This document shows, in pieces, positions 1 through 35,909 of a DNA stretch of 35,909 nucleotides (within the stretch, counting starts at the first letter, position 1; each line of letters begins with the position of its first letter). The notes beneath the pieces are model-generated. The model searched no databases, was not told where the DNA came from, and saw only the letters and a program-made list of their open reading frames with translations. This stretch comes from a virus. The stretch covers positions 1-35,909 of the IMG/VR virus record IMGVR_UViG_3300028630_000004. One strand, written 5' to 3'. A program made the position numbers and the translations under genes.

Positions 1-127
1 CCTCGGGATCGGCGTGGCCCCGGCAACGGATGACACCGACTGCTGGTCGGACGAGTACGCCGGCGACATCACAAAGGGCATCTACTCGTCGATCCCCGTG
101 CTGGAGATCGGCGCGCCGACCTTCCCG
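1..127. repeat. Terminal overlap, identical to nt 35783-35909; marks a circularly closed contig of 35,782 bp
   Basis: Read base by base: cctcgggatcggcgtggcc...gcgcgccgaccttcccg occurs at both window ends. A length of exactly 127 nt looks more like an assembler k-mer overlap than a biological DTR. Confidence 0.95.
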
Positions 128-268
128 GCGGCCGGCGGCGAGTACCGGGTTGTGACCACGCAGGCCGGCTACTCCGGCACGTATGCCATCGACGCGATCC
201 GCGTGCGGACGAACGGGCCCGGCGCGGTCCACCACTACGAGGTAGCCCTGCGCGAGGTGCCGGCATGA
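2..268 (+). CDS. 3' part of a junction-spanning head-closure / head-tail adaptor CDS (starts GTG 35232); carries the end of an inserted CBM-like domain plus the adaptor C-terminus
   Basis: The frame is continuous with 35232-35909 through the 127-nt overlap. The C-terminus GEYRVVTTQAGYSGTYAIDAIRVRTNGPGAVHHYEVALREV resembles the last strands of SPP1 gp16-type adaptors. Confidence 0.6.
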   Translation, partial: LGIGVAPATDDTDCWSDEYAGDITKGIYSSIPVLEIGAPTFPAAGGEYRVVTTQAGYSGTYAIDAIRVRTNGPGAVHHYEVALREVPA

Positions 269-546
269 GCGACGAAACGCCGGTATCGCACCGCGAGTGC
301 AATATGCGGCACCAGCTCGTCGAACAGCGGTTCGGGACGCTCGAACGCGACATGGGCGACGTCAAGCGCGACGTTTCGGAGATCCGGGTGCAGCTCGGCG
401 ACATGCAGAAGGACAGCAAGGCGTTTTACGGCGACGCCCGGCAGGCGCTCGTCTGGACGCTCCGCATCATGGCGATCGTCCTGGTGCTCGTCGCCGCCGG
501 GCGCGGGCTCGACCTCTCGTCGATCCTCACCGGGGGGATCATCTGA
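265..546 (+). CDS. Small coiled-coil protein with a C-terminal transmembrane helix (XhlA-like architecture)
   Basis: ATGA overlap with the upstream gene. The N-terminal charged heptad-like segment (QLVEQRFGTLERDMGDVKRDVSEIRVQLGDMQKD) is followed by the hydrophobic stretch WTLRIMAIVLVLVAAG. Confidence 0.5.
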   Translation: MSDETPVSHRECNMRHQLVEQRFGTLERDMGDVKRDVSEIRVQLGDMQKDSKAFYGDARQALVWTLRIMAIVLVLVAAGRGLDLSSILTGGII

Positions 547-932
547 TGGCCCGGATGACGCCGGAGCAGCTCAAGGCCCGGCTCGACAACCTCGCGATCA
601 AGATCGTCCCGGCGGTCGCGGAGGGCATGAAGCTCGCCGCGGCCAACGTCGAAGGGCGGGCCAAGCTGAACTGCTCCCCGGGCTCGTCGCCGTACTACCG
701 GGCCCCGTTCCAGACCGGGCACCTGCGGGCGAACATCAAGCACGACACCCAGATCACCGGCCGCACCGTCACCGGGCTCGTCGGCGACCCCGTCGAGTAC
801 GCCGAGGCCGTCCACGAGGGTACCTCGCGGATGCAGGGCCGGCCGTTCATTCTCGACGCGATCGTCTCGGAGCGCGAGACGACGGCGGCGATCCTCTCCG
901 AGGCGCTCGGCGACGCGCTGGAGGACACGTGA
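546..932 (+). CDS. HK97 gp10-family head-tail joining protein
   Basis: Motifs TGHLRANI...GLVGDPVEYAEAVHEGTSRMQGRPFILDA match the gp10-family signature (tG.Lr.si ... YA..vE.GT..m.a.PFl). Position in the neck module agrees. Confidence 0.7.
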   Translation: MARMTPEQLKARLDNLAIKIVPAVAEGMKLAAANVEGRAKLNCSPGSSPYYRAPFQTGHLRANIKHDTQITGRTVTGLVGDPVEYAEAVHEGTSRMQGRPFILDAIVSERETTAAILSEALGDALEDT

Positions 933-1333
933 CCGTCGCCATCACCGCCGCGATCATCACGGCGCTCAAGGCCAACACGGCGCTCACCACGGCCCTCGGT
1001 GGGGCGTACGTCTACCCCCGCAACCGGGAGGCCGTCGCGCAGGTGCCGGGCATCTACCTCCTGACCAACACGGAGACGTCCGCGACCCGCCCCGGCTACC
1101 TGTCGGCGAAGCACCGGGACAGCCGGCAGATCCTCCAGGTCGACGTCTTCGACGACGGCACGGCCCTCCAGGTCGACACCCTCGCCGACCTTGTCGACTC
1201 GGCCCTCTTCGGCACCGAGATCGCGGGGTTGATCGTGCAGGGGCGGGTATCGCGATCCGAACAATTCGAGGCGGACACGGGCCGACATCACGTCGCGCTG
1301 CGGTACGCCCTCGCGTATTCACTACAGGACTGA
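929..1333 (+). CDS. Tail completion / tail terminator-like protein (DUF3168-like)
   Basis: GTGA overlap, 134 aa, sits immediately upstream of the tail tube gene. The N-terminus ITALKANTALTTALGG..VYP is typical of this family. Confidence 0.45.
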   Translation: MTVAITAAIITALKANTALTTALGGAYVYPRNREAVAQVPGIYLLTNTETSATRPGYLSAKHRDSRQILQVDVFDDGTALQVDTLADLVDSALFGTEIAGLIVQGRVSRSEQFEADTGRHHVALRYALAYSLQD

Positions 1334-1339
1334 TTCACC

Positions 1340-2116
1340 ATGACTGCAACACCGGTAGCAAATTTCGGCGAGTACAACGACTCGCACGGCATCGTTAAGA
1401 AGAACGGCGTCACCATCCAGGACGTCGAGTGTGACTTCTCGTGGGAGCTCAAGACCGACACCCACAAGGTCGCCGGCAAGTGGGCACCGATCGAATACCC
1501 GACCGAGTACTCGTACACCCTGACCATCAAGAAGGCGCTCGCGCGTGAGAACATCGCGACGAACATCGTACCGTCGCTGACCGCAACCCCGGTCTCGGGA
1601 ACGGCGGTCGTTGTCAAGGCGGCGACCGCCTTCGGTGCCGCAGGGGTCTTCACGCCGGCGCCAAAGACCATGCCGACGCCGTCGGCCATCCGGGCGACCC
1701 TCGACACGGCCGTCGTCACGACCGCCGGGTACGTGTCCATCATCGGCACGGATGTCAACGATGAGCCGATCGAGGACGCGCTCTACTTCCCGACCACGAT
1801 GCTCGTCGGGGGAACGGTCGACACGGACAAGGTCTTCAAGACCGTGACCGGGTATCTCAACCAGGGCGTCGTCTCGGCAACGGGGAAGATCAAGCTTGAC
1901 GGCATCGCCGGCACCACGACATGGACGGCCGGGGCCCCCGAGACGTTCGAGCTTGAGATCGACCTCGTCAAGGACGGGCACACGACGAAGGCCGTGATCC
2001 CGACCGCGTGGTTCAAGAACGGCGGGTGGCCGTGGAGCACGGGCCGCACACCGATCGAGCTCAACCAGGACGTCGCGATCCGGGACTTCTGCGCGATCCA
2101 GTGGTCGGACGTATGA
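1340..2116 (+). CDS. Major tail (tube) protein
   Basis: 258 aa, T/V/G-rich. Canonical position between the tail completion gene and the chaperone/tape-measure genes. Confidence 0.6.
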   Translation: MTATPVANFGEYNDSHGIVKKNGVTIQDVECDFSWELKTDTHKVAGKWAPIEYPTEYSYTLTIKKALARENIATNIVPSLTATPVSGTAVVVKAATAFGAAGVFTPAPKTMPTPSAIRATLDTAVVTTAGYVSIIGTDVNDEPIEDALYFPTTMLVGGTVDTDKVFKTVTGYLNQGVVSATGKIKLDGIAGTTTWTAGAPETFELEIDLVKDGHTTKAVIPTAWFKNGGWPWSTGRTPIELNQDVAIRDFCAIQWSDV

Positions 2117-2646
2117 GCCAGCCCCGTGCACTGAAGAACGACCCCGAGGCACAGGAGGCCGCAAAGGCCTTCGCCGCCCTCGACGCGAAGAAGGCCCGCG
2201 ACGCGAACGACGCGATCGCCATCCTCGAGCGGCGCGTCAAGAACGCCACGGCCGAGATCGACCTCGGCGGCGGCGACATGATCAAGGTACGCACCCGGCT
2301 CTCGAAGGCCGAAGCGGGCCGGCTCGAAAAGGCGTACGCCGGGATCGCCGAGACGATGGCGAAGCTCCAGCGGGAGGTCACCAACGAGGCCGGCGAGACC
2401 GTGATCGAGAAGATCCGCGACCCGACCCCCGAGGAGTCCGCGGCCGTCGAGGAGCTCTCGAACCGGCTCTTCTCGATGATCCTGTACGACCCGGCCCGGA
2501 CCCCGGACGAGATCTATGATTGGCTCGCGGCCAACCCCGACGCCTTCTCGCCGCTCGACCAGGGGGCCGTCTTCCTCGGATACCGGGAGATCGCCAACAA
2601 CGAGGGGAAGAAGCGCGAGGACCTGCGCAACTTTCGCGCGCAGTAG
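2113..2646 (+). CDS. Tail assembly chaperone (G-like)
   Basis: ATGA overlap, acidic 177-aa protein directly upstream of the tape measure gene. Confidence 0.55.
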   Translation: MSQPRALKNDPEAQEAAKAFAALDAKKARDANDAIAILERRVKNATAEIDLGGGDMIKVRTRLSKAEAGRLEKAYAGIAETMAKLQREVTNEAGETVIEKIRDPTPEESAAVEELSNRLFSMILYDPARTPDEIYDWLAANPDAFSPLDQGAVFLGYREIANNEGKKREDLRNFRAQ

Positions 2647-2773
2647 AGCGGGCCAGAACTATGGTGCCCTGCTCCACTATCTCAGGATCCTCGACCCTGC
2701 CGAGTGGGCGGCGCTCGACGAAGAGGTGCGCTACTTCTGGATCGAGTGGGTCAACGGGCGCAAGGAGGGATAG
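2113..2773 (+). CDS. Putative frameshift-extended chaperone (G-T-like); the extension reads in the +1 frame and ends exactly at the tape-measure start
   Basis: The +1 frame past the G stop reads ..FARSRAGQNYGALLHYLRILDPAEWAALDEEVRYFWIEWVNGRKEG. This looks protein-like, has no start codon of its own, and stops at 2771-2773, one nt before ATG 2774. Confidence 0.3.
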
Positions 2774-5485
2774 ATGGTAAACCTGGGCGAACTCGTTTTC
2801 AGCATCGTCGCGGAGGACAGAGCGTCCGCGACGGTCGGCGCAACCGCGCAGAAGATCGCTGGGGCGGGCGTGGCAATCGGCGCCGGCATCGGTGTCGCCG
2901 GGGCAGCGGCAACGGCCCTGATCGACGCGAACCGGGGCATGGATGCGAGCTTCGCGACCACCGCCGCGTCGATGGGACTGCCGGCCGATGCCGTGAAGGA
3001 GCTGGCCCGCTCCCTCCAGTCCGTCGACAGCCCGATCGAAGAGGTTGCGGCGACCCTCGACATCCTCGCCCGCGGCGGGATGACGAACGTCGACAGCATG
3101 GGCGCGACCGCGTCGGCGTTCGACACCCTCGCGGACGCGACCGGGCAGAACGCCGACGCCCTGACGGATGCGATGGTGCCGGCGTTCAACGCTCTCGGGA
3201 TCGAGCTCGAGAAGGCGCCTGCATACGTCGACGGGCTCGCGGTCATGTTCCGTAAGTCGAACGTGGACCTCGGCGACTTCTCGACGATGATGACCCGCAT
3301 GGGCCCGGACCTCGGCGAGATGGGCATGGGGCTCACGGATGTCGAGGCGATCCTGATGAGCTTCGCCGACCGGGGCATCACGGGCCGCAAGGCAACGACC
3401 GAACTCACCGAGGCGATCAACGCGGCCGACGGGGACATCTCGAAGTTCTACGACTCGATCGGGCTGACCGAGGGCGAGCTGCAGGCCTACGGGGCGCAGG
3501 TCTCGAACGTTGCCGGCACGGCGCAGGAGTTCGCGGACGCGCAGAACTCGCAGTTCGGGACGATGGATAAGTTCGCGTTCGAGATCACCAAGCTCAAGCA
3601 GGGGCTCGGCGACGTCCTCAAGCCGTTCGAGGGCGTGGCGTCCGCGGCGATGGTGGTCGGCCCGGCGATCGCGATGGTCGTGCCCGCGGCCGTCTCGCTT
3701 GCAGGGGCCATCGGTGCCGGCGGCGGGCTCGCGGCCGTGGTCGGCGGGCTCAGTGCGACGGTAATGGGCGCCGCGGGTGCTCTCGCGGCGTTCCTCGCGC
3801 CGCTCATCGCGCCGATCGCGGTGATCGCCGCCGTGGTCGCGGGGCTCTACCTCCTGAACAAGCAGTTTAACTTTGTCGGCGGGATCGTCGAATGGCTCGG
3901 CGGGGTCTTCGAGGGCTTCGCGTCGTGGCTCGGCGACACGTTCGGCCCGATCATCGACGGCGTGATCGGCTTTGTCGGCGAGCTCTTCGGCGAGATGGAA
4001 GACGGCGAGGGGCCGATCGAGATGGTCCTCGGGCTCTTCAAAGACCTCGGGGATGTCGCGCTCAGGGTCGGCGGGTTCATCGGCAGCGTGCTCGGCCCGG
4101 CGATCCAGGCCGTCGCGACGTGGATCGGCGAGACGCTCGGCCCCGCCATCAAGGGCGTGGTCGGGTTCTTCGGCGACCTGTGGGAGGAGGTGAACAAAGC
4201 CGGCGGCGTCTTCGAGCGCGCGCGCGATGTCATCGTTGCCGCGTGGAACGTGATCGCCAGCCTCTTCGGGGGCGGTGATGGGAACGGCGTGGTCGTGGCC
4301 ATCAAGGGGCTGTGGGACGCCGTCCTCGCCTACGTGCCTGTGGCGTGGGGCTCCATCATCCAGGCCGTCGGCACGGCGCTCGTCGCCCTCGGGACGTGGA
4401 TCCTGACCAACGGCCCGCCGCTCGTCGTCGCGGCGATGCAGGCGATATGGACCGCGATCACGGTCACGATCCCTACGGCGTGGGCGGCGATACAGACGGC
4501 CGTCGCGACGGCCGCGGGGCTGATCTGGACCTGGTTATCGACCGAAGGCGTCCGGCTCGCAGGTGCGGCCGTGGCGTCGATCTGGACGTGGATCCAGGGC
4601 GCGGTTCCGGCCGCGTGGTCGGCAATACAGGCGGCGGTCGTCGCGGCGGCTCAGGCCATCTGGGCGTGGCTCACGGGCGAAGGGAAGGCCGGCGCGGACA
4701 CGGCGGTTAAGTCGATCTGGTCCACCATCGCGGGGGCCGTCCCGGACGCGTGGAAGGCGATCATGGCCGCCGTGCTCGCGGCAGCGCGGGCGATCTGGTC
4801 GTGGCTCTCCGGTGGTGGTGCGGGCGAGGCGAAGAGCGCCATCGGGGCCGCGTGGTCGGCGATCGCGGGGGCCGTCCCGGACGCATGGAAGGCAATACAG
4901 GCGGCGGTCGAGTCGGCGGCGCGCCGCGTCTGGAACGCGGCAAAGGAGATCCTCGGCAAGCCGATCGAGATGGTCGTCACGACCATCCAGCGCACGGTTG
5001 AAGAGGTCGTGCAGGGGGCGACCACCTTCCTCGGCGGTGGCGGCTCGAGCGGCACGACCTACTCCCCGAGCAACGTCGTTTCCGACGAGAAGCGGTACGA
5101 CAGCGACGGCGTCCAGGTCGGGGGGAACTCGTCGAGGAGCTATTACGGCGATTACATCTACAGCCCGGACGGCCACAAGATCGGCCGGTACATCGGCGGC
5201 AAGGCGACGTACTACCACTCGGGGGGCATCGCCGAGAATGAGCAGCTTGCAGTCCTCCTCAAGAACGAGCGCGTTCTGTCGCCGGCACAGACGAAGGAGT
5301 ACGACGCCGGGCTGTTGTCGGCCGTGCAGGCGCTCGCGGCGAAGATCGACCAGCTCGGCGGCTCCGGTGGCGGTGACGTGATCGTTCACGGCGACGTCAA
5401 GCTCTCCGAGGACTACTCATACGACCGCTTCCGCGAGGATGTCGGGCGCTGGAAGTCGAGCCGGATCGCGAAGGGGGTGCTCTGA
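2774..5485 (+). CDS. Tape measure protein
   Basis: 903 aa, Ala/Gly-rich with hydrophobic stretches and internal ~45-aa W-rich tandem repeats. Canonical position. Confidence 0.85.
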   Translation: MVNLGELVFSIVAEDRASATVGATAQKIAGAGVAIGAGIGVAGAAATALIDANRGMDASFATTAASMGLPADAVKELARSLQSVDSPIEEVAATLDILARGGMTNVDSMGATASAFDTLADATGQNADALTDAMVPAFNALGIELEKAPAYVDGLAVMFRKSNVDLGDFSTMMTRMGPDLGEMGMGLTDVEAILMSFADRGITGRKATTELTEAINAADGDISKFYDSIGLTEGELQAYGAQVSNVAGTAQEFADAQNSQFGTMDKFAFEITKLKQGLGDVLKPFEGVASAAMVVGPAIAMVVPAAVSLAGAIGAGGGLAAVVGGLSATVMGAAGALAAFLAPLIAPIAVIAAVVAGLYLLNKQFNFVGGIVEWLGGVFEGFASWLGDTFGPIIDGVIGFVGELFGEMEDGEGPIEMVLGLFKDLGDVALRVGGFIGSVLGPAIQAVATWIGETLGPAIKGVVGFFGDLWEEVNKAGGVFERARDVIVAAWNVIASLFGGGDGNGVVVAIKGLWDAVLAYVPVAWGSIIQAVGTALVALGTWILTNGPPLVVAAMQAIWTAITVTIPTAWAAIQTAVATAAGLIWTWLSTEGVRLAGAAVASIWTWIQGAVPAAWSAIQAAVVAAAQAIWAWLTGEGKAGADTAVKSIWSTIAGAVPDAWKAIMAAVLAAARAIWSWLSGGGAGEAKSAIGAAWSAIAGAVPDAWKAIQAAVESAARRVWNAAKEILGKPIEMVVTTIQRTVEEVVQGATTFLGGGGSSGTTYSPSNVVSDEKRYDSDGVQVGGNSSRSYYGDYIYSPDGHKIGRYIGGKATYYHSGGIAENEQLAVLLKNERVLSPAQTKEYDAGLLSAVQALAAKIDQLGGSGGGDVIVHGDVKLSEDYSYDRFREDVGRWKSSRIAKGVL
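4430..4960 (+). repeat. Four tandem ~135-nt (45-aa) repeats inside the tape measure gene
   Basis: The repeated peptide is (S/A)IW(T/S)xIxGAVPxAWxAIQAAVxxAAxxIWxWL. The exact 20-mer ggcaatacaggcggcggtcg occurs at 4621 and 4891 (270 nt = 2 x 135). Confidence 0.8.
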
Positions 5486-5821
5486 ATGACTGCCGTATCA
5501 TACGCCACGGTGGCCCTGAGCCACCCCAACCTGCCGTCATTCGACCATGACCCCGTCTGCAACGAGACCGACCTTCACGGCGGCGGGGTGGGCGTGCAGG
5601 GCAGCACCCGCTCAAAGATGAAGTGGGTCTTCACCTGCCTGGCGGATAGCCACGATGAGATCGACGCGCTCGACGCCTTGAAGGGCACGCTCCAGACGCT
5701 CAACATCGACGGCGTGCTCTACCACGGTGTGATGATCTGCAAGCCGTTCGTGGAGACGCAACTGACGCCGAGCGCGTGGAGCTACACCATCGGATTTATC
5801 CAGGAGACACCATCATCATGA
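5486..5821 (+). CDS. Small tail-tip protein (role inferred from position only)
   Basis: 111 aa, starts one nt after the tape-measure stop. No motif recognised. Confidence 0.4.
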   Translation: MTAVSYATVALSHPNLPSFDHDPVCNETDLHGGGVGVQGSTRSKMKWVFTCLADSHDEIDALDALKGTLQTLNIDGVLYHGVMICKPFVETQLTPSAWSYTIGFIQETPSS

Positions 5822-6192
5822 CACTCAGCATTTCACCGGTAACAATCCTGACCGCCGCCGACCTTGGCCCACACGCGACCACGGACCCGTCAACCGCGGT
5901 CGATGGCTCGGCGGTCGTCGCCCTCGGCATCACGGCACTTATGACCCTCCACGCGGACGCCACGGCTGGGGCGCGGGTGTATGTGTACTCCGGCCCAACC
6001 GTCGGCCTGCTCGGGGCATTTCCCACGCAGATAGTTGACGTGCCGGTCACCTTCAAGTCCCCGACCATCACCGGCGTCTCGTTCTCGGTCCTGCCCGGCC
6101 ACAAGGCGTATCTGGTCACCGTACAGAACCTCGACCCGGTCCAGCACATCACGGGGATCACGGTCCACGCCGAGCCGCAGGTACTGAGCTGA
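5818..6192 (+). CDS. Small tail-tip protein (role inferred from position only)
   Basis: ATGA overlap at 5818-5821; 124 aa with beta-rich composition. Confidence 0.4.
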   Translation: MTLSISPVTILTAADLGPHATTDPSTAVDGSAVVALGITALMTLHADATAGARVYVYSGPTVGLLGAFPTQIVDVPVTFKSPTITGVSFSVLPGHKAYLVTVQNLDPVQHITGITVHAEPQVLS

Positions 6193-6202
6193 GGGGCGGG
6201 TC

Positions 6203-9200
6203 ATGGCCCGCGAAACTTATTTTCAGTGGCCGTATTCGCTCGAGTACGCCGTCGACTCGCCGCCGACCGTCAACCTCCTGCACGGCTCGCCGCTCTCGGA
6301 GTGGCCCGCCTACGAGGCGACGGTTACCCCGGACGCGCTCGCGGCACCGGGCGGCGACGTCTCGGCCGATCTGATCCTCGAGACGACGGCGACCAGCAGC
6401 CACTTCCTCGACAAGCCCGTGGCGGTCCTGCCGAACACGGATTACACGCTCTCCGTCTACCTGCACGCACAGGACCGGACGTATGCCTGCCTCCACGCGC
6501 TCGGCGACGAGACGACGGCATGGGCGTACTTTGACCTGGCCGTCGGCGGATGGGGCGCGGCGTCCGGCGTCGATGCCACCTGCGTCTCTGACGAGGGCGA
6601 CGGCTGGTTCCGGTGCTCGTTCACGTTCAACTCCGGCGCGGACACCCTGATCGGCGTGGGCGTGGCGCCGTCCGTGGCCGGCTCGTCCTGCTGGTCCGAC
6701 GAGTACGCCGGGGACGCGGCGAAAGGGATCTACGCGACCCTGCCGCAGCTCGAGCCGGTCAACCTGTTGTGCGCCGCGACCGAGGTCTCGGCATGGGCCC
6801 CCCGCGCGGCGACGCTCGGGGCCGGGGGCCTGATCCGGGAGACGGTCGCACACTCGCTGCATGTGGCGGAGCGGCGTGTGGGGGTCTCACCGTACACGGG
6901 CCACGCCCTCTCTGTCGTGGTCGAGGCGCGGGGCCGCACCCACGCCTGTCTATCCGCGTTCGGCGACATGACGGCCGCGTGGGCCTTCTTCGACCTTTCC
7001 GCCGGCACGGTCGGGGAGTCGGGCGGCGTCACGGCTCCGGCATGTGTCGCCCTCGGCGGCGGCCGGTATCGGTGCTCGTTCGCGTTCACGACGGCCGGAG
7101 ACACGGCGGTCTATGTCGGGATCGCCCCGGCGACGGGGCCGGCCTGTCTGGACGACACGTACGCGGGCGACCCGGCCCGCGGGATCGCCGCCAGCGCGCC
7201 CACCCTCCGGCCCGCCACGGTCCCGACGGACGCGATACCCTGCTACGTCGTGCCGTTCACGGTCGCGTGGAAACCCGGGATGCGGCAGGACTTCCGCGAC
7301 CTCCGGTTCCGCGACGAGGGGATGGAGCCCTGCACGCACCGGCTGGAGTCCTACACGGCCGGCACAACGGCGACGTTCCTCATCGAGATCCGGCCCGGGC
7401 AGGAGCGGCTCTCCGTCCTCTACGGGAATGGCGCGGCCGTCTCGGCGTCGGACGACACGTTCTGCCCGGTGCTGGATGCGTTCAGCGGTGCCGCCGTCGA
7501 TACCGCGATCTGGACCGACCTCGGCGGCACGGCCGTCTCTGGCGGCACCCTGACGATCACGGGGGGGTTTGGCGAGTTCGGCGTCTCGTCGATCGCCGCG
7601 CTCGGCATCGGGACGGAGCTCCGCGCCCGCCTCACCTACACGCCGGGCTCGGCCTCCTACACGGAGATCGGGTACGGGGGCTACGGGTCGGACTATGCCC
7701 TTCTCGTGTACGGCACCACCCTGGCCACATACACCCGGAACGACGCCATGGGGGAGAGCACGGCGCTCGCGCTGCCGGCGGGCTATCACACCCTGGCGAT
7801 CCGGCGGGCGTCGGCGTCGGCGGTCGTGTTCCTGATCGACGGGGTGGCGGTCGCGACACACGACGAGCAGATCCCCGACGCCGCCGTTCCGATCCACATC
7901 GTCTCGACCTACAACATCGGCGCGAGCATGGCTCTCGACTGGATCACCGTCCGGCCGTGCCTCGCCATCGAGCCGACGATCACGTACACGGGCGCGGACT
8001 GCAACCCGTGGTCACCGCTCGTCAACCGGCCGGCGGCGCTCTTTGACGTGCCGTTCGACTGGTCGGACTTCGACGCCGTCAAGGAGCGGGCGCTCGTCTC
8101 CTACACGGTCCGGCGCTCGGCGTCCGACGTGATGTACTCCGCCGACGTGACGATCCACGACCTGGTCCCGCAGGGGACGAACTTCACCCGCGTCAAGCTC
8201 GTCGAGCCCGACCACAACGGCGTCGACCGGCTGATCTTCTTCGGCTTTCTGCCCGCGCAGACCTCGACGATCCAGGCGGCGAAGAACAGCACGAACTACA
8301 AGGGATGGGATTATGGGTACTACATCGCGTCGGCATACATGCCCATCTCCTGGTGCACCCTGCCGAGCACGACGGCGAGTCCGGGGCAGTGGATCTATGA
8401 CCGGATGTCCTACCCGACCCACTGGACGGACATCGCCGACCCGAGCCGCGACCTCTTCGATCTGTCGAACGTGGACGTCGACGCGCCCGCCGCGTGGGGG
8501 ACTGACGCCCTACCCGTCCGCGACATCGTCTGCCCGACCACCTCGTCTCACATGGCGGTCTATCAGGCGGTCGCGGCCAGGCTCGGCTGCATCTTCTATC
8601 CGCGCTGGATCGACGTGGGGAAGACGCCGACCATCGGCCACCAGGACCCGGCGTACCGGATCATCCGCAAGGAGGCTGAGGACTACGATGCGGGCGGCGA
8701 GGGCGTCGGGTATCACGACACGACCGCGGCGAACCTCGGCGGGGCGTACCGAAAGGACGGCGTCGATATCGAGTACTTTGCGAGCGAGGCCGGGTACAAC
8801 GTCGGGTGGATCCGGGACGGCGAGTGGCTGCAGTACACGGTGAACTTCCCCGTCGCCGATACCTACGTGGCCCGGTTCAGGACGGCGAGCGCGGCGGCCA
8901 CGGGCGCACGGTCCTTTAAAGTCTACCTCGACGGGGCGCTCGTCGATACGATCAGCGTCGACGGGACCGGCTCGTATTCGACCTTCGACTGGAATACCGA
9001 CACCTGCGATGTCGTGATCGGGACGGCCGGCAACCACACGATCAAACTCCTGTTCGACAACGCGGGCGACGATGTCGCGGACCTGCTGCATATGAACCTC
9101 GCGGCGATGGAGTTCACGCCGACGCCGGAGGACACTGGCACGACGCCGCCGACCACCGTGCCGGCCCTGTACTGGTGCGACGAGGCCGACCTCGACACGG

Positions 9201-9946
9201 CGCTCGGGCTCCCCGTCATCGAGATCCCGCCGTATGATCCGACCCTCGCGGGCGCGGTGAAGTACGCGGAGGACATGAGCGACGTAGCCAACGCCGTGGT
9301 GGTCCGCTACCACCTCGGCACCGGCGCGACCCCCGACGAGATCCTCGAAACGACGGACTGGATCGCGGACCGCAACGGGCTCGAGCACTGGATCGAGCAC
9401 GTCGAGACGGTCGAGGCGCCCATATCCACGGCGACAGCGGAGGCGCTCCGGGACGCCCTGCTCGCCTACTTCGCCGAGGACTGGGGCACGGTGACGGCGA
9501 AGTTCATCCGGCGCACGGACCTGCAACTGTTCCAGCGGCTCTGGTTCCGCGGCCACGACCAGATCCCCGAGTACGAGGACGACGGAACGACGCCGGTGCT
9601 CTTCCGCATCGTCGATATTTCGTACTCCGTCGGGCTCGCGAAGTGCGACGTTGCGATCACCGCCGTGCCGGCGCGGAAGTTTTCAATCGAACGACAGATC
9701 GCCCGGACGAGGGCCCCCGACCCGGCGACGGAGATCGAGGCCATCGCGCGGAGTGTCCTCAAGACCCTGCCGCCGGCCCTCACCGGCACGGCCGGGTCGG
9801 TCGTCGGGACGGGCTCGGTCGCGGTCGCCCTCGACCGCGGCGGCACCATCACGGCCCGGGGCGTGGCGGCGTCCGGCTCGCGGGTGGTCTGCACCTGGGC
9901 CGAAGGGATCGGCTACGTCGCCAGCGTGATCGCGGCGGCCGTCTGA
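6203..9946 (+). CDS. Giant multidomain tail fibre / receptor-binding protein: 2 x CBM4/9-like, DUF2341-like, LamG-like, tail-tip-like core, CBM6-like
   Basis: Two tandem ~150-aa domains (WPAYEATV..TDYTLSVYL..YACLHA..AWAYFDL..FRCSF..CWSDEYAGD). Then DFRDLRFRDEGM...LSVLYGNGAA (DUF2341-like), a LamG-like block, and EAEDYDAGGEGVGYHD...GWIRDGEWLQYTV...YVARFRTA (CBM6-like). Confidence 0.8.
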   Translation: MARETYFQWPYSLEYAVDSPPTVNLLHGSPLSEWPAYEATVTPDALAAPGGDVSADLILETTATSSHFLDKPVAVLPNTDYTLSVYLHAQDRTYACLHALGDETTAWAYFDLAVGGWGAASGVDATCVSDEGDGWFRCSFTFNSGADTLIGVGVAPSVAGSSCWSDEYAGDAAKGIYATLPQLEPVNLLCAATEVSAWAPRAATLGAGGLIRETVAHSLHVAERRVGVSPYTGHALSVVVEARGRTHACLSAFGDMTAAWAFFDLSAGTVGESGGVTAPACVALGGGRYRCSFAFTTAGDTAVYVGIAPATGPACLDDTYAGDPARGIAASAPTLRPATVPTDAIPCYVVPFTVAWKPGMRQDFRDLRFRDEGMEPCTHRLESYTAGTTATFLIEIRPGQERLSVLYGNGAAVSASDDTFCPVLDAFSGAAVDTAIWTDLGGTAVSGGTLTITGGFGEFGVSSIAALGIGTELRARLTYTPGSASYTEIGYGGYGSDYALLVYGTTLATYTRNDAMGESTALALPAGYHTLAIRRASASAVVFLIDGVAVATHDEQIPDAAVPIHIVSTYNIGASMALDWITVRPCLAIEPTITYTGADCNPWSPLVNRPAALFDVPFDWSDFDAVKERALVSYTVRRSASDVMYSADVTIHDLVPQGTNFTRVKLVEPDHNGVDRLIFFGFLPAQTSTIQAAKNSTNYKGWDYGYYIASAYMPISWCTLPSTTASPGQWIYDRMSYPTHWTDIADPSRDLFDLSNVDVDAPAAWGTDALPVRDIVCPTTSSHMAVYQAVAARLGCIFYPRWIDVGKTPTIGHQDPAYRIIRKEAEDYDAGGEGVGYHDTTAANLGGAYRKDGVDIEYFASEAGYNVGWIRDGEWLQYTVNFPVADTYVARFRTASAAATGARSFKVYLDGALVDTISVDGTGSYSTFDWNTDTCDVVIGTAGNHTIKLLFDNAGDDVADLLHMNLAAMEFTPTPEDTGTTPPTTVPALYWCDEADLDTALGLPVIEIPPYDPTLAGAVKYAEDMSDVANAVVVRYHLGTGATPDEILETTDWIADRNGLEHWIEHVETVEAPISTATAEALRDALLAYFAEDWGTVTAKFIRRTDLQLFQRLWFRGHDQIPEYEDDGTTPVLFRIVDISYSVGLAKCDVAITAVPARKFSIERQIARTRAPDPATEIEAIARSVLKTLPPALTGTAGSVVGTGSVAVALDRGGTITARGVAASGSRVVCTWAEGIGYVASVIAAAV

Positions 9947-10073
9947 CCCCCTTTTCTTTCGCGAACGCTTCCGCTTAATTTATATTCTGTACAACTAAAA
10001 GTTAAATTAGAAACTATTAAATATTAACACGGCGTATTAATTATTAGTAAAAAACGGAGGTAAAACAAAACCC
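9947..10073 (+). promoter_or_regulatory. AT-rich intergenic region: T-rich terminator-like tract followed by several TATA-like boxes and an SD for the early block
   Basis: cccccttttctttc follows the fibre stop. TATA-like motifs are ttaatttatatt, ctattaaatattaac and gtattaattattag. GGAGG sits at 10056-10060, 13 nt before ATG 10074. Confidence 0.5.
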
Positions 10074-10223
10074 ATGAAACGGTTTAATTTTGCGCTGCCG
10101 GACGACCTGTATGATGCGGTCCTGGTGGCGGTCGAATCAGACGACGAAGAGAACGTCTCGCGGTTCCTGCGGGCCGCGGTCCGGGCCGAACTCGCCCGGC
10201 GGAAGAAGGGGAAGAAAGCATGA
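10074..10223 (+). CDS. Ribbon-helix-helix (CopG/MetJ-type) DNA-binding protein
   Basis: 49 aa: MKRFNFALPDDLYDAVLVAVESDDEENVSRFLRAAVRAELARRKK. This is a typical RHH beta-strand plus two helices, with a strong SD. It is too short for the ORF track. Confidence 0.6.
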   Translation: MKRFNFALPDDLYDAVLVAVESDDEENVSRFLRAAVRAELARRKKGKKA

Positions 10224-10384
10224 CAAAAAACGAGGTTGGAGGCGTCTCCGCTGGCTGCACGCTGGGAGAGATCGCCGCTATACTATGTGCCGAAGAACTT
10301 GAAGGTTTTTCCGGCGCGGAACTGCTCTACCGGACCATCGCCAACACGCCCGCGAACGAGCGCCGGCTCCGGGGGATGGCATGA
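10220..10384 (+). CDS. Hypothetical small protein (54 aa)
   Basis: ATGA overlaps at both ends keep it in the coupled gene chain. No motif recognised. Confidence 0.35.
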   Translation: MTKNEVGGVSAGCTLGEIAAILCAEELEGFSGAELLYRTIANTPANERRLRGMA

Positions 10385-10758
10385 GCGGCCGCTGGGAACA
10401 AATCGGGGCTGCGCGGTTTTTTGGCGGGGCAATCCGCATCGCCGTCGGGCTCGACCAGTTCGTCATCACGGCCGAAGATGCGCCGGCCCTGATCATGGAG
10501 GGCGGGGACTGCGACGTCTGGCAGGTGCCGGTCGGCGACTCGGCCCCGTTCGTCGTCGGTCGCGCGGGATGGAGCAGCGAAGGCCGGATGCTGGTGCTCT
10601 CCCTGCCCGAGAAGTGCGGCGTCTGCTACATGGTGGGCGGCCAGGTCGTGAACCACTACATCGGCCGGGACAAGCGCCCGTGCGCCGTCATCGCGCCGCC
10701 CGCACCTGAGCCGATGGCCCGCGCCGACCTCGACGCATTGACCGCGAGGGCCGTATGA
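10381..10758 (+). CDS. Hypothetical protein
   Basis: 125-aa ORF in the coupled chain. Its C-terminal codons contain one copy of a 29-nt exact repeat. Confidence 0.45.
   Translation: MSGRWEQIGAARFFGGAIRIAVGLDQFVITAEDAPALIMEGGDCDVWQVPVGDSAPFVVGRAGWSSEGRMLVLSLPEKCGVCYMVGGQVVNHYIGRDKRPCAVIAPPAPEPMARADLDALTARAV
10716..10744 (+). repeat. 29-nt exact direct repeat (partner at 26209-26237)
   Basis: ggcccgcgccgacctcgacgcattgaccg was read at both sites. Both copies encode ARADLDALT in frame. Confidence 0.9.
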
Positions 10759-10952
10759 GCGAGTTCCCGCCGGGATGGGACCGCGCCCGCGCCGCCTACG
10801 AGAACGACGCGAACGACTACGTCCCGCGCGTCTGCCGGCACTGCGACCGCTGCGGCGAGGACTGCGGCCACGACCCGACCGACTGCGCGGCCGACGCCGC
10901 CGAACGCGAGGCGGAAGACCGCTGGGAAGCGCGGAGGGACCGCTATGACTGA
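10755..10952 (+). CDS. Cys-rich small protein
   Basis: ATGA overlap; CRHCDRCGEDCGHDPTDC cluster. Confidence 0.4.
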   Translation: MSEFPPGWDRARAAYENDANDYVPRVCRHCDRCGEDCGHDPTDCAADAAEREAEDRWEARRDRYD

Positions 10953-11400
10953 GTCGCACCCGCTCGCCCTGCATCCCCTTGCAATGGAGATGATCGCCGA
11001 GCCGGAGACGGACGCGCTCACGCTCGCATGGCGCACCGAACAGGAGATCGTTCGCCTGAAGCGACGGGTCGCCAAGCTCGAGGAGGAGCGGCTCGCCTAC
11101 ATCGACGAGGCCCGCGAGGCCGGCCGGACAGAGGTTGACCTCGGCCACGGGATCGTCCGGCTCGTCGTCTCGCCCGGCGCGCGGACCCGTGTCCTCGACG
11201 TGGAGCGGTTCAAGGCCGAGTACCCGAAGGCGTTCCGCAAGGTCGCCACCTACTCGGTCAAGCTGCCTGACGCGGAGCGGGAGATCGGAAAGGCCGCGGT
11301 GCACAGCCTCTGTGACATCCGCGAGGGCTCGGAGCGCGTGAAGCTCGACTTCGAGGCGACCTTCGACCCGCTCGCGCCCCGCGAGGAGACGGACGCATGA
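10945..11400 (+). CDS. Siphovirus Gp157-like protein
   Basis: N-terminal coiled coil (RLKRRVAKLEEERLAYIDEAREAG), then VDLGHGIVRLVVSPGARTRVLDVERFKAEYPKAFRKVATYSVKLPDAEREIGK. This fits the Gp157-family layout. Confidence 0.45.
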   Translation: MTESHPLALHPLAMEMIAEPETDALTLAWRTEQEIVRLKRRVAKLEEERLAYIDEAREAGRTEVDLGHGIVRLVVSPGARTRVLDVERFKAEYPKAFRKVATYSVKLPDAEREIGKAAVHSLCDIREGSERVKLDFEATFDPLAPREETDA

Positions 11401-11552
11401 ACCCGACCGACACCAGGACCGCGACGCGGCAGACCTGCCCGCGATGCGGGATCCGGCTCGTCGTCGATGCTGAGGTCGGGCTCTGCCTGATCTGCCTCGA
11501 CAAGACCATGCTCGCGCGGCAGACGGTCCTCTCGCAGGGGCGGTTGTCATGA
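11397..11552 (+). CDS. Zn-ribbon small protein (51 aa)
   Basis: CPRC...CLIC pairs; ATGA overlaps at both ends. Confidence 0.4.
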   Translation: MNPTDTRTATRQTCPRCGIRLVVDAEVGLCLICLDKTMLARQTVLSQGRLS

Positions 11553-11911
11553 TCGCCCGCACGACCGCCGGCACCGTCCGGGTTGGCCGCGGTGCGCTCG
11601 CCGGCTGTCTCCTGCTCCAGACCCCCGAGCGGTCGGCCGCGATCCGGCTCGACGACTACCACGACCTGATCGCCGGCCTGATGCACAGACCGATCGACGT
11701 GGTGGCCGCCCTGTACGACCGGATCGGCCGCGCGACGGTCAGCGGCGACGCGCTCCATGTCGAGCTCGCCGGGTGCCACTACCACGCCTGGTGCTCCGAC
11801 CTCGCCGCGCTCCTCGAAGGCCGGCGGGACTCGGTCGCGCTCGGCTTGCTGACGCCTGAATATTCGACCTCCGCCCCGGCGACGGGTAACGCCGGCCCCC
11901 TCCACGCATGA
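11549..11911 (+). CDS. Hypothetical protein
   Basis: 120-aa ORF in the coupled chain. Confidence 0.4.
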   Translation: MIARTTAGTVRVGRGALAGCLLLQTPERSAAIRLDDYHDLIAGLMHRPIDVVAALYDRIGRATVSGDALHVELAGCHYHAWCSDLAALLEGRRDSVALGLLTPEYSTSAPATGNAGPLHA

Positions 11912-12852
11912 CCGGCCTGACGCACCTCTCCCTCTTCACGGGGATCGGGGGCATCGACCTCGCGGCCGAAGCGGCCGGCTTTGAAACTATTGCACAGGTG
12001 GAACGTGACAACTACTGCCGAAGAGTCCTGGCCAAACACTGGCCGGGAGTACCGCGATTCGACGACGTCCGGGACGTTACAGCAGACGCTCTTCGGGACG
12101 CCGGCATCGGACGCCCGACCCTCGTCTCCGGCGGCTTTCCCTGCCAGCCGTTCTCCTGCGCCGGGAAGCGACGAGGCGCTGCGGACGACCGTTTCCTCTG
12201 GCTTGAGATGTGCCGGATCGTGTCGGAGTGCCGGCCGGCTTGGGTGCTTGGAGAGAACGTTGCTGGGTTCGTCGGCATGGCGCTCGACGATTGCGCTGCT
12301 GACCTGGAGCGTCTCGGCTACGCCGTCCGGGCGTTCGTTGTTCCGGCTGCGGGCGTCGGTGCCCCCCACCAGCGCGCCCGGTGCTTCATTGTGGTCAACA
12401 CCGCAGGTCGTGATGCCGGACCACTCGGAGACGAGGCACCTGGACGAGACGGGGCGAACGGTCAACGCGAAGGGCGACGACTACGGGATGAACCTCGTGG
12501 AAGCCGTACGGATGTGGCCGACGCCGACCGGGACCGGGAACAACAACCGCAAGGGCCTCTCGGAGCGATCGGGCGACGGCCTCGCGACGGCGGTGCATCT
12601 CTGGCCGACGCCGACGAGCCGCGACCACAAGGACACGGGCGACTGTGCGAACGTCCCGGTAAACTGCCTTCTTGGGCGGGCAGTCGGGCCGACGAAGACG
12701 AATGGCTCGCTCGCGCCGGAGTTTGTCGAGTATCTCATGGGGTTCCCAATCGGGTACACCGACTGCGAGCCCTCGGGAACGCCGTCGTCCCGGCGCAAGT
12801 CTACCCGTTCGTCCAGGCCATCGCCGACATCGAGCGAGGGGTGATCGCGTGA
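11908..12852 (+). CDS. DNA (cytosine-5) methyltransferase; the annotated frame stays open, but the target-recognition domain (about 12395-12763) is only recognisable in the +1 frame
   Basis: The annotated frame has motif I LFTGIGG, motif IV GGFPCQPFS, ENV, HQRARCFIV and a C-terminal LGNAVVP. The +1 frame has WSTP.., MWPTPTG.., LWPTPTSRDHKD.., LAPEFVEYLMGFPIGYT. Confidence 0.8.
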   Translation: MTGLTHLSLFTGIGGIDLAAEAAGFETIAQVERDNYCRRVLAKHWPGVPRFDDVRDVTADALRDAGIGRPTLVSGGFPCQPFSCAGKRRGAADDRFLWLEMCRIVSECRPAWVLGENVAGFVGMALDDCAADLERLGYAVRAFVVPAAGVGAPHQRARCFIVVNTAGRDAGPLGDEAPGRDGANGQREGRRLRDEPRGSRTDVADADRDREQQPQGPLGAIGRRPRDGGASLADADEPRPQGHGRLCERPGKLPSWAGSRADEDEWLARAGVCRVSHGVPNRVHRLRALGNAVVPAQVYPFVQAIADIERGVIA

Positions 12853-13592
12853 CCGACACCCTCTCGACCGGCTGGGCCGACGTGGAAGCGGCGATCCTGG
12901 CCGACTCGGCCGCGGGGCTCAGCATCCCGAAGATCGTCGACCCGAACGGCGATGACCCGGTGGCCCGCGCGACCGTCTGGCGGAACGACATGACGCACCC
13001 GATCGTGGCGGAAGTCTACTGGTCCGAGTACGGCAAGGACGCGAAGAACCCCTTGTGGCGGACGAAGCCCCGGACCATGCTCCGCAAGACGGCCGAAGTC
13101 CACGCGCTCCGCCGGGCGTTCGCGCTCTCGGGACTCTACACCGAAGATGAGATGGACCACGTGCCGAGGGAGATCCCCGACACGTCCCGGCCCGTATCGA
13201 CGATTGCCGAACCCAAGCCGGCCCCAGGCCCGGACGCTGGCCCCGTCCTCCGGTGCGATGTCTGCGGGCGCGGCAACGACGAATACCCCGCGCTGCCGAT
13301 CCGCGAGCGCGACGGACAGATGATCTGCGGCCCGTGCCAGCGGAAGGCGGAGAAGGAAATGCACGTCCCCTCTCCCGCCGAGCCGGCACCCGCCCCCGTC
13401 AAAGCCGTGCCGAAGCCCGCCGCGAAGGTGCCGGCCCCGTCGGGTGAGGCCGTCGCCGTCTGCGAAGAGTGCGGTACCCCGGTGACGGACGCGCAGCGGA
13501 GGACGTCGCGGCTCTTCGTCTCGAGGTGCCTCTGCTCGAAGTGCATCGACGCCGTGAACGCGCCGCAGCCCGGTGAGGTGGGGCCGGCATGA
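12849..13592 (+). CDS. Chimeric protein: duplicated 29-aa leader, then the C-terminal half of a Bet/RecT-type annealase, then two CxxC...CxxC Zn-ribbons
   Basis: GTGA overlap. ATVWRNDMTHPIVAEVYWSEY...NPLWRTKPRTMLRKTAEVHALRRAFALSGLYTEDEMDHV aligns with lambda Bet CRIYRKDRNHPICVTEWMDE...GPWQSHPKRMLRHKAMIQCARLAFGFAGIYDKDEAERI. The N-terminal ~115 aa of Bet are absent. Confidence 0.6.
   Translation: MTDTLSTGWADVEAAILADSAAGLSIPKIVDPNGDDPVARATVWRNDMTHPIVAEVYWSEYGKDAKNPLWRTKPRTMLRKTAEVHALRRAFALSGLYTEDEMDHVPREIPDTSRPVSTIAEPKPAPGPDAGPVLRCDVCGRGNDEYPALPIRERDGQMICGPCQRKAEKEMHVPSPAEPAPAPVKAVPKPAAKVPAPSGEAVAVCEECGTPVTDAQRRTSRLFVSRCLCSKCIDAVNAPQPGEVGPA
12850..12936 (+). repeat. ~87-nt direct repeat (partner at 14980-15066), about 85% identical with a 37-nt exact core
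   Basis: cgacaccctctcgaccggctgggccgacgtggaagcg is identical in both copies. Both encode (M/V)(S/T)DTLSTGWADVEA(A/S)ILADS. Confidence 0.9.
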
Positions 13593-13888
13593 GCGTCATC
13601 GAACTCAAATTTTCGCCCGAGATGGCATATGCCGCGATCGCCGGGCGGAAGTGCTGCACGACACGAGACGAGATCAAAGGCCGGGCGGGCGACGAGTTCG
13701 AGATCGGCGGTATGCCGTTCCGCGTGCTCGGCGTTCTGGCCATGCGGGCGGGCGACATCGCCCGAGAGTTGCACGGCCCGGAGGGGTTCGATGATGTCGC
13801 GTCGTGCTCGGCGGCGCTCCAGACGATCTACCCCGAAGTTGCCGAAGGGGATTTTCTCTTCGTTCACTTCTTCGCGAGGTGCCCATGA
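13589..13888 (+). CDS. ASCH (PUA-like) domain protein
   Basis: IELKFSPEMAYAAIAGRKCCTTR..GD.F.I....FRVLGV fits the ASCH signature; ATGA overlap. Confidence 0.6.
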   Translation: MSVIELKFSPEMAYAAIAGRKCCTTRDEIKGRAGDEFEIGGMPFRVLGVLAMRAGDIARELHGPEGFDDVASCSAALQTIYPEVAEGDFLFVHFFARCP

Positions 13889-14025
13889 GCGACGCCGAGA
13901 AGTGCCCGAAGCTGTCGGTAATGCCCGACGGGAACGGGCGGTTTTGCTCGGCACGCTGCACGATCCTCTCGGCGCGCGGATGCCCGGACGACTGCGAACA
14001 CCGCGTGCCGGCGAGGCGGACATGA
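13885..14025 (+). CDS. Cys-rich small protein (46 aa)
   Basis: ATGA overlaps at both ends; six Cys. Confidence 0.35.
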   Translation: MSDAEKCPKLSVMPDGNGRFCSARCTILSARGCPDDCEHRVPARRT

Positions 14026-14171
14026 GTCTCTGTGCACTCTGCATCCACGGCCTATACTCGTGGGGCAACTGGTACTGCACCAGTGACGGGGGGCTGGACC
14101 CGATGACACACGAATATGTCCACGGGCTCGAATCGTGCAAGGATCGCAAACTACCCGAGGTCGACGTATGA
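14022..14171 (+). CDS. Cys-rich small protein (49 aa)
   Basis: ATGA overlap; CALC..C..C pattern. Confidence 0.35.
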   Translation: MSLCALCIHGLYSWGNWYCTSDGGLDPMTHEYVHGLESCKDRKLPEVDV

Positions 14172-14263
14172 GCCCCGGGGAACTCGGCGTGGCCGCGATG
14201 ATGGTCGTGATCGTCTTCGGCGTGCTCGGGCTGCTGCTCGTCGGGTGGAGGATGCGCGGATGA
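14168..14263 (+). CDS. Single-pass membrane peptide (31 aa)
   Basis: MSPGELGVAAMMVVIVFGVLGLLLVGWRMRG; ATGA overlaps at both ends. Confidence 0.3.
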   Translation: MSPGELGVAAMMVVIVFGVLGLLLVGWRMRG

Positions 14264-14574
14264 CGAAGAAGGGGCAAACCCCGGAACACCGCGCCAAGAT
14301 CAGTGCGAGCATTAAAGCGAAATGGCAGGACCCCGAATACCGCGCCATGTTGAGCGCCGCCGCGGCGGCAAGTTGGCAGAACCCCGAAACACGGGCGCGG
14401 CGAATTGCCGCGATGACGGGCAATATCAACGCCAGCCTCCCGGTCGAGGAAGACGCGCGGATCTACGACATGTTTGTATCCGGGGTGTCGCGTGCAGAGA
14501 TCGCCCGCACGACGGGGCATACTATGAAAACAGTAATGTCCGCGATCGCGCGGGTGGGGGCGGTCGACGCATGA
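14260..14574 (+). CDS. DNA-binding protein: W-x-(D/N)PE(Y/T)R repeats plus a C-terminal helix-turn-helix
   Basis: KWQDPEYRAMLS..SWQNPETRARR, then ARIYDMFVSGVSRAEIARTTGHTMKTVMSAIARVG (HTH). Confidence 0.5.
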   Translation: MTKKGQTPEHRAKISASIKAKWQDPEYRAMLSAAAAASWQNPETRARRIAAMTGNINASLPVEEDARIYDMFVSGVSRAEIARTTGHTMKTVMSAIARVGAVDA

Positions 14575-14696
14575 TCGGCGCCCTCTTTTCGTCCGTCGTC
14601 GGCGCGTCCGTCGTCCTGGTCGGGCTCGCGGCGGTGCACCTGCGACTGTTCCCGCCGAAGCTCGGACACCTCGCGCGGATGGGGTGGTCGCCGTGA
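14571..14696 (+). CDS. Small membrane peptide (41 aa)
   Basis: MIGALFSSVVGASVVLVGLAAV...; ATGA overlap. Confidence 0.3.
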   Translation: MIGALFSSVVGASVVLVGLAAVHLRLFPPKLGHLARMGWSP

Positions 14697-14866
14697 TCCC
14701 CGGTCGCGTCATCTCGACGCAGACGCCCTGCGGCATCATCGTGCGGTCCTCAGACGGCGTGGTCGACCTCTGCCTCCACTGCTCGATGGACTGCCCTGCC
14801 AGCGGCCACGACGGCCGGACCTGCACGGGCGGGTGCGAGCCCTGCACCTGTGGGGGGCACGAATGA
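14693..14866 (+). CDS. Cys-rich small protein
   Basis: A GTGA overlap start is preferred over GTG 14684. Cluster: CLHCSMDC..C.GGCEPCTCG. Confidence 0.35.
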   Translation: MIPGRVISTQTPCGIIVRSSDGVVDLCLHCSMDCPASGHDGRTCTGGCEPCTCGGHE

Positions 14867-14982
14867 GCGACGAATGGCGATCGGCGCTCGCGCAGGTGAT
14901 GGCGTGTGACCGGGAGTTCTGTGTTGTCTGCGCGTGCCCACTCGACGCGACCGGATGGATTGACACATTGGGGGAAGAATGA
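14863..14982 (+). CDS. Small Cys-containing protein (39 aa)
   Basis: ATGA overlaps at both ends. Confidence 0.3.
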   Translation: MSDEWRSALAQVMACDREFCVVCACPLDATGWIDTLGEE

Positions 14983-15302
14983 GCGACACCCTCTCGACCG
15001 GCTGGGCCGACGTGGAAGCGTCGATCCTGGCCGACTCAACGGCGGGCTACACGATCCCGGAGATCGCGGCCCGGTGCGGCTGGGGCCGGCAGGCGGTCGC
15101 CGGCGTCCTCGCGCGCCACGGCCGGCACTCGAAAGTCCCGTCGACGTATGTGCCGTGGACGGACGAGGAGCGGGCCGTCATTCTCGCGGCGACCTCCTAC
15201 ACGGACGCCCACCGCGCCTACCATGCCGCGTTCCCCCACTCGAAGCGAGGGCAGCACGCGGCGGGGGCGATGTATTACTATCTGCGGAGGCGGAAGGCAT
15301 GA
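14979..15302 (+). CDS. HTH / Myb-SANT-like DNA-binding protein; source of the leader duplicated at 12849
   Basis: TIPEIAARCGWGRQAVAGVLARHG (HTH), then WTDEERAVILAA (SANT-like). Confidence 0.5.
   Translation: MSDTLSTGWADVEASILADSTAGYTIPEIAARCGWGRQAVAGVLARHGRHSKVPSTYVPWTDEERAVILAATSYTDAHRAYHAAFPHSKRGQHAAGAMYYYLRRRKA
14980..15066 (+). repeat. Partner of the 12850-12936 direct repeat
   Basis: See 12850-12936. Confidence 0.9.
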
Positions 15303-15700
15303 CGGCCCTCTCTCCACTCGTGCTGAACCCGGACGGGTCGTCACGGGTGCTCCCGCTGATGGCCGTGCTCGAACACCTCAATGGGGGCGAGAGCCTGACC
15401 GGCGAGACGCGACAGGACCGGATCAACGCGCAGCGGCGGAAGCGGTACGCAACCGACGCGGAATACCGGGAGGCGCGGAAAACCACCGACCGCGAGAGGT
15501 ACGCGAACGACCCCGAATACCGCGAACGGCGACGGGCGCGAGACCGCGAGAGGTACGCGAACGACCCCGAATACCGCGAACGGCTACGCGCCCGCCACCG
15601 GTGGCGGTACGCGAACGATCCCGAATACCGCGAACGGCGGCGGGCGAGCCGGGTGGCGGCGTACTACAAGGCGAAGGCGGAAGGGCGTGAGCCGCTATGA
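15299..15700 (+). CDS. Arg/Glu-rich protein with tandem RERYANDPEYRERRRA repeats
   Basis: ATGA overlap. Three 18-aa repeats plus one degenerate copy. Confidence 0.5.
   Translation: MTALSPLVLNPDGSSRVLPLMAVLEHLNGGESLTGETRQDRINAQRRKRYATDAEYREARKTTDRERYANDPEYRERRRARDRERYANDPEYRERLRARHRWRYANDPEYRERRRASRVAAYYKAKAEGREPL
15437..15652 (+). repeat. 54-nt tandem repeat: one degenerate copy (15437) plus three clear copies starting at 15491, 15545 and 15599
   Basis: cgcgagaggtacgcgaacgaccccgaataccgcgaacgg recurs with a 54-nt period. Confidence 0.85.
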
Positions 15701-15963
15701 CCTGCCCCTTTTACGTCGCCAGTCGGCACCCGTGTGCCCTCGGCGAACCGGACGGCCGGCACTGCGGGCCGAAGCAGTACCCGGTCTCGCCCTGCAACCT
15801 GGACGAGATCGGGCGCGGGGATGCGTGGCGGTCCATCGAAGGGTGGATAACGCGCCCGTTCGTTGATATCGACCCCGCGTCCCTGCCGTGGGTGCGATAT
15901 GGCGTTCTGCCGGACATGCCGGCACCCCCGGGGCTCTTCGACGCCGTCGGGTGGTCGCCATGA
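15697..15963 (+). CDS. Hypothetical protein
   Basis: 88-aa ORF with ATGA overlaps. Confidence 0.4.
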   Translation: MTCPFYVASRHPCALGEPDGRHCGPKQYPVSPCNLDEIGRGDAWRSIEGWITRPFVDIDPASLPWVRYGVLPDMPAPPGLFDAVGWSP

Positions 15964-16439
15964 GCACGGCCGCGCGGCGCATCGGGTTCAGCCCGATGGT
16001 TCCGGCACCGAAGAAGACGAAGGCGGGGAAGCAGCCGCACCGGCGCGTGGTCGAGGACGGCTATACGTTCGGTAGCGAAACCGAGCGCGCGTTCTACCGG
16101 GTTCTGAAACTCTTGCGCGCGGCCGGCCGGATCACGGCGATCGAGCCGCACCCCGCGTTCTCGATCCAGGCGAAGTTCACGAACGCCCGCGGCATCAGGC
16201 GGGCCGCGCGGAAGTACACGGCGGACTTCCGGGTAACGCTCGCGGACGGCTCGGAGCGCGTCTTCGAGGTGAAGGGCGCGAAGAAAACGAAGGGGGTCGT
16301 CGGCCCGTTCTGGACGCTGGATTACAAGATCCGGCGGGACGCCGTCGAGCTGCAGTACGGGATCGCCATCTGGACGGTCTACCCCGACGGCGGCCGGTGG
16401 ATCGACGCGGACACCAAACTGCCGGTGGTGTGGCCGTGA
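15960..16439 (+). CDS. DUF1064-type (PD-(D/E)XK-like) nuclease, possible junction resolvase
   Basis: DGYTFGSETERAFYRVLKLL..GRI..IEPHPAFSI....YTADFRVTLADGSERVFEVKG matches the DUF1064 pattern (DG..F.S..E...Y..L......I..l..qp.f.l....YtaDF.v...dG...v.EvKG). Confidence 0.6.
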   Translation: MSTAARRIGFSPMVPAPKKTKAGKQPHRRVVEDGYTFGSETERAFYRVLKLLRAAGRITAIEPHPAFSIQAKFTNARGIRRAARKYTADFRVTLADGSERVFEVKGAKKTKGVVGPFWTLDYKIRRDAVELQYGIAIWTVYPDGGRWIDADTKLPVVWP

Positions 16440-16630
16440 CAGTCGCCGACGAGTGGGGCGCGTTCGAGGCCGAGGTCGTGGCCGCGTGCGACCTCATGAA
16501 CGGCGAGATCAAGGAGGCGATGGCGACGCTGGACCCGCAGAAAGGACCGCCCCGGCCGGCGTATCGCGTGGTTACTCGGACGATGAAGGAAGCGGGACGT
16601 CGGGACTGGCGGGGGGCTCGAGAAGAATGA
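16436..16630 (+). CDS. Hypothetical small protein
   Basis: GTGA overlap start; 64 aa. Confidence 0.3.
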   Translation: MTVADEWGAFEAEVVAACDLMNGEIKEAMATLDPQKGPPRPAYRVVTRTMKEAGRRDWRGAREE

Positions 16631-16739
16631 CCATGCATCGGCGGCCAATCCACGCTTTAGGTACGTGTATGCGCCCGCTGCTCGTCGCATCACCGATGAG
16701 CCGATCGACTGAGTCGAAGCCTTCGACCGTTACGGTTCG

Positions 16740-16861
16740 TGGTATCATTTCTACAACATTGTTACGCAACCTACTTATAATGTGCGCTACAAATAATTAT
16801 AACAAAGTTACGCAAGGTGAGAGAATGGCCCACGACCAAGTAACAGCGGTGAGGTGCGAGA
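16740..16861 (+). promoter_or_regulatory. Promoter/operator region for block 2
   Basis: GTTACGCAA direct repeat at 16761 and 16808 brackets two TTATAA motifs (acttataatg, aaataattataac). The near-palindrome accgttacggt lies upstream. SD-like ggtgaggtg precedes GTG 16862. Confidence 0.45.
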
Positions 16862-18106
16862 GTGATTGAAGCCGCGCTCGCAGTCTCACCAGTCGGAACG
16901 TATAGCACCCTGCCCATATCATCCATTCGGGTTAAGGACGGCAGGCGCCCGATCAACGGATCGAAGGTCCGCGAGATCGCAGACTCGATCCCGCTCGTCG
17001 GCCTGATCAACCCGATCACGGTCTCGACCGACAACGTCTTGATCGCCGGGCTCCACCGGATCGAGGCGTTTAAGTCGCTCGGGCTACGGGAGATCCCGGC
17101 GCTCGTCTTTTCCTACGACGAGATACAGGCGAAGCTCGCCGAAGTCCTCGAGAACTCCGCCCGCGCCGACCTCTCTGAACTCGCGAAAGGGCAGGCGCTC
17201 CTCGAGGCGAAGACGCTCTACGAGGCCATGCACCCCGAGACGAAGCACGTTTCGGAACGAGGGGGGCCAGGGAGGGGCAATAAAACAGACGAATCTGATT
17301 CGCCTGTTTTGGCGTTCACATCAACCGTGGCAAACGACGCCGGGACCACGGCGCGCGCGATCCAAACGTCGATCCAGATCGCGAAGGCGATCGCACCCGA
17401 CGTCCAGGAGGCGATCGCCGGCACCGACCTCGCCGACTCGAAAAAAGACCTGCTCAACCTCGCCCGTATCAAGGACCCGGAGAAACAGCGCGAGGTCGCC
17501 CGGAAGGTAATCGAGGGGGAGGCGAAGGACGTCCACACGGCCTACATCAATGTGAACCGCGCCGAGAAGCTCGAGGCGCTCGCCGAACCGGCGCCCATGA
17601 GCACCGCGGCGGGCTCCTATAATGTGATCCTCGCCGATCCCCCGTGGCGGTATGAGTTTTCAGAGACGTCCGGTCGCAAGGTCGAGAACCACTACCCGAC
17701 GATGGAACTGGACGAGATCGCGGCGCTCGAGGTCCCGGCCGACGAGACCGCGATCCTCTTCCTATGGACAACCGCCCCGAAGCTCGAGGAGGGGCTAGAC
17801 ATCCTACGGGCGTGGGGCTTCACGTACAAGACCTGCGCGATCTGGGACAAACTGAAGAAAGGGCTCGGCTACTACTTCCGCGTTCGTCACGAGATCCTGC
17901 TCGTCGGGACGCGGGGCGACTTCCCGACGCCGGCCGCCGAGACCCGGTTCGATTCGGTCTTCGCCGTGCCGAAGGGCGAACACTCAGCGAAGCCGGCAAT
18001 CGTCCACGAAATGATCGAGGCCATGTACCCGAAGGCCCGGCGCCTCGAGGTCTTCGCACGGGCGGCCCGGCCCGGGTGGGCGGTGTGGGGCAATGAAGCG
18101 CCATAA
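16862..18106 (+). CDS. ParB N-terminal domain fused to an MT-A70-family N6-adenine DNA methyltransferase
   Basis: ParB-like LVGLINPITVSTDNVLIAGLHRIEAFKSLGLREIPALV. MT-A70 motifs ILADPPWRYE, HYPTM, LFLWTT, AWGFTY, HSAKP, LEVFARAARPGWAVWGNEA. Confidence 0.85.
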   Translation: MIEAALAVSPVGTYSTLPISSIRVKDGRRPINGSKVREIADSIPLVGLINPITVSTDNVLIAGLHRIEAFKSLGLREIPALVFSYDEIQAKLAEVLENSARADLSELAKGQALLEAKTLYEAMHPETKHVSERGGPGRGNKTDESDSPVLAFTSTVANDAGTTARAIQTSIQIAKAIAPDVQEAIAGTDLADSKKDLLNLARIKDPEKQREVARKVIEGEAKDVHTAYINVNRAEKLEALAEPAPMSTAAGSYNVILADPPWRYEFSETSGRKVENHYPTMELDEIAALEVPADETAILFLWTTAPKLEEGLDILRAWGFTYKTCAIWDKLKKGLGYYFRVRHEILLVGTRGDFPTPAAETRFDSVFAVPKGEHSAKPAIVHEMIEAMYPKARRLEVFARAARPGWAVWGNEAP

Positions 18107-18713
18107 TTTTGACGTGAGCCTCGAGTATTCGCACCGGGCATCGGTAGAAGGCATATTCGATGCCGCGTACCGCGAGTGGTTCCCCGACCTGCAACGGATC
18201 GAACTCGTCGAAGACATGGCCCGGCAGCGGAGAGGGATCGATAAGGTGCTCCACTTCGCAGCGGGCAACTCGTGGACGGTCGATGAGAAGATGCGGAAGG
18301 AAGATTACGGGGACATTCTGATCGAGACAATCTCCGTTTTCCAGAATAACCAGAAGGTGAAAAAAGGATGGATCTACACCTGCCAGTGCGACTTTATCGT
18401 CTACGGGATCGAGCCAACGCGGAAAGCGTACCTCCTCCCTGTGCCCCTCCTGAAGAAGGCGTGGTTGAAGAACCATCATGTGTGGGAGCAGACCCATCGA
18501 TCGGTCACTGCCAGGAACGAGAGGAACGGATCCCGGTGGGAGACGATCTCGACGGCGGTCCCGATCCGCGATCTCCTCGACGCGATCCGCCTCGAAATGA
18601 TCAGAAACTTCCACGAAAAACCAGAATCGGGCGGGCAGATGTCGCTTTTCGACTTCAAAAAGCCGGCACTTTACCAGGCCCACGAGTATTCTTTCGAGGA
18701 GATCGCCGCATGA
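18093..18713 (+). CDS. Hypothetical protein with a possible PD-(D/E)XK nuclease motif; GC visibly lower than its neighbours
   Basis: 206-aa ORF with ..GIDKV..(13 aa)..VDEKMRKEDYGDILIE. The codon third positions are much less G/C-rich than in flanking genes. Confidence 0.5.
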   Translation: MKRHNFDVSLEYSHRASVEGIFDAAYREWFPDLQRIELVEDMARQRRGIDKVLHFAAGNSWTVDEKMRKEDYGDILIETISVFQNNQKVKKGWIYTCQCDFIVYGIEPTRKAYLLPVPLLKKAWLKNHHVWEQTHRSVTARNERNGSRWETISTAVPIRDLLDAIRLEMIRNFHEKPESGGQMSLFDFKKPALYQAHEYSFEEIAA

Positions 18714-18979
18714 GCCCCGAAACACAGTGCCATTTTGGTACAGGAGGTGACGGGATAGAGACTTATTACTCCGTCGACAGGCGGGGGCGCGGAAACGCGT
18801 TTGACGTGGTTAGGCAGTCATGGTTAGGCGCGGCCGGGCGAGGCGGGGCGAGGCACGGCGAGGCGAGGCAGTCAGGGTTAGGTCGGGCTTGGCAGGGCTG
18901 GGTTGGGCACGGCGCGGCAGTCGAGGCACGGCGAGGCGAGGCGAGGTATGGCAGGGCACGGCTCGGCAGTCGAGGTTAG
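18710..18979 (+). CDS. Doubtful ORF; the first ~30 codons may be real, the rest runs into the repeat array
   Basis: ATGA overlap start, but from about 18810 the translation is just the period-5 repeat read in one frame. Confidence 0.15.
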   Translation: MSPETQCHFGTGGDGIETYYSVDRRGRGNAFDVVRQSWLGAAGRGGARHGEARQSGLGRAWQGWVGHGAAVEARRGEARYGRARLGSRG

Positions 18980-19284
18980 GCGTGGCATGGTGCGGCCCGG
19001 CAAGGCGAGGCAGTCATGGTTCGGCGAGGCGAGGCGAGGTATGGCATGGCACGGCGAGGCAGTCGAGGTGTGGTGAGGCGGGGCGAGGCCCGTTATGTTG
19101 AGGCAGTCGGGGTGAGGTCTGGCGTGGCACGGCGAGGCGCGGCACGGCAAGGCGCGGCAGTCGGGGCGAGTTCCGGCTAGGCGTGTCGGGGCAGTCTTGG
19201 CGGGGTCCGGCAAGGCGTGGCATGGCAAGGCGAGGCAGTCATGGCAAGGTGTGGCGAGGCCCGGCGAGGCACGGCGCGGCAGAC
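18813..19284 (+). repeat. G-rich, pentanucleotide-phased repeat array: 10 units headed by GGCAGTC plus a terminal GGCAGAC
   Basis: GGCAGTC at 18813, 18867, 18916, 18965, 19009, 19058, 19102, 19156, 19190 and 19234; GGCAGAC at 19278. Spacings are 54, 49, 49, 44, 49, 44, 54, 34, 44, 44, all of the form 5n-1. Unit interiors are runs of G(C/T)NNG pentamers. Confidence 0.9.
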
Positions 19285-19316
19285 ATGGGAACACACAATC
19301 TAAGGAGTGATTAAAA

Positions 19317-19937
19317 ATGGCAGTAGCTAGGAAGGCGGGGGGTCCGGTCGAACTGACTCCCCTGAAGATCAGCACGGTCAAGATACCGATTATCGGTGTG
19401 ACGCCGCTGATCACGCACAACTGGTCAGAGAAGGCCAGGAAACAGATTAAGGGCAAGCAGGGCGGCAAGGCCGTCGCGAAGAAGGCGCCGAAGGTTCCTG
19501 AAGAGGACTATGAGGGCGCCTTCTATCGGTTCGATGACGGTCGGCCCGGGTTCCCGGCGTCCGGCTTCAAGGCCGCGATTGTCGGCGGCGCCAGGATGTT
19601 CGACGGCATCCCCATGACGAAACTCAAAGTGGCCGTGCGCGTCGAAGCAGAGGACGAAAGCGGGCTCGTCGAGATCAAGGGGTCGGCGCCGAAGATGCGC
19701 GAGGATATGGTCCGTCTCGAGACAGGCGTGGCCGACATCCGATACCGCCCCGAGTTCACCGAATGGCACGCGACTCTGACGATCACGTTCAACGAGTCCA
19801 TGCTATCCCAGGAGCAGCTCGTGAACCTCGTCAACGCGGCCGGCTTCGGCGGAGTCGGCGAATGGCGCCCGAGTGCGCCGAAGTCGGCGAGCGGTTCGTA
19901 CGGATGCTTCCGCGTCAAGACGGAGGCGGACGAATGA
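19317..19937 (+). CDS. Conserved-looking protein of unknown function; first gene after the array
   Basis: AGGAG SD 10 nt upstream. 206 aa with a Lys-rich linker and a Gly-rich C-terminal loop (AAGFGGVGEWRPSAPKSASGSYGCFRV). Family not recognised. Confidence 0.55.
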   Translation: MAVARKAGGPVELTPLKISTVKIPIIGVTPLITHNWSEKARKQIKGKQGGKAVAKKAPKVPEEDYEGAFYRFDDGRPGFPASGFKAAIVGGARMFDGIPMTKLKVAVRVEAEDESGLVEIKGSAPKMREDMVRLETGVADIRYRPEFTEWHATLTITFNESMLSQEQLVNLVNAAGFGGVGEWRPSAPKSASGSYGCFRVKTEADE

Positions 19938-20464
19938 CCGACTATGCCTGGAAGACCCCACGGGTCTTCGGTCACGTCGACCCAAACGCGGCGGGAGGGT
20001 TCGTCGAGTCGCTGATTGAGAAACACGGATCGGTTCGTCCGATGACACTGGTCAACGAGAGCCGGCCAGCCGATGCCGTGCTCCATCCAGTTTTCGAGTG
20101 GGACGACACGGTCGCCGCCGAGCGGTTCCGCGAGGAGCAGGGGCGCGGAGTGTTGAAAAACCTCGTCGTGATCTCGCCGGCAACCGAGGCGCGCCCCGAC
20201 CCCGTCGAGCTGCGGGCCTTCGTCCCGGTCACGATCAAGAAGGACGAGGACCGCGGCTACGTGACGATCGAGGAGGTCTTGCACACTCCAGACTACCTGG
20301 AGGAGATGCTCGACCGGGCCCGGCGCGATCTGCTCTCATTTGAGCGGAAGTACGAGATGCTGAAGGACGAGGACGAACTCGCATCGGTCTTCACGGCGAT
20401 CGAATCCCTGAAGAAATCTGCCGACGGTGCGACCGCCTCCCGGGCCGGAGCCGTCAAAGCATGA
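19934..20464 (+). CDS. Hypothetical phage protein (HPVFEWDDTVAAERFREEQGR motif)
   Basis: ATGA overlap; 176 aa. The motif seems familiar from phage genomes, but I cannot name the family. Confidence 0.5.
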   Translation: MTDYAWKTPRVFGHVDPNAAGGFVESLIEKHGSVRPMTLVNESRPADAVLHPVFEWDDTVAAERFREEQGRGVLKNLVVISPATEARPDPVELRAFVPVTIKKDEDRGYVTIEEVLHTPDYLEEMLDRARRDLLSFERKYEMLKDEDELASVFTAIESLKKSADGATASRAGAVKA

Positions 20465-20806
20465 GTACCCAGTACTCAACTTTTTCCCCCCCTCTCAAAA
20501 GCATAAACATATTTCAGTCAAATATGTTTTTCAAAACCCGGTCAACGGCTGTAACCGTTTCAACTTTTCTCAAAGAAATAAACATATTTCACTTCGGTTT
20601 TTCTGCCGCCCCCGAGAGCGCGGTGTCGTACCAAGAGGGAGGTTATAAAGAGACCCTATCCTCAGAGAGAGGGATGTTGTATAGGTTGAACTTGAAAACT
20701 ATATATAACTTCTTACGAGTGTCGGGGCATGGTGGGCGGAGCGGGTCGCCCCGGACGGATCGAAAACTGAAGTCAAATATGTTTATGCCTTTGACCGGAG
20801 GCCGGC
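20465..20806 (+). promoter_or_regulatory. 342-nt AT-rich non-coding control region with repeated operator-like half-sites, a TATA box and a leader hairpin
   Basis: Perfect 10-5-10 palindrome aaacatattt-cagtc-aaatatgttt at 20505-20529. Extra half-sites at 20580-20589 (+) and 20775-20784 (-). actatatataac at 20698-20709. Hairpin gtcggggc..gccccggac at 20721-20756. GGAGG at 20796. Confidence 0.6.
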
Positions 20807-21310
20807 ATGGGACCGTCGACAGTTCACTTTGACGAGGACTTGAAGGAGGCCGCGAAGATGATCGGCGGACATGGGATCGTATCCGAGGTCTGCAATGAGG
20901 CACTTCGACAGTTCGTTTTCCACGACGGTGATCCCGCCGTTCTCCCACTCGCGGCCCGGCAACGGATCGATCAGATCCGCGAACGGATCGAACTCGCCCG
21001 GAACGAAGAGAAGATCATTCACGACTGCTGGGAAGATCTGGTGAAGGCCCGGTTCTCCCCCATCATCAGCCGGTACGGCATCAAGAAGCGAACCCTGGAG
21101 CCGATCATCGAGGAGGCCAAAATGTGGATCTTCGAGAAGTACGGCCGGCTCCCCACAGACGACGAGATCGCCGCCCGGTTCAAGGAGTACTATGCGTCCG
21201 AGCGCCGGCACTGGGGTGAAGAACGCGCCAAGACGTTTCGGACCACGCTTATGAAAGACGTTCAAGAGCCCGGGATCGCGTACCGGGCGAATGGAGAAAC
21301 ACATGTCTGA
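20807..21310 (+). CDS. Protein with an N-terminal RHH-like DNA-binding motif
   Basis: STVHFDEDLKEAAKMIGGHGIVSEVCNEALRQFV resembles an RHH strand-helix-helix. It is the first gene after the control region. Confidence 0.5.
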   Translation: MGPSTVHFDEDLKEAAKMIGGHGIVSEVCNEALRQFVFHDGDPAVLPLAARQRIDQIRERIELARNEEKIIHDCWEDLVKARFSPIISRYGIKKRTLEPIIEEAKMWIFEKYGRLPTDDEIAARFKEYYASERRHWGEERAKTFRTTLMKDVQEPGIAYRANGETHV

Positions 21311-21635
21311 AATTCTCGATCTGTTCGCGCTCACGCTCGCCACCGAACGCGACGCGGCCGGCCTGACCCGGCTCGACCCGGCGATCATCACCGACGCCAC
21401 CGCACGAATGACCGAACTCACCGAACAGGTCCGACTCGGCAACGCCGACGGCATCGACGAGTATGACGCGCTGGCCGACATGCTCGAGACGCTCGCACAA
21501 TTCCGCCGGCAGAAGATCGCCTCGTTCGTTGGCCGCGACCGACCGCCGAACATGCTCCCGGCAGAAGCGGCCTACCTCGACGGGCTGACCGCGCTGACCG
21601 CCACCCTTGAAGACGCCTGGGGGATTCGAGCATGA
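21303..21635 (+). CDS. Small helical protein, possibly GINS A-domain-like
   Basis: Pattern L..L...ER....L..L......(helix)......L..FRRQKIASF.......LPAEAAYLDGLTALTATLEDAW resembles archaeal Gins51/Gins23 (...R..KI...A....LtpeEkelY..L...l). By-eye judgement only. Confidence 0.3.
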   Translation: MSEILDLFALTLATERDAAGLTRLDPAIITDATARMTELTEQVRLGNADGIDEYDALADMLETLAQFRRQKIASFVGRDRPPNMLPAEAAYLDGLTALTATLEDAWGIRA

Positions 21636-21690
21636 CCCCCGTGCAGAATCGTGATCTGTTAACACCGTTAACACATTAGGAGTTTAACCC
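21636..21690 (+). promoter_or_regulatory. Short intergenic region with tandem GTTAACAC repeats and an SD
   Basis: gttaacac at 21658 and 21667, each containing the palindrome GTTAAC; aggag at 21679. Confidence 0.3.
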
Positions 21691-22026
21691 ATGACACAAG
21701 TTAACCCCGCCTCACACGAGGCATACCGCCTCATCGCCGAGGACGCCATCGCAGACGACGAGTACATCAGGATCGGCGCGAACGCGCTCGGGATCTGCGC
21801 GTCCGGCGCCGCCGACGGCATCGGCACACCACCGATCGCGGCCCCCTGGCCGGCCGTCCTCGAGCACGCACCCACGGCCGAACTGGTCCGTGCTCTCGTG
21901 TGCCGCGGTGCCGCCGTATCGTGCCACCGCACCGAGAACCACAAGGAGATCGTCGAATGGGTCGACATGCTCAATTGGCCCGGCCACACCGACGTGGTAC
22001 TCGTCCCACTGGAGCCCGAACTATGA
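21691..22026 (+). CDS. Hypothetical protein
   Basis: 111-aa ORF with an SD. Confidence 0.45.
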   Translation: MTQVNPASHEAYRLIAEDAIADDEYIRIGANALGICASGAADGIGTPPIAAPWPAVLEHAPTAELVRALVCRGAAVSCHRTENHKEIVEWVDMLNWPGHTDVVLVPLEPEL

Positions 22027-22139
22027 CCATCACCACAACAATCCCCAAGGCCGAGCGGTACGTCCTGCTTGCCGTCCTCTGCATCGCCCTGCTATACACC
22101 ATCGGCACCGTGCCGTTCATCATGGGGTGGACGGGATGA
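22023..22139 (+). CDS. Single-pass membrane peptide (38 aa)
   Basis: MTITTTIPKAERYVLLAVLCIALLYTIGTVPFIMGWTG; ATGA overlaps at both ends. Confidence 0.4.
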   Translation: MTITTTIPKAERYVLLAVLCIALLYTIGTVPFIMGWTG

Positions 22140-23665
22140 TCACCATCGCCCCGAAGGGCAACACCGCGCCGGCAGACGTCCGGCTCGACGGGAAGACCGA
22201 CATGGCCGTGCTCGCGAAGTATGTGACACAGGCCGGCGCCGACGTCAAGATCCTGAAGGGGATCGTCAACCTGAACGGCGGCGGGTCCGGCGACCCGTCC
22301 GGCGGCGGCTACCTGCGGCCCGGCAAGGGCGCGACGATCACCGGCGAGCCCGGCACCGTGCTCGAGGCCCGCTCGTCAATCGTCCGGCTCACCCTGGACA
22401 AACCTGGGGTTACACTCCGGCAATTATCGTTCAAGGGCAGGGGTCATATCCAGTGGTTCGATACGGGGAGCGGCTCGCTCCTCGAGGACGTCACCGTCGA
22501 CCAGTCCGACGACAACGGCAACCACATCGACCTCAAGGGCAACTGTACCGCCGGCTTCCTGTTCTATGCGAAGGTCGGCAAGACCCTGAAGAACGTCACC
22601 CTGCGCCGCTGCACGGCCACCAAGACGTATCACCACGGCTTCAGTATGCACGTGTACGGCGCACAGGAGGGGGCCACGTTCTCGGACTTCGAGTTCATCG
22701 GGTGCAAGGCCCTCTCGTGCGGGATGCACAACCGCGCGCCCCGGAACGGTGCCTGCGGCAAGGTCGACCTCCGCAACTGGGCGGTTGGATTCAACACGGC
22801 CGACACGGGCAACGTGATCCGCGTCCACCTGACCGACTGCTATGCCGAAGACCCGGTCCAGTCCTGCTATCACTGTGATGGCTCGTGGACGGGGCACGCG
22901 CAGAAGGTCGACGGCCTCGTCTACCTCCGCTGCACGGCGGTCCGGGCCGGGGCCCGCTGCCATCCCGACATGGTCGACAAGTACCGCTGCGGCTTCTACG
23001 GCATGAGCGGCACCTACATCGACTGCGAGGCCGTCGAGTGCGCCATCGGGTTCGGCCACGGCTGCCAGCTCTCGGGCGGGCTCGTCGTCAAGGGCTGCAA
23101 GGACACCGGCTCGGGCTACGGCATGATCGCCGCCTACACCGAACCGGGGGCCCGCATCGAGTTCACGAGCGTCGGCGCGACCCGGCAGGCGTTCGTCGGC
23201 CAGGTCACCGGGAACGGCTCGCTCGACCTCACGCTCATCGACCCACCGAAGAACGCGATCACCTTCGGCCGGACCATCCGCATCCCCGCGCTCGACTGCC
23301 CGAACCACACGGATCAGGCCAGCAAGTACGACAAGCTGCCGTACACGGTGAACCGGTCGGCCATCACCATCAACGCGGCGGAGAAGCCCGCCATCGAGGA
23401 GTGGAAGACGTCGACGTTCAAGGGCGTGTACCAGTTCCTCCCGCTCGTCGTCGAGGAGCAGCCCCCGGCGGTCCCCGACACCCCCGAGGTCCCGCCCATC
23501 GTGCTCCCACCGGAGCCACAGCCACACCTCCTGTCCGAGGACGGCTGCATCAAGACGGTCCTGCCCGACGGCACCAAGCTCATGCTCGTGGGCGGCGGGT
23601 TCATGGACGACGACGCGGCGGCGTATTTCCCCCACGGCACGATCTGGCGGCGGGTGAGCGAGTGA
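22136..23665 (+). CDS. Cys-rich right-handed parallel beta-helix (pectate-lyase/NosD-like) protein with a Pro-rich linker and a small C-terminal domain
   Basis: Repeated ~22-25-aa coils (VTLRQLSFKGRG.., LLEDVTVDQSDDNGNHIDLKG.., LKNVTLRRCTATKTYHHGFSMH.., FSDFEFIGCKALSCG..). PPAVPDTPEVPPIVLPPEPQP linker. Confidence 0.55.
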   Translation: MITIAPKGNTAPADVRLDGKTDMAVLAKYVTQAGADVKILKGIVNLNGGGSGDPSGGGYLRPGKGATITGEPGTVLEARSSIVRLTLDKPGVTLRQLSFKGRGHIQWFDTGSGSLLEDVTVDQSDDNGNHIDLKGNCTAGFLFYAKVGKTLKNVTLRRCTATKTYHHGFSMHVYGAQEGATFSDFEFIGCKALSCGMHNRAPRNGACGKVDLRNWAVGFNTADTGNVIRVHLTDCYAEDPVQSCYHCDGSWTGHAQKVDGLVYLRCTAVRAGARCHPDMVDKYRCGFYGMSGTYIDCEAVECAIGFGHGCQLSGGLVVKGCKDTGSGYGMIAAYTEPGARIEFTSVGATRQAFVGQVTGNGSLDLTLIDPPKNAITFGRTIRIPALDCPNHTDQASKYDKLPYTVNRSAITINAAEKPAIEEWKTSTFKGVYQFLPLVVEEQPPAVPDTPEVPPIVLPPEPQPHLLSEDGCIKTVLPDGTKLMLVGGGFMDDDAAAYFPHGTIWRRVSE

Positions 23666-23976
23666 CCCTCGCTGCGGGATCCTCCCGCCCGCCGCAGGCC
23701 GTTGACGACCTGATCCGCCGGTGGGTCGGTTATCAGGTCGTCCACGTCAAGACGGCCCCCTCGACAGCGTCCAAAAGATACGATGCTCTCTGCCGCGTCT
23801 GGTCGGACTGTGGCGACCACGGACTGTTCACCGCCGACCCCGACAAGGTCGCGCTCCACTTTTACGGAGGGCGGGCCGCGTGCCGTGAGCGGCAGCGGGC
23901 CATGCGAATACTCGCGGCGAGTATCGAAGATTTCCGGCACTGGCATACGACTATGAGCAATCGAGGTGAGGTATGA
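23662..23976 (+). CDS. Hypothetical protein
   Basis: GTGA overlap; 104 aa. There is a weak resemblance to an integrase N-terminal SAM-like domain, but no catalytic domain follows. Confidence 0.35.
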   Translation: MTLAAGSSRPPQAVDDLIRRWVGYQVVHVKTAPSTASKRYDALCRVWSDCGDHGLFTADPDKVALHFYGGRAACRERQRAMRILAASIEDFRHWHTTMSNRGEV

Positions 23977-24227
23977 ACATGGACAACAAGCGCGGCCACT
24001 TCGAGCGCGGGCGATGGGTGCCGGAGATCACGGTCATGATCAATGGCTCACCCGTCACCGTCGCCGACATCGACATCGCGATTGCGTGGGAGCCGTCCCG
24101 CGTCAACATCCCCGTCGGCCACTACGAGAAAGGGCGGTTCGTCGGCGGCTGCTTCGAGCGGAAAGGCGACCGGCTCGTCTGCACAACGCCCGGATCAGTA
24201 TCCATCCGGCTCCCTCTGAAAAGATAA
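23973..24227 (+). CDS. Hypothetical protein with internal GH(F/Y)E(R/K)GR(W/F)V duplication
   Basis: 84-aa ORF with an ATGA overlap. Confidence 0.4.
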   Translation: MNMDNKRGHFERGRWVPEITVMINGSPVTVADIDIAIAWEPSRVNIPVGHYEKGRFVGGCFERKGDRLVCTTPGSVSIRLPLKR

Positions 24228-24278
24228 CCCGATCCCTTTTACCACATCCTTAAGTATACTAGTTCTCTAATATACTCA
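24228..24278 (+). promoter_or_regulatory. Promoter-like gap for block 4; the downstream start has no SD (possibly leaderless)
   Basis: cccttttacc (T-tract), then ttaagtatact at 24250-24260, about 20-25 nt before ATG 24279. A second copy, taatatact, follows. Confidence 0.4.
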
Positions 24279-24527
24279 ATGTCAGATCTTGTGCCTATTC
24301 TGGCCGGCGTCGTCGCCGTCCTGAGTCTGGCCGGCGGGTACATTGCCTCTCGCCGGGGCCGCGCGCTCGTCGCGTGCGTGCAGTCGTTCGCTCTCCTCGC
24401 TTCCTGCTACTACGCCATGCGGCCGGACGGCTACACGGCCACCGAGAAGGACAAGCTCGCCGACGCCGCGATCGCCCTCCTCGACTCCGTCGAAGCGGCC
24501 GGCATCGAGATCGCGAGGCCGAAGTGA
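24279..24527 (+). CDS. Two-TM small membrane protein (holin-like topology)
   Basis: LVPILAGVVAVLSLAGGYIA and ALVACVQSFALLASCYYA hydrophobic segments. Confidence 0.45.
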   Translation: MSDLVPILAGVVAVLSLAGGYIASRRGRALVACVQSFALLASCYYAMRPDGYTATEKDKLADAAIALLDSVEAAGIEIARPK

Positions 24528-24670
24528 TGCCCGCCGACCCGTCCGCCGCGTGGGACAGCGGCAACATCGCCCGGTCCAACGCCGAGAAGGGCCGGTACGC
24601 GCCCGAGTTCGAGCAGTCCACCAGGAGATTCCCGGCACCGACGGCGGTCATCGTCGGCCTGTCTGACTGA
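24527..24670 (+). CDS. Hypothetical small protein (47 aa)
   Basis: The ATG shares one nt with the upstream TGA. Confidence 0.3.
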   Translation: MPADPSAAWDSGNIARSNAEKGRYAPEFEQSTRRFPAPTAVIVGLSD

Positions 24671-24672
24671 CC

Positions 24673-25464
24673 ATGCCCGAAAACCGCCTCTCCTCATACC
24701 TGTCGACGCTCGAAGTCTGCAAGCGCGACGAGCCGATCGCCCACCGCACCGGAGCCACCGCCGCCGGCGACCTCATCGCCGCCCCGACCATCACCGCGGC
24801 CAAAGACGCGACGACCGGCGTCATGGCCGCAGTCGAGCACAAGGTCGCCGTCGCCGTCGGCACCTGCTACGGCTACTCGACCCCCTCCGACATCGTCGCG
24901 ATCACCCCGGAAGAAAACGAGAGCGTCCTCGTGACCATCCCGCAGGTGGTCGGCGCCGAGTCGTACGTCGTGTTCTTCAGCACGGACGCGGCCCCCAAGC
25001 GGCTCTGCGAGATCACCGAAGCGCAGCGGGCCGCCGGGTGCGTCTGCACGGCCGTCGAGACGGTGACCACGACCGGAGGCACGGCCGGCAAAGTCCTCGT
25101 CACGCTCGTCGGCACGGGCGCGGACACGGGCGCCGCGATGTACGCGACCAGCACCGCCATCGCGCCGGGCAAGGTCGCCGTGGCCGGCACCGGCACCAGC
25201 GGCGCCATCGACTGCACGGGCCGGCAGACAGCGTACGTCCGGGCCCTCGTCAACCCCGTGGCCCTGACGGCCATGCCGGCGCTCACCGTCGTGCCGTTCG
25301 TCAAGACCGGCGACCAGTGGGCCCCCGGATCCCCGGGCATCGTCACGGCCGGGGTACGGTCGGAGACGTTCACGGTGGACGTGAAGGGCGCGTCCGAGTT
25401 CGTCGTCTGCATCAAGTCGAACACCAGCGGCAGCACGGCCGACGTGACCGTGCAGCTCGTATGA
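24673..25464 (+). CDS. T/A/V/G-rich beta-type protein, possibly a virion accessory with an Ig/FN3-like segment
   Basis: Composition, and ITPEENESVLVTIPQVVGAESYVVFFS. Confidence 0.4.
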   Translation: MPENRLSSYLSTLEVCKRDEPIAHRTGATAAGDLIAAPTITAAKDATTGVMAAVEHKVAVAVGTCYGYSTPSDIVAITPEENESVLVTIPQVVGAESYVVFFSTDAAPKRLCEITEAQRAAGCVCTAVETVTTTGGTAGKVLVTLVGTGADTGAAMYATSTAIAPGKVAVAGTGTSGAIDCTGRQTAYVRALVNPVALTAMPALTVVPFVKTGDQWAPGSPGIVTAGVRSETFTVDVKGASEFVVCIKSNTSGSTADVTVQLV

Positions 25465-26183
25465 TTCCGTTCGGGTTGGCGTCGCTCATGACCGTCTCTC
25501 TCCCCATCGGCCGGCGCGCGACGAAATGCCTCGTCCCCGGGGCCGCGGCCGTCTACCTCTGCAACGAGGGCAGCGGCACCGTCCTCCGCGACTACTCCGG
25601 CAACGCGCGAGACGCCGCGTTCGGGGCCGCCGGGGCCGCGCCGTCCTGGGGCGCAACCGGCGTCTACTTCGATGGGGGCGATTACGCCAGCTGCGCCGCC
25701 GCATGGCTCGACGCGCCCACCGCCCTGACCGTGATCGTCGTCGCCACGCTCGCGAACACGGACACCGAACGGCTCATCAACCGTGCGACCGGCGTCACCA
25801 CGACCGGCACCGGCTGGATCCTCTCGAAGGACGCGACGGGGGCCAAGATGATCATGTACGACGGCGCCGGCAACCGGGTCGTCTCGAACGCCGCCGTACC
25901 CGCCACCGGTGCACCCGTCTTCCTCGCCAGCATCTGGGACGGCGCGACCGTCACCGCCTACACCGGGCTCACGGCCGGCGCGGCGGTCGCGTGCGTCGGC
26001 CACACGGCCGCGACGGCGCAGGACCTGACGCTCGGCAAGGCGTCATGGTCGAACGATGGCCCGCTGACCGGCACCATTCACGCAGCGCTCGTGTATCCGT
26101 TCGCGTTCACCCCCGCTCAACTCGCGGCGACCAAGGCGGCCCTCGCGGCGTTCCTCGCGCCGCGCGGAGCAACCCTCGCATGA
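25461..26183 (+). CDS. LamG / concanavalin-A-like lectin domain protein
   Basis: LCNEGSGTVLRDYSGNARDAAF....W...GVYFDGGDYA.....L.....TVIVVA........ matches the Laminin_G_3 pattern common in phage fibres. Confidence 0.5.
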   Translation: MIPFGLASLMTVSLPIGRRATKCLVPGAAAVYLCNEGSGTVLRDYSGNARDAAFGAAGAAPSWGATGVYFDGGDYASCAAAWLDAPTALTVIVVATLANTDTERLINRATGVTTTGTGWILSKDATGAKMIMYDGAGNRVVSNAAVPATGAPVFLASIWDGATVTAYTGLTAGAAVACVGHTAATAQDLTLGKASWSNDGPLTGTIHAALVYPFAFTPAQLAATKAALAAFLAPRGATLA

Positions 26184-26407
26184 CAACGGTGATCGTCGAC
26201 CCGCCCCCGGCCCGCGCCGACCTCGACGCATTGACCGAGGACACGCACCACCGGGACGCCGAGATCAAGACGGCCCTGTCGCGGCTCGCGCTGAACGACC
26301 TGGAGATCCTCGCGCTCCTGCGCGAGCTGATCGCCGAGACGCGGGCCCGCGAACTGAGGATCGACTACCCCCACGAGGACGCCGACATGGATGCCCGGTT
26401 CGTCTGA
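26180..26407 (+). CDS. Hypothetical acidic small protein
   Basis: ATGA overlap. Its N-terminal codons contain the second copy of the 29-nt exact repeat. Confidence 0.4.
   Translation: MTTVIVDPPPARADLDALTEDTHHRDAEIKTALSRLALNDLEILALLRELIAETRARELRIDYPHEDADMDARFV
26209..26237 (+). repeat. Partner of the 29-nt exact repeat at 10716-10744
   Basis: See 10716-10744. Confidence 0.9.
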
Positions 26408-26960
26408 CCCCGACCCCGCCGCGATGCGGGCCGCCTACGAGGCCGGCAAGAGCATCGCCACCGTCGGGAGGGAGTTCGGTATCAGCAAGGACCGGGCCCG
26501 CCGGATCCTCCGCGATGCCGGCACGGTCTTCCGCCCGCCGAACGGCGGCACGACGCGGGAGATGCAAACGAACAGCGCCGAGCGGGCTGCGCGGGTGCTC
26601 GTCGTCCTGGGGCTCATGCTCAAGGGCATCGACCGGAACGCGATCCACCGGCACGGGAACGAGGTGCTCGGGTGGGACGTCGAGCCGCGCACCATTGCGG
26701 CATACATGGCCGACGCCCGCGCCGAGGTCCGCGCCCGGTACGCCGACGAGGCCGAGACGCTCGCCGCGATGGCCGACGCGAGAGACGACTATGCCCGGCA
26801 GCGGGCCCTCGCCGTGGACGACGTGAAGACGTTTCACGCGGTCAATGTCGAGGCCAACAAACGGCACGGGCTGTACGCGGCGGCGAAGCTGGAGCACTCG
26901 GGAAACGTCACCTGGCAGGAGCTGATCGAGGTTGCCACAGGCGAGCCCGCGGACGAGTGA
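26391..26960 (+). CDS. terS: Terminase small subunit (HTH)
   Basis: N-terminal HTH AYEAGKSIATVGREFGISKDRARRIL. 189 aa, immediately upstream of the large terminase. Confidence 0.55.
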   Translation: MPGSSDPDPAAMRAAYEAGKSIATVGREFGISKDRARRILRDAGTVFRPPNGGTTREMQTNSAERAARVLVVLGLMLKGIDRNAIHRHGNEVLGWDVEPRTIAAYMADARAEVRARYADEAETLAAMADARDDYARQRALAVDDVKTFHAVNVEANKRHGLYAAAKLEHSGNVTWQELIEVATGEPADE

Positions 26961-26973
26961 CGCCCGGGCCGCG

Positions 26974-28368
26974 ATGGTCCGCGCGCAGAGCGATCCGGCG
27001 TGGTGGGTCTCGAGCGTGCTCGGCAACACCCTCTTGCCGAAGCAGGTCGAGATCATCGAGTCCGTCCGCGACCACCGCGAGACGGCCGTCAAGTCCTGCC
27101 ACGCGGCCGGTAAGTCGTTCACCGCCGCGAACGTCGCGCTCTGGTGGCTGTTCAACCATCGGCACTCGATTGTCATCACCACCGCCCCGACCGACCGGCA
27201 GGTGCGCGGCATTTTGTGGAAGGAGATCCGCACCGGCCACCAGCGCGCCCGGGTGCCGCTCGGTGGAACCCTGCTGAGTCAGGAGCTCAAGCTCGATAAC
27301 GACTGGTGGGCGTGGGGCTTCACGGCGCCCGGGTACGACCCCGACCGCTTCCAGGGCTTCCACGCCATCCACACGCTCGTCATCGTGGACGAGGCGAGCG
27401 GGGTGACGGAGGACATTTACGACGCCATCGACGGCGTGCTGACGGCCGACGAGTCCCGGCTCCTGATGATCGGCAACCCGACCAACCCGAGCGGCCGGTT
27501 CGCAAAGGCGTTCAAGACGCCCGGGATCGCGAAAGTCTCGATCAGCGCCTTCGATACGCCGAACTTCACGACGTTCGGCATCACCGAAGCGGACATCGCC
27601 GCCGGCGCGTGGGAGCAGAAGATCACGGGCCCGCTCCCGAACCCCTACCTCGTCACCCCGCGGTGGGTCGCCGACCGCTACAAGCGGTGGGGCCCGGACT
27701 CGGCGATGTACGGCGCGAAGGTCGATGCCCGCTTCCCCGCGGCCGGGAACGACACCCTGATCCCGCTCCACTGGATCGAGGCCGCGGTCGCCCGAACGCT
27801 CGTGCCATCGGCCCCGTCCGAGCTCGGCGTCGATGTCGCCCGGTTCGGCTCCGACGAGACGGTGATCATGCACCGCGCCGGCCCCGTCGCCCGGACGCTC
27901 AAGGTGATCCCGATGAGCGACACGATGGAGACGACCGGCCACGTCGTGCAGGCTATCGCGGCCGTCAAAGCACTCGCCGCAAAGGTCGATGCGGTCGGCG
28001 TCGGCGCGGGCGTGTACGACCGGCTCAAGGAGCTCAAGCAGCCGGCCCGCGAGATGCAGAGCGGACAGGCCGCGAAGGATCCCGAGCGGTACGCGAACGC
28101 CCGCGCCGAGTGGTGGTGGGGGCTCCGCGAGCGATTCGAGGTCGGCGACATCGACATCGAGAACGACGAGACGCTGATCGAGCAGCTCGCCGACCTGCGA
28201 TACAAGGTGAACTCGCGGGGCCAGATCCTCATCGAATCGAAAGAGGACATGAAGAAGCGCGGCGTCGGCAGCCCCGACCGGGCTGACGCGCTGATGCTCG
28301 TTTTCGGCACGCCGAGCGGACCGGCTCCCGGCCGGTTCGGCGTCGTCTCAGGAGTTCGATCATGGTAG
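26974..28368 (+). CDS. terL: Terminase large subunit
   Basis: Walker A-like SCHAAGKSF, Walker B LVIVDEASG, and a C-terminal nuclease-like half. The ORF is open from 26932; ATG 26974 avoids overlapping terS. Confidence 0.9.
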   Translation: MVRAQSDPAWWVSSVLGNTLLPKQVEIIESVRDHRETAVKSCHAAGKSFTAANVALWWLFNHRHSIVITTAPTDRQVRGILWKEIRTGHQRARVPLGGTLLSQELKLDNDWWAWGFTAPGYDPDRFQGFHAIHTLVIVDEASGVTEDIYDAIDGVLTADESRLLMIGNPTNPSGRFAKAFKTPGIAKVSISAFDTPNFTTFGITEADIAAGAWEQKITGPLPNPYLVTPRWVADRYKRWGPDSAMYGAKVDARFPAAGNDTLIPLHWIEAAVARTLVPSAPSELGVDVARFGSDETVIMHRAGPVARTLKVIPMSDTMETTGHVVQAIAAVKALAAKVDAVGVGAGVYDRLKELKQPAREMQSGQAAKDPERYANARAEWWWGLRERFEVGDIDIENDETLIEQLADLRYKVNSRGQILIESKEDMKKRGVGSPDRADALMLVFGTPSGPAPGRFGVVSGVRSW

Positions 28369-30116
28369 CACGAATCATACAGGGCGATTGCCTCGACGTG
28401 ATGCGCGAAATGGACGCCGGCAGCGTCGACGCCGTCGTGACCGATCCGCCGTATGGCCTGAACTTCATGGCCCGCGACTGGGATCACGGCGTGCCGGGCG
28501 AACGCTACTGGATCGAGGCGTTGCGGGTTGCGAAGCCCGGAGCGCATCTGCTCGCCTTCGGCGGGACGCGGACCTTTCACCGGCTGACCTGCGCGATCGA
28601 AGATGCCGGATGGGAGATCCGCGACTGCCTCGGCTGGATCTACGCTTCTGGATTCCCGAAGTCGCTCGACGTCTCGAAGGCGATCGATAAGATGGCGGGG
28701 GCCGAGCGCACCGAACAGATCGGCGTTTATATCGAGCCCGACGGGTGCCGGAGATCGTCGTTTGCCAACGCGACCGGCAACTGCTACGGGCGCGATGGAC
28801 GCCCACGCGAAAAGCCGATCACCGCCCCGGCAACCGGCGCCGCGAAGAAGTGGTCGGGGTGGGGCACGGCCCTGAAGCCGGCAGTCGAGTACGTCATCAT
28901 GGCGCAGAAGCCGATTGGAGGTGAAAGGGAACAGTATATAACAGTTGGGAACCTATATAAAGTAGAGGTTCGGCTGTGGTTACTGTTGTGTGCGAACGGT
29001 GCGGGCGAGAGTTCGACGTTAAGCCCGGACGAGTACGGCGAGGCGTTCGCTTCTGCTCAATGGACTGCCGCCGACGTGTCCAGTACACTGGCCGATTTGT
29101 CCGATCTGACGGATACGTCGCGCTTAAGGTCGGCGATAAGTTCGACCTTGAACACCGTGTCGTCATGGCGGAGCACTTGGGAAGAAGCCTTGAGCCGTGG
29201 GAGCAGGTTCATCACCGAAACGGCGACCGGGCCGATAATCGACTCGAAAACCTTGAACTCCTCAGCGTCGGCGCTCACACCGCAAGACATCATCCGGGCC
29301 GCGATTCTTCGACCTGGCTCATGGTGGAGTGCCATACCTGCGGCAAACATTTTGAACGCCGCCGCCACGAGGATGCGCGGCACCCTCGACATTTCTGCTC
29401 TAGAGAGTGCTATCGAAAAGGGGCACATCTCACGCCCGGGCGGTCTCGACCCGACCGTCTCGTTTAGGCCGATCATCCTCGCCCGCGCACCGCTCACCGG
29501 CACCGTCGCCGCGACCGTCTGTGAGCACGGGACCGGAGCCCTGAACATCGACGGATGCCGGATCGGGACAGATGACGACCGCGCGCGCCCTCCCGGCAGA
29601 ACCTCGGCGAACACATGGGATCTTTCAGGGCGCACCGAACCCTCTACCTCACATCCCGCAGGCCGATGGCCGGCGAACCTGATCCACGACGGCAGCGACG
29701 AGGTGCTCGAGCTGTTCCCGATGCAGTCGGGCGGCGGGCAACCGAAGCGGCGAGGCGGCGACACCGAGCGCAACGCCTTCGGTGACTTTGCCGGTGGGGA
29801 TGCTACGCCCGGCGTCGGCCGCTCGTCCGGTTCGGCGTCCCGGTTCTTTTACTGCGCTAAAGCTTCGAGAGCGGAGCGCGGCGAGGGCAACGTCCACCCG
29901 ACGGTGAAGCCCCTCGCGCTCATGCGCTACCTCTGCCGGTTGATCACACCACCCGGCGGGCTCGTCCTCGACCCGTTCGCCGGCTCGGGTTCGACCCTGA
30001 TCGCCGCCGTTGCCGAGGGCTTCGAGGCGGTCGGGATTGAGAGAGAAGCGGCATACGCTGAGATCGCCCGGCAACGGTTCGGGCCGCTCGACCAATTCGC
30101 TGAGGCTACATCATGA
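28362..30116 (+). CDS. N4/N6 DNA methyltransferase (DPPY, beta-class order) interrupted by a ~546-nt insertion that its reading frame nevertheless passes through
   Basis: [11 protein letters not shown] (motif IV); [19 protein letters not shown]; then [34 protein letters not shown]; [13 protein letters not shown]; [11 protein letters not shown] (motif I). The middle 182 codons look non-protein-like. Confidence 0.85.
28923..29468 (+). mobile_element. Lower-GC insertion cassette carrying an HNH homing-endonuclease gene with its own TATA-like and SD signals
   Basis: GC drops sharply at about 28915. Signals are cagtatataacag, cctatataaag and gaggt 8 nt before GTG 28976. Flanked by duplicated MTase motif copies at 28884-28922 and 29463-29504. 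Confidence 0.75.
28976..29467 (+). CDS. HNH homing endonuclease with flanking Zn-ribbon motifs
   Basis: [62 protein letters not shown] is a classic HNH. CERCG...FCSMDC and CHTCG...FCSRECY lie on either side. It reads in a different frame from the host MTase. Confidence 0.85.
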
Positions 30117-31267
30117 AACTGAGAGATCGTATCAGACAACTCGTCGCGGGCCCCAAACCACAGCCCAAAGCGGCGGCATCGAGCGGCACCCGGCCGGACT
30201 ACTTCCGCAAGTCCACGCGCGACACAGCGACGATGGCCCGGAACGCGGCGATCTACGAGTCCGGCGGGATCGTCACGGCCGCCATCAAGGCGCCGGGCAG
30301 GACCGTCCTGTCGAACGGCTGGCGGCTCGACGGCGAGGAGGGCGCGGTCAAGCAGGTGCAGGAGGCCATCGACGCGCTCGACTTCGAGACGCTGGTGTCC
30401 ATGTTGGTCGATTACGCCTACGTCCACGGCAATGGCCTGGCCGAGATCGTCCCGTTGCGCGGCGGCGGGCTGACCGTCCAGCTCCGCGACCCGGCCCGGT
30501 TCAAGATCGAGCAGGACGCCTGGGGCAACATCGTCGGGTATCGGTTCGTGCAGGAAGACACGTTCGACGACTCCCGCGGCCCCCTGCTCCTGCCGGAGGA
30601 GATGATCGACCTCTGCCTTGATCCCGTCCCGAACTCGCCCTACGGCCGCTCCCTCGTGTCCGTCTGCATCGACGAAATCTTGAGAGACGCGAAGACCAAC
30701 GAAGGGCTCGCGAAGGCCATCGAACGGCATGGGTTCCCCAAGTACCACATCGGCGTCGGCGTCAGTGGCGAGCAGGTGGCGGAGGCGGACCTGAAGGGGC
30801 TGCGGAAAGAGTTCGAGAACCTCAGCAGCAAGAACGAGTTCATCACGGGCCCGGACATCGCGATCAACACGATCGACGCGACGGGGATCAACAACTCGTC
30901 CGAGATCGACAACGTCTTTTCGTCCCGGCTCTGCGCCGCGCTCGGCGTGCCGCCCGAACAGATCGGGCTCGACGCGACGGGATCGACGGAGGCGACGGCC
31001 AACGTCCGGTTCCGGGCATGGTACGACCGGATCGCGGCCCTACAGCGCGTCGTGGCGACGACCCTTTCCCGCCAGCTCTTCGACCGGATCACCGGCCGGC
31101 CCGGTGCCTGCTGGATCGTCTTCGAGGATCCGTCGCCGGAGGACATGGCGCAGAAAGCCGAGTGGATCAGCAAGATCATGGCGGCGACGCCGATGGACCC
31201 GTTCGCCGTGCTGCCGCAGGACTGGATCCAGCAGCAGTTCGGGATCGACCCGACGGGGGCCGACTGA
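30113..31267 (+). CDS. Portal protein
   Basis: 384 aa, between the terminase/MTase genes and the Mu-F-like gene; ATGA overlap. Confidence 0.7.
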   Translation: MKLRDRIRQLVAGPKPQPKAAASSGTRPDYFRKSTRDTATMARNAAIYESGGIVTAAIKAPGRTVLSNGWRLDGEEGAVKQVQEAIDALDFETLVSMLVDYAYVHGNGLAEIVPLRGGGLTVQLRDPARFKIEQDAWGNIVGYRFVQEDTFDDSRGPLLLPEEMIDLCLDPVPNSPYGRSLVSVCIDEILRDAKTNEGLAKAIERHGFPKYHIGVGVSGEQVAEADLKGLRKEFENLSSKNEFITGPDIAINTIDATGINNSSEIDNVFSSRLCAALGVPPEQIGLDATGSTEATANVRFRAWYDRIAALQRVVATTLSRQLFDRITGRPGACWIVFEDPSPEDMAQKAEWISKIMAATPMDPFAVLPQDWIQQQFGIDPTGAD

Positions 31268-31321
31268 CCCGTGTGCTCCCGCTGCCTCGCGGCATCCTTC
31301 CGGCCGAAGACCGACCCGACG

Positions 31322-32032
31322 ATGAGCCGGAAGATCGAAGCCCGGTACGAACGGCTCTTGCTCCCACTGTTCGACACCTTCGAGCGGCAGGCCGTCGCCG
31401 CGTTCGAGTCGCACGCCCGCGAACTCGCCGCGCCAACCGTCGGCATCGATCTCGACTGGCTGCGGACGTGGCTGGACAAGACCATCGAGGAGGTCGTGAT
31501 CAAGCCGTCGCACAAGGCGCAGGGCGAGATCGTCAAGACCGCATACCGGCAGGGGATCACGTGGGCCGACACCAACCTCGCGGCGCTCACCACCGGCGCG
31601 AAGCTGACCCCCGGCCCGATCGACTGGCGGGCGCTCGACGTGCTGAAGGCCCGGAACGTCTCGGCGCTCAAGGGCGTCACCGACGAGATGGGCAAGCAGA
31701 TCATCGCCTCCCTGACAGACGGGCTCATGCAGGGCGAGGGGATCCCGAAGCTGGCCCGGCGCATTGCCGAGCGAGTCGACGCCATCGGGCGGACGCGGGC
31801 GATCGCAATCGCGAGAACCGAAACGATGTACTGCGTGAACGAAGGCTCGAAGATCCGGTATGCCCAGGCCGGCGTCTCGAAGGTGAAAATTCTGGCCGGT
31901 CTGGACGAACGGGTCTGTGATCAGTGCGAATCGGAGCACGGAACGGTCTACGATATTGATTCCGCGCCCACCCTGCCCTTTCACGTAAATTGCCGTTGCA
32001 CGACGATACCTGTGATCGAGGTGCCGACGTAA
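31322..32032 (+). CDS. Head morphogenesis protein, SPP1 gp7 / Mu F family
   Basis: ARTETMYCVNEGS...LDERVCDQCESEHGTVYDIDSAPTLPFHVNCRCTTIPV is the family signature. The ORF is open from GTG 31271. Confidence 0.85.
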   Translation: MSRKIEARYERLLLPLFDTFERQAVAAFESHARELAAPTVGIDLDWLRTWLDKTIEEVVIKPSHKAQGEIVKTAYRQGITWADTNLAALTTGAKLTPGPIDWRALDVLKARNVSALKGVTDEMGKQIIASLTDGLMQGEGIPKLARRIAERVDAIGRTRAIAIARTETMYCVNEGSKIRYAQAGVSKVKILAGLDERVCDQCESEHGTVYDIDSAPTLPFHVNCRCTTIPVIEVPT

Positions 32033-32253
32033 TGGCGTCCGGCAAGCCGCTCACCGACCGGGAGAAGGCGTTCATCCGCGCGAACAGAGCCGAGAAATTC
32101 CCGTCCGTCCTCGCGCGACATTTGAGCTTGTATTACAGCTCAGAAAACAACGGGTCGAGGTCAACCCGGACCGTGCAGGAGTATATCAGGAAGCTCGATC
32201 GCGAGGCCGAAAAGAAAGCGAAGGTCAGGGCCCCGGCGCGCGCATCGGGTTAA
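32032..32253 (+). CDS. Small basic protein, lower GC (possible DNA-binding moron)
   Basis: 73 aa: LTDREKAFIRANRAEKFPSVLARHLS..., with a Lys-rich tail. Followed by a T5 tract. Confidence 0.4.
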   Translation: MASGKPLTDREKAFIRANRAEKFPSVLARHLSLYYSSENNGSRSTRTVQEYIRKLDREAEKKAKVRAPARASG

Positions 32254-32335
32254 CTATTTTTAGCATATATACAGTTTCTCTTTTTAAACGAGTCAACTAC
32301 AAACGTAATTATTATCCTTCCGCGCATACAGTACC
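32254..32335 (+). promoter_or_regulatory. AT-rich late promoter region; the downstream start has no SD (possibly leaderless)
   Basis: ctatttttag (T-tract); gcatatatac; tttttaaac; cgtaattattatcc about 20-30 nt before ATG 32336. Confidence 0.45.
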
Positions 32336-33196
32336 ATGCCCGATGGCGACGCTCCCGAAGTCCGCCGCGAGCTCCTTTTTAGTTTACCTCCTCCGTCCAA
32401 CTTCGAGCGCGACGGCCCGGCCCTCGTCATCCGCGGGATCAACCTCCTCGCGGCCGGCACCTGGACCGACTCGGCGCAGCGGACCCCCTGCACGTACCGC
32501 CCGGAGATCGTCACCCGCGATGCCGCCAACTGGGCCGACTCGACCCTCTGGGCGCGCCACAACGGCGGCGTCCCGCGGTCGGTCGCCGAGGGGATCGGCC
32601 GCATCGAGAATCAGCGGCCCGGCACGGACGCGGCCGTCGGCGACCTCCGCCTTCACGGCCTGACCCAGCTCTCCCGCGACATCATCGCGCTCGTCGAGGC
32701 CGGCGAGGTCGACGCATTCAGCCCCGAACTCGTCGGGCCGGAGCGGTACAACGCGGACGAGAAGGTGTACGAAAAGACGGCCATCACGTTCCTCGGCGGC
32801 GCCATCGTCGCCAAAGGAGCCTGCGCTACCTGCACGCTCCGGAGGAACAACGCGGCCGGAGAGGAGCCGGGCGAATCGCCCGCGGCATGTGCGACAGACG
32901 ACCCCACAGAGGACACTATGACAGCAGAACTTGAGGCGACCATCGCCAAACTCGAAGCGGAGCACGCGGACCTCGTCCGGCAGCTCGGCGAGGCACAGGA
33001 GACGAACACGAAGATCGCGGCCGACGTCGGCACGCTCCGCGACGAGATGCGCGAGCTCGAGGCCATCAAGGCCCGCCTGCTCAAGATCGAGCAGACACCC
33101 ATGCCGAAGGCCGGCGCCCCCGCCGAGCCGGCGCGCGAGCTGACCGTTCCGGCCGGGCTCGTGATCACGAAGACCGAGATCTATTCGGAGATCTAG
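32336..33196 (+). CDS. Prohead protease (HK97 S78-like) fused to a coiled-coil scaffold domain
   Basis: LWARHNGG (candidate His) and VDAFSPELVG (candidate Ser) at HK97-protease-like spacing. C-terminal heptad region ELEATIAKLEAEHADLVRQLGEAQETNTKIAADVGTLRDEMRELEAIKARLLKIE. Confidence 0.5.
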   Translation: MPDGDAPEVRRELLFSLPPPSNFERDGPALVIRGINLLAAGTWTDSAQRTPCTYRPEIVTRDAANWADSTLWARHNGGVPRSVAEGIGRIENQRPGTDAAVGDLRLHGLTQLSRDIIALVEAGEVDAFSPELVGPERYNADEKVYEKTAITFLGGAIVAKGACATCTLRRNNAAGEEPGESPAACATDDPTEDTMTAELEATIAKLEAEHADLVRQLGEAQETNTKIAADVGTLRDEMRELEAIKARLLKIEQTPMPKAGAPAEPARELTVPAGLVITKTEIYSEI

Positions 33197-33199
33197 ACC

Positions 33200-33670
33200 A
33201 TGACCGACATCGCAGCATTCCCCGCAATCCACGACGTCCTGTACGCCGGCGACAACATCCAGTCGTTCACGGCGTCCGGTGCCATCACCGCCGGGCAGGT
33301 CGTCGCCATCGACGCCACCGGCGTGACCCTGACCGTCCGCGCGGCCGTCGCCGAGTCGGGCGAGCGCCCCGTCGGCGTGGCCATCATGTCCGTCGCCAGC
33401 GGCGCACAGGTGCCCGTCGCCATGACCGGCTGCATCGTCCGCGTGGCGAACGCCGACGACGGCGCCGACATCGACGCGGGCGAGTGGCTCACGACGAACG
33501 CCAACACCGTCGGCGGCACCGTCTCGGCGCAGTCCGTCGCGGCGGAGTCCGGCGCGACCGCGGCCATCTATGACACCGTGATCGGGTACGCCGTCGGTGA
33601 CATCGCGAAGGCCGCGACCGGCCTGATGATGATCCAGCCGCAGACGATCACGCGGCCCAACAAAAACTGA
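33200..33670 (+). CDS. DUF2190-type head decoration / cement-like protein
   Basis: SGAITAGQVVAIDATG....PVGVAI.SVASGAQVPVAMTGCIVRV....DIDAGEWL pattern. Sits between the scaffold and capsid genes. Confidence 0.5.
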   Translation: MTDIAAFPAIHDVLYAGDNIQSFTASGAITAGQVVAIDATGVTLTVRAAVAESGERPVGVAIMSVASGAQVPVAMTGCIVRVANADDGADIDAGEWLTTNANTVGGTVSAQSVAAESGATAAIYDTVIGYAVGDIAKAATGLMMIQPQTITRPNKN

Positions 33671-33681
33671 GGTATCCTGAC

Positions 33682-34647
33682 ATGACACAACTCCTCCGAA
33701 CCTACCTCGACATCGGCCTGAACCAGCCGACCGGCCGCGCGCTCGAGCGGGCCGTGTCCAAGATCCCCCGCGAACTCGGCACCGTCTTCGACGGCAAGGT
33801 CGAGCCCGTCCGCGAACTGCTCCTCACGACCGCGATCGAGTCGACGAACCTCATCCAGACGGAGATGTACAGGACCGTCGTCGAGGGCGCCGAGCCGTTC
33901 AAGGTGATGCGCCAGGCGCTGAACGTCCTGCCCATGAACGCGGCGACGCTCGACATCCCCGTCGGCGAGGTCGGGTCGTATGCCCGCGAGGTCGCCGAGG
34001 GCGCCGAAGTCCCGATCTCCACGCAGGACTACAGCAAGGTCACCTTCACGGCGAAGAAGATCGCCGAGCGGCCCGTCATCACGGACGAGATGGTCGCTGA
34101 TGCGCTGTACCCCGTCATCGAACTCGAACTGCGGAAGGCCGGCGCCAAGCTGGAGAACAAGATCAACCAGATGGCGATCGTCGAGCTCGTCGACAACTCC
34201 GCGACGCTGGAGCACGACACCGGCGGCGCGAACCAGGGCATCAAGGCGATCGCGGCCGCACAGGCAAAGGTCGAGGGCGCGGGCTTCATCCCCGACCGGA
34301 TCGTGATGTGCCCCGGCTTCAAGGCCGGCATCATGGCCGAGTTCGTCCCGACCGGCTACAGCGGCGCCGACGCCGTCATGACCGGCAAGCTCCCGAACCT
34401 GCTCGGGCTCCAGGCGTTCGTCTCGAACGTCGTGCACACGACCGCCGCCTCGTGGGCGTACGCCGCCAACGACAACCTCGGCGCGGTCGTCTTCGACTCG
34501 CAGAACGGGTCGATGATCGGCGTCCGGCAGGACATCACCGTGAAGCGGTACGACGACGTCGTGCGCATGCTTCAGGGAACCGTCGTCTCGGCCCGCGTCG
34601 CCGTCGACACCCTCTCGGCGTCCGCCGGATCGCGGATCAAGTACTGA
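33682..34647 (+). CDS. Major capsid protein (HK97 fold expected)
   Basis: 321 aa, immediately after the protease/scaffold and decoration genes. Composition is typical of an MCP. Confidence 0.75.
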   Translation: MTQLLRTYLDIGLNQPTGRALERAVSKIPRELGTVFDGKVEPVRELLLTTAIESTNLIQTEMYRTVVEGAEPFKVMRQALNVLPMNAATLDIPVGEVGSYAREVAEGAEVPISTQDYSKVTFTAKKIAERPVITDEMVADALYPVIELELRKAGAKLENKINQMAIVELVDNSATLEHDTGGANQGIKAIAAAQAKVEGAGFIPDRIVMCPGFKAGIMAEFVPTGYSGADAVMTGKLPNLLGLQAFVSNVVHTTAASWAYAANDNLGAVVFDSQNGSMIGVRQDITVKRYDDVVRMLQGTVVSARVAVDTLSASAGSRIKY

Positions 34648-34657
34648 GGCGCCGCTC

Positions 34658-34858
34658 ATGGTGCTAAGTCCACAGAACAGCGGGAAATACCTCTCCCGCT
34701 CGTGGGCTGAAGCAAGAGCGGACGCCTACGAATATCGCGACACCTACACGGCCGCGGAACTCACCTGGCTCGAGGTGCCCGACGTCACGGTGCCGGAAGA
34801 GGCGTTCCTCGACGCCGCCGGGCATGACATCAGGAACCGGCCGGAGGTCGGTGCATGA
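34658..34858 (+). CDS. Hypothetical small protein
   Basis: 66-aa ORF with an ATGA overlap downstream. Confidence 0.35.
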   Translation: MVLSPQNSGKYLSRSWAEARADAYEYRDTYTAAELTWLEVPDVTVPEEAFLDAAGHDIRNRPEVGA

Positions 34859-35235
34859 CGTACTGCACGACGGCCGAGCTCGTCAACCTCACCGGCTCGA
34901 CCCTCTCGACCACGATCCTCACGGCCGTGATCGAACAGGGCGACCGGGAGATCGATACCTACCTCGCGCCGTACGGCGTCGGGGCGGACGCGTCGGCGTG
35001 CAAGTCGGCATCGCTCGAACTGGCGAAGGCCGGCATCCTCGACCGGATGCGGCTCGACGGCACGCAGCCCGACCAGTCGACCGAGGGCGACTACTCGCAG
35101 ACGGTCCAGATCGAATCGGCCATCAAGCGCCACCGGGCCGCCGCATTCGACATCCTCGACCGCTACGTCTCCGCCGCGTCGGCCGCGTCGGCGTCCGTCA
35201 GCAAGTACCACGTCGTGAAGGTGGTCGGCCGGTGA
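34855..35235 (+). CDS. gp6-like head-tail connector protein
   Basis: MTYCTTAELVNLTGS..L...I..AVIEQGDREIDTYL matches the Phage_connect_1 N-terminus. Position agrees. Confidence 0.55.
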   Translation: MTYCTTAELVNLTGSTLSTTILTAVIEQGDREIDTYLAPYGVGADASACKSASLELAKAGILDRMRLDGTQPDQSTEGDYSQTVQIESAIKRHRAAAFDILDRYVSAASAASASVSKYHVVKVVGR

Positions 35236-35909
35236 GACTGCCGCACGTCTGCACGATCCAGAAGGCGACCGCCGGCACGGCCGACGCATACGGCGAGACG
35301 GCCCCCGAGTGGTACGCGGCCACGGCCCCGATCGCGTGCCGGTTCTACTACTCGTCGCCCGGGGAGCAGTTCGCCCGGGACGTTTCGGGCACGGTGCTGA
35401 AGGACGCGCTCTCGCTCATGCTCCCGCCGTCGGCCGTGGCGTTGCTCGGCGGAGACCTCGCGCTCTCGTCCTGGCCCGCCTACGAGGCGACGGTGTCGGA
35501 CGGTCTCGTTCTTGAGACCACCACAACGGCGCCGCATTTCGTGGACCGGCAGCTCACAGTGACGGCCGGGACGGACTACACCCTCTCGGCCCTCCTCGCG
35601 GCGCAGGAGCGGGCCTATGCGTGTCTGCACGCGCTCGGGGAGACCGTCACGGCGTGGGCGTACTTCGACCTCACGGCCGGCACGGTCGGCGCTCATTCGG
35701 CCGACGCGACCGACCCGCAGTGCACCCCCGTCGATGGCGGGTTCCGGTGCTCGTTCGGCGTCAACAGCGGCGCGGACACGACCCTCGGGATCGGCGTGGC
35801 CCCGGCAACGGATGACACCGACTGCTGGTCGGACGAGTACGCCGGCGACATCACAAAGGGCATCTACTCGTCGATCCCCGTGCTGGAGATCGGCGCGCCG
35901 ACCTTCCCG
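35232..35909 (+). CDS. 5' part of the junction-spanning head-closure/adaptor CDS, with a ~150-aa CBM4/9-like domain inserted (continues at 2-268)
   Basis: GTGA overlap start. VRLPHVCTIQKATAGTADAYGETAPEWYAATAPIACRFYYSSPGEQF is the SPP1 gp16-family N-terminus. From about 35455 the sequence is paralogous to the fibre N-terminal domains. Confidence 0.6.
   Translation, partial: MRLPHVCTIQKATAGTADAYGETAPEWYAATAPIACRFYYSSPGEQFARDVSGTVLKDALSLMLPPSAVALLGGDLALSSWPAYEATVSDGLVLETTTTAPHFVDRQLTVTAGTDYTLSALLAAQERAYACLHALGETVTAWAYFDLTAGTVGAHSADATDPQCTPVDGGFRCSFGVNSGADTTLGIGVAPATDDTDCWSDEYAGDITKGIYSSIPVLEIGAPTFP
35783..35909. repeat. Terminal overlap, identical to nt 1-127
   Basis: See feature 1-127. Confidence 0.95.

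Follow-up and report, generated by a model that had tools for sequence, protein, structure and literature searches.

A tandem GGYNN array upstream of a Cas7-like gene is very probably the guide-RNA array of a phage-encoded VIPR system

A G-rich tandem array in the viral record IMGVR_UViG_3300028630_000004 of IMG/VR (the 35,909 nucleotides analysed are hereafter called the window) is very probably the vrRNA (guide-RNA) array of a phage-encoded VIPR system, the effector gene of which, vipr, starts at position 19317. VIPR (Viral Interference Programmable Repeat) is a CRISPR-related system of RNA-guided DNA silencing described in 2026 (bioRxiv 10.64898/2026.04.26.720920, 10.64898/2026.04.26.720927), and has been characterised in Escherichia phage SUSP1 and in a Pseudomonas fulva prophage (type II) (bioRxiv 10.64898/2026.04.26.720920, 10.64898/2026.04.26.720927). 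It represents a newly described mode of RNA-guided DNA recognition that has been proposed to be ancestral to CRISPR. The vrRNAs are built of GGY/NN pentamers, and staggered arrays, in which neighbouring guides overlap by 1 nt, are also presented (Fig. S18 of bioRxiv 10.64898/2026.04.26.720920), sRNA-seq confirmation of the staggered arrays being absent from that preprint (bioRxiv 10.64898/2026.04.26.720920). The statement in the preliminary description of the window that no described element has this geometry is therefore superseded: the array is of an already described kind and is explained as such, and the locus adds another example of VIPR. It also illustrates that the defining geometry of a VIPR array can be recognised from raw sequence alone.

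Geometry and composition of the array

The array is filled by 95 GGYNN pentamers on the + strand (18813-19284), in which G occupies the first position in 100% and the second in 85% of cases, the third is a pyrimidine in 100%, and the NN positions are near-random; the information content of pentamer positions 1 to 5 is 2.0, 1.4, 1.3, 0.31 and 0.04 bits, respectively. The autocorrelation of base identity over 18813-19284 is 0.55 at lag 5 versus 0.25-0.30 at other lags, and the longer-range signals of the array fall at lags 44, 49 and 54. Pairs of GG spaced at lag 5 number 70 in the array, compared with 27.5 +/- 5.1 (maximum 47) in mononucleotide shuffles, and do not exceed 13 (+ strand) or 16 (- strand) in any other 472-nt span of the window. 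The head motif GGCAGTC starts at 18813, 18867, 18916, 18965, 19009, 19058, 19102, 19156, 19190 and 19234, and a closing GGCAG is found at 19278. The head-to-head unit lengths are 54, 49, 49, 44, 49, 44, 54, 34, 44 and 44, all of the form 5n-1, and the base counts (G 234, C 108, A 70, T 60) make the + strand strongly G-skewed. The period-5 GG array, the ten GGCAGTC-headed units with their lengths and the G skew, as first described, were thus all recovered, the units exactly; the one-base reset of phase noted at each head motif is real as well, and matches the 1-nt overlap of a staggered vrRNA array.

When the array is parsed in the staggered fashion, with a 1-nt shared G between neighbours, the ten units consist of exactly 11, 10, 10, 9, 10, 9, 11, 7, 9 and 9 pentamers (Table 1). 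The vrRNAs of the characterised systems, in which no self-targets occur, are 9-16 repeats long (bioRxiv VIPR preprints), and nine of the ten units lie inside this range, unit 8 being short with its 7 pentamers. Degenerate GTT/GTC pentamers occur in units 6 and 8, and the sequence between units contains nothing beyond GGCAG|TC. The NN series of unit 1, for instance, reads AT TA GC CG GA GG GA AC GA GA AG. Units 3-4 and 5-6 represent a diverged 93-nt tandem duplication, in which the mismatches at pentamer positions 1 to 5 are 0, 2, 5, 5 and 8 of 19. The only repeat periods in the array are 5 and 44-54 nt, and spacer blocks are absent, in agreement with the earlier view that this is not a repeat-spacer CRISPR array. 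A CRISPR array was rejected on the additional grounds that a scan of the window against Rfam at gathering thresholds found nothing, and that the sole Cas-like gene is the Cas7-like vipr.

The array is flanked by a leader and a trailer, both of which are conserved in relatives (Table 1). The 3' end of the leader, GACGTGGTTAGGCAG, is shared with L156 and L158, two related loci that are considered below, and the trailer fills the 34-nt gap between the end of the array and the start of vipr. A scan of the + strand in and upstream of the leader found no sigma-70-like promoter.

Table 1. Predicted parts of the VIPR locus in the window
Feature	Coordinates	Strand	Remarks
Conserved array leader	18740..18812	+	100% identical in window and L004; sequence further upstream unrelated
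Putative staggered vrRNA array	18813..19282	+	10 guide units, 95 GGYNN pentamers; GGY/NN and 1-nt-overlap layout
vrRNA unit 1	18817..18871	+	11 pentamers; staggered parse
vrRNA unit 2	18871..18920	+	10 pentamers; staggered parse
vrRNA unit 3	18920..18969	+	10 pentamers; staggered parse
vrRNA unit 4	18969..19013	+	9 pentamers; staggered parse
vrRNA unit 5	19013..19062	+	10 pentamers; staggered parse
vrRNA unit 6	19062..19106	+	9 pentamers, two degenerate GTT; staggered parse
vrRNA unit 7	19106..19160	+	11 pentamers; staggered parse
vrRNA unit 8	19160..19194	+	7 pentamers, shortest, partly degenerate; staggered parse
vrRNA unit 9	19194..19238	+	9 pentamers; staggered parse
vrRNA unit 10	19238..19282	+	9 pentamers; staggered parse
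Trailer / vipr 5'-UTR	19283..19316	+	Shine-Dalgarno AAGGAG 19302-19307; kept in L004, L156 and L158
vipr gene	19317..19937	+	206 aa; Cas7-like RAMP; phrog_4652
Putative vap-like accessory gene	19934..20464	+	176 aa; phrog_15946; start overlaps vipr stop (ATGA)
Intrinsic-terminator-like hairpin and T-run	20462..20488	+	operon 3' end

The product of gene 19317 and a proposed mechanism

By sequence comparison and structure prediction, the product of gene 19317 is a Vipr protein with a Cas7-like fold and the residues that read GGY. A search of PDB sequences with the profile of its family (hmmsearch) returned the 'SUSP1 Vipr protein' (36pp_D, E=4.1e-9) as the sole match, and the alignment of this family with SUSP1-type Vipr by hhalign had a probability of 96.8%; the sequence similarity of the product to SUSP1 Vipr is confined to the C-terminal ~60 residues, at ~36% identity. 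Its AlphaFold (AF2) model (pLDDT 88, pTM 0.83) gave 47 Foldseek matches in the PDB at E<=1e-3, the best being Csm3/Cas7 of type III-A and type VII complexes (E=2.5e-6; TM ~0.45-0.49). In SUSP1 Vipr, H17, R138 and D177-W178-R179 read G1, G2 and Y3 (VIPR preprints; structure PDB 36pp). These residues align with H34, R144 and E182-W183-R184 of the 19317 product, the pairing of H34 with H17 being one MAFFT-aligned motif that lies outside the C-terminal similarity. Among 42 homologues, H34, R144 and E182/W183/R184 are invariant or at least 90% conserved, and the G-loop G176..G179-V-G181-E-W-R-P is invariant. The product has no match in Pfam, NCBIfam or PADLOC, and in PHROGs it matches phrog_4652 only, a family of 'unknown function'.

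The gene downstream, vap-like, is translationally coupled to vipr. It is homologous to the vipr-adjacent gene of Saal, Donkeykong, UmaThurman, ODay and Cy-LDV1, and has been kept beside vipr in actinophage and cyanophage loci. Its product shares 12% identity with SUSP1 vap1, no similarity being detectable; it has no Pfam match, and its structure model has no significant match in the PDB. A likeness to winged-helix Rep proteins was set aside, the weak matches concerned (E~1) not being evidence.

Experiments on SUSP1 and P. fulva suggest how the locus would work. A + strand transcript would begin at the leader, cover the array together with vipr and vap, and end at the putative terminator near 20480, and the array would be cut or partitioned at every GGCA|G junction to yield ten vrRNAs of 35-55 nt. 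On the model of the preprints, one Vipr protomer would bind each GGY, so that a helical filament forms with the NN dinucleotides exposed; His34 and the G-loop acid would contact G1, Arg144 together with Trp183 would contact G2, and Y3 would be held in the pocket of the next protomer. These dinucleotides would then base-pair with a double-stranded DNA target in NNx register, passing over one base of the target (in most cases the codon wobble), and the R-loop triplex expected from this pairing would keep a rival phage, prophage or satellite from being transcribed. The one-base slip at GGCA|G may itself serve as the guide delimiter, that is, as a filament terminator that needs no tail, ribozyme or dedicated nuclease: as we infer, the register of 5 nt is lost at the 4-nt GGCA step, so that a filament could not cross it, and the guides would thereby be delimited in the tail-less staggered layout. 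The GGCA 4-mer step recurs throughout the 19317-type Vipr clade. With ten guides in 470 nt and no tails or ribozymes, the locus provides a test case for guide boundaries in the staggered architecture.

Pairing of arrays with vipr, guide turnover and alternative readings

A search of related loci, which the preliminary description had proposed, did reveal similar arrays, and their linkage is to vipr and not to the gene of the ParB-domain methylase, which in the window lies 0.7 kb upstream of the array. A same-strand GGYNN array was found next to the vipr homologue, at a distance within ~1.5 kb, in 47 of the 52 homologous loci, whose carriers are mycobacteriophages, Gordonia phages, a cyanophage and prophages of at least 8 phyla. 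All of the first 10 loci (three Cluster F mycobacteriophages, two Gordonia phages, one cyanophage and four IMG/VR contigs) have an adjacent same-strand array, as do 37 of the 42 prophage or MAG loci, where opposite-strand signals are only 3 and weak. The array lies upstream or downstream of the vipr homologue depending on the locus, on the vipr sense strand either way. Among mycobacteriophages, array and protein occur in the same 27 records. As a positive control, the array detector recovered the vrRNA blocks of the SUSP1-type locus L011. The closest homologue of the 19317 product among genome contigs is 54% identical, and close relatives are found in metagenomes only. The same clade is present in 27 Cluster F mycobacteriophage and several Gordonia phage records. 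The carriers are SEA-PHAGES isolates that can be cultured on M. smegmatis or G. terrae and are amenable to genetics; they offer a way to look for natural targets in the actinophage genomes already sequenced, of which there are thousands, and to follow guide turnover.

Close relatives of the window differ by the turnover of whole guide units. L004, whose Vipr is 97% identical, has a leader and a trailer identical to those of the window but 6 units; the NN agreement between any of these and a unit of the window is at most 61%, and the two arrays have no guide in common. L156 and L158 encode the same Vipr, 94% identical to that of the window; five to six trailer-proximal units are common to both, the leader-proximal units differ, and diverged paralogous units are present in each. 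The 15 distinct units parsed from these two loci and the 10 of the window are, without exception, exact multiples of 5. It is tempting to go further and suppose that 19317-type VIPR arrays renew their guides actively and in a polarised manner rather than by slow drift, a proposal that we consider rather unlikely as it stands. If the gain of units were leader-directed, through templated duplication followed by NN diversification, or through capture, VIPR would possess an adaptation-like stage, which is absent from the preprints' description (10.64898/2026.04.26.720920, 10.64898/2026.04.26.720927).

Three other readings of the tract were weighed against a guide array. The least improbable of them, though still very improbable, is that the tract acts by structure or titration, through two-tetrad G-quadruplexes, through an R-loop formed during transcription that regulates vipr, or as a decoy RNA sequestering either the Vipr of a competitor or an RNA-binding protein of the host. 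GG every 5 nt could in principle give two-tetrad G-quadruplexes, the array belongs to the 5' part of the transcript that carries vipr, and targets were found for none of the guides. In the 35.9-kb window, the best NN match of any guide does not exceed the shuffled-guide maximum; the guides of L004, L156 and L158 match the window at the level of shuffled controls, and those of the window gave nothing above controls in 565 kb of retrieved loci. Exact 1-nt-skip scans of IMG/VR returned 0 matches for window guides 1, 7, 2 and 9 and L156 guide 4, the collection scans having demanded perfect matches where the preprint accepts an NN match of at least 80% (bioRxiv VIPR preprints). A consensus Saal/Donkeykong guide has 7 matches, which we read as chance since all are in unrelated low-GC contigs (23-48% GC); likewise, the 70 matches of the 18-nt core of guide 7 in metagenomes were judged to be chance, as they fall in unrelated genes, frames and contexts. 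Against a structural or titrating role, neither G-quadruplex nor R-loop propensity requires the strict pyrimidine at position 3 or the 5n unit lengths, the RNA fold of the array exceeds shuffled sequences in stability by a small margin only (z = -2.2), and the adjacent protein carries the counterparts of the GGY-reading residues of the solved Vipr filament. Furthermore, hypervariable NN positions together with whole-unit turnover are the behaviour of guides, not of a decoy or structural tract. The SD-like RNA sponge considered earlier does not fit the evidence either.

A duplex DNA element, in the form of origin iterons or of a sopC-like centromere for the ParB-domain methylase, is still less probable. 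The tandem repeat does adjoin a gene with a ParB_N domain, the cumulative GC skew peaks near 19-21 kb, and an AT-richer region follows the array at 20.5-20.8 kb. However, the local skew peak stems from the array's own G excess. In the loci of L004, the mycobacteriophages, the Gordonia phages and the cyanophage, the ParB-methylase is not beside the array, and the array travels with vipr; nor would the constraint to the vipr sense strand in 47/52 loci be expected of duplex-binding sites. Only GGY is conserved, the other positions being replaced wholesale between relatives whose Vipr proteins are 94-97% identical, which is incompatible with fixed protein-binding iterons.

Scarcely tenable, finally, is a protein-coding low-complexity repeat, which would specify an Arg/Gly/Glu-rich pseudo-pentapeptide protein. 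Some relatives do bear CDS annotations on their homologous arrays, namely Donkeykong (gp48), ByChance (gp39) and UmaThurman (gp40), the array of L156 is spanned by a predicted gene of 404 aa, and stop codons are rare in G-rich pentamers. However, stops are present in all six frames of the window array (+ 4, 1, 2; - 3, 2, 4), the longest + strand ORF across it is 93 aa, unit differences in 5-nt multiples plus the 1-nt slip scramble any frame, variation tracks pentamer positions 4-5 and not codon position 3, the invariable pyrimidine has no coding rationale, and the arrays of Saal, ODay and Cy-LDV1 lie in unannotated gaps. The stops strengthen the non-coding call made at the outset, although three + and two - frames had then been taken as open. 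As several actinophage arrays are annotated as hypothetical proteins, these annotations can be corrected.

Comparison of the locus with known systems

TIGR-Tas systems resemble the locus as compact, often phage-borne tandem guide arrays with a small effector and no PAM. Their repeats, however, are ~36 nt long with two contiguous spacer halves, and Tas has a Nop/box C/D-like fold, not that of a RAMP; nothing like these repeats or this fold is seen in the window. The repeat of Tweety gp54 / Che8 gp57 in Cluster F is 12 bp long, in frame, and encodes Ala-Ala-X-X tetrapeptides (PMC2884959). Like the array, it is a tandem repeat rich in GC, with a copy number that varies, and it lies in the early-right arm of Cluster F mycobacteriophages, a cluster in which VIPR arrays also occur; it was rejected as the identity of the array, being a 12-bp coding repeat at another gene (PMC2884959). 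Ideas of a TRAP-like or CsrA-like element, a Chi cluster or a Rho-utilisation site, which the period-5 GG pattern had suggested, were dropped after the protein partner had been identified.

With the backbone of class 1 CRISPR-Cas the locus shares the predicted Csm3/Cas7 fold and, on the VIPR model, would share one protomer per fixed RNA step and thumb-induced base flipping. Unlike class 1 CRISPR-Cas, it is virus-borne and lacks a repeat-spacer array, cas1/cas2, and Cas5, Cas6 and a large subunit. The RNA step also differs, being 5 nt with 3 bases sequestered and a discontiguous guide in VIPR, and 6 nt with 1 base flipped in class 1 CRISPR-Cas.

The locus also differs from the characterised VIPR systems. 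The ~40-nt structured 3' tail or pseudoknot and the per-guide spacer region of SUSP1-type VIPR (tails are present in L011) are missing, and the lack of 3' tails between units excludes the type II (SUSP1 clade) architecture, not VIPR as a whole. Ten guides of 7-11 pentamers (versus 9-16) stand head to tail, delimited only by GGCA|GTC; the array is upstream of vipr, and the putative accessory protein is unrelated to vap1. On the other hand, the locus is like VIPR in its ~20-kDa predicted single-RRM RAMP protein with a G-loop GxGxG(D/E)WRP and a thumb Arg, in its tandem GGYNN pentamers with hypervariable NN, which are intergenic and on the strand of the gene, and in being phage-encoded, with a small putative accessory gene in the operon and no self-targets. 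The tail-less layout with 1-nt overlap, as read here from the geometry, is that of the staggered VIPR array of Fig. S18.

Geometry of the pentamer array and its reading as guide units

The strict five-nucleotide period proposed in the preliminary description of the array (18813-19284) is borne out by the autocorrelation of base identity, which is 0.55 at lag 5 versus about 0.25-0.30 off-phase and whose longer-range peak shifts to lags 44, 49 and 54, as well as by a shuffle test, in which 70 GG..GG pairs at lag 5 were counted in the array versus 27.5 +/- 5.1 in the shuffles; any other span of the window holds at most 13-16. Ten copies of the head motif GGCAGTC were counted at the spacings listed previously (54, 49, 49, 44, 49, 44, 54, 34, 44 and 44), and the + strand is strongly G-skewed (G 234, C 108). 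The observation is real and was correctly described save for one detail: stops occur in 6/6 frames of the array, several of which had been said to stay open, and the longest ORF has 93 aa. The functions proposed at that time, i.e. an origin of iterons, a centromere for the ParB-domain protein, an R-loop or G-quadruplex tract and an RNA sponge, found no support, and the ParB-methylase is not adjacent to the array in the related contig L004 or in the mycobacteriophage loci.

Instead, the array is very probably the vrRNA (guide RNA) array of a Viral Interference Programmable Repeat (VIPR) system of staggered, tail-less architecture, with gene 19317 as its vipr. VIPR has been described in two 2026 bioRxiv preprints (10.64898/2026.04.26.720920 and 10.64898/2026.04.26.720927), according to which Vipr, a ~20-kDa ancestral RAMP, polymerises on vrRNAs of 9-16 YNNGG repeats, sequestering each GGY and leaving the hypervariable NN dinucleotides exposed. 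Base pairing of the latter with dsDNA follows an NNx register (the '1-nt skip rule') and gives an R-loop triplex, by which the transcription of rival phages, prophages and satellites is repressed. The Fig. S18 legend of 10.64898/2026.04.26.720920 names 'staggered arrays with overlapping vrRNAs', with 1 nt common to neighbours, as one of several architectures.

When one G is shared at each GGCA|G junction, the array resolves into ten units of 55, 50, 50, 45, 50, 45, 55, 35, 45 and 45 nt (11, 10, 10, 9, 10, 9, 11, 7, 9 and 9 pentamers), each of which opens with GTCNN and closes with GGCAG. The unit lengths of 5n-1 noted earlier are real, and arise because neighbouring units overlap by this G. 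All 95 pentamers have G at position 1 and a pyrimidine at position 3 (100% each); 85% have G at position 2 (T being mostly confined to the unit-opening pentamer), and positions 4 and 5 carry 0.31 and 0.04 bits of information. The 5n rule also holds for 15/15 distinct units parsed from two contigs with close Vipr relatives, L156 and L158. The GGCA step recurs throughout the Vipr clade of the window; the bases after it are GGY in the majority of loci, and GTC or GCC in the sub-clade to which the window belongs. We infer that this one-base register slip is what delimits the guides. Units 3-4 and 5-6 form a diverged 93-nt duplication, with mismatches at pentamer positions 1 to 5 of 0, 2, 5, 5 and 8 out of 19 and no codon-like bias. 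The RNA of the array shows no notable folding (z = -2.2).

The Vipr protein and its association with arrays

The product of gene 19317 had no match in Pfam, NCBIfam or PADLOC; its family comprises 1,675 matches at E <= 1e-3. A 34-member family profile matched a single solved structure, PDB 36pp chain D ('SUSP1 Vipr protein', E=4.1e-9), and hhalign against the SUSP1-type protein of phage Andreotti gave a probability of 96.8%. The AlphaFold2 model (pLDDT 88, pTM 0.83) resembles Csm3/Cas7 backbone subunits of type III-A and type VII CRISPR complexes (47 matches at E <= 1e-3). Residues H17, R138, D177, W178 and R179, by which SUSP1 Vipr reads G1, G2 and Y3 (10.64898/2026.04.26.720927), correspond to H34, R144, E182, W183 and R184, which are invariant or nearly so in the family.

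In a low-stringency blastn search of 50,697 phage records with window 16.8-21.7 kb, the array was the sole matching part, found in 27 Cluster F (Cheoctovirus) mycobacteriophage records, where a GGCNN array broken by GGCA lies directly upstream of a 19317 homologue (47-51% identical). A tblastn search with the protein returned the same 27 records, five Gordonia phage records and one cyanophage. Using a detector of GG at i and i+5, which recovered the tail-bearing vrRNA blocks of a SUSP1-type locus as a positive control, we found a same-strand array adjoining the gene in all of the first ten loci (three mycobacteriophage, two Gordonia phage, one cyanophage and four IMG/VR), upstream or downstream of it depending on the locus. 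Among 185,579 species genomes scanned, 42 loci with homologues were found, in Actinomycetota, Alphaproteobacteria, Bacillota, Planctomycetota, Verrucomicrobiota, Gemmatimonadota, Saccharibacteria and Spirochaetota; a same-strand array lies within about 1.5 kb of the gene in 37 of them, and weak opposite-strand signals occur in only 3. Gene 19317 and the array are thus a conserved module held to one strand, which points to the array acting as RNA.

Cyanophage Cy-LDV1 (Cylindrospermopsis) carries two arrays, 3388-3665 and 4181-4437, on either side of its vap-like gene, so the module extends past high-GC hosts. The largest array among the loci examined, 1.1 kb with about 24 four-nt junctions, lies on the same strand upstream of vipr in a Micromonosporaceae MAG (L036, 1812-2942). 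Several arrays have been called as coding sequences (see table), and the homologous ones in the Saal, ODay and Cy-LDV1 records are without annotation.

Features of the VIPR operon in the window, and arrays called as CDS in related loci
Feature	Position	Strand	Remark
Leader	18740-18812	+	100% identical in L004
Shine-Dalgarno AAGGAG	19302-19307	+	read from sequence
vipr ATG	19317	+	34 nt past array end
vipr	19317-19937	+	profile match to SUSP1 Vipr
vap-like gene, 176 aa, phrog_15946	19934-20464	+	start overlaps vipr stop (ATGA)
Terminator-like hairpin	20462-20478		3' of vap-like gene
Donkeykong gp48	L001 2983-3369		array annotated as CDS 'hypothetical protein'
ByChance gp39	L003 2987-3145		array annotated as CDS 'hypothetical protein'
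UmaThurman gp40	L008 3649-3972		array annotated as CDS 'hypothetical protein'
404-aa gene call	L156 1535-2749		call spans array

The operon and its surroundings

The 176-aa gene is called vap-like by position only: its product is homologous (motif HPLHxxFEWDD) to the vipr neighbour in Saal, Donkeykong, UmaThurman, ODay and Cy-LDV1, shows no relationship to SUSP1 vap1, and gave no significant fold match in structure comparison. A + strand scan found no sigma-70-like promoter in or upstream of the leader. The 'nuclease-like' gene just 5' of the leader (18093-18713), with a weak PADLOC DpdH match (E=0.011) and none in Pfam, PHROG or NCBIfam, is missing from L004 and therefore falls outside the VIPR module, whose boundary lies at about 18740.

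Just 3' of the operon, the AT-richer intergenic region 20465-20806 contains four copies of the 10-mer AAACATATTT / AAATATGTTT (20505, 20520, 20580 and 20775), of which the first two form a perfect inverted repeat around CAGTC; only one more copy (<=1 mismatch) occurs elsewhere in the window. Two sigma-70-like promoter matches on the minus strand also fall here, and the stretch has the appearance of an operator/promoter control region. ORF 14906-15700 contains a 54-nt tandem repeat (15488-15646; 2.9 copies, 86% matches) coding for a repeated RERYANDPEYRERRRA-like peptide. Three DNA methyltransferase genes (11908-12852, 16862-18106 and 28362-30116), one fused to a ParB_N domain, suggest heavy anti-restriction investment in this ~36-kb tailed-phage genome.

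Guide turnover, targets and comparison with described systems

The Vipr of L004 is 97% identical to that of the window, and the 73-nt leader and the SD-bearing trailer are common to both; the sequence 5' of the leader is unrelated, and each of the six L004 units has <=61% of NN positions in common with any window unit. L156 (about 2190-2750) and L158 (about 730-1310) encode one and the same Vipr (P0001), 94% identical to that of the window, and have five to six trailer-proximal units in common but different leader-proximal units; diverged paralogous units are present in both arrays, and L158 has diverged copies of two common units. This pattern suggests gain, loss and duplication of whole units, possibly polarised toward the leader. 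In seven metagenomic contigs, identical Vipr proteins go with identical arrays.

The window guides matched the rest of the window no better than shuffled guides, which fits the preprint's finding that VIPR systems lack self-targeting (10.64898/2026.04.26.720920). Neither the relatives' guides against the window nor the window guides against the 565 kb of loci that were fetched gave matches above the shuffled-guide level. Five guides of the window's sub-clade, scanned against IMG/VR for exact NNx matches, returned 0, and a mycobacteriophage consensus guide matched only unrelated low-GC contigs; the target search of the preprint (10.64898/2026.04.26.720920) is, in contrast, mismatch-tolerant. 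A single metagenome scan gave 70 matches whose genes and frames are unrelated, as would be expected by chance for 18 specified bases.

[quoted passage not shown] The class of element was already described in 2026. What is new here is the putative staggered processing of the vrRNAs; the apparent turnover of whole guide units, possibly leader-polarised; and the occurrence of VIPR in Cluster F mycobacteriophages and Gordonia phages, which are tractable and several of whose records give it as CDS. The SUSP1-type locus has vrRNA blocks with tails, whereas the architecture of the window array is tail-less and markedly different.

Follow-up and report, generated by a model that had tools for sequence, protein, structure and literature searches.

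How can the gene for an HNH endonuclease lie out of frame inside a DNA methyltransferase gene, beside a duplicated methylase motif, and leave the frame of its host open? This question is raised by a stretch of viral DNA of 35,909 nucleotides (the window; IMG/VR record IMGVR_UViG_3300028630_000004). The initial annotation of this DNA had described an HNH cassette nested out of frame in the methylase, together with a duplicated motif and an open host frame, and all three are present at or near the places where it had put them (Table 1). We consider that the best explanation of this locus, with a probability of about 0.8, is a homing cassette of the hidden HNH kind found in the mycobacteriophage ShiLan, tolerated by read-through in the methylase frame.

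Table 1. Features of the methylase gene and of its cassette (positions are those of the window).
Feature	Position	Strand	Description
Beta-class N6/N4 DNA methyltransferase ORF	28362-30116	+	Single, uninterrupted, 584 aa; host of the cassette
Native N-terminal catalytic half of the methylase	28362-28883	+	DPPY at aa 28-31; ends ...GWGTALKPA; from alignment with uninterrupted P0007, P0030, P0011 and contigs L074, L075
Mobile cassette	28884-29468	+	585 nt in place of native TGGGAG (W-E codons); methylase frame stays open; from DNA alignment with HEG-less L074, L075
Copy 1 of the motif	28884-28913	+	Cassette-borne, recoded putative stand-in for the native strand motif WEPIILAR(A/K)P; in methylase frame
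-10-like hexamer TATAAC	28937-28942	+	39 nt upstream of the HNH start; family-conserved position of TATAAT
Shine-Dalgarno-like GAGG	28965-28968	+	7 nt upstream of the HNH GTG
HNH endonuclease gene (predicted activity)	28976-29467	+	163 aa; GTG start, TAG stop at 29465-29467; out of frame
Copy 2 of the motif	29469-29504	+	Native methylase sequence; DNA identical to the uninterrupted allele (window equals L074 from 29469 on)
Native C-terminal part of the methylase	29469-30116	+	GTGALNIDG, variable target-recognition region, HPTVKP, AdoMet motif DPFAGSGST

The host gene matched the Pfam family N6_N4_Mtase (PF01555) at 4.6e-26, and its AlphaFold model gave structural matches to CcrM, TTHA0409, M.BceJIV and RsrI. 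Its ATG overlaps the stop codon of TerL, and its TGA overlaps the ATG of the portal gene. Alignment with uninterrupted methylases fixed the limits of the insertion and identified copy 2 as the native motif. Relative to P0007, P0030, L074 and L075, 585 nt replace 6 nt, which amounts to a net gain of 193 codons, and not to the 182 codons claimed at first. The equivalent insertion in the mycobacteriophage pair Murica and Buck is 606 nt long and is found in Murica. The empty site of the uninterrupted allele reads AAGCCGGCATGGGAGCCGATCATCCTC, and the insertion site coincides with the codons for W and E in the conserved strand motif KPAWEPIILAR(K/A)P. The cassette is made up of three parts, i.e., the recoded substitute of the motif (copy 1), a short AT-richer spacer with the -10-like box and the Shine-Dalgarno-like sequence, and the HNH gene. 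A segment of lower GC content had been noticed inside the methylase, in agreement with values of 0.48-0.62 over positions 28900-29450 compared with 0.65-0.73 in the flanks.

The frame of the HNH gene begins one base ahead of a methylase codon boundary, and its TAG ends one base before the end of the cassette. The product of 28976-29467, taken for an endonuclease in the initial annotation, indeed matched the Pfam profile HNH_3 at 1.6e-11, as well as 17 PHROG families that are mostly annotated as HNH endonuclease, while its profile found nothing among PDB sequences at E up to 0.01. The HNH core is flanked on both sides by zinc-finger-like pairs of the form CxxC...C...C, and the CxxC pairs at the ends are invariant in the alignment. 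Two TATA-like boxes had been pointed out ahead of this gene, of which the first (TATAAC) stands at a position that is conserved in the family and the second is not conserved. Across 40 loci, the TATAAT at this position is met with at most one mismatch in 21 and perfectly in 12, in most cases lying exactly 39 nt ahead of the HNH start, compared with 5% at random positions. Because a generic scan for sigma-70 promoters and terminators found no promoter on the + strand and did not detect the TATAAC box, the putative promoter is proposed solely from its conservation within the family. The Shine-Dalgarno sequence suggested ahead of the HNH gene was recovered as well, and a similar motif is present in 27 of the 40 loci compared with 10% of random positions. 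In the published account of the ShiLan element (PMC9957025, PMC11855218), no ribosome-binding site was recognised, and translation was proposed to begin at a leaderless GTG located 18 nt inside the insertion. In six of the eight mycobacteriophage loci, this published start meets an in-frame stop, and GGAGGA precedes the conserved GTG.

The duplicated motif had been assigned to positions 28875-28922 for copy 1 and to a segment ending at 29504 for copy 2, with the suggestion that one of the two copies came along with the element. Both copies are found there, and copy 1 lies in the cassette of every member of the family, while the DNA of copy 2 is that of the uninterrupted allele. The HNH stop had also been seen at copy 2; it is contained in the codons TTT AGG (29463-29468, coding for F R), which belong to the cassette and stand directly before PIILARAP. 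In sequence logos of 95 insert-bearing proteins, the start of the insertion mimics the (W)EPIILARAP that lies downstream of the site. Within copy 1, the residues E, A and K are invariant in all 95 proteins and P is present in 90, KP being nearly invariant, and these amino acids are conserved even though copy 1 overlaps no HNH codons. In the AlphaFold model, residues 171-182 (copy 1) form a beta strand within the sheet and copy 2 is disordered, with low confidence (pLDDT <50) for copy 2 and the target-recognition region. The prophage of Kribbella (L077) has kept copy 1 and lost copy 2. Copy 2 persists in nearly all of the family, an odd finding if the structural role belongs to copy 1 alone.

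The window element is a distant new member of the ShiLan-type hidden HNH elements. An out-of-frame HNH gene hidden in mycobacteriophage methylases (the ShiLan domain of ShiLan gp65 and its relatives) was published in 2023 (PMC9957025) and 2025 (PMC11855218), and the duplication of 11 residues at the insertion has already been reported (PMC11855218). For the peptide encoded in the host frame, only nine homologues were reported, all of them in phages (PMC9957025, PMC11855218). In tblastn searches, the window HNH protein matched ShiLan, Murica, Bipolar, Pollywog and Mantra with 47-50% identity over 96-99% of the query (E 1e-33 to 1e-37; for ShiLan, 49.7% and E 7e-37). The insertion in the window falls in the same alignment column as those in Murica, ShiLan and others. 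The same architecture and site are found in the Cylindrospermopsis phage Cr-LKS3 and in the eight mycobacteriophage loci examined (10 phage names among the matches), and further occurrences include around 50 viral contigs, four bacterial genome contigs and 95 of the best 120 protein matches. The DNA set of the family comprised 40 nested loci with a GC content of 0.31-0.67 and HNH identities down to approximately 45%. The family is much wider than published.

The cassette bears several signatures of mobility. Presence and absence are polymorphic within near-identical flanks, as seen for Murica (present) and Buck (absent), and for the window against L074 and L075. The cassette is found in the window and in contig L011, and is absent from L075, which has the same TerL-methylase-portal context. 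The divergence between cassettes is 0.06-0.2, compared with a dS of 1-2 for the host genes of the same pairs; the cassette is far younger than the genes it resides in. In 12 of 13 family pairs, the HNH gene has a dN/dS of 0.11-0.33, and the value of 0.79 for the pair of the window and L011 comes from few substitutions. The HNH frame is under purifying selection.

The absence of a stop in the methylase frame across the insert, reported at the outset, corresponds to a continuous ORF in the window and extends to the whole family. No methylase-frame stop is found inside the cassette in any of the 40 nested DNA loci and the 95 insert-bearing proteins, over the full GC range of 0.31-0.67, while the third frame of the nested loci contains 2-25 stops and free-standing HNH relatives have 2-18 stops in the equivalent frame. 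The HNH gene of the window has no stops in the +1 frame compared with 10 in the +2 frame, and synonymous shuffles within the gene lead to an expectation of 0.2-4.5 stops per locus. An open frame by chance in GC-rich DNA is excluded, as the frame is also open at a GC content of 0.31-0.45, and in 40 of 40 loci. Selection keeps the host frame open. This open frame could serve to spare the coupled genes downstream from polar effects, and not to maintain the activity of the methylase.

Based on these observations, we propose a theoretical scheme for the persistence of the cassette. The HNH protein would be produced from its own expression signals and would cut methylase alleles lacking the cassette at or near the DNA that encodes the motif, after which repair off a cassette-bearing genome would copy the cassette in, i.e., homing. 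The host gene would be neither split nor spliced, and ribosomes would translate across the cassette in the methylase frame. The predicted product is a methylase of 584 aa in which some 193 extra residues would loop out after the last strand of the catalytic half, ahead of the target-recognition region, with copy 1 probably providing this last strand. Persistence would be limited to cassettes without stops in the host frame; with the cassettes being stop-free in this frame, expression would therefore continue into the downstream half of the methylase and into the portal gene, which is coupled to it in translation. Of the outcomes contemplated in the initial annotation (a spliced intron, a split methylase, a methylase with an in-frame insertion, or a dead gene), the in-frame insertion, located just before the target-recognition region, is the one favoured by the observations. 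The catalytic and AdoMet motifs are all intact in the 95 insert-bearing proteins, and the methylase flanks have a dN/dS of 0.03-0.13 in family pairs. We rejected this low value as decisive proof of a functional invaded methylase, as the host genes are much older than the cassette and the low ratios mostly record their history before the invasion.

Phage group I introns commonly carry HNH genes, and the location of the element, within a highly conserved coding motif, is typical of introns. It could thus be an unconventional self-splicing intron, either group I-like or new, that contains the HNH ORF and is removed from the mRNA. Guide-sequence interactions would then account for the duplicated motif, and the 5' end of the insertion resembles the 3' exon, which has been raised as a possible sign of an intron (PMC11855218). 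However, a scan with the Rfam models, which can overlook an unconventional ribozyme, found no intron or ribozyme at E up to 10 in positions 28600-29800 and none in 12 related loci with E up to 0.1, and the published RNAweasel and structure analyses were likewise negative. The sole Rfam match in the 12 related loci was an unrelated abiF RNA in L015. The HNH ORF takes up all but 92 nt of the 585-nt cassette, and a ribozyme core would not fit in the remainder. Besides, the host frame is free of stops in all members, which would be needless with efficient splicing, and copy 1 is conserved at the level of amino acids (E, A and K invariant). Considering the Rfam scan and the universal selection for an open frame, we regard a spliced intron as very unlikely. 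An intein was rejected, since the endonuclease is in the wrong frame, Hint blocks are absent, the fold predicted for the insert is all-alpha, and the insert runs from V175 to SFR and is followed by P, without splicing residues. A gene split into two reassembling polypeptides in the style of NrdA-a and NrdA-b of Aeh1, with the HNH gene in between, would give a meaning to the duplicated motif, as each half would complete its strand with a copy of its own, and split methyltransferases do exist. Yet no cassette has a methylase-frame stop in the 40 loci and 95 proteins, and there is no conserved restart signal before copy 2. The gene is unsplit, the analogy to the genes-in-pieces of Aeh1 nrdA/mobE drawn in the initial annotation does not hold, and we give a split methylase an extremely small chance.

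Other readings accept the nested gene as it stands and differ on its role or on its cost to the host. The HNH protein might be domesticated and no longer selfish, working together with the methylase or with the packaging machinery, either as a terminase-associated HNH or as one half of an overlapping-frame nuclease-methylase pair. The position of the window gene between TerL and portal and the long co-occurrence with one methylase family would fit such a role, and packaging HNH proteins are known beside terminases. On the other hand, the uninterrupted contig L075 agrees with the window at the 3' end of TerL and the 5' end of portal, and this lineage therefore packages without the HNH protein; a terminase-associated packaging HNH of the HK97 gp74 type, which would be an obligatory component with its gene beside those of the terminase, was rejected on account of this HNH-less contig with the same gene context. 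The methylases of Cr-LKS3 and of the mycobacteriophages are located among early/replication genes, and the disjunct distribution and the youth of the cassette relative to its hosts also speak against domestication, which we consider very unlikely. It is highly unlikely, in our opinion, that the methylase has merely been inactivated and that its frame is kept open only for downstream translation or coupling, or by recency. The methylase is non-essential in mycobacteriophages, the stop of the window gene overlaps the portal start, and the dN/dS of the flanks is unable to date selection after the invasion, all of which would agree with a dead gene. But the mimicry of the strand motif by copy 1, with E, A and K invariant throughout the family, is sensible only if the read-through methylase matters, and the intact catalytic and AdoMet motifs point the same way. 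Copy 1 and the open frame are deeply conserved, which disfavours the dead gene that had been envisaged initially.

We tentatively put forward, as a possible yet doubtful extension of this scheme, that the approximately 180 residues encoded by the HNH gene in the methylase frame may be a selected and folded all-alpha domain with a new fold, and not a junk linker, in which case a stretch of some 490 nt would code for two folded proteins, one in each frame. The cassette would then bring a replacement beta-strand (copy 1), from which the extra domain would emerge at a domain boundary and not inside a hairpin. The insert modeled alone with AlphaFold is all-alpha, with a pLDDT of 87 and a pTM of 0.80, and this confidence may stem from covariation imposed by the HNH frame. 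A Foldseek search with this model gave nothing below E 0.5 against PDB or BFVD, the host-frame insert had no PHROG match, and the Pfam matches of the full ORF were methyltransferase families only. Third positions at 4-fold sites vary less in the HNH gene than in the flanks (p = 0.0016), a deficit at synonymous sites that goes to p = 0.105 once stop-avoidance sites are excluded. Frozen synonymous sites, e.g., a CTT in 30 of 30 lineages that corresponds to a Leu in the host frame, are a hint in favour of such a domain, whereas the dN/dS of the host frame, at 0.64-1.36, speaks against it.

Homing endonucleases were previously thought to spare their hosts in three ways, i.e., by residing in a self-splicing intron, in an intein, or between genes. 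The hidden HNH elements suggest a fourth, in which the element stays in the protein and its own gene keeps the host frame open. This strategy is no curiosity of mycobacteriophages, as the same cassette at the same methylase site is found in a cyanophage, in proteobacterial-type phages, in prophages and in many metagenomic viruses over a twofold range of GC content. The family offers a good natural system for the study of long dual-coding regions and of the tolerance of the methyltransferase fold to insertions. There is also a gain for annotation, since gene callers return one long 'DNA methylase' and miss the endonuclease.

Among known systems, the ShiLan domain is the one that the window element resembles most fully. 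Both have the same host gene family, insertion site (KP[AS]x|E...|PI[IV]), frame relation and stop-free host frame, an HNH core between zinc-finger-like pairs, an HNH stop in the last bases of the insertion, a start of approximately 11 inserted residues that mimic those after the site, and a disjunct distribution. They differ in that the cassette has 195 codons and the HNH protein 163 aa in the window, compared with 202 codons and 169 aa in ShiLan, and in that the window belongs to a non-actinophage with high GC content whose methylase lies between TerL and portal. The hidden HNH of Pacc40 gp60, known here by its published description (PMC11855218), is likewise an out-of-frame endonuclease-like ORF within an open methylase frame, but it involves another methylase family, another site and an unrelated ORF. 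Inteins with homing endonuclease domains are also in frame, translated with the host protein and targeted to conserved motifs; in the cassette, however, the endonuclease is in another frame, Hint blocks are absent, and no removal at the protein level is expected. A real intein is present in other alleles of the same methylase (ShiLan and Starcevich).

HNH endonucleases of group I introns, such as I-HmuI, spread by cutting the empty allele of a conserved gene, as we propose for the window HNH protein, but the cassette has neither a detected ribozyme nor space for one, and its host frame is open. The free-standing homing endonucleases mobE in nrdA of Aeh1 and mobA between genes 39 and 60 of T4 split genes and create two ORFs. 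Like the cassette, they place a stand-alone endonuclease gene, equipped with signals for its own expression, within the coding region of a host, whereas the window retains one continuous ORF. In the mitochondrial atp6 of Allomyces, a mobile endonuclease ORF reportedly brings along a foreign copy of the C-terminus of the gene, as Paquin, Laforest and Lang are said to have described in 1994. In both that element and the cassette, the mobile unit supplies a substitute for the displaced segment of its host gene. The copy brought to atp6 replaces the end of the gene and leaves the resident copy as a pseudogene, whereas the copy brought by the cassette is internal and the resident one remains in frame.

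The element in the window belongs to the recently published hidden-HNH (ShiLan-type) homing cassettes, as a new and distant member. It lies in a phage-like head-gene block, within a methylase ORF whose full AlphaFold2 model matches CcrM, TTHA0409, M.BceJIV and RsrI. The initial annotation had described an out-of-frame HNH gene inside this open ORF, a duplicated methylase motif and a lower-GC insert, and these observations were confirmed, while its interpretation is supported in part. The nested ORF indeed matches HNH profiles (Pfam HNH_3 and 17 PHROG families, the majority annotated as HNH endonuclease), and across it the methylase frame has 0 stops and the third frame 10. Both motif copies are present, and GC is 0.48–0.62 within the insert versus about 0.65–0.73 in the flanks.

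Features of the methylase locus, in window coordinates
Feature	Position	Match or sequence	Remark
Large-terminase gene (TerL)	26932-28368	PHROG 2, 2.7e-38	overlaps methylase ORF start
TerL stop/methylase ATG overlap	28362-28368	ATGGTAG	
Methylase ORF, 584 aa	28362-30116	Pfam N6_N4_Mtase, 4.6e-26	
Inserted block, 585 nt	28884-29468		
Motif copy 1	28884-28913		part of inserted block
TATA-like box	28937-42	TATAAC	at the family's TATAAT-like hexamer position
HNH ORF, 163 aa	28976-29467	Pfam HNH_3, 1.6e-11	GTG start, TAG stop; one base out of step with methylase ORF
Motif copy 2	29469-29504		
Mu-like portal gene	start 30113		overlapped by methylase ORF stop
Portal ATG/methylase TGA overlap	30113-30116	ATGA	

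Protein search found close relatives that lack the insertion: P0007, whose best local alignment covers 37% of the query at 96% identity, and similar proteins such as P0030 and P0011. DNA alignment of the window with two cassette-less contigs, L074 and L075, set the insertion borders: six bases (TGGGAG) in the uninterrupted alleles correspond to the 585-nt block, a net gain of 193 codons. Since L074 is almost base-for-base the same as the window from 29469 on, copy 2 (PIILARAP...) is the native methylase sequence, a question that the initial annotation had left to alignment with uninterrupted homologues. L075 shares with the window the 3' end of the terminase gene and the 5' end of the portal gene, and thus one phage lineage occurs both with and without the cassette. 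The methylase alleles are also mosaic relative to L074 and L075 (window 28470-28500 and 28690-28830), a block of ~45 aa after DPPYGLxFM is present in P0007, P0030 and P0095 and absent from the window, and alleles that are otherwise nearly identical have a hypervariable stretch before ITAPAT, differing in both length and sequence.

Comparisons between members point to mobility. The mycobacteriophages Murica, which has the cassette, and Buck, which lacks it, belong to one phage type (both Kostyavirus, equal gene order around the methylase), and their methylase genes are near-identical at both ends, differing by a 606-nt in-frame block and strongly diverged stretches of ~160 nt to its left and ~330 nt to its right, the pattern expected from co-conversion during homing. 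Because cassettes of metagenomic member pairs diverge by 0.06–0.2 substitutions/site where the host methylase halves show dS of 1–2, the cassette has moved between diverged methylase alleles.

Contigs encoding relatives of the HNH were fetched, 63 viral and 6 from bacterial genomes. The 40 nested loci comprise every locus in which the HNH reaches about 45% identity or more to a query, with an HNH GC of 0.31–0.67. In all 40, the frame lying one base downstream from that of the HNH stays open along the full gene and runs on into the DPPY and FxGSG methylase motifs; the remaining frame contains 2–25 stops, and more distant free-standing HNH relatives have 2–18 stops in the equivalent frame. Within-gene shuffling of synonymous codons, a conservative test, predicts 0.2–4.5 host-frame stops per gene, with a probability of zero stops <0.05 in 15/37 nested loci tested and ≤0.007 in all five with GC ≤0.46. 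The insertion is present in 95 of the best 120 protein matches to the window ORF, the KP-to-GTGALN spacing being 208–240 residues with the insert versus 23 in uninterrupted proteins. On this sequence evidence, the open host frame is selected, not accidental. The HNH frame itself shows dN/dS of 0.11–0.33 in 12 of 13 family pairs, which argues that it encodes a working protein. The nearest HNH pair, the window (28976-29467) and its closest relative L011 (2501-2992), is 92% identical with a dN/dS of 0.79; its few differences are grouped near HNH residues 5-8 and 33-50, for which relaxed selection, a change of specificity or the noise of small numbers could account.

A spliced intron, one of the outcomes considered in the initial annotation, would make the open frame needless, and the intron models it had suggested running (Rfam) gave no match at the cassette loci of the window and 12 relatives. 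On both counts, read-through translation is the best-supported fate. An alternative reason for the open frame is the sparing of portal expression: because the TerL, methylase and portal genes look translationally coupled, a premature methylase stop would affect the portal too. It is also possible, albeit doubtful, that the read-through peptide is itself a real folded domain. One hint is the AlphaFold2 model built from 26 sequences for the isolated insert, with seven helices, a mean pLDDT of 87 and a pTM of 0.80, for which neither PDB nor BFVD gave a structural neighbour. Further hints are third positions of conserved 4-fold codons that are less variable in the HNH gene than in the methylase flanks (entropy 1.41 vs 1.59–1.64, p = 0.0016), and frozen sites such as HNH Leu93, which is CTT, a host-frame Leu, in 30/30 lineages. 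Against it count the loss of significance of the 4-fold-site signal (p = 0.105) when codons open to stop avoidance are left out, a dN/dS of 0.64–1.36 for the HNH nucleotides read in the methylase frame, and a host-frame identity of 0.26–0.39 where HNH identity is 0.46–0.63. The peptide had no Pfam or PHROG match.

Among the 95 insert-bearing proteins, copy 1 has the consensus KP[AS]xE-x-[VIL]-x-x-A-x-K-P, with E, A and K invariant and P in 90/95. It is free of overlapping HNH codons, and its conservation is that of a methylase-like strand borne by the cassette itself. Copy 2 retains P[IVC][IV][MVL]ARKPL in these proteins. Its preceding glutamate is frequently substituted (D 39, E 34, R 8, others; R in the window), as the final codons and the stop of the HNH gene run over that position. 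In the AlphaFold2 model of the full protein (80-sequence alignment), residues 171-182, copy 1 included, form a beta strand, and copy 2 and the target-recognition region have pLDDT <50. In a prophage on a Kribbella qitaiheensis genome contig (L077 2504-3016 and flanks), copy 2 is degenerate (...GLPEYVKGGPLTVAGNV...) and lost, with copy 1 intact (KPAHEPVVCAMKP). We infer that the cassette would supply a replacement strand, so that the insertion would effectively sit at the boundary that precedes the target-recognition region. The near-universal retention of copy 2 is not accounted for in this way, except if the native sequence is restored again and again by frequent homing.

The published account reports no ribosome-binding site and proposes that the HNH starts at a leaderless GTG lying 18 nt inside the insertion (PMC11855218), which would give a 195-aa protein in the mycobacteriophages, versus 169 aa from a conserved downstream GTG. 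In 6 of 8 mycobacteriophage loci (L002, L004, L005, L006, L009, L010), an in-frame TGA follows the proposed GTG and the HNH frame is open just 45 nt upstream of the conserved one, extending further only in ShiLan and Mantra. Preceded by GGAGGA, this downstream GTG is the conserved start. Across the family, an SD-like motif lies 4–16 nt upstream of the HNH start in 27/40 loci (10% at random positions), and a TATAAT-like hexamer with ≤1 mismatch is found in 21/40 (5% at random), 12 of them perfect and several of these having a TG upstream; mostly the hexamer is exactly 39 nt from the start. The window has GAGG 7 nt before its GTG; of the two TATA-like boxes in the initial annotation, the first occupies this conserved position and the second lacks conservation. 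A generic promoter scan of the window called no + strand site, and therefore a dedicated HNH promoter is proposed here as a hypothesis.

By tblastn of phage genomes, the nested arrangement was found in two groups: Cylindrospermopsis phage Cr-LKS3 (HNH 65% identical to that of the window) and the Mycobacterium phages ShiLan, Murica, MISSy, Pollywog, Bipolar, Filuzino, Starcevich, Mantra, Totinger and OwlsT2W (47–50%, E 1e-33 to 1e-37). The HNH lies beneath a long methylase/methyltransferase-annotated ORF in every phage with an annotated region fetched. This methylase family also hosts other mobile inserts, namely an intein-like block (CLT...ITGN|S) after WLYG in ShiLan (L007) and Starcevich (L010) and an in-frame LAGLIDG-type block near the N-terminus in Mantra (L008), and a displaced C-terminal piece is annotated as separate genes in OwlsT2W (L006) and ShiLan, all features already known (PMC9957025, PMC11855218). 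In L011 (IMGVR_UViG_3300009773_000003, about 1400-1700), an additional block, absent from the window in the alignment, sits in the terminase-like gene that precedes the methylase, and the end of this block (...FFANSILVHN|C) looks like an intein C-terminus. The metagenomic viral contig L015 has an Rfam abiF RNA match downstream of the methylase locus (4823-4859, 39.5 bits, E 0.001).

The 'ShiLan domain' was described in 2023 (PMC9957025). A 2025 paper recognised it as an 'actively homing insertion element' whose HNH endonuclease is 'hidden' out of frame, and noted a stop-free host frame, no intron or intein signatures, a predicted looped-out structure and first 11 inserted residues resembling the 11 after the site (PMC11855218). 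The initial annotation thus rediscovered, in a distant member, a kind of element already known. To the published picture, our results add a far wider distribution, a quantitative case for a selected open host frame, conserved expression signals and an invariant cassette-borne strand motif.

Follow-up and report, generated by a model that had tools for sequence, protein, structure and literature searches.

SPP1 gp16 is the stopper, or head-completion protein, of its phage, and the corresponding adaptor is gp15. Head-completion proteins have so far been treated as small single-domain parts, and where sugar-binding modules are known in phages, they sit on capsids or accessory neck proteins, or in the tail on its fibres, tube proteins and distal proteins. 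The head-tail joining proteins came out as structurally uniform in a survey of domain mosaicism (PMC10684548). The "evolved" Dit of Lactobacillus, Streptococcus and Lactococcus phages carries CBM insertions, for which an auxiliary adhesion to cell-surface glycans has been proposed (PMC6669499, PMC7533335), and the NPS (collar/whiskers) of the lactococcal 936 and P335 phages displays at the neck CBMs that are particularly prone to domain exchange (PMC6669499, PMC10684548). RcGTA particles first attach, reversibly, to the recipient's capsular polysaccharide by means of their head fibre (PMC7296036, PMC10218006); a fluorescent fusion of this fibre binds capsulated cells and not capsule-less ones (PMC10218006). 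The neck gene described in the following varies a known theme, virion ring proteins with sugar-binding-type modules, but its scaffold is without precedent in the literature examined on stoppers with inserted domains (including R4C, Jabs, Goslar and SPP1); the stopper gp50 of Goslar also has two domains, but it is not an adhesin.

The window, meaning the whole stretch of 35,909 nucleotides that was analysed, is a circular contig with a G+C content of 67%, the first 127 bases of which are identical to the last 127 (35783-35909). Linear contigs built from a circular molecule usually end in an overlap; the 127-bp terminal repeat is of this kind, and the real genome has 35,782 bp. This means that the gene running across the junction continues at base 128 and not at base 2, and that its protein has 272 residues. 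The original prediction had joined 35232-35909 to 2-268 and given a protein of 301 aa; since bases 1-127 repeat the contig end, that join duplicates 42 residues and yields neither 301 aa nor the real protein. The pieces are as follows.

1-127, no strand: assembly overlap, an exact copy of 35783-35909, to be dropped before the ends are joined.
35232-35909, plus strand: first piece of the stopper gene, codons 1-226, with a GTG start (read from the translation and the join; orthologues start MRLPHVCTIQ).
128-268, plus strand: second piece of the stopper gene, codons 227-272 and the TGA stop (266-268), contiguous with the first in L001-L005.

This junction open reading frame is one genuine gene, not two. 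A split into two genes, which the original prediction had considered, is contradicted by a single open frame that is coupled to its neighbours at both ends, through GTGA at 35232-35235 (with the upstream stop) and ATGA at 265-268 (with the next start). Because five independent contigs from other metagenomes (L001-L005, 90-95% identity) carry the uninterrupted 272-aa gene away from their contig ends, and the same protein is also present in the database as P0001-P0003, the gene is real and single.

The gene encodes the sole stopper, or head-closure protein, of this phage, and it is of the SPP1 gp16 type. An exhaustive phmmer search with the 272-aa protein among 1.84 billion representatives yielded matches of two kinds: bare orthologues of 110-116 aa, which align in two stretches (residues 1-69 and ~215-272), and long proteins (400-2000 aa) in which the middle domain occurs one to seven times. 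Measured against these ~110-116-aa homologues of its ends, the middle ~157 aa of the protein are extra, in agreement with the ~150 additional residues that had been noticed at the outset. The insert-free orthologue P0006 (115 aa) is 77% identical to the flanks of the window protein, and the alignment places "LPASAT-ITKAK-RVTTTQ" of the bare orthologues opposite "LPPSAV-[157 aa]-EYRVVTTQ" of the window protein. A survey of genes with and without the insert, as had been suggested, thus found bare orthologues, including a syntenic one of 115 aa in the same gene neighbourhood (L007). Searching the genome with the bare-orthologue profile revealed no second stopper gene, and the profile match on the junction frame itself is split in two:

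35232-35435, plus strand: N-terminal half of the core, aa 1-68, with beta1, beta2, the long "stopper" loop and beta3 (bare-orthologue profile positions 2-69, E 5e-20; AF2 secondary structure).
143-265, plus strand: C-terminal half of the core, aa 232-272, with beta4 to beta6 (profile positions 66-115, E 8e-18).

With the full two-domain model, the jelly-roll of the insert dominates the Foldseek search and the stopper is missed, so the bare orthologue was modelled instead. The AF2 model of P0006 (pLDDT 84) matches PBSX XkdH, SPP1 gp16 (7z4w chain 1, 2kca) and the T1 stopper at a probability of 1.0 and TM of 0.45-0.68; neck components of Pam3, phiXa, Bxb1, Douge and SaPI1 are also matched at probability 1.0, those of Bxb1, Douge, Pam3 and SaPI1 within the same TM range, and the PDB entries at this level include 3f3b, 9l0e and 9d94. 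The flanks in the window protein's own model form the gp16/XkdH-fold beta-barrel core with the same strand order. The ends had been described as those of an SPP1 gp16-type adaptor; the gp16-type fold of the flanks stands, while the term does not, gp16 being the stopper and not the adaptor. Sequence families place the protein less readily. The whole protein gives no match to PF05521 (Phage_HCP), its N-terminal flank reaches 15.9 bits (E 0.02) against a cut-off of 25, and the same model matches 4 of 12 bare orthologues weakly (best E 8e-4). The spliced flanks give a sub-threshold PHROGs match to phrog_615, "head-tail adaptor" (E 0.09), and the bare-orthologue sequence profile, run against the PDB, did not find gp16 and returned only spurious beta-rich matches (P2 gpV spike).

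Like the described gp16-type stoppers (PBSX XkdH, T1 stopper, RcGTA g7), the protein has the common core fold, measures ~110 aa without the insert, has a long beta2-beta3 loop at the position of the SPP1 tunnel loop (aa ~41-60, of low confidence in the AF2 model) and occupies the same slot in the gene order. It differs from them in that described members are single-domain proteins, whereas here a folded module of 157 aa lies in the beta3-beta4 loop, and in that its similarity to PF05521 falls below the family threshold. The AF2 model puts the insertion site in the beta3-beta4 loop, after the strand that follows the long "tunnel" loop; a loop insertion into a gp16-type core, which structure prediction was to check, is therefore what the model predicts. 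The neighbouring genes are these.

30113-31267: portal gene, upstream of the stopper.
33682-34647: capsid gene, upstream of the stopper.
34855-35235, plus strand: gene of 126 aa, presumed head-tail adaptor by position only, kept upstream of the stopper in L007.
546-932, plus strand: tail completion / Neck1 protein (phrog_5, E 4e-16).
929-1333, plus strand: tail terminator (PF11367, E 1e-6; phrog_78).
2774-5485: tape measure, 903 aa.
6203-9946, plus strand: tail fibre / tail protein of 1247 aa, which also has DUF2341 (aa 363-438) and CBM_6 (aa 852-965).

Read along the genome, the presumed adaptor is followed by the stopper, Neck1, the terminator, a probable tail tube protein and the tape measure; the stopper gene thus has its place as in long-tailed phages, with the adaptor candidate on one side and the genes for tail completion and terminator on the other. 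The presumed adaptor itself has no significant family match in Pfam or PHROGs.

The insert with its linkers spans residues ~69-231 and is composed as follows.

35436-35891, plus strand: inserted module, aa 69-220, comprising a single whole repeat unit "VALL…PVLE" folding as a beta-jelly-roll, with the same boundaries as the tail-protein units (AF2, family profile).
35892-35909, plus strand: C-terminal linker of the insert, aa 221-226, continuing at 128-142 (aa 227-231), with pLDDT <50 at residues 223-225.

In the AF2 model of the 272-aa protein (mean pLDDT 83), residues ~90-220 form the jelly-roll at pLDDT 86-96, and two low-confidence linkers (75-87 and 223-225) tie it to the core. In Foldseek, this model comes closest in the PDB to the baseplate wedge proteins of the Pseudomonas phages E217 and Pa193 (E 2e-6). 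Sugar-binding jelly-rolls follow at a weaker level (E ~6e-3 to 2e-2, probability 0.85-0.99, target TM up to 0.48), namely EclA-C, a porphyran CBM, CBM22-Xyn10B and an agarase CBM. The best viral matches, in BFVD, are long tail proteins annotated as tip attachment protein J, ConA-like lectin or CenC-like. The proposed HMM searches of the ~150-aa domain disclosed its family: run against PDB sequences, the family profile finds the RcGTA head-spike fibre Rcc01080 (residues 92-258, E 2e-50) and, at ~1e-16 each, E217 gp45, Pa193 gp46 and Sf11 gp17. A single-sequence search of the PDB with the insert alone returned nothing, and the link to Rcc01080 needs the family profile. Even when this phage lineage is left out of the profile, neck aa 90-221 score 110 bits, and by these profile comparisons the insert is a member of the domain family that contains the RcGTA head-spike fibre. 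This jelly-roll family is unnamed in Pfam; the first module of the tail protein (D1, below) matches phrog_5939 (E 4e-17). The insert had been called CBM4/9-like, which holds only at the level of the general fold: it is a jelly-roll whose non-phage neighbours are sugar-binding, but no Pfam CBM model reaches threshold on it, and the insert, D1 and the second tail-protein module, D2, all give no match to CBM_4_9 (PF02018). A distant family member, P0020, has a sub-threshold CBM_4_9 match (E 0.006).

The same domain was predicted to occur twice in tandem at the N-terminus of the 1247-aa fibre, and two units are indeed found there.

6266-6754, plus strand: first module, D1, of the tail protein, aa 22-184, which of all relatives is closest to the neck insert (aa identity 55-57%).
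6758-7207, plus strand: second module, D2, of the tail protein, aa 186-335; its identity is 37-38% with the neck insert and 43% with D1.

By BLASTP, neck residues ~66-219 align with fibre aa 20-184 at 55% identity (E 6e-52) and with aa 167-335 at 38% (E 4e-32). The edges of the units coincide, "VALL…PVLE" in the neck and "VNLL…PQLE" and "VNLL…PTLR" in the tail protein, which means that the neck gene holds one whole repeat unit. Among the 1.84 billion representatives, D1 is the nearest relative of the insert, identity outside the lineage being 35% or less, and insert and D1 have in common cysteines that are rare in the family; this supports an origin of the insert within the phage lineage, as kin to D1. 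The nucleotide identity between the copies had been read as a sign of recent intragenomic shuffling. The exact 23-nt run at 35472-35494 and 6302-6324 is present, and it is the longest that the neck and fibre copies share; their DNA is ~70% identical over 307 nt (blastn) and 65% over aligned codons. Third-position identity, however, is 52% (pS 0.54, dS ~0.95), and of the 88 identical residues 54 have the same codon, where the codon usage of the genome alone would give 48.5. We therefore rejected a recent duplication. With synonymous sites saturated, the duplication is old, and the likeness of the DNA is a product of protein conservation in a genome of this high G+C content.

Four variants of the gene were compared. 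For the insert they give dN/dS values of 0.09-0.44, about equal to those of the core or lower, and the insert is thus under purifying selection. Length differs among the variants only in the linkers; in P0003, "ALLGGDL" is duplicated and the C-terminal linker has one Gly fewer. The module number of the tail protein varies, with D1 and D2 in the window and D1 only in the 95%-related L001 and in P0007; the neck copy stays constant while this number changes between close relatives.

We propose an "evolved stopper", in which six adhesin-like modules are displayed at the neck for reversible binding of a host polysaccharide, and we regard this reading as rather probable. In an old copy event, one ~150-aa adhesin-type jelly-roll unit with short flexible linkers entered the beta3-beta4 loop of the stopper, the module being of one lineage with D1 at the N-terminus of the phage's own tail protein. 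The stopper is expected to form a hexameric ring under the adaptor, where it would retain the DNA and receive the tail; since the genome has no bare stopper gene, every virion would carry six copies of the module around the neck. As the channel has to let DNA through and the two ring faces are taken up by adaptor and terminator, the six 17-kDa domains would, by exclusion, be tethered outside the ring on their linkers. There they could act as low-affinity, multivalent binders of host surface polysaccharide, leading to a reversible primary adsorption; by analogy with the RcGTA head fibre, the CBM-bearing Dit and the NPS, this would be their likeliest role. Outward exposure, glycan binding and a role in adsorption are what we infer for the module, and a collar-type adhesion is plausible because its domain family includes the capsule-binding RcGTA head-spike fibre. 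Against an adhesin stand the weak matches to solved sugar-binding modules (E ~1e-2). Some stopper loops in RcGTA and R4C touch neighbouring subunits or the terminator. Of the RcGTA fibre only residues 2-10 are resolved, and its capsule-binding region has not been mapped to the insert-like domain.

The proposed arrangement resembles each of the described systems in part. The evolved Dit, including Sf11 gp17, is likewise a hexameric tail-tube-type ring with a peripheral sugar-binding-type module, and in Sf11 gp17 this module, a C-terminal appendage, is of the domain family to which the neck insert belongs; the scaffold of the evolved Dit, however, lies at the distal end of the tail, whereas here the scaffold is the head-proximal stopper and the modules would be a full tail length away from the tip. 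The NPS is a separate accessory protein around the neck, unlike the present module, which is part of an essential connector in a fixed number of six copies. Rcc01080 (GhsB) of RcGTA has a central domain homologous to the insert and presents it on a flexible tether away from the tail tip, but it is a separate protein of 325 aa, anchored by an N-terminal peptide on pentameric bases at the capsid vertices with one fibre per vertex.

The module may instead be structural, with six jelly-rolls packing on the adaptor, the capsid, the terminator or each other to stiffen or protect the head-tail joint, which we consider unlikely. Neck decoration or collar proteins with no known receptor role exist (phage 812, Goslar, Bas63), the homologous domain of E217 gp45 lies inside a baseplate wedge with no adhesin role proposed for it, and purifying selection on the insert is compatible with any function. 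However, the linkers are of low confidence, rich in G/A/P and variable in length, which suggests a tethered rather than a packed domain, and the family occurs overwhelmingly in long multi-copy tail or fibre proteins, its sole experimentally tested member binding capsule (PMC10218006). Close relatives such as P0006, with a core 77% identical, manage without the module, so it would be dispensable for the stability of the neck. The whiskers of T4 assist and retract the long tail fibres, and a neck module that binds the phage's own tail protein could hold or chaperone the fibre in the same style. Insert and D1/D2 are indeed lineage-specific paralogues with rare cysteines in common, and the neck copy is constant in spite of the changing module count of the tail protein. 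Yet nothing indicates self-association of the modules, a coiled-coil or fibre-binding element is absent, and the tail length implied by the 903-aa tape measure puts the tip far from the neck; this role seems very improbable to us.

The contig ends lie within the insert, and the insert has paralogues elsewhere in the genome, which could point to an artefact, be it a mis-assembly across the tail-gene repeat, two genes, or a mobile element interrupting a real stopper of ~115 aa. The data contradict such a reading, and we give it next to no credence. The paralogues are only ~65-70% identical in DNA with no exact run beyond 23 nt, too little to mislead an assembly with 127-mers; the five contigs from other samples show the same uninterrupted gene away from their ends; the frame is continuous and the insert has the low dN/dS given above; and in the model the insert folds as a jelly-roll and not as an intein or endonuclease. 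Assembly chimera, two genes, intein and mobile element were all rejected.

If the evolved stopper with its receptor-binding collar is true, it would be the first host-adhesion module built into an essential head-completion protein, and the neck of a siphophage could make the primary, reversible contact with the host. The idea of the evolved Dit would thereby extend to the head-proximal end of the tail, and the family of the Sf11 Dit appendage and the E217 gp45 domain would be linked to a likely function. The clade also shows that the stopper tolerates large insertions at two loops. Other members (P0004, P0005, P0044, P0173-P0180) carry an unrelated insert of 65-95 aa in the beta1-beta2 loop, a loop that in SPP1 gp16 protrudes toward the tail (PMC9701221). 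Bare stoppers, stoppers with the beta3-beta4 insert and stoppers with the beta1-beta2 insert thus occur within one clade, which has three architectures and two insertion sites. It is conceivable, though we hold this only tentatively, that the stopper ring is a modular display platform with two insertion hot spots, and that a six-fold receptor-binding collar arose on it through capture of a tail-protein module. For engineering, both loops would be candidate sites for the display of foreign domains at six copies per virion.

The combination of a stopper with this module is confined to a single 50%-identity cluster among the best 150 matches listed, and a tblastn search of 50,697 GenBank phages found no relatives of the protein. 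Scanning the genome collection with the capsid protein turned up one 37%-identical locus, which is no help for host assignment; it lies in a Methanothrix MAG with 44% GC and includes a bare stopper.

The number of N-terminal modules in the tail protein differs among close relatives, and the neck copy, the jelly-roll insert of the head-closure stopper protein, is constant. The 1247-aa tail protein of the window carries two such modules (the second at 6758-7207), whereas only the first is present in L001, a contig about 95% related to the window (tail protein at 17335-20634), and in the database relative P0007 (1097 aa). Further domains lie downstream in the same protein:

7289-7516, + strand: DUF2341 domain (tail protein aa 363-438)
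8756-9097, + strand: bona fide CBM_6 domain (aa 852-965; E 1e-17)

Counting the jelly-roll modules, the virion therefore has three or more different types of putative glycan-binding module.

Insertion into the stopper is also seen in another form. The related stoppers P0004, P0005, P0044 and P0173-P0180 (loci L008 and L009) are 176-206 aa long and lack the jelly-roll; they contain instead a 65-95-aa insert in the beta1-beta2 loop, directly after beta1 ('CTIQ|…'), and these inserts are homologous to one another and unrelated to the jelly-roll. Next to the window's stopper, the neck block holds a small gene:

265-546, + strand: 93-aa ORF, downstream of the stopper and upstream of the tail completion gene

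Its N-terminal part is coiled-coil-like and its C-terminal segment is hydrophobic; its sole family match is phrog_6136, a family of unknown function, and counterparts occupy the same position in the related loci L007 (123 aa) and L008 (91 aa). It is an unusual component for a neck module.

Two short, overlapping ORFs, and no further genes, separate the tape measure gene from that of the 1247-aa protein:

5486-5821, + strand: 111-aa ORF
5776-6192, + strand: 138-aa ORF

Neither has a family match, and neither a distal tail protein nor a tail hub could be recognised. This leaves two readings: an unusual tail tip, or a frameshift that links the two ORFs.

Positions 1-127 are an exact copy of 35783-35909, a 127-bp terminal overlap; features close to the contig ends need to be joined at base 128. 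The genome is 35,782 bp, circular or circularly permuted.

In genome collections, relatives were found only on contigs binned with methanogenic archaea:

JAQTYS010000001.1, 7482-7823: stopper without the insert, 'Methanothrix sp.' MAG (L010)
P0166: protein of a 'Methanoregulaceae archaeon' MAG

The G+C content of L010 is 44%, compared with 67% for the window. This binning could reflect mis-binning of anaerobic-digester sequences or a genuine host signal.

The window also encodes three DNA methyltransferases:

11908-12852, + strand: C5-type
16862-18106, + strand: MT-A70-type, fused to a ParB N-terminal domain
28362-30116, + strand: N6/N4-type

The portal gene lies directly 3' of the last of these, which is within the packaging and structural block.
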